DNA from: Basidiobolus meristosporus CBS 931.73
Lineage: Eukaryota > Fungi > Basidiobolomycota
Direction: 5' to 3'
Assembly: GCA_002104905.1 (NCBI GenBank)
Contig: MCFE01000271.1
Location: 42,169 to 106,168, forward strand
Length of the DNA: 64,000 nt
Shown: positions 1 through 64,000 of the stretch, piece after piece
Numbering within the stretch: the stretch's first letter is position 1
Layout of the letters: every line of letters begins with the position of its first letter
Program-made: the position numbers and the translations under genes
Notes under the pieces: generated by a model
Database searches by the model: none
What the model saw: the letters and a program-made list of their open reading frames with translations, nothing else
Told to the model about the DNA's origin: nothing

Positions 1-1935
1 ATTGCTCTTTGCTGCAATAGCCCAGTAATACATCATGCATATACAGTCATTGCTAGTAGAAGTATGATTCAAATATGATTTATGTGTATCCCGGATGGCG
101 GGATACATGTATCACATAGCTCTACTTAGGTTTGATTTAGATTGATTCATATTGTATATGGCTTACCACATATTGTGGAGAACCGTGGATCCTGAGTTGA
201 TCAGAAATCCATTCAGGGTCCATACCGCTCTAGGTAACAAACCGCGGAACAAGCCGTACTTGATAGTTTAACCATCTATACCTAGATTTGTTGTGGGCAT
301 ATGCCTATATGGGCCTTCACACCTCCACAAAAAGGCAGGGTTGTGATCAGGATGAGCGTGACCCATGACAAAACAATCATACAATATACATCCCGTTGTG
401 TGGTATTTCCATTCAAATGCACCCTCGACGGCCACAGCCCTTTAGTAGCAAAATTTTCTTTTGGCATGACTAATACATGCTTCGAATGAGTGCTGGTGAT
501 CCCGGGTTTGCCAAATTCTGTGTAGCTAATGTGGAGAATAAACCTTGATTTTCAATGGGAATTCATCTAAGGCTCATACGAGCCCAGCTATTCTTTCTGA
601 TGGGCTTAAAATGGCATTCAAGATGTGATTATCTTTCCATAATTGTTGGCTCACCGGGGCATTGCCATCTCTTACGTCCAATAATCTTGGAGGTTGTCGC
701 CAGATATGAGCCATCTCACCATACTCGGCCTCCACGGTGTTAGTGTGTGGTCAACGAATCGGAATTTTCAGCAGTGGAGACGACTACAACGATTGCCTAT
801 TCAGATAAATGTGCCTTAACCACATCGTATGGTACCAATCTACTTACGACCCATGATAACAAGGGCATTTACTCCACATAATAGTGGTGTCATTGTTTAC
901 AGTGAAGAATTCGTGTTCGAAACGTTCTGCGATAATGTGCTACAGTCCAAACTGCCTATCAAGCACCATTATTCTTCTGGACTACAGAATCATGGGAAAA
1001 TACCATACTTAGACTGTGAACCCTGGCCCTCGATATTCCAACAGATGTGGCACAAAATATATGGAATTCACATGAGTCGGTGTGGTTCGAATCATAAAAT
1101 GGCCGTTCAAATCTCGTCGCCGCAACCGCTAGTTCGATTTGTACAGTACACCATTGAGTAAACAAACATTGCCTAATTTTAAGGGCTTCGATAATAAAAA
1201 TGTGATGTAAGACCTGTATCAATATTGATGTAAATATTATACTTCTTGTGCACCAGAATGGCCAATGGGGAAAGGCCCCCGCGGAACGTTTATCAAAAGA
1301 AGCAATCGTTGAATCGGCTACAGGTGCCGTTTACAGTGGATTTGGAAAATGGCGGGTAATCCTTTCATGAACTCTGAAATGTACCCGTATGGCTAAATCC
1401 TTGAACTGATCAGAAGATTGCTGGTGTTCCCACTTGCTTAGTATGGAAATTTTCGAAATTCGTGCAGGGTACACATGATATTTGGCTGCTGATTCATGCA
1501 GGGATTATTACCGAGATCTGAGTATTCCGTTGCCTTCACACCGGTACTATTGGTACGGTAAACCCTCAGAAGGTAAAAAATATATTCCAACGCATGGGAA
1601 ATGGATAGTTCAATCCCATCGATGTTTCAGTGCTTATTATGCAATAGTGTGAACATTTCATGGTTAGATCCATCTTAAGATTGTGCGTGGTACCCTCTAA
1701 GATGATGTTCGTTCGAAGTAACATCCATAAACTAATTTTGGTGCCCAGAATTGTTCAGTACTACCCACCATTCTGATGTTGGCCTGCGAGTATTGGTAAT
1801 CTGCGAGCTGTTTATTGTAATGCAGCTTCATTCCAAATAATATTATGCATACCAAGTTTTAGATTCGCTTAAGGATAAACAAAAGTGTCTCGGTGAAGTT
1901 ATACAAGGAAATAAAGTGACGCAGTCATGAGTAGT

Positions 1936-2370
1936 CTAATCTCTAAAGCGGAGCCGTTCCTCATCTGTCATATTTTGCCATAGAGTCGCTATCATGCGAG
2001 ATGCTTCCTCTCCATATATTTTACATTTCGATAGCTCCTCAGTTTTGAGGATGACATACTTCGAGTATGCATCATGCCATAATGTAGTATCCTGTACAAT
2101 TCGGTTGTCTCCAAGGTCATATATACGTTTCTTGGTATTACGCGGATTCAGTACAATTGGTGAATCCACATCTGTAGGGAGAAACGCCTGAACATGCTTG
2201 CTGTTTTGGTGTAATGATCGAGAAAAACTGTCATCTTGCACCAGAAGCACCCGGTATCCCCTTGGAATCAGGTAGTACGAGCCTACGTTAGTGCGTGGAA
2301 TCTGATCAACAGGGAGGCTGGAGATATGAAAAGCGGCTAAACGCCTATTTTTGTGGTTCTTATTGATCAT
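1936..2370 (-). CDS. Possible HMG-box protein, C-terminal box apparently truncated (may be a pseudogene or have a missed exon)
   Basis: ORF ends DAYSKYVILKTEELSKCKIYGEEASRMIATLWQNMTDEERLRFRD*, matching the HMG-box pattern (aromatic helix 1, E.S..I...W..M..EE+..F). Most of helix 3 is missing before the TAG. Confidence 0.45.
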   Translation of the reverse strand: MINKNHKNRRLAAFHISSLPVDQIPRTNVGSYYLIPRGYRVLLVQDDSFSRSLHQNSKHVQAFLPTDVDSPIVLNPRNTKKRIYDLGDNRIVQDTTLWHDAYSKYVILKTEELSKCKIYGEEASRMIATLWQNMTDEERLRFRD

Positions 2371-4479
2371 TATTCTCACAAGTTAGAGTTCATAAAAGAA
2401 ATAGAGACAAGTTTAGATCAACATCAGTCTAGATGTGAGAGGGTGGTGGTGCTGTCGTGCCTTGATGATATTCTGATACTTTTATATATTTAGCGGCGGG
2501 CTACAGCAATTGTTATTTTATAAATGGTTGTTCCTTGGTCGAAATGAGAAACACTGTAGCTTCCTTGGCATACTATGAACAGTGGTATCTTCAATTTAGG
2601 ACGTTCACCAATGGTTATGACTTTTCTAATTTGCAGTTCACGTTGTTGGGAAAGCATGCTTTTTATTAGCTTGGCCTTAATGCATTGATGTATCCAACTC
2701 GGTAATTGGATATAAACAGGGTTCTGACCTTGGAAATGAATTTATCTTGGCTGTTTAGAGGAAGGTAGTAGCTAATAGGAGCCTCAGCGAGTGACTGGTC
2801 CAATGAGAGAGGGAGCCATGTTGCCTGCAAAATTTCTGTGTGGCTTGGAGGTATAGTGGCTATACAGCCCTCTAAAAAATTTCTATAGGGCGAACCATCG
2901 TAGCCATGGATATTGTCCTATAGAGCAATCCGGTCGCTAAAACAATGGTTTAGTAATACAGCCATGTATATAATCTGATGCTGGCTTAGGATACGCGTAT
3001 AAATTTAGTTACGTATAATGTTTGGAATTCGTTCAAGACCTCCGAACAACATATGTAGTGTGAACTACAGCTATTGGAGTTCGGGATAAGCATTTTAATT
3101 GGGGAAATGCATCATCTAATCTGATGAATCATCCTTTGTTTCTGAGTAGTCCCGCTTGTGAGAAGCATCGATGAATCCCAGCCAAAGCTTGGATGTATGT
3201 ACTTTGTGGCCCGAGTTACGGCTTAATCTAACGAAGACATGATAAATAGTATAATTTTTACTATCGTGAGCTTGTGTATTGTTAATGCTTGATCGTGCGG
3301 AATTGGCCTCAATCCTATTTGGTGTATACTTTGGCGTGCATGCGGTATTCTGCTTTGCATCGACTTGACTGTGGATATTCACCAGGACTATTTTTGGATA
3401 AAAACCCGCAATAAAGGTTGTTGTTGCTCCATCCTCGTTACTCACAAATCTCTTGATCCAAATCTACAATTTTCAGTTATAGAACACTACCAAGTACACA
3501 GAATGGGATGGGATCGGAAATAGTAGAAATCAACATAGATAATCAGAATTAGCACTCATATCCAGGTTATTTTGATATGAACGAAAATTGCGTAATACCA
3601 AGAACTCTTCTCCGACTTGGTTGGTTAACATTTTACATCCTGTACTTTGTTGACATGTTTCACTCACATATCGAAGCTAGTGTACATGCCGATGATATAA
3701 TACCTGTATGACTATTGTATCTTATAGCTTTGGTTCTACTATACTCACCGAATATTGATATGGCTGACCATTCTTAAAAACATGTGCATTATTAGGAGGA
3801 ATACTATAGCGAAGGCTGCAGAAGGAATATCTCTGCTCGGGTCATCATGGTATATGAAAGGAAAGGAATACATAGGTCAAATCCAAAAGTAAGAGATTCC
3901 GTAGGACTTCAATGGGATATTATATAAGAGAGGATAATCATGAATTTAGATATAAAAACGAATATCCAGATATCAGTAGTACCTTCGAGGCTCATGCGAA
4001 CCCCAATAGTAATCTATTATTACTGGTATTCTAACATTAGTACCTGAAACAGTTTCTGTGCTGAGCACGAATGTACAATCTTAGATCTTACCAGCAACCA
4101 GCCCTTCAGGTGATGTGAAGGTTAATATCGAGGCTTCGAGTACTACATACGTTGTTACACTGTTATCACCGTAGATGTATAGCAAATAATGCAACCAAGT
4201 AGCGAATCTAGGCTTGATCAGACTCGCTGTAACTCTATACTGTCAGAGAAGATGGTGAAGAATTACGCCGTGATGCGCTAGTCTGTCAATCAAGCCCAAC
4301 TATCCCGCGCGTATCATCTTTGATCAGGTTTGTGACCATGATTGCCATAAACAACATCTATTCATGAAAATGGTAACTATTGTTGGGGGCCTTTTTATGC
4401 TGGAATTACGTATACAGAATATGCTCATGCATATAAAGAAACTGAATCACCAACTGCGTTATTACAAAGTCATTCACTC

Positions 4480-5902
4480 ATGGAATTATTTGACTTGCAT
4501 CAGCAATTAGTCTCCATCAATTCAACAGTTGGTTCAGAGGCCCCAGCAGTTGACTATTTATATCAGTACTTAACAAAACTTGGTTGGACTGTTGAACGCC
4601 AGTATGTGGAAGATGGAGAAGGAGGCCCTAGAGAAAATATATTCGCACATTTGGGAAATAAGAACCCCAAGTTAATCCTAAACAGTCACCTAGATACAGG
4701 TAAGAGAGGTTTTTATCTGAAGAAGGCATCACGACTAATGTAACACTGTTGAGAAGTTCCACCATTCATTGATTATCAGAGAGAAGGCGACAAAATCCGG
4801 GGAAGAGGAACATGCGATGCTAAAGGCTCGGTAGCTGCTCAAATAGTAGCAGTTGAAGAATTGCGCAAGGAGTTAGGCGACCTAAGCATAGGGTAAGCCG
4901 ATCCTTTGAAACCGCTATCAAGCATTTTATGGTAAATATTGTCTTCTTAGACTTCTCTACGTAGTAGGTGAAGAGCGTGGTGGGACTGGGATGCTTAAAG
5001 CTAACGAGGTAATAACTTTATAATCTGCATTTTCGTGATGTTCTTGTGTAAACTATACAAAATAGTTGGGTCTCGAACCTGAGGCTATTATTATTGGAGA
5101 ACCTACGGAAAATAAGTTGGCTCTGGGTCACAAGGGAATTGTTGGATTTAAGATTACCAGCCAAGGTTTTTAGGTGTATATCATATATGTCGTTCTTAAA
5201 TGAATTAACAGAATCATTGCTGTTAGGGAAAGCCGCACATTCTGGCTATCCTGAACTTGGTCAATCAGCAACTGACCAATTGGTAGAGGCTTTATGGAAG
5301 TTGAAGAGTATTGTTAGTGTAGATATTGTTGAGAATTACGGATGACAGCATGAGGATTAACTTCGAATTTAGAAATTCCAGGAGGAAAATTCAAGGCTAG
5401 GCAAAACCACCATAAACATCGGAATTCTCGAAGGCGGGGTGGCGCAAAATGTAATCCCAGAGCATGCTAGTGCTACCATTTATATAAGAGTAGCAACTGA
5501 TGCTTCATACATCTGGCAAACCGTTCGCGATACAATTGGTGGAATTCAAGGAATCAGCTTGGAACTAAACACGAAAACTGATCCTGTTACCCTGGATGTG
5601 GTGGATGGCTTTGATGTAATGGTGGCCAAGTATAACACTGGTAGGTACAACACCCCAAAAGTTATTGCGGTTTATTCCTGATCTGTATGGTTAGATTTTT
5701 CGCGCTGGAGAGGTCCAGGAAAAAAGTATCTACTAGGTCCAGGTAAAACTCATAGTATGCGTATTCACCTTCGCTATTTCTAATTGGAGATTTAGGAACT
5801 ATACATGTTGCACATACTTCCGAAGAGTTTGTCAATGCTGCAGAGTTGAAGGAAGCTGTGGAGTTATACAAGAAGCTGATAAAGCATGTAATTGAACAGT
5901 AA
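4480..5902 (+). CDS. Peptidase M20 family metallohydrolase (acetylornithine deacetylase/ArgE-like), 8 exons
   Basis: Manual splicing over GT-AG introns of about 55-65 nt (first intron 4700-4756) gives the motifs SHLDTVPP, RGRGTCDAKGS, VGEERGG, IGEPT, KAAHSGYPELG, NIGILEGGVAQNVIP and GPGTIHVAHTSEE. Stop TAA is at 5900-5902. Confidence 0.93.
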
Positions 5903-6049
5903 TTTTGTTGAATATGAATGCTGTTACATCTAGTCAAGTTCCATAAATCCACTGCAAGTCTAATGCAGCATTAGATGGTGAAGCTGTACAGTGTTTTATG
6001 CATTTCGATGCCAAACCATCTAATTTTGTTCAGCAGGCCAATCCATGGT

Positions 6050-6424
6050 TTACTCAAAAACAATATGATCGTAGCTTTCCAATTGTATGATATCTCTGGA
6101 GTCAACGAAGACAAGTGTCAAATATGATGTACCAGGTTGTTCTCTTAGTGTATTATGCGATGGGGTATCTATTTCTAAATCTTCCAAGTGGGGAAAAGAA
6201 ATATAATCAGAGCTTTGGTTAAGTTTTGGGAATAGGACTGAGCGTCTGTCCTGCTGCTTTCGTTTCAAGCTTGCCTCGCTAATGGCAGAAGATTCCCGTG
6301 GGGCGCTAAATCGAGAGCCTCGTCTACTCGGCGGAATAGTTGCGTATTTACCGCTGAAAAGTCTCTTCAGCCCATTTAGAAGAAATCTGTCCTTTTTGTG
6401 TTTTTGAGAGGTTGTAATGTTCAT
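6050..6424 (-). CDS. Hypothetical small basic/Ser-rich protein
   Basis: ATG at 6424 opens a 124-aa ORF (MNITTSQKHKK...DYISFPHLED...). No family recognised. Confidence 0.4.
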   Translation of the reverse strand: MNITTSQKHKKDRFLLNGLKRLFSGKYATIPPSRRGSRFSAPRESSAISEASLKRKQQDRRSVLFPKLNQSSDYISFPHLEDLEIDTPSHNTLREQPGTSYLTLVFVDSRDIIQLESYDHIVFE

Positions 6425-7669
6425 AAAAGTCAAATTTTGACGTGAATCTTGTGGCTGCTGAATACAGATCGATATGGACAAAAGCAGTTTCTATATTTCG
6501 AAGTTAAGCATGCGGAAAAGAACGATGGCTGGGCTTTCTGACTGTTTCCATTCTAGGTCCACGGAGTCGGACTTTTATAGCAATTCTGCCTCAGATGAAA
6601 CAGTCCATTTTATCCATAGCATAGTGGGCCTGCCCACAGACCATAAATGCTATTGATCGAACCAATGATAGATGTTGGCTGAATATAAAGGATCATCAAT
6701 TGATCCCGTCGCCGTAGCAGCCAATAGAGGTGTTAAATCCCATCCTCAATAGCTGAACTGTTGCGACCACCAGGTGAATACAAAGTATCGCATGCTTTAT
6801 GACGCTGTTCATGTATCTGTTGTAAACAAATTTAGGAAAGCGCATTAAATAGATCTTGTTCCGATTGATGAGCAGCTGATCCGATCTGCAATGTGATAAA
6901 GGCCTAGGAGGCACTCAGTCCCAGGCTCTCGAAAATAAATGACAGCATCATTATAAGCAATAAGGCAGACTGTACAGATGTATTTTCTGATGCGAAATAA
7001 ACAGCCTACTTTCACGAGGAAAGGATACAATGTGTCACTGGTTAAACCACCTTAGACTCTCACGAGCTCCCCTGTCTATCGCTTCCGTTCCTTCGATTTT
7101 TCCAACAATCTATATTGACTCACATTCATAATCATGACCGATCCTCTCAGCTCGTTTCGCAATTGCCAATTGGAATTATCCTATATTTTACCTTGGAATA
7201 ACATCATCAATATTATGTCAAGGCGACTGAGGTGGCCTGGGCATCGGTAACGCCAAGGTGTTAACTTCCCATACACCTCCGTGAGAAAGTATAGTGACTT
7301 GATAGATGACAAACACTTCGCCACACATAGAAAAGCTTAGTAATCACAGTATAACAGCATGGCTGCTTGGAAGAAATCTTCCATTGGATTTATTTACAAA
7401 TGAAAATCAAGAAACGTCACTAAAACTCCAGCGATAGGATATATTGGGGTCTTCACCTTTGATGTTTGATATAATACAACAATGTTTGCCAAGATGTTGA
7501 CATTGTGACTTGGGCACATGATGGGGGTTTGCAATAAGTGAAGAGGGAATTAGTTCGAATATTGTACAAATATAAGGGTGATGGAGTATTGTAGCAATCC
7601 TTGTATAGTGACAGCAATTGGAAAGTGTAGAAGGTGAAGGAAAATTTGTAGGTATGCTATCGGAAGAAC

Positions 7670-8485
7670 TTAGAACCACGAAGGTGTTGAGGTATCGTCT
7701 ACCATTGAGGGAATACCAATAAAGCTGCTAGTATTGGACAACGGAGGAGAGAGATAATCCTGAGGGAGGTACACGTGGTTAACCGGATGCCGCTCATAGG
7801 GCTGATATGGTTGAGTAAGCAGTAATGAGTCACTACTTGATTTCTGTGCTAGGAACGATCTTCTGAGCCACTGTTGCTGATTTATACAATACATCTGTAC
7901 CGTCTGGAACCAATGCAAAAACGCACTGTTCGAGATGTGAAGCTCATACTTCAGCCCTGCTAAGAATTCTCGCTCCATGACCGCGATCTCACGTGTTGGC
8001 ATCCCGGTGATGGTTGACCAAGATTGACTTGTATATGTAATGTCTTCAAGGAATTTCGCTGCCAGCATCATCGAGACGATGAAGATCCGGTATTCTGAAC
8101 CTAACTCCCCTCTCATCGACCGATTCATTTTCCTCAACTTTTGTACATATTTCAGTGCCAAGATTACCGTTGCGGGGGACATACGGATATGGTTCAGCAC
8201 ATGGATGCAAAACATCCGGAAGGTATGATATGCTGGGAGCGAAAAGGGGTTAGGGTTGGTATACCAAACGAAGTAGATGACATTGGCAGCAACATCCCCA
8301 AGATACACGTTGTTATCGGGGATTAAGGTCTTCGGGATGCAGGAGAAGTCATGAGAGATGTTGTGCTGAGTACTAGGTGGGTAAGAGGAAGAATGCAGAC
8401 TCCAAGGGTGCTGTGTGGGGATTTGATCAACGGGTCTTGAAGGTTGAAAGAGTGATTGAACAAGGTAAAGCTGAGATAGGCTCAT
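7670..8485 (-). CDS. Pho85-type (PCL/Clg1-like) cyclin
   Basis: Cyclin box: VILALKYVQKL...EYRIFIVSMMLAAKFLEDITYTSQSWSTITGMPTREIAVMEREFLAGLKYEL. Intronless 271 aa. Confidence 0.88.
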   Translation of the reverse strand: MSLSQLYLVQSLFQPSRPVDQIPTQHPWSLHSSSYPPSTQHNISHDFSCIPKTLIPDNNVYLGDVAANVIYFVWYTNPNPFSLPAYHTFRMFCIHVLNHIRMSPATVILALKYVQKLRKMNRSMRGELGSEYRIFIVSMMLAAKFLEDITYTSQSWSTITGMPTREIAVMEREFLAGLKYELHISNSAFLHWFQTVQMYCINQQQWLRRSFLAQKSSSDSLLLTQPYQPYERHPVNHVYLPQDYLSPPLSNTSSFIGIPSMVDDTSTPSWF

Positions 8486-11400
8486 GGTAGCCTAATTTGT
8501 AGAGTATCAATCTTATTTAAGGATACTTTCAGGGGAGTGTATTACGAAGGCCTCCTCGAAGAAGTCCGAGAAATTATTATTGTGAAGAAATTGAGAACAT
8601 TGATGGCGACTGAGCTTCATAATCCTTATATACCAATGCGGCGTGAAAATATCATTGGCCGAAAACGCACTCCACTAACAAAGATTGTACGGCTTAACAA
8701 TCGAGTCTCAGCCAAGACAAACGGATGAGTATCTTGTATTGCAGGCGGTATCACCGTCCAAAATAAAAGGTGTAGAGATTCATTGCCAAATCCGTGCACT
8801 ACAGAACAATTCTAAATTAATGGGGATGTGGAAAAATATATGGGTTGGACCCAGCTAGAACGAACGAAAATAGATGCAATTTCGTGACCGCAGATGAGGC
8901 CCTTGGGCGAATCAATGGCCAATAATATAAGTTATACGCAAGATAAAGGGCAAACATTGCAGAAGCCAATAAACGCACAACCGTCCTACTCTTGAAATGT
9001 ATTAGCTGCTTGTTTCATAATGATTGCTCATTCATTTACTCCCCTAGCCACTTGAACTTCCAAATCCATTGAGACCGATGCAATACATATTAGCGGCATC
9101 CACGTAGAACATCGACTAATATTGAGGTCATAAAACGAGTCACTTTGCTGTGCCACCGCGAAAACTCGTTTATCATGATACACAAATGGAAACAAGTAAG
9201 TCATAGGATAACGTGGCAAATATTAGCTGCCAAACCGATTAGATTTCCGTACAATTGCAGGAAAGCGTACGAATGTTCCCACAGAGCACCAATGAGCAAG
9301 CTGGCTAGATCCATTTGGAAGAAATCCGAAGCATCTAGTCCGCATCCTCTGGACAGATTTGCAATGATGGGTGATTTCCCAGCCAAGATACAGGAAATCG
9401 AAGAGGCGGCCATTGTAGAACTATTGCAACCAGAGTATGCCTATCTACACCATCGTAGAAAAGAAGGGAGCCAATGAGTTGCCGCTGAGTTTCTCATGGC
9501 TTATCACCATCACCATGCTGCGCTACCTTGCGAGCATCCGTTGTTTCTCCGGAATATCCATCTACCATCCTTCATCAATTGGCGCCTTAATATCGGTAAC
9601 AAGCCCAGCAACCATCATCCACCGCATGACCTTGGTTTTTTACGGTTTATTACATATATAGAGTCGAGGCAAATAGAAAGACGTGAACACCGCAGAGCCT
9701 ATGGGCGCTGTCAACGATGCTCAATTGAAAAATGGTGATCCAAATGAATAGAATAGGCTAAACGTTTTATTCCTTGCCGGTTTAAGTGGCTCGGGGAAAC
9801 AGACTTTGTTTGCCAGATTGCTGAGATACAATCACGAGTAAGAGCAGATTCATGTGATTTCCACTTGTACTATCATTTACTCACCTTGGCAGGGCCACAG
9901 GATCCCGAACTGATCCAGAATGGTTAAAGCAAATATGAAGTTGGGTGGAGTGATTCGTCCTAAAATTGATATTTCCCCTACTTTGGGGGGGGGGGGTTTC
10001 GTCTGTACGCTACGATGGGACTTGTGTTTTACAATGACAAATTCGGAGTCAATGGATGAGGCGGTCACCAGCATGCATTTACAGGAGTTTCGTTGATGAG
10101 TGTTGACTAATTGTCGGCCCATGTCTCTGCTTCAAGGTGCAGCCAAGTTAAAGCTGGCATTTAGCTATGGCATGATTATCAACATTCCTTTTGAACGGTC
10201 TTTGGGTTTGAGCTAGTTAAAGAGCCATTGAGGCAAGCGCTCAGTTTAGTGCTGCTTCAACAGGTGCATTCAGGAAATCGAGGACTGTCACACACTCGGT
10301 TGTGGGCACATACGAATATCAAGCATTCTTGCTTGGTGCTATATTCCACCGCTCCTAACTGGATTGGTCGCCTATTCCCCAGCAAAGTGACCATCCAACA
10401 GCCTAGATTCGTATGTTTACAAAGGTCTGAGAGGTATGTTATTTGATATTCTCAGTTTCAAGCCGCCTTCTACAAATATTCACTGTAATGCATTTGGTAA
10501 GTCGAGCCACATCCGTAATGATAAGCTGGCTGATGATAGGGCCAAAACAATACCTTTTTGAGCGATTCTGCCGTTCCAAAGAGTTCAATCCAAATGATTA
10601 GCATTGTATATTCAGAGCTGATTCAGTGATATTCACTGGAGGTTTCCAGGGTTAAACAGGTATGGCTGAAAATCAGGAAAACTCGAGGTTTATGCAGATA
10701 TCATCTGGCTACCTCTGCGTATGCGTTCTTTGTGCTAGACTGATCAGCAACTTTGAGAGTCCTTTTCATGACTCGGTATCGTAGTACTGAGCACACAACA
10801 GATATTATAATAATTTTACCGGAATTCAAAAGAGTAAGGATTTACAAGGTTGCGGCCCAGTAATAAGCAAAGCTACCACCCTCTTGATACAGCATTGTTT
10901 TGTTGCGAATGTTTGTCCTCCAGCGCAAGGCTAATGGGGCGCAATATAGCTGAAGACGTTTCTGTTAGGCACTCAACAGCTGAGATACCAATTGAATGCA
11001 TCGCCATTGTGAGGCTGATCTGAAATTCACATGATAGCAGAGGTCATTCAAGTAGGTTATCAGCTATTGAAAACTTGGTTGAGTGATAGGTTTTATGTTA
11101 GCTTCGGTATTACAAGTCTTCACAACCAGTCGTTTTGCGGATCCCTGGCTTGACAGTCCATAGACTAATTAGCCAATTTGATGTCTGCTGGTTACGAGTG
11201 ACGCAATCAAGAGATTCAAAGAGCTAAGAATCTGGAACCAGCCGGTTTAATATTGGTTTTGCCTGTTGTTGCTTAATACTGTGGCTGGTTATGGTAGCAG
11301 TGCTTTTCTTACTAACAAGGGAAATGTCAGCAAGGCATGAAATTTCATTCTTTGATAACATGCTCAACAAAGATCCTAATATATAATTCTATTCCCGAGG

Positions 11401-13079
11401 GTCTATTTGTTTTTTTTCGGTATCTAGATAAGCTGTGATGTTGAGGAAGATTCATTGGGATGTAAAATATATGCACTACAACCGATAGACCCGTCTCTTC
11501 AGGTATGGAGAATAATTAATGGCGGCTTATATCTGCTTTCGGTTCCAAGATATCATTTTTCTGTTACGCCCAACATTTATTTTCAAAGTACAAAGTGCCG
11601 TTGCATCAAGAACTAAGCATGCTATTGATTGGTACTACTTCTGCAACATTTCCTACTCCCCCATCATCTAGAGCGTAAATGTATCTACTCTTGGACTAGA
11701 CACGAATTCCTAAACATTGTGAAATGAAGTTAAAGATGAGTTGAAAATTGGCTAACCAATAACCAATAGCTGAATGTTTTGCAAGAGTTAAGCCCGCGTG
11801 CCAAGTCAACTCTCCTATGAGATCTGAATTGTTACTAAGGATGATGCACTTTTCACGTTTATCATTAGCAAGCATTATTCTAGTTCAACATTAGCACAAG
11901 GGAGCATTCTCAATAGGTAATTTGTCATATCGTTGACTTTTAAGGTGCCCACATTAATATAGTCATTAACTGATGCCCCAATCTATTTGGACGGCTAATA
12001 AGCATTTGGATTTAGTCTACTGTTTATTATACGTAGTTTTCTCAGCAGTGGAGGATGGTTGAAATTACATGCCACGTATTTCGAATAGTTAAAATAATTA
12101 GAGATAAGAAAAAGTGACTGAGCATTCTTCCGCGAATTTCTAGAACAGCCATATCGCTGGCTTCACTATTGAGGGAGTTCTGGGAATATCGGAAGTTTCC
12201 TTGGAATATACACAGAGAGCACAACTCTCCTGACTATTCGCCAGGTATGTTTCATTCTACAGCTCCATAGACCTAGCTGTGCCATTCAGGTGATCACGAA
12301 CTTGGATTTGGTTGCTGGGCAATATTGGTACTATCGAAGTCCATTATTAGCCCTACATTGATGTACAAGCCTTAAAAAATATATCGGTAGCCTAGTATCA
12401 AGAATGACTCACAAAGTAGAATACTTTATTTTCGGTCATAGAACGAGTTCCAAACATACAAGTTTTTCAGCTCTTGAAGCATAACCAGCAGACTAGAAAA
12501 CCAATACAATTCAAGGTGCGTTGGAAATACTATGCCATTTTTGATATATGTGGGTGATGTTTATTGCTCTCTATATTGAATGAAAAGGTATATTTGCAAT
12601 TGATATACCATTAGGAGGTTAATAGTCGTATTACCTCACGGAAAACTTTGGATAGAGATGTACCAGTATTCAATCTTCCTGATATTACGGTAACACCTTC
12701 TTAGTTATGCATTTGAATCTTTGCCGATGTTTAGCTTCTGAATGAGTCCTCAAGGGTATCCGAAGTCACAAAATGTTCCACAATTGACACAGATTTCCAA
12801 AGCCTAATATACATATATTCATAATGAGTCAGCATTTAAATATATCGTTTTCTTAGAATTTGTTACATAGTTAAATACGATCTAACGTAAAAGAAGGAAA
12901 GGCTGAGCAAAACCCTAAATAGGAAAACCTAATTAGCCCACACAACATACCATGGCCATGCATATACCTACCTCTATTTCTATGAGTTGGCAGTTGGTTC
13001 GGATATAGATCCTGAGCTAGAAGGAAGAATATCATCCCATCACCGACGGACTCAACTATTTCCTCTGTCCATTATATTC

Positions 13080-16000
13080 TAAATAAATATCCGTCTTCTT
13101 ATTAAAGCCCCCTCCCCCCCTAGGTAAATATACCATTATCATACATCTATATTCTCTACTACATGACCCCTAACCCCGTAGCCAATTGGGCACCCAACGT
13201 GGGGGGAAGTCATACTTTATTAACTAAAGACGACCTTTTTACATATCGAAATGGACAGAGAACAAAAATTGATCTCCATCCAAGCTTTTGTGGGCATGCC
13301 CAGGAAGATGCTATTGCACGGCTGCATGAGTGTAAACTCAGCTAAAAGGTGAACAGATGGAATATGGCAGATCTTCCTATCATTGCTCGATTCTATATGA
13401 AAGATCTAGCAGTCACTTGGTATGGGCCACACAAAGCTACCTTAATTGACTGGGATCACTTCAAAACACAATTTAAGCAGAAATTTGTCACGGCCCAAAT
13501 TGCTTCCTAGCATCAAGAATCTGAATACGTACAATAACAAAAGCACTCAACTTATGAGATTGCCACTAAATACCTATACTTAGCAACTTGTCCAGAATAC
13601 ACTGATAACAGAGAAAAGATTCAGATCTTTCTTGATGTACTCAATTGTTGTATCTGAGTGGAAGTCAGAAAACTTAAACCAGCTACCTTAGATGAAGCAA
13701 TCTCTCACATAGAGAAGAACAGTACATAATTGAAATGAATAATGAGATCAACAATAACCCTGAGCAATTAGCTAACAAAGATATGGACTGGCTGGCTACT
13801 AGATTGCAGCAACTAGAGTTGAATTTTCTGACAGCACACATTGTTTGCACAAGGAAATTTCTACCTCAGCTCATTGGTGAGAAAGCAAATGATTTAGATC
13901 CTGGAGTACAGAATATAATTCAAAATTGCCACCATTACAAGTAGATATCTAATGATATCCCAATGAGCCACAAATCTTGGAACTGAACCTAATATCATTG
14001 TACTGGAAGACATTTTGAGCATAGTACATAAACATCCAGTAAGAGAATCAGTGAAATCTCCTACTCACAAGAGATATCACTCTGAAGAAGGCCACAATGC
14101 TATACACAACATGAATCTAGACTTGATCATTTTCTTAATTAATGTAGATGGACTCCAAGAAGTCATAGTATCCATCTGCAATCTATTGCAATTACCAACT
14201 ATCCAGTAAGGTCATGATCAATATGTTGCTGAGAACAACCATGTTGAGAGCTATAAGGTTACCTGTCAGCCTATACCTTGACAAAAAGCAAGTTTCCCAG
14301 TAGGAGGCCAGATACATTAAGTATCAGCAAATACATGCGTAAATTGTAGTATCACACTGGCAAAATACCTCAAGGATAAAAACCTCCAAGCCAGTAGCAC
14401 AATAGTAAGATGTGTCAAAGGTTTTGTTTGACAAGAAGTTATAAGCACCTATATAATGTAACAAGCTCAGGCTAAGGTCCAGGTCTATTCTCTTCCTATA
14501 TATCTGGTAGTAGCAGAACAAGCTCAATATAATCTTTTATTAGGAATAGATTGGGTTGGTAAACATCTGATAAGGCTAGACTCTAAAGCATATGCAATGG
14601 ACTTCCACACTAGCAGTGGCCATACTGGGATCTCCATAAATTGTTACCAATATCTACTCATAAGCTCAGTGCTTAAAGAGGATCAGATATCTCTAGTTTC
14701 CCTAAAAAACACCAGAAAACTAGAACAGGATTCCTAAAAAAAACCCCAAGAAAATGCCAGCAGAGCACTGTGAGCAGACCAACAGATACATTTAGCAGGA
14801 GGGTACTAGGCTAATTAGAGTTCATGCCAAATTTGGCTATTGGATGCTCACTACTTCCACCAAGAATTGCAACTGTGAATTTGAAGGAAAAGCAACAGCC
14901 AAATACTATTAGAATACCATTACAATATCAGCTGAGTACCAGCTGATAATCTGATGATTTTTCATTTGGATGGGAGCTATAGCCTGGCTGCTATCTATCT
15001 ATGATAAGATGTTATTTGCAAGAGTTTTCAGACATCTTTGCAGATTAACTCAAGGAACACAGATAGGTAGAAGAGGTAAAACACTATACCAATACATGAA
15101 ACCAATTATTACTTTGGCAATCCCACTGTTGAGTTTGAGAAAAATGATTGCTTATTTCAAGAGCAATGGGAAAGGATCCAGCAAGAAGCCGTAATTCCAT
15201 CTATGCCCCCTTGGGCTTCCCTGGCCATGCTAACTGAGGAAAAGGAAGGAACAAAATGCTTTTAAGTAGACTATCAAAGGTCAAGTGCAATCACCCAGAA
15301 GGATGCCTACCCACTACCTAAAAATGCAGAACTATTAGATGCACCAGTACCGGTGTAGTGGGGTGACAGTGACACCCACTGACAGATGTGCTCATTCCCT
15401 TATTTTCTACTTCCCTATATCTCTACTACACTTATTTTAGTTTTATCCCATTTGTCTTACCCAATCAGTACTATCCCATAAGCTGGTTGACTATCACACC
15501 TGCTTACCTTATTGCATAAGTTACCCCTCACTTTATGTAAGATTACTAGCTATAAGTACTTCTATATTAGGCAAGTACCCGCGCCAGTACCTGTGACACA
15601 TGATCAACCCATGTCACCATCCCTACCATTTCCATACCATATGGTATCCCCATGTTACACAGGTTTCAGAATACTGATTCCTGATTGGTTGGATGTGCTG
15701 TGCCTCTTAGAACCTTCTGGCACCTACTTAGAACATTCTTAGGTCATTCTGATGTCATTAAGATTTCTATTGATATCCGGAACCTTCTGGAACACCATGA
15801 TTAGTAATAACTTAGCCAGTAAGAAAAGTATATAAGGGAGGCTATCCCTTAACAATAAATCATCATCCCTTTTATCAATATACCAACTTGTTGATTAGTG
15901 TGATCACTGCTACCTGCTGCTACCTGAACTTCCAACCCTAGACCACAGGACACTCCCAGGAAACCGCGCTGACAGCCAACTGACCTTGGAGGCACTACTT

Positions 16001-18070
16001 GTGAGGAATACTCAGAGTAGGTATCTTTTATTATATTTGATTCTTTCCCAAGTTTGTTCTTGTACAGGCAAAGATACTTTTCTGTCTTTGTAACTATTGA
16101 CCACAGCTGCATTCTTATCAAGTCCCTGCTGGTGGAGTTTACAGTTGTTTTGACTTTGGAAGCTTTAGTACATTGTCATCTCAAAGGACGCTGAACCCAG
16201 CACATACTTTTGTTAAGATGCCAACTAAGTTGGGGATTGTAGCTCAATAGTTTTCCCTTGACAAGCTTGTGGCTTTATTCCCCTTCACATTAGATTAGAG
16301 ACAGAACCCAAGTATTCCTAGCAAGCTTTTGCCAGAGGTTATCACACCCAGTGAACACCCCACACACAAAACACTTGAGAAGCGTTGGACGTATCTCTCC
16401 CTTGGACCTATACACCACCACACCGGTTAAATACTATTCCACTCTTGAAGATGGCTCAGGCTACTTGCAGAAAATGATGGAACCAAGTTGCCAAGAAAAG
16501 ACAGTTTTTGTAACTAAACAGAGATTATTTGAGTTTATAGTCATGCCCATTGGTCTCACCAATGCCCTGGCAATATTGCAACAGATAATGGACCACATTA
16601 TTCAGGATCAGCTGCAAAATTATGTGCTCATCTCTATAGATTATTTCACAATCTATCCAAGATTATGGAGGAACTGCAGTGCCATCTATAACAAGTACTT
16701 AATATTTTACAGTGTGTACTGGTAGAACTCATTCAGAATGAATGCATTCTTTTGCAGGATAGACTATAGTATCTTAGGCATGTAATATCCAACAAAATGT
16801 TGGAAACTGAACTGGCCAAGGTGGATATGTACATAAAAAAGCAACCTCCACCACTCAGTAAAGAGCTAGTTGCTTTTCTACAGCTGGTAGGCTGCTCCTA
16901 AAGCTTTATTAAAGATCTTGCAAAAATTGCTTACCTGCTTACCAACTTGACTAAGAGGGCCAACATACTAAAATTGGAATAGGCACAGGAAGATGCCCAC
17001 CAAAAACAAAAATAACCTCTGGTAGTAGTACTTATGCACTAATCCCCAGCTTATGACCAAGAATCTTGGCTCACAAGTAATGCCACCAAAGAAGAGCTTG
17101 ATGTACTCTATCCCAGCCAAATAGACATGACAGGAGAGAATGTGTAATAAGATATGCTGGTTGTACTGAGCAAGGTTCTGAGAGAAGCTATTGCAGCTCA
17201 CACCTGTATGGCCTAGCCATTATTTGGGTGATAATACAGTCCCAGCATTGCATATAGTGACAATATATCAGGTTGCTTACAGACTACCAAGTTTTATGAG
17301 TATAATAGAGCATGTCAAGCCCAGTGAGTAGAGTCGTCAGATGGACCATGACTTGCACAGAATATTCATTCCTATATATCACAAAGGAGGAAAAGGAACC
17401 CACAGATGCCCTGTTGAAATTAGCAGGCATCTCCAAAGCTCCTTTAGAGATATATCAAATTATGCAAATTAGGTATACTTGAGAGTTGACTGTTCTAGAT
17501 CATAATGCAGTATTGGAACTCCTACAGACTGAGGTCCCAGATGCCTGAGCTGTTGGTATTTTTATCATTATATCATTGTGGTAAGAGATCCTGCTTCTTT
17601 GGCTTCCTGGATGCTTCAAGTGTCTCCAAAGGCATCTGTATGCTCCTGTACACTACCTTGAGAAGCACCTTTATGGCAAGCCTAGATATTACTGCCAGAA
17701 GTAGGTGCAGTGACCAACTGCCAATCAATAAGCAAAGAGTGCAGCTGATGCAAGGTAAGGATTACTGATGAGTGATTATATTCCTGGTAAACTTTTCCAG
17801 CTTAATAAGTACTACTAATGACATGGCTCTGGAATATTCTGTGGGTTACTAGAAATCTTGATAACAGTGTAATGTGATAAAAATGATCCAACAATATGCT
17901 GGAAGGCTCTAAGTGGTGCATTACAGCCATCTAATAAGGTACCACAGATCCAAATCTGCTATAATAACTTCTCATTAGAGTCCCCTTGCCCTGGGCAAAT
18001 ATGCCACTATCCTACACATTGATTCTTTATTATGTAGCACCTAGCCCTGTAGCCAATTGGCCACCAATAC
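13080..18070 (+). mobile_element. Degenerate Ty3/Gypsy LTR retrotransposon (gag-protease-RT-RNaseH relics, many stops and frameshifts, no integrase seen); boundaries approximate
   Basis: Gag-like EVRKLKPATLDEAI (~13660), protease-like LLLGIDWVGKH (~14540), RT VDYQ...KDAYPLP (~15270-15320), FEFIVMPIGLTNA and a mutated YxDD (ISIDY, ~16630), RNaseH-like relics (~17050-17410). Diverged direct repeats at ~13085-13199 and ~17960-18070 (GTAGCCAATTGG core) fit LTR ends. Strong CpG depletion. Confidence 0.85.
15354..16422. mobile_element. 1069-bp solo-LTR-like insertion nested in the Gypsy RT
   Basis: Starts TGTAGTGG and ends CCACCACA (imperfect terminal inverted repeat, TG...CA). Flanked by the 4-bp duplication CCGG (15350-15353 and 16423-16426). 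Removing it restores RT frame LLDAPVPVKYYSTLEDGSGYLQ. Confidence 0.8.
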
Positions 18071-18808
18071 AATATCAAATATTGTGACTATCTCAAATCC
18101 ATGTACTCCAAGCCAGATGCTCATTTAAGAATGCAGGTGCCACTAGCAGCCCTTTGAACCAATTTGAAAAATTCCTGTTTATCAAGTTGGAAGTTAATAC
18201 CGTAAAACAAATTGTTTACAAAAAAAAAGAAACCATAATTTAGAATTGAATGCACTGACATAAAGCAATACACCATCATAAAAAAGACTGCCAATTATTG
18301 AAACCTGTAGCTCCAATAAGCTTTTTTGCCGGTCATAAAATGCTGATCTTAGTCCTTACAAGAGGCCCAAACTGATAAACACATTTCAATCGCAACCATC
18401 GAATCCAGATGTACAGTTATTACTATAATTCTACAATTCATATTAAATTGACGATTAATATTACTTTTAATACTTGAATTTCTTCAATGGATAATATCAG
18501 GAAGAAGTCAGATGATCATGTCAAAATTAGCAATTGCACTCTAAGCTCTGATGCTTGTTGGAAGTACTATGCTTATGGAATCATTGCTGACATACAACGA
18601 AATCCACCTGGGTGGAGATGGTAGTCATCCAACAACTTGCATGGAATGCTAGCAAGGCTACGTGAACAGCTAAAATAAATGGTAACAAAGAAGTTCGAAT
18701 ATCAAGAGGTTGTCGTGAACCAGGCGTACAGGAAAGACCCACGCTACTCCAATTGGTCATCTACTTATCCACCAGCTCTATGAAGTACTACCAGCGATCA
18801 GAAAGATG

Positions 18809-21502
18809 TCAATGGGTGGTCTTCTCGCTGGTGTTGCCATTCTGAAGAAGGTTGATGGCATGGATGGCACGGACAGCGGTGCGCACTTTCTCAATGTTCG
18901 AGGTGACTCGAGTATTCAGCTCCTTCTCAATCTTTCGTGCCGATAGCTTTCTGCGACGAGTGGGTGTGGGCCAGAGCTTGGCGGTAAGCTCAAATGACCA
19001 AATGCGGAACATGAACACCTTGACAAAGTCGAGCACAACAAAGTACCCAAGTGAGATGGCAATCACACTGCATCCCCATCCCCAGCCAATTGCTGTAGTG
19101 AGCCCGGGAACGCCAAACACCGAGATCAGCATGGCAAACACCTGAGTGCCGAGAATAGCAATCGTGAACGTCCAGGACGGGAGGTTCTCCCAGAAGAAGC
19201 CGCTCAAACGAGTCGAGAAGATCACGAAATGAGGACATGACGAGATGTGTAGGTACATGATGGTACCAAGCTCGTCATTCGTCACGTTAAACACGTCCCG
19301 AGCAATGAAGAAGTGGGCAAACGAGGCCCCAGTAAGGAATACCGCCAACGTGAACGACATGGTGATCAGCTGTCCGATGCGCCACTTGTCCGGCTTGGCT
19401 GAGATTTGCGCGTTGTCCACGGAGATGACCAAGGTGGCGGCATCATTCAAGACCGCAATGAAGATCAGCAGGATGGCGTCGAGCTGCCATTGGAAGATGA
19501 TGGTCACAAAGAAGAAGAACAACAGGAAGTGGATGGTGGAGGTGATACGGTACAATGCGTATGATCTCATTCGCTGGAAGATCGCTCTGGACGTGGTGAT
19601 CCCGTCGACAATGGTGGAAAGACCGGGAGCGAGGAGTACAATGTCCGATGCTGAGCGTGCCGCGTCAGTGCACCCGTGGACTGCAATCCCTACGTTTGCC
19701 TTCTTCAGTGCTGGTGCATCGTTCACTCCATCCCCGGTCATTCCGACAAGCAACCCTTGCTCCTGAAGCAACTCGACCACCCTGTACTTGTGCTCCGGAA
19801 CAACCTGGGCAAACCCGTCCGCCTTCACACATCGGCGAACAATCTCTTCCTCGGGGACATCCGCCTCCACGAGCTTCTGCGCCTCGAGAATCGCCCTTTG
19901 CATTCCCAAACGCTGCGCCACCTCCTTCGCGATGATCAGCTGGTCGCCCGTGATCATCTTCACCGAAACCCCCATCTCGTGGCACCGAGCGATGGTCGCG
20001 GCGGAGTCTGGTCGAGGTGGGTCCAACAGTGAGATCATTCCAATCAGCTCCCACTGCTCGATGTCTCCATTGATCGTCCGTGCCACGCCCAGCGCACGCA
20101 GTCCACGTCGTGCCAGACTGTTGACAGCATGGATGGCATCATCGTTCCCACCAACTAGCTTGATGATCACCTGCGGCGCCCCCTTGGCTACCTTGAACAC
20201 CTCCCCTGTCTCCTCGTTCAGGATTGTTGCTTGGGTAAGTTTGGTGACCGGGTTGAACGGCAGGAACGAGGTGGTCTTGAACCCGGGAATCTTGGTTTCC
20301 TTCTCCCCAAGACTCTGCAGCGTGTCAAGTTGTGCTCTAGCGGCTGTACGGACTGCGTACTCGATCGGGTCGTTGGCCCCTTGCTCGGCCGCCATGTACG
20401 AGTACATCAGGATATCATCGCTGGTGTAGCCCTTGCACAGCCATGGCTCATCGAACGTGAGCTCATTCAGGGTGAGTGTGCCGGTCTTGTCGGAACAAAG
20501 CACTGACACGGATGCCATCTCCTCCACCGCAGTCAACCGCTTGACGATCACCTCCTTCTTCGCGAGCTGTTTGGCGCCCACTGCCATCGTCACCGACATC
20601 ACTGTTGGAAGTCCGACCGGAATGGCCGCCACCGTGAGTACCAGTACTTGGCGCAGAATATCGAGAACGTTGTGTCCCTTGTCCTTCACCATGAGAACGA
20701 TGAAGATGATCACCACAAGGAGAATCGTCACCAACACCAGGAAGTTACCAATACGGTTGATGATCTTCTGGAAGTGCCCTTGCTCGTTGGTGTTCGACAT
20801 CAGTGTGGCTGCCCGGCCGATGAAGGTATGCTCGCCCGTCTTCGTGACAACCCCCATCTGCTGTCCCTGCTTGACGATGGAGGATGAGTATGCCGTGGCT
20901 CCCTTCCCCTTGCTCACCGGAAGCGATTCTCCTGTCAACGCTGACTGGTCGATCTGGAGATTTCCCTCCACCGGCTCGCCGTGAACCCCGATCCCGAGAA
21001 GACGGCAATCCGCTGGGACGATATCCCCGAGTCGAAGGACAATCACATCCCCAGGAACCAGGTCAACAACATCAATCTCATTCAGCTCCCCGTCTCTCCA
21101 AACTCGCGTCTTCAGCGCAAGCGTGTTCTTCAGCGCGTCCAGTGCATTCTCCGCCTTCGACTCCTCGATGAATCCGATCGCCGCATTGATGAACAACAAG
21201 GCTCCGATGATTCCGAAGTTGGCCCAATCCTGGACAACCCCCGAGAGGATCCATGCGATCTCAATCAAGTACGCGATTGCTCCAGTGAAGTACCCAAGGA
21301 ACTTCAGGAACGGGTTTTTCTTCTTCTCCGACAATTCGTTCCGCCCAAACTGCTCCAAGCGCTGAGCAACTTCAGCGGAGGTGAGACCCTTGGCCGGATC
21401 GGTGTGGAGCAGGGCTTCAAGCTCAGGAGGGATCTCTTCTGCCATCTCCTGATGCTTGTGGTCTTCAAGCTCGACTTTGTTCTTTTCTTCTTCTACCGGC
21501 AT
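18809..21502 (-). CDS. PMA1: P-type IIIA plasma-membrane H+-ATPase, copy 1 (intronless)
   Basis: 897 aa with LTGES, IPVGLP, CSDKTGTLT phosphorylation motif, KGAPQ, DPPR, MITGD and MTGDGVNDAPALKKA. Confidence 0.97.
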   Translation of the reverse strand: MPVEEEKNKVELEDHKHQEMAEEIPPELEALLHTDPAKGLTSAEVAQRLEQFGRNELSEKKKNPFLKFLGYFTGAIAYLIEIAWILSGVVQDWANFGIIGALLFINAAIGFIEESKAENALDALKNTLALKTRVWRDGELNEIDVVDLVPGDVIVLRLGDIVPADCRLLGIGVHGEPVEGNLQIDQSALTGESLPVSKGKGATAYSSSIVKQGQQMGVVTKTGEHTFIGRAATLMSNTNEQGHFQKIINRIGNFLVLVTILLVVIIFIVLMVKDKGHNVLDILRQVLVLTVAAIPVGLPTVMSVTMAVGAKQLAKKEVIVKRLTAVEEMASVSVLCSDKTGTLTLNELTFDEPWLCKGYTSDDILMYSYMAAEQGANDPIEYAVRTAARAQLDTLQSLGEKETKIPGFKTTSFLPFNPVTKLTQATILNEETGEVFKVAKGAPQVIIKLVGGNDDAIHAVNSLARRGLRALGVARTINGDIEQWELIGMISLLDPPRPDSAATIARCHEMGVSVKMITGDQLIIAKEVAQRLGMQRAILEAQKLVEADVPEEEIVRRCVKADGFAQVVPEHKYRVVELLQEQGLLVGMTGDGVNDAPALKKANVGIAVHGCTDAARSASDIVLLAPGLSTIVDGITTSRAIFQRMRSYALYRITSTIHFLLFFFFVTIIFQWQLDAILLIFIAVLNDAATLVISVDNAQISAKPDKWRIGQLITMSFTLAVFLTGASFAHFFIARDVFNVTNDELGTIMYLHISSCPHFVIFSTRLSGFFWENLPSWTFTIAILGTQVFAMLISVFGVPGLTTAIGWGWGCSVIAISLGYFVVLDFVKVFMFRIWSFELTAKLWPTPTRRRKLSARKIEKELNTRVTSNIEKVRTAVRAIHAINLLQNGNTSEKTTH

Positions 21503-24500
21503 ATTACAAGCTTTCCAAGTCTCCTAGACTAATGAATCTTTTGGATGTCCCGGATAGTGGTAGATTGTAGAGTAACGAAAATGTGAATATTCAGAAACTT
21601 GGGATTGTATTATTCAGGTAGCTCCCTACGCCCTTTATATTGCCTTGAAGATGGTCACTCCACCCTATGAATGTGACGACTGATACATGATATGCTCAAA
21701 ATTTATGAACTGATATAATTCAATGAATTACAATCAGTCTTTTTAACTTCACCTAATTTAGCTACTTCTCGCTATTGCTCGTTATGAATATCTCTCGATT
21801 TGACTTTTACCGGATATGCTACCAACATATTGTTCATTTCTAGACTGAGTGGAATTCATGTTTTCCATTTGGTCGAAGGTTGCACAGACATTGTAGTCCT
21901 GCAGTACCTCCACAGGCCGTCCGAGATTACTTGAAAGTGGCACCCAAATATGGCCAAATATTCTGCCAATCTGAGCCATGAATTGAATTGCATTATTATA
22001 TTTTGGCAATAATTCTCAACAGTCTATATGTATGTCATCTATTTCCTGATGGATTATTCATTGTTCCGGGTTGGATTATCTAGACTGATATGTTTTCAAC
22101 TGGTCCGTTGGCGAGGATGTTCACTGTTATGTAGTGTCCTTTATGTGCACCAAATATTTTACCGGAAAGTATACTGTTTTATCAGAGCATCAAATCTAAG
22201 TATAGTATGTTATGCTCTAGAACTTACACTTGTTTCATGGTACTCACGATCATACACGATGGAGATCTCTGAGAACTCCAATCTGAGTATTCATGAATAT
22301 TACATAACGTTTGATTTATTAAACAAAATCGTTGAAGAGGAAACAACTTGGAATGTTGAAAATTACTAAATATAGTGATTTAATCATGCTACTGGTCTAT
22401 GTTTGCCTTATCCGTAATATTTCTTCCAATATGACTCTGGCACGCATCGCATGTCATGATGTTAAAGCAAGTGCAATCACTTCCACAGCTCGATAAAAGT
22501 CTAGGCCAAACCCTGGCAGAAATGAAGTTTGTGGTTGCAAATTCCGGATATATCCATGATATTGTTGCGATATTAGGTATAACCGTAGCAATCTTCGCAT
22601 CTTGAAAGAAAAGAGCGTCTGCTTAGTAGCGATAAGGGACTAGCTTTAAGGTTGTAAGCTTAATAAAATCCAAAGTTTCTTTAAGTTCTCGCGAATGAAA
22701 AGTTTTTATTTCTAGTGACTTTCTTCGGCGAATTGAGCTGGGCAGAACTAAATATCCGGTTGGTCAGAAAGAATGAATCAGCGACTTGATTCTCAGCTCA
22801 CAGATCCCCGGGCAGGTTAATATTCTCAGCAGCAAAGCCACAGACTCATGATCACTGAAACTAGAAAGTCGCACTAGTCGGCTATTCCTTATTCCTTTAC
22901 AAATCACTTCACGCAATGCGCTAACCTGAGTCATGGATATATGCTAAGGTTGACATCATTCAGTTAGTAATATTACTGTATGGCTTTTTGAACAGCTTTC
23001 GGATTGAGGATCTTTTCAAGTGCTCAATAACAAGTGCCATCCAAAGAATATAGTCACAAGCAATGGCCCATGTACATATATTCAAGCCAAGACCCACAAT
23101 ACAAGCGAGGGTATATTCAATCCATTATCAAGTATCGCAAACGTGGTATATTTTATACCTATAATAGGTAGTGGATCGATTGGATTTTACCTTAGCCTTC
23201 CTTTTACTCTGACTCAGTTTCGTCAGTATACTTGGTCCACTCGTGATATGCATATGCTTCACTATTGGAACAAACATTCCATAAGGGAGCACAAGGAGAT
23301 ATATCCAAATATCGCATGTTCCTGACTAATATACTGATGCTTCTAGACCCGAAAATTCTTGTCATTAATTTTGAACAGCTGGGTTGAAGTGGCGAGTTTA
23401 ATATAGTCATATGTATACTAGATATTGAAGATACGCTCCATGTGTCAAATCATGTGACAAATGAATGTATTTGCACATCGGGCACAGCCTTCACCAGTCA
23501 CAACAGATTACCAACGTCATAAGGAACTAGATGTAGTGGTCTGTACGACATTCAAGTCCCTTGACTCTGAACCAATGCATTGTTGCAAAAGGAACAGCTG
23601 GAAATTGCTGAAATATTGTTTAATATTATATCATATATGCGGCGTGCCTCAGAAGCAAGCGGATATGCCTACTACCAAATTCTCTAATATCAACTCTCGT
23701 GTCAATTGATCACCAAGTTGATCTCTACACCCTGAACTAAACACCCCTTCTACCTTCCATGCCAAACAGTTAGTCAAACCCAGACACTCGTGGATGCGAA
23801 ACTTGTCGGTTCCCAAATGTATGTATACATAATGACAGTCCTGGTAATCCTCTCGTCTATTTTAGAAACTAGGGCTTCACCTGGCCAAACCAATGATCAC
23901 TTACAACACAGGGCCATGTGGAGGCCTTTCTCATACCATGACCAAATTCAACTAGCATGAATTTTAGATTCGTTTAGATAACGTAAGTATATGTCCAATG
24001 AATAGGCACCTCAACGCCTTCGTTGTATTCCTGATTTAGATTAATCAATCCACATCTGTCGGCCATTCTCCGCCGAAAATTACTATATATCTATGCACAA
24101 TGTTCCATAAAGCTTCTGCAACCGGAATACCATATATCGAGCTATTCGGTTTGTATCATAACTAAACGTAGTATTCCGGATTATAGTCCTCGAAATCGCC
24201 ATGATGATCGATCTCAACATTTTTGTGCTTGCACATGACAATTCATTTCTCTACGGATTTGCCAGAGTATATATACATAGATGGCCTAATTCTGATATTC
24301 TACCAATGAATGCTCGAACTCTTAAGGATGGCCTTTGTTTGCTAGTCGGATCATTACTTGCCGTTCAGGGTAGCGGATTCTTATTACTAAATAAGAATAC
24401 TTGTGAATATGAAAGCAACCACAGTTGTCAGTAGGCATGTGGTATCTTGTGCTTCAAAGGTTTAACCATTCTTAACGGTTGACTCCACCATCATCATCAA

Positions 24501-25658
24501 TGGAGTCATATGGCATTGCACCTCAAAATTTTGATAACTGTTACATCATGGAGTGTGAGGCTCCAAATCACATTTGTGCTGTACAGTAGCTAGGTGTACG
24601 CCCAGAGCAAGAATTATCTGATTGACTGTTGTGGTATTAATTAATTTTAAGCACGAGGTTATTTCGAGCTTCTAATTTGTATAGCCGTTGATTTGCCGTT
24701 TTACGGTCGCCACAATTTGTTTGTGAATGCTACGGATCGCATTTTTCTTCAGGGTATATGTGAAGTTGGGTATCTGAATAAGGAAATAAGTCCTTGAAGT
24801 TTAGCCATTGGGATGCAGAGTTATCTAAGTAAACAGCCTGGCATTTAAGCTTATTTGATTGAAGGTTATTGCAACTTGACTGTTATTTTTGTTGAATATT
24901 CATTATTTCCCTAATGCGCAATGCAAGTTCTATGGATGGCTTGCTCCCTTGCCGTTTGATAGCGTTGATAACCCTTTCCGGCTTGCCAACCTGTTCACAT
25001 CAAAAAATCACAAGGCACTCCTGATGTAACAGTTGTGTTAAATGGAAGTTGACTTCCAAGAGGAACACGCTAAGAGGAGTCATCAACGGATGTAGATTGC
25101 CGAATTTGCCTACCAAAATGTTAATACTAATTAGGCTCCGGCAGGGTAAATAATGGTAGATTAATATGGATCTAGTAAGTATGAAAAGCTTTATCACGTA
25201 CGGTTTTCAATCATGCAAATTTGCCATCCAACGATTGTGCAACCGCTTCCCTATAATCTATTCGATTCCAGCATACCAATGCACGTAAGTCGAATGATGA
25301 ATCGAATTCAATAAGTGATAGATAATTTGACGCCGTTTGCAATATGGAGTGATGGGAAAACCATGCTGGAGAGAAGAACCAAAAGGGTGACCAACTAGAT
25401 CTAAATAGATCTCATCTAATTTCCTCATATATTTGAGATCCTGAGTATTGTAAAGGAGAGTACGCAAAACGGTTTGATGCAAAGTACAGCGACATCGATA
25501 CATCCCAAAATATCTGGCCTTAGCAGGTATAAAAGTACATTCTCCAGCCCGAATTTGAATGTACTCAGTTATTTCCTCTCAGCATCTGAAAATCTACCTT
25601 TCCTAAGGTACTAACACTAACCCTAGCCTATACCAAGCATTCTTATACGTGTAAAACC

Positions 25659-28352
25659 ATGTCCGTAGAAGAAGAAAAGAACAAAGTCGAGCTTGAAGAC
25701 CACAAGCATCAGGAGATGGCAGAAGAGATCCCTCCTGAGCTTGAAGCCCTGCTCCACACCGATCCGGCCAAGGGTCTCACCTCCGCTGAAGTTGCTCAGC
25801 GCTTGGAGCAGTTTGGGCGGAACGAATTGTCGGAGAAGAAGAAAAACCCGTTCCTGAAGTTCCTTGGGTACTTCACTGGAGCAATCGCGTACTTGATTGA
25901 GATCGCATGGATCCTCTCGGGGGTTGTCCAGGATTGGGCCAACTTCGGAATCATCGGAGCCTTGTTGTTCATCAATGCGGCGATCGGATTCATCGAGGAG
26001 TCGAAGGCGGAGAATGCACTGGACGCGCTGAAGAACACGCTTGCGCTGAAGACGCGAGTTTGGAGAGACGGGGAGCTGAATGAGATTGATGTTGTTGACC
26101 TGGTTCCTGGGGATGTGATTGTCCTTCGACTCGGGGATATCGTCCCAGCGGATTGCCGTCTTCTCGGGATCGGGGTCCACGGCGAGCCGGTGGAGGGAAA
26201 TCTCCAGATCGACCAGTCAGCGTTGACAGGAGAATCGCTTCCGGTGAGCAAGGGGAAGGGAGCCACGGCATACTCATCCTCCATCGTCAAGCAGGGACAG
26301 CAGATGGGGGTTGTCACGAAGACGGGCGAGCATACCTTCATCGGCCGGGCAGCCACACTGATGTCAAACACCAACGAGCAAGGGCACTTCCAGAAGATCA
26401 TCAACCGTATTGGTAACTTCCTGGTGTTGGTGACGATTCTCCTTGTGGTGATCATCTTCATCGTTCTCATGGTGAAGGACAAGGGACACAACGTTCTCGA
26501 TATTCTGCGCCAAGTACTGGTACTCACGGTGGCGGCCATTCCGGTCGGACTTCCAACAGTGATGTCGGTGACGATGGCAGTGGGCGCCAAACAGCTCGCG
26601 AAGAAGGAGGTGATCGTCAAGCGGTTGACTGCGGTGGAGGAGATGGCATCCGTGTCAGTGCTTTGTTCCGACAAGACCGGCACACTCACCCTGAATGAGC
26701 TCACGTTCGATGAGCCATGGCTGTGCAAGGGCTACACCAGCGATGATATCCTGATGTACTCGTACATGGCGGCCGAGCAAGGGGCCAACGACCCGATCGA
26801 GTATGCAGTCCGTACAGCCGCTAGAGCACAACTTGACACGCTGCAGAGTCTTGGGGAGAAGGAAACCAAGATTCCCGGGTTCAAGACCACCTCGTTCCTG
26901 CCGTTCAACCCGGTCACCAAACTTACCCAAGCAACAATCCTGAACGAGGAGACAGGGGAGGTGTTCAAGGTAGCCAAGGGGGCGCCGCAGGTGATCATCA
27001 AGCTAGTTGGTGGGAACGATGATGCCATCCATGCTGTCAACAGTCTGGCACGACGTGGACTGCGTGCGCTGGGCGTGGCACGGACGATCAATGGAGACAT
27101 CGAGCAGTGGGAGCTGATTGGAATGATCTCACTGTTGGACCCACCTCGACCAGACTCCGCCGCGACCATCGCTCGGTGCCACGAGATGGGGGTTTCGGTG
27201 AAGATGATCACGGGCGACCAGCTGATCATCGCGAAGGAGGTGGCGCAGCGTTTGGGAATGCAAAGGGCAATTCTCGAGGCGCAGAAGCTCGTGGAGGCGG
27301 ATGTCCCCGAGGAGGAGATTGTTCGCCGATGTGTGAAGGCGGACGGGTTTGCCCAGGTTGTTCCGGAGCACAAGTACAGGGTGGTCGAGTTGCTTCAGGA
27401 GCAAGGGTTGCTTGTCGGAATGACCGGGGATGGAGTGAACGATGCACCAGCACTGAAGAAGGCAAACGTAGGGATTGCAGTCCACGGGTGCACTGACGCG
27501 GCACGCTCAGCATCGGACATTGTACTCCTCGCTCCCGGTCTTTCCACCATTGTCGACGGGATCACCACGTCCAGAGCGATCTTCCAGCGAATGAGATCAT
27601 ACGCATTGTACCGTATCACCTCCACCATCCACTTCCTGTTGTTCTTCTTCTTTGTGACCATCATCTTCCAATGGCAGCTCGACGCCATCCTGCTGATCTT
27701 CATTGCGGTCTTGAATGATGCCGCCACCTTGGTTATCTCCGTGGACAACGCGCAAATCTCAGCCAAGCCGGACAAGTGGCGCATCGGACAGCTGATCACC
27801 ATGTCGTTCACGTTGGCGGTATTCCTTACTGGGGCCTCGTTTGCCCACTTCTTCATTGCTCGGGACGTGTTTAACGTGACGAATGACGAGCTTGGTACCA
27901 TCATGTACCTACACATCTCGTCATGTCCTCATTTCGTGATCTTCTCGACTCGTTTGAGCGGCTTCTTCTGGGAGAACCTCCCGTCCTGGACGTTCACGAT
28001 TGCTATTCTCGGCACTCAGGTGTTTGCCATGCTGATCTCGGTGTTTGGCGTTCCCGGGCTCACTACAGCAATTGGCTGGGGATGGGGATGCAGTGTGATT
28101 GCCATCTCACTTGGGTACTTTGTTGTGCTCGACTTTGTCAAGGTGTTCATGTTCCGCATTTGGTCATTTGAGCTTACCGCTAAGCTCTGGCCCACACCCA
28201 CTCGTCGCAGAAAGCTATCGGCACGAAAGATTGAGAAGGAGCTGAATACGCGAGTCACCTCGAACATTGAGAAAGTGCGCACCGCTGTCCGTGCCATCCA
28301 TGCCATCAACCTTCTTCAGAATGGCAACACCAGCGAGAAGACCACCCATTGA
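25659..28352 (+). CDS. PMA1: P-type IIIA plasma-membrane H+-ATPase, copy 2 (intronless)
   Basis: Same motifs as copy 1. The given translations differ only at residue 2 (Ser vs Pro). Confidence 0.97.
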   Translation: MSVEEEKNKVELEDHKHQEMAEEIPPELEALLHTDPAKGLTSAEVAQRLEQFGRNELSEKKKNPFLKFLGYFTGAIAYLIEIAWILSGVVQDWANFGIIGALLFINAAIGFIEESKAENALDALKNTLALKTRVWRDGELNEIDVVDLVPGDVIVLRLGDIVPADCRLLGIGVHGEPVEGNLQIDQSALTGESLPVSKGKGATAYSSSIVKQGQQMGVVTKTGEHTFIGRAATLMSNTNEQGHFQKIINRIGNFLVLVTILLVVIIFIVLMVKDKGHNVLDILRQVLVLTVAAIPVGLPTVMSVTMAVGAKQLAKKEVIVKRLTAVEEMASVSVLCSDKTGTLTLNELTFDEPWLCKGYTSDDILMYSYMAAEQGANDPIEYAVRTAARAQLDTLQSLGEKETKIPGFKTTSFLPFNPVTKLTQATILNEETGEVFKVAKGAPQVIIKLVGGNDDAIHAVNSLARRGLRALGVARTINGDIEQWELIGMISLLDPPRPDSAATIARCHEMGVSVKMITGDQLIIAKEVAQRLGMQRAILEAQKLVEADVPEEEIVRRCVKADGFAQVVPEHKYRVVELLQEQGLLVGMTGDGVNDAPALKKANVGIAVHGCTDAARSASDIVLLAPGLSTIVDGITTSRAIFQRMRSYALYRITSTIHFLLFFFFVTIIFQWQLDAILLIFIAVLNDAATLVISVDNAQISAKPDKWRIGQLITMSFTLAVFLTGASFAHFFIARDVFNVTNDELGTIMYLHISSCPHFVIFSTRLSGFFWENLPSWTFTIAILGTQVFAMLISVFGVPGLTTAIGWGWGCSVIAISLGYFVVLDFVKVFMFRIWSFELTAKLWPTPTRRRKLSARKIEKELNTRVTSNIEKVRTAVRAIHAINLLQNGNTSEKTTH

Positions 28353-28984
28353 CATCTTTCTGATCGCTGGTAGTACTTCATAGAGCTGGTGGATAAGTAG
28401 ATGACCAATTGGAGTAGCGTGGGTCTTTCCTGTACGCCTGGTTCACGGCAACCTCTTGATATTCGAACTTCTTTGTTACCATTTATTTTAGCTGTTCATA
28501 TAGCCTTGCTAGCATTCCATGCAAGTTGTTGGATGACTACCATCTCCACCCAGGTGGATTTCGTTGTATGTCAGCAATGATTCCATAAGCATAGTACTTC
28601 CACCAAGCATCAGAGCTTAGAGTGCAATTGCTAATTTTGACATGATCATCTGACTTCTTCCTGATATTGCTCATTAAATAAAGACATAATGTTAGACCTC
28701 TCAAGATTTTTTCAGAGTTCATAATGAATGGAATAAACAATCATATTTGGCTGTTACCACACCATATCTATTTTACGAGTACATTTATAGCACGCTTTAC
28801 AGTCCGTTGAGAACTTAAATGGTTGTAAATAGTATGATTTAAGTCGCTCCCTACCGTTGTTTACCTACGGATTTGACAATAGCGTATTACATAGTATGTC
28901 TATTTATTGGATGGTTGTCATGAAATTATACATCAGTTTGCTCCCTGCATATATGGCCAGTTAGTTTTAGATTTGTGAAAGATT

Positions 28985-30598
28985 TTACATCCAGGACTCC
29001 TTTTCATTATCGTCGTCGTCATCGTTGTCGATAATGACACTGAGTTGGCCTATCATAGAATCAAATCTGTCTCTCATTCTCAGAGCTTCCTCTTTAGTGG
29101 ACTGTAGGCGAGCCTTGTATTCCATGATGTCACTTTCATATTTTGAGCGCTCTTCAGCCACACGCATATCAACACTAAACAAAAGGGTTCGTTAAAGATG
29201 CCCAAAACATGCTCTCTAAAAAGGAATGTACCTATCATTGAGTTGGTATTGCTGTTCGCGGTAAAGATTCACTTCCTCTTCGGTGGATATCACGTTTTTC
29301 TGGAGGTCCTTCACAGTCAATATCATACTGTTCTCTTTCTATTATTTTGCGCGAATTAGCTGTAGATCGCTCTACAAATACCTGGATTATGGCAGACTTA
29401 CCTTTCGCGTATTTTCAACAATTCGTTTGAGCTCGTCGTATCTGGATTTCAGCTCATTAAACAGAGATCTAACTCGGTCGGCTTCTGATTTTGAGCCAAT
29501 GATTGATTCTCGAAGAGACTTCTCTTCCATGGTCAGCATTGATATCTCGGCGGTGAATTTATCTTCGTCGTTTCTTATTTGCTCTTGCATAATCTTCACA
29601 TGTTCCAACTCGGCTTCCAACGAGGTATTGATCTTCTTACAGGCATCGGTGTACTTTTCTTTTTCCATTATATACCATTCTCGCTCAGTGTCCCTACGCT
29701 TCAATTCACTCCTCAAGTACTCCAATTTCTCTCTGAGCTCTGCATTGGTGGAGTCTGAACGCGGTTTTATCTTGGCTTGAGGAGGATTGGCCCGTAGTGT
29801 CTCCAATTCTTGACGTAGAGTGTTTGTTTCCGCCTCTGCCTGAGAGACTTCTTTCTCCATTTCTTCCCGCTCCTCCAAAGCTTGCTCAACTTGTACTCGC
29901 AAGTCCTCGATCTCAATATCCGCCTCGGCCACTAAATTCGCCTTCAACTCGTTTATCTCCCGTTCGCTGAATTTAGGTTTGTCGTCTGACATTTCATAGG
30001 TATTGGACAGGTCTAACAGATTCATGGTGTTGGGCTTTGGCGTTCCAATCGACCGCCGATATGTGGACTTACGACCAGTGCTAATACTTCCAAAATCAAG
30101 GGAGTTTTCCGAGTTGCTCATAGCATTGTGTGCTTTACTACTTTGTGTGGCGTTGCGAACGCTTTGAGGGGTACGCAAGCGGCCAGTTGTCTTGATATGA
30201 GAGCGCGGAAAATTACGAATACTAGAGCTAGGCAACGGAGTAGAGGCCAACAGGCCACCAGTGGCCCCTCTATGTCTGCGCAGGATAGAGCCAGGTGTCT
30301 TCTGGTTCAAGGCTTTATCCTGCGTCTTGGACGAACGTACACTAGAGGAATTGGAGGGGGAATTCAATAGGCTCCCTTCTTCATCTGACATTTCAAATGC
30401 GTTTCGTTTGAATCGTGGAGTAATGCTTAAACCGAAGGTTTGATGGCTATTCTCTTCTTCATCCGAAGGTGGGTACTGTTCAGAGCCATCAAATTCTTCT
30501 TCTAGACTTGGAGTGTCCTCAAATTCAGGAACCTCCGATATCTGGGAGTCCGAATGATATGACTGAGTAGTTGGAGAATCAGAAATATGGTCAGTCAT
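28985..30598 (-). CDS. Coiled-coil protein with disordered Ser/acidic N-terminus, 3 exons, function unknown
   Basis: The 403-aa ORF is spliced at CGAAAG/GTAAGT (~29400) to AATAG/AAAGAG, then GATAG/GTACAT to TTTAG/TGTTGAT. This joins the ORF 28985-29182. The C-terminal half has E/K/R-rich heptad character. Confidence 0.72.
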
Positions 30599-31918
30599 TT
30601 TGACTATGGTATACTTGAAGTGAAAATCGTAAAGCGATAGTAATTAGAAGTGTATGTGAGTGAGCTACGTTCCCAGAATGTACAAAATCCCTCAGAAACC
30701 CGGAAGACCTGATGATAACACACCACGGATTTAGCTGGAAATTTTGTTGTTTTTTATGTAATCAACGGAAATGGCTGGATCTCATTTGTGGATTGCGTTG
30801 GCCTAAACCAAACAAAAACAACCGATTACGGATGCAACTGGTAGAGATTCGTTCCATGTATTTAGAACACAAAATGATCAGGAAAATCACCACTGACCAG
30901 AATAACATTAGGTTGGTATAATTTAGTAACCAGGACAACAGTAACGGTTTAGCACTATCATAATTGTTTCAAACTGTCTAGACTGCACTGGAAGGTAATA
31001 GTGACATACTTTTGGGTGGCTGCACAAGAATCGACAATGCCGATTTCTATTTCTTCACAATAGGACTTCTATTGCGATTCTATGGTTATCGGGTTGTCAA
31101 CAATCAATATATGAGTTTAGCGAGGGTTTGTTTCTGGGGGAATGCCTAAAAACGAGCACCGCTCGATGCCATTTCTAATAAGGTCATAAAGCTAGACCGC
31201 ATTACAGAGACATATTTCCAATGCTAATGAGTGTTGGCAATAGACATTTGATGCTCCGAACTAGGAGAGCCCAGGGTGAACACCACCCGGGCTCTTTTCA
31301 ACACCAGCCCCCTGCTAGGTTCTAGATGATTTGTTGTTTCTGGTGACTCTCCAATGACATTACGTTCGAATGGAAAATAAATGGACCATTTGCCAACGAA
31401 GAAATCACCACCAAAAGAATTAATTACAATGCAATTAGTGGAGGATTGGCATTGATCAATAGAGCGATTGTACTTGCTTTGCTTTTCACCAGTTAATCGA
31501 AATCCCTTGAAACACTAGGAGATATTCAACTCCCAATCAAGTCCAGGGAAATGATATTTGGAATTTCTAACACCCGAAGAATAATCGACTCATTTCCACG
31601 ATTTATTGCTTTATGGTATGGCTTGTATTTGGGCTGTATTATTGAGAAGTATATATCGCCAATAGGATATTGCACTTTGACTTCCAATGCAATAGCCAGC
31701 TTGTGAGCAAGCATTACTACTTCATCAAATTTAATCCTCTAACCAATCTCTTGTTGCAGTTTTAATGACTTATTCGTGGAATACTCGGTGCCTAAATCAC
31801 CACGAAGTTAGCCGGGACTCTAGTAAATATATAAAGTCTCACGCTAGCCATCATTCTATAAGCGGCTCAAAGCAATATCTACACCCTTTCGTAGCAAGTT
31901 AACTTCTAGAGCTCAGTA

Positions 31919-32887
31919 ATGCGCTTCTTTTCGGTGATCATCACAACAGTCATGTTGATAAATATTTTGCAAACCGAGGCAGTTAAATTTCCGTATTGCA
32001 AGAATCAGTACGCGATAACTAGTGCTCATTGCCAATTTCTTCGGCAATATCCTAAAAATAACCGCAATTACGAGAAAAGAATCAAGCAACTCTCGGTGGT
32101 TGATTTAGATCCCAAACCAAAGCTCATAGCCAAGATGATGACCAATGTATTTGAATATGGCACTACAACGTTTGGCTATGCTACCTGTGATAAGCTTGGT
32201 GATGGTCGCGGATATACATGTGGGCTTGTTGGCTTCACTACCGGCACAAACGACGCGCTGGCTGTTGTCGCGGAATACAACAAAATTAAACCGAACTCAG
32301 AGCTGGCCAAATTCATCCCTGAGCTAACTCGTATAAGCAAGTTAGATTGGAGCAGTAGTGGACGTGATGATACTAGTAAACTGGGAGGCTTTACGGATGC
32401 CTGGAAGAAGGTAAGCTGCTCAGATCCGGACTTCCGTGCAGTTCAGGATAAAGTGGCCGATCAGATGTACCTTATTCCAGGCCTCCAGCTAGGCGAGGCC
32501 GCTGGAATAAGTACGAACCTAGGTAAAGCCATCATGTATGATACTGCCGTTCAGCATGGGTGGGAAGAGGATGATGGTATCAGTCTACTCACCATCCTCA
32601 ACTTTGTTGGCCCTCCAAATGGCCGAACTGAGGCACAGTACCTTGAAGACTTTATCAAGGTTCGTTGGATTCTTCTTTGCTGCACCAAAGATAACGTGTG
32701 GCCAGCCTCTGCCGATCGGACTAGTGATTTGATGAATGTACTGAAAACTGGCAACTTCGATCTGAATCCCCCAATTGATTTGAAGGCGTATACTACGAAC
32801 ATCACTGGCAACGAAGATCCAAGCAAAGATATTAAGGGATGCAGCGCAAGTACCAGTAAGAAAAACAAGACCAGCACCAGCCATTAG
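31919..32887 (+). CDS. Secreted GH46 chitosanase (bacterial-type), intronless
   Basis: Hydrophobic signal peptide, then MTNVFEYG (catalytic Glu position), DKLGDGRGYTCGLVGFTTGT (GH46 signature with catalytic Asp), LAKFIPEL and YDTAVQHG. Confidence 0.9.
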   Translation: MRFFSVIITTVMLINILQTEAVKFPYCKNQYAITSAHCQFLRQYPKNNRNYEKRIKQLSVVDLDPKPKLIAKMMTNVFEYGTTTFGYATCDKLGDGRGYTCGLVGFTTGTNDALAVVAEYNKIKPNSELAKFIPELTRISKLDWSSSGRDDTSKLGGFTDAWKKVSCSDPDFRAVQDKVADQMYLIPGLQLGEAAGISTNLGKAIMYDTAVQHGWEEDDGISLLTILNFVGPPNGRTEAQYLEDFIKVRWILLCCTKDNVWPASADRTSDLMNVLKTGNFDLNPPIDLKAYTTNITGNEDPSKDIKGCSASTSKKNKTSTSH

Positions 32888-35633
32888 CATGCCGCCAATT
32901 TATATCATTTGATAGTAGATTTTGATTTTCAGAGCTTTCAGTGATCGTTAGACGCCTGATGATACTATTCACATGATACAAGAAACTCCGCATAGCTCTT
33001 CGCCTTGGTGGATGAATTGCTTGCATATATTCAGTATTTATGAATGATTTCCAAAATTATGTTTGGCACCACCTCATTAATAAAGAAATAGACAGCATTG
33101 AAAATTTACCCGCACGACCAGACCTTTGCATATGATATCAGCTCAAGACCATTCACAAGATTATAGATAACTATACACCATAAAGGGGCCGAAGATAACT
33201 AGCAACAGTACCGGCTTTGCCATGTGCCCACCCTTCATGGCAAGAATCCATTGTTTACTGTCAGTTGAGCCCATGGATTGATATTTGATTCATAAGGAAC
33301 TGCAATTGTTACCTCCCAAGTCTAAATAAATGCCAATATCGACTTGTACTGCAAGCAGTTACGTAAGTTACGAATGTTCATATCGGCTGTAGGCTATGAT
33401 TTGAAACATCGCATTTCCTAGGCATGGTATCGGGTGGAAGATATTAGGAATCAACCCAGGGGCTGCCACCACTGGAAGCGACCAGGGATCATGGAGCTTC
33501 TATCTGCTAGTTTCAATTTTTTATACAACTTCAGCCTTCTCAAATGACACCTAGACGTAGGACATGGAATCAAAATAACAAGTATAATTGAATCCATAAT
33601 CTTGATGTGGGGGCTTCAAAATGCTTCGAATCTAATCCGAATTCCTATCTGGATGCAGTATGTGTCTGACTGTGGATATCACCTGATCCGTCACACTTTC
33701 CAAAGTGACCGAGATGACACAACTTCGTTTTGAAGTGATGATCATCTCCAACATGATGTAATACATATATTTATACTGGTCCAATAAACAAGTTGTCTAA
33801 TTTTTTGATCAATCGTAGCTCAAGTGCTCGTAGCTGCTTATATCCAACACCCAACAATCGCCATTGTCAAACTGCTCAAGGAGCATCAGGAAGGATGGGC
33901 TGCCCACAGCTCTGCCACTTTAGTACCAGCCACTTGCTTTAAAGGCAACAGTGCATGTTTACATAGTAGTTACTATCCCCATTTAGGTCCCGCCCAGGAC
34001 AAAGAGAGTCTAGCTATCCGGGCCGAGTCATCCTATTGGAGTACACAAGGAGGGTTGTATATAATTTGAAACATGTCGTAACTTAAAGCAGATAAAGGAA
34101 TCATTTTGATTTGCGAGGGTATTTATCAATGAGCTGAAATTTCTGAAGGGCGTATCAATCGCCACAACGCTGGGATGACTTTTCCCGGACACATCGCCCG
34201 AAGGCTTAAAAATACACACAAACCCCCGTTTATTGACTTGCTCAATCGAAAGAATATTTGTCAACAGAGTAAATATATCAAAGATCCGACATGTTATTAG
34301 CAGCCATATCCTCAGGCACTGTGGGGAGGGAAATCAATACGGCCACAAATTCATCAACACTGAATCATTTGTCATGGTGCAGTGATGGGATTGATTGAAA
34401 TAGCATCACGGTCCTACCTAGTCATCCTTCATTCAAAATGTGGGAGTTGGGTAATTGATATAGTGTCGAATGAGGGACAGGACTGGCGCCTTGAGGGAAT
34501 AAACGATTACCGGGGCTACATGCGATGCAGAAGAAATGTTCCGCAGGAGAACTGGATCGGTTTCCAATTATGATAGTAAAGGATGTCAATACTGGCAACT
34601 CCAACACCTGTTGAGGCCAACCAGTAAAATTAGCATTCCACAAGGATCAGGGAATTGCAGATAGGCATCTTAATTCTGATATCACCGCTGACTTATCAAG
34701 GCCCTATCGCGCAGTCTCAGTACCCTACCTCAGCGCGCAATCCTCCAAAATATCACCAACAGGGCCAAATCAGATACCTAGGCTTTGGTAATTCTTGCCG
34801 ACTGTGGACTAATTTGAGCCCAGGAAACCCACCCTATAGCACAGCCATTACGTGTGCAACCTTGATCATATGCCACCGGAGAAGCTCTGAGCTGGGCTCA
34901 GCTTCTTGCGAGTAGTCTTTCCACAGCAGAAGCACTGCGCACTTATGGTATATATGCACCATGGCTAATGAATCTTGAACTGACTCCAAGCTCACGCTGA
35001 TAAATAGGTTGTAGAGACAAGTCCTCCTGAACACATAGAGCGGATATTTGGCTCAGTCACTGAAACACATGTACATCAAAGTAAAAAGGGCGCTAAAATG
35101 AAACTGATATTCTATTAACCCCATATTATACGTAGAGCGGCTAGTGAATGATTAGTGATCGCTGAGTGATGGTTGCGGCACCGAACAAATGGCTCTGTTT
35201 TTAATTTGAATGAGTATCATTTTTATCCTCGGCCTGATCGATTATTTAGAGGAATCGGGAAAGTGGTAAAAATAATCACTGGCCCCGATGAAACCTATTA
35301 TCGCATCAGACAGGATACAGCCAAACTCACACAAGACCTGATTGTGAGATATATATGGCAATAGCCAATAATATGTAAAGACATGCCTTCACAACTTTTT
35401 GGATGATGGTTGAGGTGGTTTCACGTAGCATTTTGCTATCAATATATAATCAAGACGCTCCCCCGCTCCCTAGGCAGGCTTTGTTGCCTTTAATGCTCCA
35501 TATATCTCCGACAAGCTAACCACGGTTTATATTACTTTGTCTCTCTCTCCCTGCCACATTCCATTCGCAGTGTGGTCTCGTCTACTGTCACTAGCACATT
35601 ATCAGCTTGAGAACACCATATTGACCGGTGCTC

Positions 35634-36869
35634 ATGGAGGCACCAATACCTGCATTACGTAAAGAGCAAATAGAATTAGTTTTGACCATCAATGTTAACA
35701 TCAATGTTGTGTCGCTGCTTTGTAGCCTACTGGCTATCGTTGCTTTGGTCGTCCTTTGTCCCTATGCCAAGGGCCATACCAATCGCATCTCGATACGGTT
35801 ACTCATCTACATCGCCACCATGGATACGCTGTATTCGGCATTTCAGATCATCAGCTTCAAGATGGCCTCCGATAGTTTCATATGCAGCCTCTCTGTGTGG
35901 GGATTGATTTATTTCACCCTGGCTTCGGTATTCCTTCGACTTGCCGTTGTGGTCAACATTCAATTAGCGGTGGTGAAAAGCACCAAGAATGCCTCGATCA
36001 CCGAATTGCATTACCTCCTGGTGGCCACAATACTTCCCCTATTGCTCTCGATCGTCCCGGCCTGTGCCAACCTGCTAGGTTGGACCACACACGAAGGTAC
36101 CTGCTGGTTCAGAGATGATGGGAAAAGTAGGAACTTCATCTGGCAATGGTTCTCGTATTACATGTGGGTGATACTCGGCGTGCTCTACTCCATAGTGTCG
36201 ATCCTACTTATAGTTCGCTATCTGCGAAAGCAAAAATCCGAAATCCAGGAAGACATGGAGGCGGCGGTTCCGAGAATTCCTTTGGAGTGCAACCCTCTGC
36301 CACACTCCCAATCTGCCGATATCATCAAGCAAACGGTGTACCGCACTTGCTGGTATCCTATCATTCCAACCATTTCACAGAGCTTTGTCATGGTGAACGC
36401 CCTGATTTTAACGGCCAAGAAAGAAATTCTGTTCCCAGTGTATTTGATTTCAATCATCGGGACGGCACTCCAAGGCACATTAACAGCCATAGTGTTCGCC
36501 AATGATCCTGTGGTTGAGGAATCCTGTGGTCATTTTCGAAGGCATCTGATCAAAAAGTACTACTACGACTATGAACAAGTACAACACCTCCCGCCGAAAG
36601 ATCAAAACCGAAAAGGATCCATCGCCTCACTGTTGTCTAACGTGTCCTCTCATGAAACCACCGCCGTCATCACATCAATCCGTTCACCAGGTTTTACCGC
36701 AGAAGGTGGGACCAAGATCAATTCCATGGCCACAAACGAATCGATCCCGATTACCCAACCGTCGTTCACCTCTTGGTTTTCCCATCTGATGTATAGATTC
36801 GTAAGGAGATTTTTGGTAAGAGAGATGAGCACTGTAAACGAAATCGATGCCAATGTCTCCCCTCGTTGA
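35634..36869 (+). CDS. Seven-transmembrane GPCR-like protein (Git3/Gpr1 or cAMP-receptor-like class)
   Basis: About seven hydrophobic segments. NRISIRLLIYIATMD after TM1, Cys in FICSLS and GTCWF (ECL disulfide pair), YPIIP in TM6, and a polar C-terminal tail. Confidence 0.8.
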   Translation: MEAPIPALRKEQIELVLTINVNINVVSLLCSLLAIVALVVLCPYAKGHTNRISIRLLIYIATMDTLYSAFQIISFKMASDSFICSLSVWGLIYFTLASVFLRLAVVVNIQLAVVKSTKNASITELHYLLVATILPLLLSIVPACANLLGWTTHEGTCWFRDDGKSRNFIWQWFSYYMWVILGVLYSIVSILLIVRYLRKQKSEIQEDMEAAVPRIPLECNPLPHSQSADIIKQTVYRTCWYPIIPTISQSFVMVNALILTAKKEILFPVYLISIIGTALQGTLTAIVFANDPVVEESCGHFRRHLIKKYYYDYEQVQHLPPKDQNRKGSIASLLSNVSSHETTAVITSIRSPGFTAEGGTKINSMATNESIPITQPSFTSWFSHLMYRFVRRFLVREMSTVNEIDANVSPR

Positions 36870-38741
36870 GAGTTGTTTATAGCCTAATAATTACATCCCT
36901 CGATCCCGCTGCAAGATATTTTGATTTTTGATCACGAAGTATCATTTGTGTATACACCATGTATTAAGCGATTTTTCACATCCCGCATTTTGCATTGCCA
37001 TGCTATTTAATAATGTTGAGTAATCCTTGCTCCCCGAAGATCACTTGGATAATGGGCCAGTGGTTCATTCTAACTTGCAAGCCCTCCAGAAGGACACCTC
37101 AATACATTTCTTTTTGAAAGAGTTTATGATTCCCTTGGCATGTGTCGTCTGTGTTGGCAGCTCCACAGTACTTTCATTTCACGACAGGGCCAGACACGAA
37201 GGCACCTCCAACATTTGCTGCTCTTAGCAAAATGAGGTCATGTGGTTTTACCACTTGCAGATCTCTGACGATGGGCTTCGTCAGACATGCCGGGACACCC
37301 ACCATCTCCACGAAGTCAATAGATTTTGTTGATTGAGAGCACTGGCTTGTACTAGTGATAGCTAGTACGAAGTATCATGTTGACGTTGTCAGCTGTTGGA
37401 CAATCATTATCCACTGTGTGACCACACATCTAACATGTTTGAAACTTGATTGCACTAATGGCAATTATTCTTGTGACTCTGATAATTCATACATCTAACC
37501 AACCCAGTCACATTATCCTAGCATTCTACATACTATTGACAAAACCCGGCAACTGCGTAAAACACAAGACGCACTTGATAACTGATTTTCACCCAGCGAT
37601 GGCCGGCGTTCTGTTTTGTGCTTAGATTGATGATAAGTAACTATCCCGTGCTGAGCAAAACGTCGAGGTAACGCCCATACTACAGGTATTGAAAACCTTG
37701 ACCAGATGTCTTGCTTACCCCGAAACCTGAGCCAGCCATATGAAATTGTCTTGACATATAAGAATATTTGGATCCTCCATAGACATCTTGACAAGACTAT
37801 TTTCGAAAGCACTCACAGAAACGTATATATAGCATAACATATGCCCACCTTCTATCTCCATATGTTTGATACTGTATTACATATTTCGGGGGGGGGGAGA
37901 CTGTGGCAAGTAGTTTGACACGCTACATTGACAAACACAGCCAGTGCCTTCTGCGTGATGCAAAACGCAACTAATACATCTATACGAATGGGATTTATAC
38001 AAGAGATCAGATTTTAACCTATTTGGGATAAAAGAGCTGGCCAAATTGGCAACTCTACATATCTTTATCAAGGCTTCAAGTGAATCAGAATACCCATTAC
38101 AAGCTGATTCATTGTCAGCCCAACAAGGCCATAGTGGCGTGGACACCTTATGTACCAGCTGAGTGGCGGCCGTAGTCCCCAGTCGAGCATCTGGGGCGCC
38201 GAATTCAGCTGCTGGCCAAGCTCCCTTGCAAGTACACCAGGTATAAATCGGTACAAATACCTGATTGCTAGTATTGATCGAAAATTAGATTGCTTATTCA
38301 AGCATAGGCAATATTAAACGAAATAAACCACCCCCAAGTCGGGCCAATCACAAAGGCTTGCTAATGTATGATGAAGATGTCACAGCATACTCTATTCACC
38401 ACCCAGCCCATTTCTACCAATTGTTACTGATATGGTTGCAAGGATCTGGAAAAATTTGAAGTAGCATACCAAATATAGCATACAGTTAAACTCCCATGCA
38501 AGCTTTCTCCATAAATCATGTGCGACATGAGCCTTTACGAATGGTGACGGGTGCAACCCCTAGGCTCCTACCGCCACCATGGTAATATCCGATTTCTTAG
38601 TTACTCTACACCATCACAACACTACCAGCATAGCCTTACTCAACCATATCTACCCCTTGCCTGCTTCTTTATACGTTACGACTACCAGAGTCCAGTCTCT
38701 CTTCTCGATTTTTCAACAACACCTGCCTCTCAATAAATAGA

Positions 38742-39498
<757 letters not shown>

Positions 39499-39901
39499 AT
39501 ACTCGATCTAAAAAATATTATCTGACATTTGCGCTCCGCCTCCCACTCCCCCCTCTCTCACTCCATGCACTCTATTATGCTTTGATTATTAATGCCGACA
39601 CAGCATGTGGCGTATTAACAGTATTATTCGTCCAATATTCCAAAACATGAGTTGTTTCAAGAACCACTCGGTGTAGTATACGACATTGATTGCATACGTG
39701 ATATATTATCTCACAATTTTCATGGTGACAGGTCATCTGAGACGTAATCCCAAAAACTCGACAATGCAGCGGTTGCCTTATCTTGGGCACCATGTTGGGG
39801 ATGTTCAACGAATTACCTGGAGGATATACGAATGTTTAGAGCATTTTAATTTTAAAAGCTATTTGTTGCATCTTTTTCCATAGACATGCGCTTCATATGT
39901 C

Positions 39902-40673
39902 TCAGTAGCCTAGATACCAAATGCAATAGGATATGCTTAAGGGTACAGTCAAATTGTCTATACCAAACGGTGCTACCGCCTCAGCCAGAGTTCCGATTGA
40001 TGCTGATACCAGAGCACCACTTATTTTGGAGTTGAAGCGATTCACCGTAAGTAACTCCAAGGTATAGTACACCGCGACGAAAATCGCCACAAACGCTGCG
40101 AGACTTCCTTCGACTGTGCGAACCGAGTTTCCATATACGCGGTAATATCTTCGGCCGAAAGTTCGCCCAATATAATTCGCCAAAGAATCACCGAAAGCCA
40201 TTCCCATGATGCCACAGGTACCTATGTATGCATTACCTCTTGGGAATCCTCGTTCCCAACCTGAATGGAACGTGAGACATAGTAGGGTGCAAGAAATCAC
40301 GAAGTAAACCGTTCCTAGTGTAGAGTTACGTTTTGGATCGACGGATTTGAAGACTTGGAACCGTAGAAAAAGATAATTGAGGGGGATGAAAGTCATCATG
40401 GGTATACAAGCATATTGCCAATGGTCAAATATGAACAATTGAAAAAGAGGACAAAGGCCAGCTCCGACATGAACAACCTATGAAAGACAGCTTAGAAGAT
40501 TAGCGCAACTCGGATGAGACTTCGGTCGACAGCGAAATACCAACTTTTCTTGTAATATGTCTCGAGAAGGAATATTTCCATTTCAATATCTCCGCAGTGG
40601 CCAAAAGTACAGCACAGTAGCCATACACGTAAACAAGCCCTTGAACATCTTTGTCTGTGGGAGATGGGATCAT
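39902..40673 (-). CDS. Phytol/farnesol/dolichol-kinase-like CTP-dependent lipid kinase, 2 exons; start uncertain
   Basis: Spliced HITRK/VVHVGAG, then GTVYF, MAFGDSLANYIGRTFG, RTVEGSLA and AEAVAPFGIDNLTVP. Multi-pass hydrophobic protein. Confidence 0.85.
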
Positions 40674-43600
40674 TGCAAATAGGTGCCAGAACACTTGCAA
40701 GACATTCGGCTATTTTATGCTATATAAATTATAGGCAGAGATGATTGTACTAGGATACATGATTCTGGAAGGACCGTTATTTTTTAACGTGCAGAGGAAA
40801 TAGCGTCCCAGGAGCAATGCCTTTGCCACCAATAAAATGGCTGAATGGAAGCTTTGTTGACATGTATGTCGATTTAGACCCATATAGTCGCAACAGGGTT
40901 ACTTCAAGGAGGCTCAGAAAGAAGAGGATGGTGGGGTGTTTAAACCAATAGTGTCACATCCGTGATAAGGGACCAAATCAAAGCGGACTAATCCGGCTTT
41001 CATGCTGCACAAAAGCCATGCACATACTATAGTGGGGGAAATGAAATCGGGCTTGATAAGACATCGAATGGCTTAGCATTAGTTGATATACCTTCTTTCA
41101 TGTGCTGGATCAGTAGATTCGCTGCAAAAGCATGGGCCTACCATCTAGAAATCCAGGGACCAATACCTAGTCACCTTGCTTCACTGGAACTCTAAATCCA
41201 AGACAACATGAACGCAGTTTCGGAAATTCTAATTCCAACCAAAAGGCATTTGTTTGCCAGCTGGGATGTTGGCCATACCAATGATCCGATTTACACATTG
41301 TGTCGACCTCCTGAGATCTTGAGACTTGGATATTCGAAGTATTTCCCTAATCACTCATTCTGACTTGACAAGTGACTTCACATTATTGGCTGATAAATCG
41401 TGGATGCTACTAATCAACGTGCCCAGATACCCTAGGATGATATATGATTAGGAGTCGACTTATGCAGAGTTGCTGGGTCCTGATGGACCTTGGATTGTTG
41501 TTGGCTTTGTGTCTGACCCTCATATAGGTTGGTGGTATGAATAGCTAATGCAGATAATTACTAATTTGAGTAAGTTTGAGGGTCGCTTAGTTCTATTTAT
41601 ACTTTCGAGTAAAATATACCATGTCAGCAATTTCCATCTATCCGACATGACACATCCCTTCCCATTACTGACACCCATTTGTTCAGAGAATAGTATATAT
41701 AAGTGGGTTGAAGACTAGTTCTAGATATCATCTGAATGTAATATGTAGTTTGGTTTATGCCACCTCAATGGTATTCGTGCATGAGGTGATATTGGCATAT
41801 TTGGGCATGTATTGTATTGATAATGAATGGTTTCTCGATAGCATGAATGTGACCAAGTGATTGTGTTTCCTCTCCAACTTCGACCCTGCTATATGCCAGA
41901 ATCTGTTTGTTGGGTCTAAATCAGAGAGAATGTGTTGGAAAAAGCCATTCCCTTTGACTGTGATACGCAGCTCTCCTTTATCGTTTTCAATCAGGATTGA
42001 TTGCCTCTTCTCTTTAACTTGAATCCATCACTCCTAGATCGATATGCTAAATTCGTTGCTGTATCCGAAATACCCCTCCGAGCCAACGAAAGGTCTGATT
42101 GCTCTCTGACTCTTGGGCTAATACACTTCATCAGGAGTAGCTATGGGTCACCCTATTTACATGACTACGAGTTCGGCAAGATTGGCATTACTGATATATG
42201 GTTATGCTACTGACTGGTTTAACTTGATTTCCCTGCTTTATCTTATGAAACCATTGACCCAAAATGCATTGTTTTGGGTCTTACTAAATCAAGATCCTAA
42301 CCGGACTGTCCCCAGACTTAGTATGGTGATCGATAGATCTGCGTCCAAAGCCGAAAATTCGGTTCAGCCAATCCGTTTAGGAGAACTGTATCCCATACGG
42401 GATTGTATTAGGGCTATGGGTGCTAGTTATACAATGACTTTTGATTCAGAGCTAATGAAAGTGAAGCGACTATTAAGGCAACAGTAAATTACCTTCACAC
42501 CTGGCCTTATAGGCCATGGAGCTGTATATATGCGCGGCAATGGCTCATCCTTGTTTCCTGCAAACGGATAAGCTTCATGCACGGTATCAGCTATTTATTT
42601 CTATGCCAGCTATAATCGGCATTCTCTACCAGTAGAGGCTTTGAGGAGAATACTAGAAACATAGGCGTGATTAGCCTTGGATTATTTGAATCAGCGCGTA
42701 TCATGGCTGAATTCATGTGTGTATTTTAGGACGTCGGGGAATTTGCCAAGGTATGGGATTCCGCTGGCAAATTATAATGATATACGTCGCTGGTATATTC
42801 ATCGTCAAAACATATCATTGCATATTCAACAAGACTCACATTAGTGACTAAGCGCTGATATCGGATTGCTATTGGGTCCATTAATGAGTAGTTAGACTTT
42901 TGAGGCTACGACATTGGAAATTAATCAATTCGGTTGGGGTATATCATCACCAATAGCTATTCGGATATCAAACATCATAAGGTCTAATGAAATTGTAACT
43001 TCCTGCGATTCATGCATACCATGCGCGACGATCCCCTTTGGCTACTCTTGCATACATTTCCTTCCAGTTGGGTTAGTGTACTTCAGGGTTTTCCGGTAGG
43101 GCGCTAGTCCAGCGAGTTAATGAAACGTGCAGAGCGGCCGTATAATACAGGAATACTCAGTAATGGCCAATATTGGCCGAAATGGCGGAATTTGCTACGT
43201 GCACTTCATTTTACGACAAGAGGGCTTACTAGTTTATTAGCATTCTCTAACAGCCCAGTAAGGAAATAATTTGGCCCCACAGCCTAGTATTTTCAGCTTC
43301 TCTCTCAATCCCGCCTCATCCGTCAACTGTCTCGTAAATGCACTTCGGGATAAAGGTATAATCAAATGAGCTAGCTTATGCATGGCAAGGGATCATTTCA
43401 GGTCGAAGCTCATAAAAGATTAGCGATTCGTTATGAATTGGGTTTTCCACTGGGCAGTCACTCCAATAGGTCAACCACATGCCTGCCGAGCATATATTTA
43501 TTCGCATTATAATAAGCTGATTATATTTGTTCCCAGTTATATATCCAAAATGGTCCATGCTTGGAACGGGTTTGTCCTAAGCAGATGATGGTTCAACGGA

Positions 43601-44736
43601 AGCGGATTATCACACCAATCCAATGGAAGCATAATATATGCAGGCTCGTACAATCGGATCGGAATCACGGTGAACGCTGGTTCCACCACATAATTCGGAA
43701 CAACTATTCTGTCATAAGGGGTGCCCGCGTTGATTGATGATGAGTTGCCTCTATAAATACAATAGAGATTGGCTATTGTGGTCAGCCCACCTATGATATG
43801 AGAATTTGGTACTTCCCCACTGTTTAGAATTCTCCATGGCCCGGATCCTTCTCCGTGATGTTTGGATTGGCGAGCTGGAGGCCGCCTACATTCCTTAATA
43901 GCGACATGCTATATAGAAATGCCCTTTGGCTACACGCTCAGCTAAGGAGCGAGCCTGGACTTGACAGCTTTGTCCGAACAATAGTGATATACATGGGTGA
44001 CCATTTTAGCCGAATGCACTCTGATCCACAGTCTGCTTTCCATACTAAAGAATATCACCAAGGTGAAACTGCAGCACTGCTGTATGACTATCTCACTCAT
44101 ACGGAATAACTGTTCTGAGTAGAGGCCGAATGGCCACGATGGAAGCGATATAAATTGCAATCTATTTTTAAATGAATTTCCACAGTCCTTATGAAATTTA
44201 TTGAGTCCATCATTTTAAAAGGAATCCATGGTTTTCACAAACCGTTTCATTGGTTGCCTCAATGATTCAGCGGAATTGTCAAACCTAGATTCAATGGCAT
44301 TCTGTGCCCTGAGGAATTTTCATAACCCATATATCCATGTGACAATATTCAAATCACCTCCCTTTCATGTATACATCCTCAATAGAAATGGCCATTCGAT
44401 TGGCTTGAGCATGTTTGGTTCCGACTGTATCGAAACGTACTTCATGGCCACATAAAAAATCCGAGTGTCAACGCTACAGAAAATCCATACAACCCTCAGC
44501 CATGATGACTAATTCTGATTTGATAAAACCCATTGATCTAAAGCACTCCGTAGACTGCTTTCATTTCCCTTGATATGGGTGTTAATTTAAAACCGGTGGC
44601 AGTTACAAAAATAGATTTAGATTTATTTGTGCAGTCGACCTTGGATATAAAAGTCTGGCCAACCTGCCCCCATTCAGCATCATATTTCTCCTCAGAATTA
44701 TTTTCCAAGCAATTTCGATTTGTCATCCTCAGAATC

Positions 44737-46038
44737 ATGACCAGTATATGTCAAGATATTCCGAGTAATTTCACGGACCCCTTTAGCCTAAAATCGTATG
44801 GAGATCGCACCACTTTAGATTCGGAAGTGGTTTCAAAGTCCTCTTTAAGGAGATTCTCATCCACTTTTACCCCAAGGGGTCATCAAAGAAGTTACAATCG
44901 TAGACATTCTTGTAATTCCCCTTTTGGTAATCCCAATTCTTCCCAATCTTTGTACGGGCCACTTCCACTTCCTACCCCTTCATCATTCTCTACTCCCCTT
45001 TGCTCTGATCCGATTCCTGTCGAGTACCACGGGCTTGAGAATTTTACTTATGGTACACCGGAGCCTACTGAAAAATCTGAAAGCTCTGATTCACAATCAG
45101 AAAGCCAAGACGCTGGCAACCTTCAACCCACGCCTGCCGAAGACACAACTGTCACCAGTGACAAATACCCAACATGGCCCACACCACCCCGCACCCCTAC
45201 TCCTCGGGAAGTCCTATTCAGCATCGGTTCGTATAATGTGCTGGAGCTACTTGGAACCGGGTCGTTCTCCAAAGTTTACCTCGCTGAGGATACCCGAGGT
45301 ACAGACCACCTCGTGGCAATCAAAATGATAGAGAAGGCCTCCGGGATGCACGGTAGAAGGTTAAGAGCACTTGTCAACCAGGAAATCGAATTTCTTACTA
45401 TGGTGGACCATCCAAATATTGTCGCGTATTACGAGACACTGCACACTGAATCACACGTATGCCTTGTGTTAGAATACGTGAATGGTGCCGAACTATACGA
45501 ATACGTTGCTAATGATAATTCATTACTCTCTGATGAACGAAGAATCCAGGAGGTATTCTCCCAGTTGGTATGCGCGGTTGAACATCTACATGATCGCAAC
45601 ATCTGCCACAGGGATATCAAGTTGGAAAACGTGCTAATTCAAAACTCAGATGTTGGCAACTTCACAGTCAAGCTATCGGATCTTGGGCTTGCTGAGTATG
45701 CGTCTAATATCTCCTATCTATCCTCCCGTTGCGGCACCGACGAATATTGCGCTCCGGAGATCCTCTTAGGTCAGTCAAATGACGGCATCAAAGCAGATAT
45801 TTGGTCGCTCGGAGTCATTCTGTATACAATGATTGCCAAACACCTTCCATTCAATCTTGAACCCAATGAATCGCGCCGAAGTTTCTATGCTCGTGTTAAT
45901 AGAGCTGAGTATGAGTTCCCCTCTTCGGCGACCGAGGGGGCTCGGGATCTTATTTCCAAGGTTTTGCAGAGCAATCCTAGCAAGCGGGCCTCCATCAATG
46001 ATATTAAGCAACATCCATGGCTTCAGCATTTTTTTTAA
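44737..46038 (+). CDS. Ser/Thr protein kinase, CAMK-like (Prr1/Nnk1-like RCG(S/T)xxY activation segment), intronless
   Basis: LGTGSFSKVY, VAIK, HRDIKLEN, DLG in place of DFG, RCGTDEYCAPE and DIWSLGV. Ser/Pro-rich N-terminus. Confidence 0.9.
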   Translation: MTSICQDIPSNFTDPFSLKSYGDRTTLDSEVVSKSSLRRFSSTFTPRGHQRSYNRRHSCNSPFGNPNSSQSLYGPLPLPTPSSFSTPLCSDPIPVEYHGLENFTYGTPEPTEKSESSDSQSESQDAGNLQPTPAEDTTVTSDKYPTWPTPPRTPTPREVLFSIGSYNVLELLGTGSFSKVYLAEDTRGTDHLVAIKMIEKASGMHGRRLRALVNQEIEFLTMVDHPNIVAYYETLHTESHVCLVLEYVNGAELYEYVANDNSLLSDERRIQEVFSQLVCAVEHLHDRNICHRDIKLENVLIQNSDVGNFTVKLSDLGLAEYASNISYLSSRCGTDEYCAPEILLGQSNDGIKADIWSLGVILYTMIAKHLPFNLEPNESRRSFYARVNRAEYEFPSSATEGARDLISKVLQSNPSKRASINDIKQHPWLQHFF

Positions 46039-48166
46039 CCAATAGAGAAGTTCGCACCCACCCTTAGGATTGCGCAGCTTGTACATACAGCCCTATTACC
46101 AGTATATACCCGCCTCCACTACTTGAAAGATGAAGACGTGAGTGTGTACCCGCAATCCTCATAATTTGTAATGATAATGTAGGCCCGTTTCTCCATAGAC
46201 AATACTGGCGACCCATCTCAACCCGATATATTTCAAATACACATTCCCCTTGTATCCTCCAACTGAAACCTTTCGCAGTACTTGATTGTGCCACCCTAAT
46301 TTATTTATCAACATCTTTCTGGCTTGTACCAAATATACAACTATATCAAGCTATCCATATCCTTAATAATAAAAGGTTGACCCTCTATTGAATACACCGC
46401 TTGTCTTGTTAGTTTCAAAATCATACCCTTGACATGCCCATACAATGGCTGGCCTCAAGGAGACTTTGTCACCATAAATTCGATATGGTAAGCCCCAAAT
46501 CTAGCATACCGCAGATTGCTCTCCAAAACGGGTAAGGGCGCCGATCACAGGGTCATTGCGGTATGCGTAGCATTCACAAATCTACAAACGATATACCACC
46601 ATCGATTCTCATTAGATCACTACATTGGGCATTGATAACAGGAAATTACAATTTGATACTCCAGGGTCACGATTATGTAATCTGTGAGTCTTACTCATGG
46701 TGTAACGATGGGGTTGACTGATATCGATATGGAATTATCGGATGCCGATCTCCATTACTACCGAGTCCGTGGCTCAGCCAACCTCACGAATGCTTCACTG
46801 AAAGTCATTCGTGAGTTGCGGATTCCCCCAACTGTACACGAACTTTCCCGGTTTATGTGTCATATTGCTCCGTTTTTCCGTCACAACTTCCAATTATGCG
46901 TTGTTGGGGATATTCAGTAAACCTGGGATTTCTAAAGGTCCCGATTTTCTGCAAAACCCTGAAGCCAGCAGAGCAGAATCCCCGAAGTCACATTACTTTG
47001 AAAAGGATCATTGGTACATCGGGACTCATACCACTGGAGTGGTAGAGAACCGCGAATCAATCAGCATAGGATATCATACATACTCAATTCTTGCCTACAG
47101 AATAAATGGCTATCTAGGACTACATCCATTGTTCTTTCTCTTATACAATCTTGCAACTGCACTCCGAGCTTCACTATAACTGTAGATTGCTTGCTCGGTT
47201 GTTAACAGTGAATATAGCTCATGAATCTCTTGTTTCATAAACGATCCAAAATTTACATGAGACCATCCAAGTAGAGTAATTGGTGTTGAACTTTTCCCAT
47301 TAACGATGGTAAATGCTAATACCTGTCAACAATGCCTTTCTATTGCAATCCTAATTGAATGATGTATATGTGTATTAAGGCACAGTATTGACCATTGCGA
47401 GATGGCAGGCAATCTGTATATACTCGAGCCAATTGCTTAATTTGAATAGACCTGAATAGTCAAGGATCATCGTACTCTGCTGGGACCATGTTCTAGTTAA
47501 TGTCACGCTAATACCCTGGATCCATATTATTGCCGGTAACTCTTGATAAATTTGCATATGTCATCTTGAAGAATGGGACAATCCCTACTACCAAGCTGAC
47601 CCAAAACGCACATATGTTTCCGAAATCTCTGTATTTGAAATACGATCAGGTGAGCCAGGTTTTTTTTGACATGACTCGAAGTGTGTTCATGGTAGATGAA
47701 TCAATGGAGCTCCTGATCATTCTGATGTAATAGGGCTCTGGATGCATCAAACCCAATTTCTACTTGGACTTGCTACGCTAAGCATCATCTGACCAAACAT
47801 CCCTCTGGTGACGTATTCCTGATTAGAATGCTTTGTTTCAACTTGGTGGTAATCCAATGGGTGTGGTCAGTTGGAAGTAGACTCTGGCGTGATTGAATGT
47901 AAATTGGAAGAAATTGGATTCTCATCTGTGGACTTGTTGTGTTAATGGCTTAATCAACACTTTCTGCTGAATATTGCAAAAGAGTTAGTACACCGCGCCC
48001 GGAGAGGTCATCGGACACGCCCAAAGCTCAGGAACTTTTGGATGACATCAAGGATACAATTCCCTCTTCGTATATCTAATTTTCTAAACAATAAATTGAG
48101 TCAAAATAGAGTATTTATACTAAATTAATGGTATAATGCAGCTATAGCCTGAATTGATGTTGAAGA

Positions 48167-48513
48167 TGCTGTAAATTTCGTAATTACACCTAAACATTCA
48201 CTTGACTTGGTCGCTTAGATCACGGTCTACAATTCTTAAAATATTCTGCCAAAATTCTTTGTTGGGATTTACTTGGAATATCTCACCAAAACATCAGGCA
48301 CCCAGGATATGAAAAATCTTCAAGTTGTCCAAAGAGCCCCAAACTTTGCACACATGCTCTTGGGATCTTCCTGCGCATATTCGAAGTGATTGCTCTGCCA
48401 AGACCATGTAGAAGTGTATATACCACTTTTACATTCAATAGATCATTAAGTGAAAACCACTTAATCTACTTGCTCTTCCAATCAGTTCCAATATCTCCCA
48501 AACTGTTACCACA
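48167..48513 (+). mobile_element. Solo LTR, family X, diverged copy
   Basis: TGCTGTAA...TTACCACA ends with a 5-bp target-site duplication GAAGA. Alignable along its length to 60823-61173. Confidence 0.85.
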
Positions 48514-49123
48514 GAAGATTCAAGTAAATAGCTATCTATGAGTTGACGCTATACTAGTAGCCTAAGTACTGGCAAATTACAATAGAAAGCTCTTGGAGGC
48601 TCTGTTTGAAGGAGATAGCAATCTTCCAATATGGAATAACTGTTAACTCTCCTGAATTTAGCATGTTTATCAATTCCTACAAAGCTCTCAAGCTTGTAGG
48701 AGAGCATTGCAAAACTGTTGGTCAGAACAAATCAAGCACTAGAAAGCAATACTCACTGTTTTGGAATATTTGAGCAAATTTGGCAAGTAGTAGCAATATT
48801 GCTTAAGCTATATGCTCTCCATATATTATTGAGGAAAGTCAAGTGATCTCACTCTCCAGATCACATCCAATATATTTGAGATTCTCTTAGCAGAGAACCT
48901 CTGATATGGTAAGCTAGAGTCACAGAACTGCAATACCATTTGTGTTAAACTATTAAATCAATGAGAAATTTATCAAATCATGTGTCCAATTTCAATTGCA
49001 TATTGTTCATTATACAAATTAGATTGGCACATGGTACTTATAGCTATGTATGTTGTCTTGTGGGGAGCAGGCTTCCATGAGACAGGAGATAGCCATTAGA
49101 CTGATTAGCACTGGGGAGGGTAC

Positions 49124-49455
49124 TGTTGTAAGAGTCTTGGAGATATTGGAAGTGATTGGGAGAACAAGTAGATTATGTGGTTTTCACTTAATGATTTATT
49201 GAATGTAAAAGTAGTATTTATACTTTTACCTGATCTTGGCATTACAAACACGTAGAATAGGTTAAGGAAGGTCCCAAGAACATGTGTGCAAAGTTTGGGG
49301 CTGTCTGGACAACTTTGAGAATTTTCATGTTCTGGGTAAATATTCTAAGTAAATCCCGACAAGGAATTTGGTCAGTATTCTCTAGGATTTGAAGGTAATG
49401 ATCTAAGTGACTAAGTTAGGTGAATATTTAGGTGGAAATACGAATTTTTACAACA
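49124..49455 (-). mobile_element. Solo LTR, family X, young copy
   Basis: TGTTGTAA...TTACAACA ends with TSD GGTAC (49119-49123 and 49456-49460). Near-identical reverse complement of 60823-61173 apart from a ~19-bp deletion. Confidence 0.92.
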
Positions 49456-49739
49456 GGTACAAGTTTATTTCATAGGAACTTGAATTGGGTTGTTGTAGTC
49501 TATTCCTATGGTTGGTATATATATATAAATTTCTAGCCATATACACTATGAAACCATTCTATGCTTAGGAAATCCAATGAATTGCTGACACCGATCTGAT
49601 CATCAAATGAAGCTTTAATGCTGGTGTCTACGAATGTCAGTCTAGGATCAAGAAACATAAGCGCGTATTGCGGCATTCTTCATACAATTGCAACATCAAC
49701 AGACTTTATTGAGAAAAGGCAGAAAGCTATGTGAGTCAT

Positions 49740-50475
49740 CTAACCCAAAAGACTCTCAATGTCCTTCTCCATATCTTCTGGCTTAGTGAGAGAGGAATAA
49801 CGCTGGAAAACGTTTCCATTTCTATCGATCAAGAATTTCTCGAAGTTCCACTTGATACGAGTGAGGCCAAGGATTCCTGGCTTCTCACTTTTGAGGAACT
49901 TGTAGACTGGATGTACGTTGTCTCCGTTAACCTCACTACGAAAGAAAAACAACAACGACTGGGGTTATTTGGGGGAAGTTCGGGCACTCCACCAAAAGCA
50001 ACTTACATCTTCTCCATAAGTGGGAAAGTTACCCCGAAATTGAGCTCGCAAAAGCTGGAAATCTCTATGGCAAAGGGCGATAGTTAGAAGATGTCTATTT
50101 CAACACCACACACCTGACACCCACCTTCTTCGGTTCCGGGCTCTTGCCCTCCAAATCTATGTGTAGACCGTTAGTGTTTGAAAGAGAAGACCAGTAATTC
50201 CGAGCCACTTACTGGTTGCAGGGAAAGCCGAGAATCACAAAGCCGCGCTCCTCATATTTCTTATACACCGCCTCGAGGGCTTTGTACTGAGGAGTGAAAC
50301 CACATTTGGAGGCTACGTTTACCACAAGTACAACCTGTTGGAGATGCACGAGTTGGAATAGGGAACCACATCAAAGATAAACGATCGCAAATACCTTGCC
50401 CTTATAAATGGAAAAGTCGACTTCCTGGTGCTTCTTGTCGTTGGCTTTCAGGTCGAAAAAGGATTGAGCAGACAT
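49740..50475 (-). CDS. GPX: Cys-type glutathione peroxidase / thioredoxin peroxidase (Gpx/Hyr1-like), 5 exons
   Basis: Spliced [17 protein letters not shown] (peroxidatic Cys encoded by TGT, not Sec), [24 protein letters not shown] and [14 protein letters not shown]. An upstream in-frame ATG lies at 50589. Confidence 0.95.
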
Positions 50476-51061
50476 AGTAGAGTAAAGGCTTCGGCTCGAG
50501 CTGAAGTTCAATTTAACTGAAGTTTTCGGGAGGCCATCAAATAGAATTCGACGTACACCTGGTAAGCACATGAAAATCTTGTACGTCATTTGGATTGAAG
50601 TTCGTCTAGATCGAAGTTTGCTTGATGGACACCATCAGATATCAGAGAATAAATACCATTGACACCGAGATCCCTGCTGTGACATGTGACAAAAAGAGAT
50701 GACGTTCGGCCTCCTACCAATCTAGTTTGCACGCAGTTCTGGGTTTTGGAAGCGTTTTGGAGGGAACTGTCCAGGCATCTGTGATGGCCATTCTTCAGGC
50801 GCAACGCTTCAGCCGACAACATAGTAAATGCAGTGAGATTTGCCGCACTACTATTCGACAGCGATGGAGATCAGACTTTTTCACAGGGTTGTTGGATTTG
50901 GAGATGGCTGCATTAATCATGGCAGGCTAATGGGAACAATCCATGGAGATTTCATGGGAAACGATGCACGAATTTTCCTGATTTACCAATGCCGAATGTA
51001 TCCGTATAAAACATTTTCGTGGAATGATCACTCTATCGTGGCGGGTTGAATAAGACAAACG

Positions 51062-52351
51062 ATGCGAGCAGGTTTATTACATGTCATTTCTAAGTACGCC
51101 TCGAAACCGGCCCGTACTGGACTACTCCAAGCACGCCTTCTCCCTTCACCTTTGAATTCGTGTCGCAGCATCGTTTCGTGCGGGTTTCCTTGGCAAGGGC
51201 TGAATCTTTTGGAACCGAGAATCCGGTTTAACAGGGCTTGGTTCACCAGGGAGCTTCGACAATTCACCACCCAGACAAACCAACTGAAACCAGAGGAACG
51301 CAATCAGGTAGAGTTCATCAACGATGCCGACGGTGGTCAAGTCGCTATGGGTAGGTGGAAGCTTTGGCTCTGGTACAACCAGTTATTGACTTTTGCTTCC
51401 CGCTCCTTAGGCTATCTCGACTTTGACACCTACAGCGGAAACCCCAGATTCTTCTTGCCCATCCCAGTTCCCAACCTGAAAAGTGCTCAACTTGCTTCCA
51501 TGTTGTTAGATTTTACGCTACCAATCTCAACTATCAGCCAACAAATCAAAGAAGAGTACCCGGAAATTAAGCGGGTCACCATTCACGAGGCTTTGTACGG
51601 CCTAAAAGTGGGAGAAGATTGGACTTGTGACTACCAGGTGGATGATCTAGTACGTGCTGCTACCTGCGGAGAGATTAAGGGTTTCATCGTGATAATCGAT
51701 AACGAAAAAGTGTTCGTGAAAATCCCTACCTTTGAAGGCAAGCGAGCTGGTAGATCTTACCCATTCAAACCATCCATTAACCCCGTCTCCACCTACAGAG
51801 AGGGCGGCAGGTTTAGTTAGACAGCACAACCATTTGATGTCAAAAATCGAATCCATGTCCACGCTAAAACAGTCGTTGGATAGACAAGCACAGACCGCTT
51901 CCATCATACTGGCAACCGGAAGCTTCACTGGATTAGTCACGTATATTGGAGTCATGGTATAGTTGCATGTAGAAAGCCCCATCATTGCTGGAGTACCTTT
52001 TCCTTACTGATCAACGCAATACACAGGCACGACTGACCTGGTGGGATTACGGATGGGATGGTTAGTACGACCTGGTACGTTCGATGGGTGTGTTTTTATT
52101 GACTTTTTGCATTAGTGATGGAGCCAGTTGCATATTTCACAAGCATCGGAATGGGTATCGTTGGCTACCTCTACTTTTTGATCACCAAGAGAGAGTACAC
52201 GTACGAGGCTTTGGCGCACTATGCAGTATCTCAAAGACAAATGAAACTTTATATCAAACACGGGCTCGACATCAATCAATATCAGAATTTAGTCAACGAG
52301 GCCAAGAAGCTGGAGCGAAAGATCGACAAAGTTCGCGATGACTATGAGTAA
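51062..52351 (+). CDS. MCU: Mitochondrial calcium uniporter (MCU), multi-exon
   Basis: Basic presequence-like N-terminus and a coiled coil before TM1. Splicing gives ARLTWWDYGWD/VMEPVAYF (the W-D-x-x-E-P selectivity filter), then TKREYTY and a C-terminal coiled coil. Confidence 0.92.
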
Positions 52352-55300
52352 GATCCAGGCCATATAAAATGTATTGTATCTAGATGCCTGCTTTTCAAAT
52401 AAAACACAACCACCATGTATTTGTTCTCATGATTGTCTGATTCATGCTTCCCCGGCTTCCCTTTGCCAAAGCGATAATCCCGTTTTCTTCAAGCGTTGTT
52501 TATACATATATGTATATTCTTCCTTCGAAATATCTGAAATTCCTGACACTATTGTTGATGAATTTCCGGAAGAGCTGAGACTAACTTGATCAGAATCTGA
52601 CAGCTCTTGTAGCTATTCTGTTGCAAACGCAGTAGATGAGGCCTCTGACAATCAACAGCAGCAAGACCACTCGAGGTCTCGAAGAAATCGAATATACAAG
52701 GAGTGACACTTTTAAATATGTACTGGGCTTGACGACCAAATGTACTGACTCCAACCTGGAAGAGTTGGAGCGGCAATCCCTGACCATCTTCCTTTGCTAT
52801 TGTCCTACTAGAATCTGAATTTGCCTCACATACCCCAGAAAAACACTAGCTCTTTGTTCGACAAAGTGGTATTATTTCGGACAGTTGGAGCAGAGGCCAG
52901 TTGGTTGGACTTGCCAGAAATGAAGTAGATCTTCCCACCCTTGACTCTCCCATTTCCCCTCAACTCTGGGGAATGTGAGGGTAAATCTATCGACCATATT
53001 GGGGATACTATATGAAAACTGTCCTTCAGTGCTCGATTAGGGGGCCCGGGCTATCGAAGTCCTGTAACCGATAAACTAAATTCCGAAATCAATTTATGTG
53101 GCAGAATTGGTTAGTCCCGCAACCACTTCCTTATTGAATCCCCTCAAGACTGACCTAACCATGCTTGCGTGTTTGGCATCTCATCTTGATTCCCATTGGA
53201 GAAAGCGTACAAGGCACAGAAATTGATATATCTTGATTGAAAGACAACGCTGGATAGGTTGGGTTTTAATATCCATTGTGGAAGCGAGCCAAGCGCACTA
53301 GTTATAGTAATTGGCTCAAGGACCTTCACAAACATACCATTATATGAAAATGGTGGGATGTATTCACTTGCATGATGTTATAGGGTGGCCTGTATGGAAT
53401 CTACAAGTCCATCCACCCTGCTGCGACGTTCCCTACCATTCACTTGGCCTGTTCACTTCGACACCCATTACCAAACACGCCCTCTCTTCACTCCTTCCCA
53501 TCGAGTGAAACAAGGAGCCTCTTACTGTGGCACTCGCGTGTGCGAGATTGTTCTTTGCGAACTGCGAACCCGCCGCATTACTAATGGCCGGAAAACATCT
53601 GCCCACAGCTCTACCTGACGCAAGACCTATTGTTAGATCAAACCCAATTGGAACCCATCGAACGGCTGATTTTTGGTGGAGAATTGAACAGGATCCGATC
53701 ACAGAATACACCCCATTGAATTGAGGCAGGTCTGCTCACCAATGCCTGCACCTATTATTCAAGGCGAACATGATCACAATGCCCTTGGACATCCGCTTGA
53801 TTGGTGTATCTACTCACCTTGTTTCGTATCTATGTGTGTGGGATTTGAAGGACTGTGGGGGAGACTAACCATGGCCGTCTGCTAGGAATCTTGCAACAGC
53901 AGGATTCCCCTCCAAGTCTCTCCCCCCCCCCGCATGAGTATGGGTGTGGGCGAAGACATTCGCGTACGTGTTAGACAGATGGACACCGGGCTGCGAACTT
54001 TTGAGGTATGGCGTTCCTGAGGCAGCGACTGTGTCTCAACAACGCACTTGAACGATTGTCAGTGGAAAGAGCAGACGGATCATATATGGCGGGGAGCAAT
54101 CCAGGATTGAGCAAGTACTGGCACTTGACGATTTTCTTCATTCGAATTAATACCCCATTCAGCGAATATCCAGTCATCGAAGCCGGTTGTGGGAGGAGAT
54201 CAACTTGAACACAAAAATCAGCGGAAGCCCAAAGCCGAAAATAATGATAATCATTGTGTGGTTCTGTAGATGAAGTAAAGGATGTAGTCATGGCCCAATT
54301 AGTAATCCGGCATCCTAGGGGTTAGGGGTCAGACTTGCCAAACCTAACTATGGCTCCTTACTCATCCGCCCGATCAAAGTAAGATCGGATCAGTGTCCAC
54401 ACTAAAAGATGTCAGGTCACGCCGTTTGGGGCTGCTTATGCGTCAAATCAGACGTCGTCAAGGAAAAATACGCAGTTAGCGTAGAGAACCGCATTGGAGC
54501 CGTGGCTCGACCCTCTTCCTCGTGAATGGACAGCGAGGTTCCATTTTTTAAGCCCACAAAGGCATTAGTGGGCTCGCGGTTCGTAATGGAAATCCCCCCC
54601 CCAGAGTTAGGTGGGAAATCCAGCGCAACCGCTGAGGATCGAAATCTTGGAATTCCAAATCAGGAGCTTCCATGAAGCCATAATGAGTCAACTGTCCTCG
54701 TGGTGGATGGCTTAGAGAGAATTCACCTGATATTTAGCCGCATTTGGAAAGCGCTGTTCAAGAGCTGAAGAATTCAAACGGACATAACTATAAGCAATAT
54801 GAAGGGGACATTTTGACGTAAGAAGACCGTAGTACAGCCGTAGTCATATATGCATTGTGTATCTGTAGGTATTTTTGAGGAATATAATACAATTCACTTG
54901 ATCTCGACTGGAAGCTCCAAGTTTTCCCGCCTCAGCTGGATATCAAAAACACTCCAAGTTAGGCATCTTCCAAGTCCCATGATCCCTCGGACTGCCCAGG
55001 TAAGTTCGATGCTACCCTGATCATAGATACCAGGGGAGATCCCGCAGAATTCCCTAGCTCGGATCACTTGATGTGATCCATGTATGAGCGGAAGTTCGAT
55101 TTTAACTCAGATTAAGACAGAAATCAGTTTTACTTCATAAATGCCACCTATTGCTCACCTCAACACCCATTTAGTGGCGGTGTGATAATTTCCTCACCAA
55201 TGGATTTTCCATCGCAGGTGTTTTCACAAGCCAGCACAGGGACAAATACCAGTTACTAATCTCACCCAAAGGCCAGTGATATTGGTTGACTATTAAGGAA

Positions 55301-56875
55301 ACTTCAGTCTCAATCAGTATCCGGATTACCGATTTGGATTATCCACACCGTATCAATTTAGTCTAGACCTCCATCGCATGGATGGCCAAATTCTTCATAC
55401 CGCAGATCAGCAAAATCACTCAATATAGCGTGTGATTTAGACAGCTTTACATAATGGAGCTTAATAAATAGTCATCCATGCCAGGTCTCGGCATACGACA
55501 CAAATATTGTGCTAGCAGCCAGCGTTGAGAGATCGCGAAGTTGAATGTTGATTTCAACAGTAGCACACGCGTGTGTTGCATCCGTCTAATTTTGCATCCA
55601 TGAAATTCCCATCATTGAACATTACAATTCATATATGTAGGCTAGCTTTGATTTACCTATCCTACAAATGGATCCACTTTGCTAGCCTGCCTCTCTGATG
55701 ATCTCGAGAATTGTTGGTCAAGTGCAGAATAGTGCCTATCCGATTCACCCAGCTCCACTCAAAGAAAGCATCATTGTCAACTCCGCTTTGGCTGTATACA
55801 TCACCAAATTGATTAGTTTCGTTTGTTGGAAACAATCGGTTTAACCTTAACCTCTGGCTCAGCGGTAGGCTGCCATCACTGCTGGCTGACTAGGTTAGCG
55901 TTTATTGATTATTGCTACATTAAATTTGCATTGTCTGTGCTTGATACAAGCGCTGCATTGAACACTGTTCGGGCCTGATTGGTGAGCGTGAGGAAAATTA
56001 GCATGTTTTGGAAACCGTTACTTTTGGAATGATGGTTTGGCTTGGCCCATTTCGGCGCAATTACTGTATGTGTGTCGTATATCAGGGCGGAATCACCGAG
56101 AAAAAGCCGATTGCGTCGCAGGGTGCCCCCAAAAGCAATGTGATTTTAATAGGATCTCGGATCTATTGGAGAGTTTGTAGGTGACCGATCCTGAGCTAGA
56201 TGGATTTAATTATACTCATCATTAAACGATTGAATACGATGCCACCCTGTTGCCTCGTACGCTTACCCTATCCAATCATTAAATCACACCAATGGTAAAA
56301 ATACCCATTGGCACTCGCGCTTACCAAGGATCTTAATATTTATAGGATAATCTTAACAGTGACCAAAAGGATTTCTACATTAAACAATAACATTCCATTA
56401 TATAGCGCATTTATCCAATACTTGATGGTGTGGTCATTTGGGGGGGGGCGAGGAGGGTTAAGTAAAAGTTGGAAAAGGGGTTAGTTTTATATCCAGCCCT
56501 CAAATTTCCTTTATATTGCCTTGCCCATATCACGGCAGACATTTGACAAATCCATTCGTCTAGTACTGAGAGAGTGCTTATTCCTTTTATCTCCACCTGC
56601 ATCCTTTAATTCACGGACAAGAGTTCAGTTGGGCTTTGTTGAGTTTCCAACTTTCATACGCTTGCTCTCAGAAAAGTCCCTATTAAGTGCTTCTATATTC
56701 GTTTTTATACATTCAACGCCCCAGTTATTTAGTCCCAACCTTCTTCATTCTTTGTAATCAAAGAGCTACCTAAAGCCGTTCCAAATTCAAGTGCTAATTC
56801 CTGGTGGCTACAACTCTCTGCCCCCAGCCAACCTTCCACATTCCAACCCAGTCTTGTATTATAGAGTCCTCAAAA

Positions 56876-58005
56876 ATGAATCCCCATCCATATAATTCCG
56901 TATCCGGACTTCCTCCCGTGTTAGGTTTGACGAACTATTCGGAACATCCTTCGGAGTACAAGAAGCTTACGAACAGCACCACTTCTGCGCCATTTTTATC
57001 ATGTATCACTTCGATGCCAAACGACGAAAGCTTTTCCTTGCTCACCCCACTATCTACCCCCACTACACTGGAAGTGTTATTCACTGTTCGTCAATACAAC
57101 GTCGTGAGATCCCTAGGGTCGGGTTCATTTTCCAAAGTCTACCTTGCCGAAGATTCTGAACAACCAGGCCGTTTAGTTGCCCTCAAGATGGTTGAATTGA
57201 ATTGCGATCAATCTACCAAACAGCTGATATCTCGCGAAATCCAAATGCTGAAGGTAAGCGCGAAAACCTTCTCACACGCATACAATCTTACTAAATCCCA
57301 TTTTTTAACCAGACCCTCGATCATCCCAATGTTGTTGGTTTCTACGAATCATTTGAAACAGACACCCACTTTGTGTTGGTGTTAGAATATGTGCAAGACG
57401 GTGATTTGTTTGATTATGTGGCAAATCATGCCAACGAGTACTGCGAAAGCAAAGTCCAAGAGATTTTCAAGCATATAGTAGATGGTACGTCTCCAAATGT
57501 GTAATGGAACTCATACCGATGCACTGCTAACTCTGCTTTCATAGCCGTTGAATACCTTCATAGCAAGAATATCTGCCACCGAGATCTCAAGTTGGAAAAT
57601 ATACTGATTCAAGAATCTTCTGAGGGAGCTCTATCCATAAAGATCACTGACCTGGGATTGGCCGAATTTGTCGACAACAACTCCACCTTAACTACTCGTT
57701 GCGGGTCTGAAGAATACACTGCACCTGAAGTGATTCTTGGTCAGCCTTGCAATGGATTTAAAGCCGATGTATGGTCTCTTGGTGTTATTCTTTATACGAT
57801 GCTAGTTGGATATCTGCCGTTTTCTATGGATGGAAGCCAATCCAGGCGTAGCTTTTTCTACCGAATCGCAAATGCCGATTATAGGTTGCCTCGTGACCGG
57901 ACCATCTCTCCCGAAGCATCAGATCTACTACGGATACTATTGCAAAGCAATCCCAAGAAGCGACTCGAGGTGTCCGAGATAAAGAAACACCCATGGTTAA
58001 GCTAA
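56876..58005 (+). CDS. Ser/Thr protein kinase, paralog of 44737-46038, 3 exons
   Basis: LGSGSFSKVY, VALK, HRDLKLEN, DLG, RCGSEEYTAPE and DVWSLGV. Introns 57254-57312 and 57485-57544. Confidence 0.9.
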
Positions 58006-59034
58006 AATCGGTGATAGGGCTGTTTCATCATCAGCCACACATGTTGTCTATTTCAACTTCAAGTACCTTTACGAAGGATAGATAGTGCGAGATGTATCTA
58101 GCATCACAGTATACATATTAACCTAAACGCCTTACGACCTAAGCGCAATCGCATTGCGCTTATATCACACATAGTCATGAACTGTATTGTCTACTCCCGA
58201 AAGTTGGTCGTGGGGTCCATTACGTTGTTTCATTATGGTTCATAGCCTTCTCTATTATCACATTGTATATATTTATTGTCCTGGTCATTCTTATCATTAC
58301 CAATGAATTAATAACCTTTTGTATTAAAGGAAGTTTGTTGAGTCGCACATTGACGACTTCAGGTGAAATATAACATTGGCGTTGCATCCACCTTGTATGC
58401 ACTTATCATTTTACACCTTTTCTTACCAGCATCATTGTGCGTAATCTGTTCATGCATCCTCAAGCAGCGTAGATTAGCAGCAACATAAAGTATCATGAAT
58501 ATTTGTTCTTGTGTGGTATGCGTGCGAGAACACATGACCAGAAGCGATATTGCTTGAAATGCTGCATAGCAATTGGTACTGGATGCTTTAAAATTACCAT
58601 ACACTGGATAGATAGCGATTTATCATTAATGGGGTCTTATATATTTATTTTGACTGCTAGCATATAGATTTGTTTCATTGCTGTGTCTGCCACAATGCCA
58701 GCAGACCAGCCAATTTCCTGCAATACCAAATTCAACATCATATGTTCAACATTTACCTGTCCTTTGTTGCCCCACTATAGGGTTAGGGGATGAAAGCCAC
58801 CAAATGGTGAAATCTTTATTTACTTAGTACAAGTATTTAAAGAAGCCAAGTTAATCTGAAGTTGCTCCTATAAAGCTAGGTGTGAAAAATGTATTCCCAA
58901 AAAGCCAGGTCTGAGAGTTAAAGGTTAAATGGGAGACAGTCACCAACAGGTTAAATCTTTATTTCAGTTCAAATATAGAAGCTAGTACTACTGTTGTAGC
59001 TGTGATACAAGATTATGTAGCTGAGGGTAATTTG

Positions 59035-59250
59035 TGTTGAGAATTTTGTAATCACACCTAAATATTCATCCGTCTTGATCACTTAGATCATTGCCTACAA
59101 ATCTTGGAGAATTCTGACCAAGTTTCTTGTTGGGATTTACTTGGATTATTTTCACCAAGACATCAGTTACCCAGAACAGGAGTTTTGATAAGCTGTCCAA
59201 ACAGTCTTAAACTTTGCACACATGCTGTTAGGATCTTCCTGAGTATTTTC
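59035..59250 (+). mobile_element. Diverged family-X LTR fragment inserted in array unit 2
   Basis: Starts TGTTGAGAATTTTGTAATCACACCTAAATATTC and aligns with roughly the first 210 bp of 60823-61173. Confidence 0.75.
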
Positions 59251-59498
59251 TGCTGTAAGAGTCTTGGAGATATTGGAAGTGATTTGGAGAACGAGTAAAT
59301 TATGTGGTTTTCACTTGATGATTTATTGAATGTAAAAGTAGTATTTATACTTTTACATGGTCTTGGCATTACAAACTTGTAGAATAGGTTAAGAAAGGTC
59401 CCAAGTACATATGTGCAAAGTTTGGGGCTGTTTGGACAACTTTGAGAATTTTCATGTTCTGGGTACCAGGTATTTTGGTGAAAAAATTCTAAGTAAAT
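59251..59498 (-). mobile_element. Young family-X LTR, truncated on its telomere-facing side
   Basis: Starts TGCTGTAAGAGTCTTGG as in 49124. Similarity stops abruptly at AAGTAAAT (59498), followed by TAGGGG and array unit 3. Confidence 0.85.
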
Positions 59499-60408
59499 TA
59501 GGGGAGGGAAAGTCACCAAAGTAGGTGAAATCTTTATTTGATTTCAGACAAATCTAACTACAAATAAAGAAGCCAGCTGGGAATAGAAGATTCCCAAAGT
59601 AAAAACCAAGTTGAATATGAATAAACCTAAGCTAAAGTTAAGGCAGTATCCCAGAGTACACTGGAGTTCAGGTTCATGGGGGAGTGAAGTAGATAAGCTT
59701 GAGAGATATAATATTCTTTCAGGAAGTGGGTAACAGCAGGTGAAGGGGAATTTTTGATAAGTGAAGTTAAGGGGATGACAATCACCACAGGGTGAAATCT
59801 TTATTTAAATTGTAAATAAAGAAGCCAAGTTTGAATATGAATATTTGAGATGCAGAAAGCCTACAAGATAAACTTGGACTTTGCTGTATCCCAGATATCC
59901 TCAATATCAAAGTTTAGAGGAGAATGTAGCAAAACTGCTTGTTCACTGTAGTATTTCTTGAGGAAGTTTGTGACTTGAAGGGAAGGAGAGTTTTTCAACA
60001 AGCTGGTAAACCTTTTGAGGAGTTCTTTTTCCAGAGAGAATGGTACAAAGAGTGGAATGTCTAAATGATGTCTGAATATATGCTCTGAGAGCTCCCAATC
60101 CAGCATATTTTAGGGTTAGGGGGGGAGACAGTCACCAACAGGTGAAATCTTTATTTCAGTTGAAACAAAGAAGCCAGTGCTACTGTTGTAGCTTTGATAC
60201 AAGAGTGTGTAGCTGAGGGGAATTTGTAGGTAAGTTAATAAGAAGTGATGATAGTTCTTCAGTGCTCAAGACACTGTTCAGTGGGAAGGGGGGTAGCAAG
60301 AGAGGTAAGAATGACTTGTGAACAACATTAATAAGGGGAATTTAGGGGGGGGGGAGACAGTCACCAACAGGTGAAATCTTTATTTCAGTTGAAACAAAGA
60401 AGCCAGCG

Positions 60409-62987
60409 CTACTGTTGTAGCTTTGATACAAGAGTGTGTAGCTGAGGGGAATTTGTAGGTAAGTTAATAAGAAGTGATGATAGTTCTTCAGTGCTAAACA
60501 CACTGTTCAGTGGGAAGGGGGGTAGCAAGAGAGGTAAGAATGACTTGTGAACAACATTAATGAGGGGAATGTGATAAGGATTGATATTCATCATAAAGGG
60601 AGTGTGCTGCTGCAGATATTGCTGCCAAAGGTCTGTCAAGTACATCAGGTAGGCCAGCTTGGGTTTTTCTGACTGCAGAATATAGTGAGCAAACTTCTTG
60701 ACTTCAGGATCTCCAAGTATAGTTCTCCAGCAGGAGTCAGGTGTTGTGTGGTGTGTTCTCTTCCAGGCCTTAATCAGTGGGTTGTTGCAGTTGTGAAGTC
60801 TGAGATATAATCTGGTTCTAAGTGTTGTAAAAATTCGTATTTTCCACCTAAATATTCACCTAACTTAGTCACTTAGATCATCACCTTCAAATCCTAGAGA
60901 ATACTGACCAAATTCCTTGTCGGGATTTACTTAGAATATTTTCACCAAAAATACCAGGTACCCAGAACATGAAAATTCTCAAAGTTGTCCAAACAGCCCC
61001 AAACTTTGCACACATGTTCTTGGGACCTTCCTTAACCTATTCTACGTGTTTGTAATGCCAAGACCATGTAAAAGTATAAATACTACTTTTACATTCAATA
61101 AATCATTAAGTGAAAACCACATAATCTACTTGTTCTCCCAATCACTTCCAATATCTCCAAGACTCTTACAACACTAAGGTAGAGAAGTCTGATCTTATAG
61201 GGCATAAACCCAAAAGCACCAAGAATAGCATGTCTGTAGGGGCATTCAGGCAAATGAGGCACCAAGGAGGTAATGCACCATACTGCAAACTTGTCAAGCT
61301 TAGTGCAGTCTCTAGAAGTAAGAGAGAGAAGTGGTAAGCCAAATTCCAGGGCAGGGAAGACAAACTGCTTGAGTAGAAGGAGGCAGCTGGGAGCTAAAGT
61401 TGTAGGAGGAGTAACAGCCAGTAGTTTGTGGAGTGCCTGTCTTGCCAGGATAATTCTCTTCTTCAGGTGTGCTCCAGAGTCTAGTCCAGTAGGAAGGAAA
61501 GGAAAGCCAAGATATGTAGCAGAAACCTGAGCAGGTAGAGTGGAGTTCTCCAAGTTGATAGGAGAGCCCAAAGGTACTGTCTTTGCAATGGAAAGCTGGA
61601 GATTATTCTTCTGCAGATACTGCTGGATGGTCTGGGAGTCTTGTTGCACATTGGAGGAGGATATTCTGATGTCATCAGCAAAGAGAGTAACCAGGCAGTC
61701 AGCTGAGAGTCTTGGGAAATCATTCAGGAAGATGGCAAACAGTATAGGACCAAGCACAGAGCCTTGAACCACTCCATTAGGAACTGAGAACACAGCTGAT
61801 TGCTCACTTGGGTGCAGAATTCTTGCTTGTGGATCCAGAAACAGAGACCTGACAAGGAGGGTGAGAGAGGTACTGGAGAAGCATTGCAACTTGGACCAAA
61901 GCAGATTTCTGTCAACTGAATCAAAGGCCTTAGTAATATCAAACAGAACAGAGGGATACTTGCACTGGAGAGAGTGATCTTGGCTAAGTATGACTGCATA
62001 TTCCAAGGAGAGGCCAGGAACAAAGCCAAACTGTGCAGGATGAAACTTGAGGGAGTCAGAGTAGAGCTCCTGAGCAAGCAGAAGCTCAAACACCTTTCTG
62101 CAGGTGGGCAGCAGAGATATTGGCCTGTAGGAGCTAGGATCCAGGTGCTTTCCTTTACCCTTGTACAGTGGCAGAACATTTGCAAAGGACCATTCCTCAG
62201 GAGTAGAAAGCTGGGCTGAGCATTGCTGAAACAGTGGAAGCAGAAGTGCAGACATGGCCTTGGTACTAGTCTTCAGAAGCTCATAAGAGATTGTGTCCAC
62301 ACCTGGAGCAGTAGAGTTGGGAAGCCTCTTGAGCACATTATGGATTCTCCTTTGATCAAGTGCAAGTGGGATGGGCAGAGTCTTGAAGTCAGGATGAAAG
62401 CCAGGAGTTGAGTACTGCTTTGTAGAGAAGAAGATGTTAGCCAGCTGTTCTGTTGAAGGTAACTTCCTGGAAGAGGGCCTCATTGCCCTGTAGAGTCTTG
62501 ATACAGTTCTTGTTATAGAGTTGGAAGATTGCAGAGGCAAGGAACTCATAATATGATCCCAGAGCTGAGTATGCAGAGTGTGGTGAATTGCCTTGGAGTG
62601 GTGTATTGCTGTCAGGAGGAGTTTCTCTGTTTTTGGGTTAGGGAAACTCAGGTAGCTTTGTTGCAGGGCTGAAACAATGGATTCCCATTTTCTTGAGGTA
62701 ACAGCAGTAGTCTTGCATGGCAGTGAGAGGGAGGCAGACACCAGAATCAGATGCTTCACAAAGAGCCAGGCATAGTTGAGATCATCTGGCAGAGACAGTA
62801 GCAAACTGGCAAGCTTCAAGTAGTTCCCAAAGTCTTTCTTCTGATTCTTGGTAGCTTTGTGGGTGAGCACAGTAAGTTTTGGCAGCTTCTTCTTCACAAC
62901 TGGTTGCATAGAAAGGGACCAGGCTGGATGGTCAGAGGCTCTCAAGGATCCTAGCTCAGCTCCAGAGAATTGCTTAACTTCATTCAC
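60409..62987 (-). pseudogene. Non-LTR (LINE-type) ORF2: tail of APE endonuclease plus reverse transcriptase plus C-terminal domain; 5'-truncated, interrupted by a solo LTR
   Basis: SDH motif near the N-terminus. RT motifs APGVDTI, KGKGK..DPSSYRPISLL, QFGF, FDITKAFDSV, QGSVLGPILF, FADD and YLG. No ATG, and the frame is open up to the junction at ~62995. Removing 60823-61173 plus one TSD gives a continuous frame (LYL-RTRLYLR) to TAG at 60409. Confidence 0.92.
60823..61173 (+). mobile_element. Solo LTR, family X (351 bp), inserted in the LINE ORF
   Basis: TGTTGTAA...TTACAACA terminal inverted repeats and TSD CTAAG (60818-60822 and 61174-61178). Internal TATAAATA and AATAAA in + orientation. Confidence 0.95.
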
Positions 62988-63777
62988 AAAGTAGAGGGGG
63001 GGAGACAGTCACCAACAGGTGAAATCTTTATTTCAGCTGAAACAAAGAAGCCAGCACTACTGTTGTAGCTTTGATACAAGAGTGTGTAGCTGAGGGGAAT
63101 TTGTAGGTAAGTTAATAAGAAGTGATGATAGTTCTTCAGTGCTCAAGACACTGTTCAGTGGGAAGGGGGGTAGCAAGAGAGGTAAGAATGACTTGTGAAC
63201 AACATTAATGAGGGGAATTTAGGGGGGGGGGGAGACAGTCACCAACAGGTGAAATCTTTATTTCAGTTGAAACAAAGAAGCCAGCGCTACTGTTGTAGCT
63301 TTGATACAAGAGTGTGTAGCTGAGGGGAATTTGTAGGTAAGTTAATAAGAAGTGATGATAGTTCTTCAGTGCTAAACACACTTAGGGGGAGACAGTCACC
63401 AACAGGTGAAATCTTTATTTCAGTTGAAACAAAGAAGCCAGCGCTACTGTTGTAGCTTTGATACAAGAGTGTGGAGCTGAGGGGAATTTGTAGGTAAGTT
63501 AATAAGAAGTGATGATAGTTCTTCAGTGCTCAAGACACTGTTCAGTGGGAGGGGGGGTAGCAAGAGAGGTAAGAATGACTTGTGAACAACATTAATGAGG
63601 GGAATGTGATAAGGATTGATATTCATCATAAAGGGAGTGTGCTGCTGCAGATATTGCTGCCAAAGGTCTGTCAAGTACTTCAGGTAGGCCAGCTTGGGTT
63701 TTTCTGACTGCAGAATATAGTGAGCAAACTTCTTGACTTCAGGATCTCCAAGTATAGTTCTCCAGCAGGAGTCAGGT

Positions 63778-64000
63778 GGGTTAGGGTTAGGGTTAGGGTT
63801 AGGGTTAGGGTTAGGGTTAGGTTAGGGTTAGGGTTAGGGTTAGGGTTAGGGTTAGGGTTAGGGTTAGGGTTAGGGTTAGGGTTAGGGTTAGGGTTAGGGT
63901 TAGGGTTAGGGTTAGGGTTAGGGTTAGGGTTAGGGTTAGGGTTAGGGTTAGGGTTAGGGTTAGGGTTAGGGTTAGGGTTAGGGTTAGGGTTAGGGTTAGG
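63778..64000 (+). repeat. Telomeric repeat (TTAGGG)n, right chromosome end
   Basis: About 37 tandem TTAGGG units running to the window end, with one TTAGG variant at 63817-63821. Confidence 0.99.

Follow-up and report, generated by a model that had tools for sequence, protein, structure and literature searches.

The telomeric LINE of the fungus Basidiobolus meristosporus carries open coding sequence that is devoid of CpG dinucleotides and encodes every arginine by AGA or AGG, a state that it shares with open-frame relatives under purifying selection. The best reading, to which we assign a probability of roughly 0.7, is CpG-directed hypermutation of transposons, probably through 5-methylcytosine (5mC), with purifying selection acting as a filter on the lineages that survived.

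The window, i.e., the whole stretch of 64,000 nucleotides that was analysed, ends in a telomere tract that is preceded by an array of LINE copies (Table 1). A preliminary description, made by eye, had reported no CpG in the two ORF2 pieces of the array, and the count agrees: 61174-62995 holds none where its base composition (GC 46.8%) predicts 95.0 (GpC observed/expected, o/e, 1.16), and 60409-60822 holds none against 16.7 expected. For the longer piece, chance is excluded as the origin of the zero (Poisson, ~e^-95). All 25 Arg codons of the window ORF are AGR (AGA/AGG) and none is CGN, as had been deduced from the open frame; NCG codons are absent as well, and C|G codon boundaries number 0 versus 34 expected. 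The three CpGs ascribed to the inserted LTR are also there (o/e 0.34). In a per-kb scan, CpG o/e is below 0.08 across the 59-64 kb block and ~0.6-1.0 in the remaining window, and the limits of CpG loss match the limits of the repeats. Among the dinucleotides of the array, CG has an o/e of 0.00-0.04, GC of 0.96-1.16, and TG and CA of 1.1-1.55, the TG excess being larger than the CA excess on the sense strand; TpA, at 0.61-0.73, is not raised.

Table 1. Features of the telomeric array and of the comparators within the window (o/e, observed/expected).
Feature	Position	Strand	Remarks
Terminal (TTAGGG)n telomere tract	63780..64000	+	End of window
Three extremely 5'-truncated copies of the same LINE, head to tail	62996..63779	-	Each with ORF2 C-terminal codons, 3'UTR and oligo-C/CCCTAA junction; only CpGs at 63285 and 63442 (conserved post-stop site)
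5'-truncated ORF2: end of APE endonuclease domain (SDH) and reverse transcriptase	61174..62995	-	One CTTAG copy of the target-site duplication at 61174-61178
Solo LTR of an unrelated LTR retrotransposon	60823..61173	.	TGTTG...CAACA ends; 5-bp CTTAG target-site duplication
ORF2 remainder, C-terminal domain to stop codon	60409..60822	-	0 CpG
3'UTR	60349..60408	-	AATAAA, short inverted repeat, oligo-C end; single consensus CpG of the subfamily at 60407, directly after the stop
Older truncated 3' units, window subfamily and second subfamily	58778..60348	-	Includes LTR-related fragment 59055-59485; only two CpGs there, 59071 and 59292
Degraded retroelement relic (comparator)	13500..18200	.	CpG o/e 0.08; frames <=124 aa
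P-type ATPase gene, one duplication arm (comparator)	18812..21523	-	190 CpG, o/e 0.92
P-type ATPase gene, second duplication arm (comparator)	25590..28349	+	189 CpG, o/e 0.91

ORF2 is encoded on the minus strand and points its 5' end toward the TTAGGG telomere. Its open frame extends from 62987 to 61095 (630 aa; RVT_1 match, E=4e-26), where it reads into the insert; the reading frame picks up again at 60822 and ends in a stop codon at 60409-60411. This second piece is in frame with the upstream ORF2 once the LTR and one duplication copy are subtracted, and matches the C-terminus of a 740-aa copy without interruption at 94% identity. Each piece was searched on its own, and frame continuity across the LTR was read off the sequence. 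The reverse transcriptase has a FADD box (YXDD-type), and the endonuclease remnant consists of the last motif, SDH, only. The preliminary description had called this ORF intact and spoken of an active lineage. The frame is indeed open, but ORF1 is missing, as is most of the endonuclease domain, and the 351-bp solo LTR splits ORF2, so that truncation and interruption both speak against activity. The window copy is a recently inserted, now dead element, which was 5'-truncated and only later split by the solo LTR.

By similarity of its reverse transcriptase, the element is an APE-type non-LTR (LINE) retrotransposon of Basidiobolus, jockey/CR1-like. It has no LTRs of its own, and its closest named relatives are from B. 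meristosporus, further relatives being taken from ENA and Logan contigs; more distant matches are LINEs with PF03372/PF14529. The domains Exo_endo_phos/Exo_endo_phos_2 score at or just below the Pfam cut-offs in P0002, P0004, P0005 and L002 (23.0 vs 24.5 and 27.5 vs 27.4 bits), and L001, L002, L004 and L009 have, upstream of ORF2, an ORF1 that is 434-500 aa long and gives coiled-coil-like matches. The 5'-truncated copies of the window array are arranged head to tail, and CCCTAA remnants occur at junctions in the window, L004, L005 and L011; judged by these arrangements, the family is telomere-specific and builds head-to-tail stacks on telomere repeats. The orientation of the 5' end toward the telomere had also raised a Penelope-like (Coprina) identity, which was rejected: the relatives are LINEs that carry an APE endonuclease, with APE-like N-termini in the full-length members, and thus do not fall into the endonuclease-deficient Penelope-type class (Athena/Coprina).

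Full-length copies elsewhere are not CpG-rich. L001 has 0 CpG versus 238 expected over 4.9 kb, L002 has 1 versus 203, and the ORFs of L004 have 0 versus 178, with ORF1 and ORF2 open in all three; their UTRs are CpG-free like the coding parts, and their flanks are not. L004 and L005 share 99.86% identity across 4992 bp, with different flanks at both sides, which suggests recent activity. CpG-free open frames are found alike in copies of 99% identity and in lineages of only 51-84% identity, and dN/dS among the relatives is 0.10-0.20, values that are rough because synonymous sites are saturated (pS 0.63-0.78). These comparisons support the earlier proposal that CpG loss belongs to a functional lineage under purifying selection, from which the window copy inherited it. 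That the window copy lost its CpGs in place once inserted, its frame staying open by chance, as the CpG-poor relic nearby might suggest, is ruled out by these CpG-free relatives with open frames, and also disagrees with the lack of any CpG transition inside the ORF among the ~35 differences from the 99%-identical copy on L011.

The recoding of arginine is graded within the genome. When the window ORF and its relatives are pooled, 0 of 194 Arg codons are CGN, versus ~70% in host frames, and the core clade ORFs have 0 CpG against ~669 expected. The more diverged L010 keeps 9 CGN codons, 6 of which occupy Arg columns that are conserved in all lineages and are AGR elsewhere; L010 and its sister copy L012c (CGN share 27-30%, versus 0 in the core clade) disagree on which conserved Arg is CGN. 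In LINE-B, another open-frame LINE of the same genome, 28 of 67 Arg codons are CGN, with 6 C|G boundaries versus 67 expected and 17 NCG versus 195 NCA codons. CpG loss thus increases from LINE-B through L010/L012c to the core clade, which lies below both the relic (o/e 0.08) and the synonymous CpG classes of LINE-B (~0.09). The repeats of the genome are accordingly not all equally CpG-free. If the relic and LINE-B values represent the neutral equilibrium, the probability of zero CpG in the core clade is <=1e-10, and mutation pressure alone therefore looks insufficient; from these counts, an extra factor seems to be needed, which may be that selection among lineages disfavoured CpG or that the LINE family was targeted more heavily.

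Host DNA of the window behaves differently. As had been claimed, its open frames (P-type ATPase, kinase, GH46) are CpG-rich, with CpG near expectation and CGN at ~70% of Arg, and the relic is CpG-poor with broken frames; its longest frames give a weak RVT_1 match. CpG is kept even in near-identical host duplicates, namely in both arms of a 3.0-kb ATPase inverted duplication (99.5% identity) and in tandem CHAP-domain genes (98-99.5% identity; o/e 0.8-0.87). CpG-specific depletion is limited to repeats, among whose copies CG<->TG/CA differences are over-represented, as judged from a small number of sites. The post-stop consensus CpG reads CG in 7, CA in 3, TG in 1 and TA in 1 of 12 copies whose flanks differ by ~1%, although some CA variants may share descent. 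Since this CpG is transition-mutated in 5 of 12 copies, the LINE copies still seem to be targeted. Likewise, the LTR at 60823-61173 and its relative at 59251-59485 (94% identity) differ at 3 of ~4 CpG sites by CG<->TG/CA. The dead L011 copy has 2 new CpGs, both of which arose by transversion.

Under the preferred reading, transposon CpGs in the Basidiobolus genome undergo frequent C-to-T and G-to-A transitions, which probably result from deamination of 5mC deposited by DNMT1 and Dim2-type enzymes of the host. Descendants would have been left only by those lineages in which ORF1 and ORF2 still worked. CpGs at synonymous positions (NCG codons and C|G codon boundaries) were presumably lost first, and Arg CGN codons would have changed to AGA/AGG afterwards, with the protein unchanged. 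The end point is a full-length element of ~5 kb with 0-1 CpG and almost no target for mutation or methylation, a state that may protect the element and that the window copy took from its master lineage.

A tentative alternative is that lineages with CpG are silenced by its methylation, which would have given those with less CpG a positive advantage; zero CpG would then be a counter-defence by which the element escapes notice by the methylation system of the host. The position of the functional lineages below the relic and LINE-B, the recoding of all Arg to AGR, and the gain of CpGs by dead copies are what such adaptive evasion would lead one to expect. However, the remaining CpG decays by transitions in copies, which are hence not ignored by the mutating process; the relic may have left methylation and regained CpG; and the CpG-free UTRs are explained at least as well by mutation pressure as by selection. 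It is possible, and in our view similarly doubtful, that unrelated Basidiobolus transposon classes have shed every CpG as a lineage-selected counter-defence, which would leave DNMT1 and Dim2 without substrate on the most active parasites of the host. Adaptive evasion and the preferred reading overlap, the difference being what does the selecting.

It is improbable that CpGs are mutated premeiotically in any duplicated DNA by a RIP-like, homology-triggered process which only CpG-free repeats survive. Depletion does go far below the mammalian o/e of ~0.2 (a five-fold CpG deficit, as cited in PMC13297926), and RIP-like TpCpG hypermutation, together with transposons that are poor in target sites, is known from Pucciniomycotina (PMC3318451; PMC4352252). 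Canonical or homology-triggered RIP is nevertheless unlikely because the near-identical host duplicates described above stay CpG-rich, with ~190 CpG (o/e ~0.91) per ATPase arm; moreover, TpA is not raised, and young dead copies retain newly arisen CpGs. Loss at the RNA or cDNA stage, where the transcript or first-strand cDNA would be edited or CpG-containing RNA restricted, would account for the CpG-free state of the whole transcribed unit including UTRs but not flanks, and for the sense-strand excess of TG over CA. It is highly improbable nonetheless, as CG-to-TG, CG-to-CA and double TA changes occur at one site in chromosomal copies, LTR elements and relics of the same genome are CpG-poor too, and we know of no CpG-specific RNA sensor in fungi.

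The preferred reading finds candidate enzymes in the host. The source data of PMC10538959, consulted for methyltransferase genes as the preliminary description had proposed, list DNMT1 and two Dim2 for B. meristosporus, in addition to UHRF1 and HELLS; the 5mC entry for Basidiobolus in these data is blank. In early-diverging fungi, 5mC is near-undetectable according to a 2026 review (PMC13297926). The literature searched yielded no 5mC or methylome data for Basidiobolus and nothing relevant on retrotransposons described as devoid of CpG.

Methylated copies of mammalian L1 and Alu elements decay from CpG to TpG. The same decay is reported for methylated transposons of Tuber and rust fungi (Amselem et al., 2015, PMC4352252). 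These systems share with Basidiobolus the CpG-specific transitions in repeats, there attributed to 5mC deamination and DNMT1-class enzymes. However, the decay is there read as inactivating, whereas in Basidiobolus the functional lineage itself is at zero CpG with both genes intact. In Pucciniomycotina, including Microbotryum, transposons show RIP-like TpCpG hypermutation (Hood et al., 2005, cited in Horns et al., 2012, PMC3318451), and the interplay of transposons and genome defence is interpreted there as long-term co-evolution. The likeness consists in repeat-restricted C-to-T hypermutation in CpG context and in transposon lineages short of targets where change would alter the protein. Basidiobolus differs in that the target looks like any CpG rather than TpCpG, the host belongs to the zoopagomycete grade and not to the basidiomycetes, depletion is complete (0-1 CpG per 5 kb, all Arg recoded), and near-identical host gene duplicates are spared. 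Neurospora-type RIP likewise defends the genome by mutating the cytosines of repeats, but its CpA-to-TpA signature is absent and duplicated host genes are unmutated in Basidiobolus.

Methylation-driven CpG decay is usually understood as the killing of transposon copies by the host. The Basidiobolus LINE family came through the CpG filter with both genes working and nothing left as target, and provides a clean natural system for the old question of whether recoding allows transposons to evade CpG methylation and the mutational cost that comes with it. It offers graded stages in one genome (LINE-B, L010-type lineages and the core clade), an order of events that appears readable, with synonymous CpGs going first and Arg codons last, and a host in which genes for DNMT1 and Dim2-type enzymes are retained. 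Where 5mC is measured as low in such fungi, exhausted substrate may be part of the reason, and counter-defence across transposon classes, if true, could help to explain why 5mC seems near-absent in some early-diverging fungi that keep the enzymes.

LINEs that target telomeres include TRAS/SART of Bombyx, MoTeR/FoTeR of Magnaporthe and Fusarium, and Cnl1 of Cryptococcus. Like these, the Basidiobolus element is a non-LTR retrotransposon that forms head-to-tail arrays on telomere repeats; 5'-truncated copies occur in them, and telomere-repeat remnants mark each junction. CpG-free coding has, to our knowledge, not been described for any of them. The Basidiobolus LINE further differs by its reverse transcriptase, which places it in a jockey/CR1-like APE lineage, and by its 3' end, which is formed by oligo-C/CCCTAA and not by poly(A).

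Direct counting confirmed that the minus-strand ORF2 of the telomeric APE-type LINE in the window is free of CpG, as claimed in the preliminary description for both of its pieces (see table). GpC in the same stretches is at expectation (o/e 1.0-1.16), and the deficit is therefore CpG-specific. All Arg codons (25/25) are AGA or AGG, again as described, NCG codons (CpG at positions 2-3) are absent, and not one C|G codon boundary occurs where 34 would be expected. The 351-bp insert between the pieces does keep three CpGs by direct count. In a per-kb scan of the window, CpG o/e stays below 0.17 throughout the 59-64 kb and 14-18 kb blocks, and ranges from about 0.5 to 1.05 in the remainder. The host open frames (P-type ATPase, protein kinase, GH46 hydrolase) are CpG-rich as stated, being near expectation in each of the three codon contexts (C|G, NCG, CGN), with ~70% of Arg encoded by CGN. 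One of these frames has a strong match to GH46 (chitosanase), a mostly bacterial family, and may represent a horizontal acquisition in Basidiobolus.

The ORF had been called intact, which holds for the reading frame in both pieces up to the stop at 60409-60411, but not for the element, which is 5'-truncated and split by a solo LTR. The open frame (62987->61095, minus strand, 630 aa) matches Pfam RVT_1 (E=4e-26), and its 5' end points toward the telomere. Close relatives from a word search are proteins of 664-923 aa and two named Basidiobolus meristosporus CBS 931.73 proteins; more distant ones are jockey/CR1-like LINEs with apurinic-type endonuclease domains. In the alignment, full-length ORF2 proteins are ~180 residues longer at the N-terminus, with weak matches to Exo_endo_phos models in this extension, and contigs with full-length members carry an ORF1 of 434-500 aa upstream of ORF2. 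The window copy thus begins near the end of the endonuclease domain, i.e., it is 5'-truncated. The solo LTR (TGTTG...CAACA; 5-bp duplication CTTAG) interrupts ORF2 after codon 604, and the frame resumes beyond it; continuity was read from the sequence, and the two pieces were searched separately. Contig L011 of the B. meristosporus assembly contains an uninterrupted copy of 740 aa, with which the upstream piece shares 99% identity and the far-side piece 94% (at the C-terminus). The short repeat units flanking the ORF consist of terminal ORF2 codons and 3'UTR. They belong to additional copies with even larger truncations, arranged head to tail and joined by oligo-C/CCCTAA. For these reasons, the window copy is dead but young. 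Telomere-stacking LINEs are already known, e.g., SART/TRAS and MoTeR/FoTeR.

Features and CpG counts (window positions unless a contig is named)
Feature	Location	CpG observed	CpG expected	Scope
ORF2, upstream piece	61174-62995	0	95	direct count
ORF2, far-side piece	60409-60822	0	17	direct count
Telomere tract (TTAGGG)n	63780-64000			window end
Relative L001		0	238	whole 4.9-kb contig
Relative L002		1	203	whole contig
Relatives L004-L008		0	about 178	both ORFs, per contig; copies of one element at 99.9% identity
Relative L009		18	223	whole contig
Relative L010		17	163	whole contig
CpG cluster	L009 849-1230	12		about 380 bp of ORF1
Uninterrupted ORF2 copy	L011:13322-15544
Degraded relic	13.5-18.2 kb
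ATPase duplication	18493-21502; 25659-28668	190 per arm
GH46 frame	31910-32884
Tandem CHAP-domain genes	L012 10790-18266
Element junctions	62996-63800; L004 500-530, 5500-5530; L011 13300-13320
Common 5' end	62990; L011 13319
Gene model of P0007	L011 10001-12651
In-frame stop in ORF2	L002 2217-2225

Judged from the sequences of its relatives, the CpG-free state of the window copy is inherited. CGN is absent among 194 Arg codons of the core clade (window ORF, L001, L002, L004). The same full-length element, with both ORFs open and only one CpG, near its 5' end, occurs in L004 and L005 (99.86% identity over 4992 bp) within different flanking DNA on either side, and a full-length, CpG-free element thus seems to have transposed recently. 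In L009, a full-length relative that is otherwise CpG-poor, the clustered CpGs of ORF1 might mark a recombined or recently acquired segment.

ORF2 is under purifying selection (dN/dS among copies 0.10-0.20; pairwise Nei-Gojobori, codon alignment). Synonymous differences (0.63-0.78 per site) are at or near saturation even in the closest pair, and chance must therefore have produced CpGs many times over in each lineage, none persisting. In L010, the most diverged lineage, 13 CpGs remain in ORF2, nine of them in CGN codons; at 6/9 of these, Arg is conserved across the six lineages and the other lineages encode it with AGA or AGG. Its sister copy, L012c, has CGN at different conserved Arg sites, and CGN/AGR exchange was therefore repeated with the amino acid fixed. 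LINE-B, an unrelated LINE in L011 with open frames (25% RT identity), shows an earlier stage of CpG loss than the core clade: C|G boundaries are reduced to 6 vs. 67 expected and NCG codons to 17 vs. 195 NCA, while CGN still encodes 28/67 Arg. Deamination can leave the amino acid unchanged at NCG codons and C|G boundaries, but never at CGN; CpG hypermutation filtered by purifying selection would predict this gradient.

Whether mutation pressure suffices can be gauged by comparison with other repeats. Core clade ORFs contain no CpG vs. about 669 expected, and no C|G boundary vs. 256 expected, compared with an o/e of 0.08 in the dead relic and about 0.09 in the synonymous CpG classes of LINE-B. 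If the latter values represent the neutral equilibrium of methylated repeats here, the probability of zero CpG in the core clade is <= 1e-10. New CpGs do arise, two in the young dead L011 copy, both via transversions. Together, this favours an additional factor beyond mutation pressure, either some selection against CpG at the level of lineages or more intense targeting of the telomeric LINE. However, the sole CpG of the subfamily consensus, directly after the stop codon, still decays: across 12 copies (window, L011, L012) it reads CG 7, CA 3, TG 1 and TA 1, while divergence over the 32 flanking bases is about 1%. In a comparison of the solo LTR with a relative at 59251-59485, 3 of about 4 CpG sites differ as CG<->TG/CA. 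Such transitions on both strands would be expected of 5mC deamination, although the sites are few and some variants may share descent. The decay argues that copies of the LINE are still reached by the CpG process. The proposal that the active lineage was purged of CpG under selection for function is therefore partly supported: CpG-free relatives with constrained, open ORFs speak for it, continued decay against invisibility to the process.

Simple duplication is unlikely to be the trigger, since near-identical host duplicates remain CpG-rich. The arms of a 3.0-kb inverted duplication of the P-type (PMA1-like) ATPase gene are 99.5% identical, with open frames and full CpG content, and four tandem CHAP-domain genes in L012 (98-99.5% identical) have an o/e of 0.8-0.87. 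In this contig of B. meristosporus, the four genes and a diverged fifth one on the opposite strand (about 61% identity) adjoin an array of transposons at the contig end. Since TpA is also not raised in dinucleotide counts, targeting looks transposon-specific or chromatin-specific, not RIP-like. Among the methyltransferases suggested for the host, DNMT1 and two Dim2-clade enzymes are listed for B. meristosporus, along with UHRF1 and HELLS, but DNMT5 is not listed, nor is DNMT3; the 5mC field is blank (source data, PMC10538959). A literature search found no methylome for the genus, and 5mC is near-undetectable in early-diverging fungi according to a recent review (PMC13297926). In Microbotryum and other Pucciniomycotina, transposons are hypermutated in CpG context and have few target sites where mutation would be non-synonymous (PMC3318451), and CpG-to-TpG decay in Tuber and rust fungi is tied to DNMT1-class enzymes (PMC4352252). 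The Basidiobolus case represents the same kind of process in another fungal lineage, taken to completion. The telomeric LINE provides a natural system in which to test how methylation-driven mutation affects the evolution of transposons.

At every element junction, AATAAA, a short inverted repeat and an oligo-C run are directly followed by CCCTAA-type telomere remnants, a layout suggesting that the telomeric G-strand primes reverse transcription. Exactly the same 5' end (TTTGTGRATGAAG...) is shared by the window copy and its 99% identical counterpart in L011, with different upstream DNA (oligo-C of another unit vs. two telomere repeats); this end could be a preferred truncation point, or could define an RT-only sub-element that propagates with neither ORF1 nor endonuclease. 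In L002, a relative with 84% identity, one in-frame stop divides ORF2 into an endonuclease part (251 aa) and an RT part (664 aa). The NCBI gene model of protein P0007 is chimeric, joining part of the LINE-B RT to a C-terminal fragment of the telomeric LINE.
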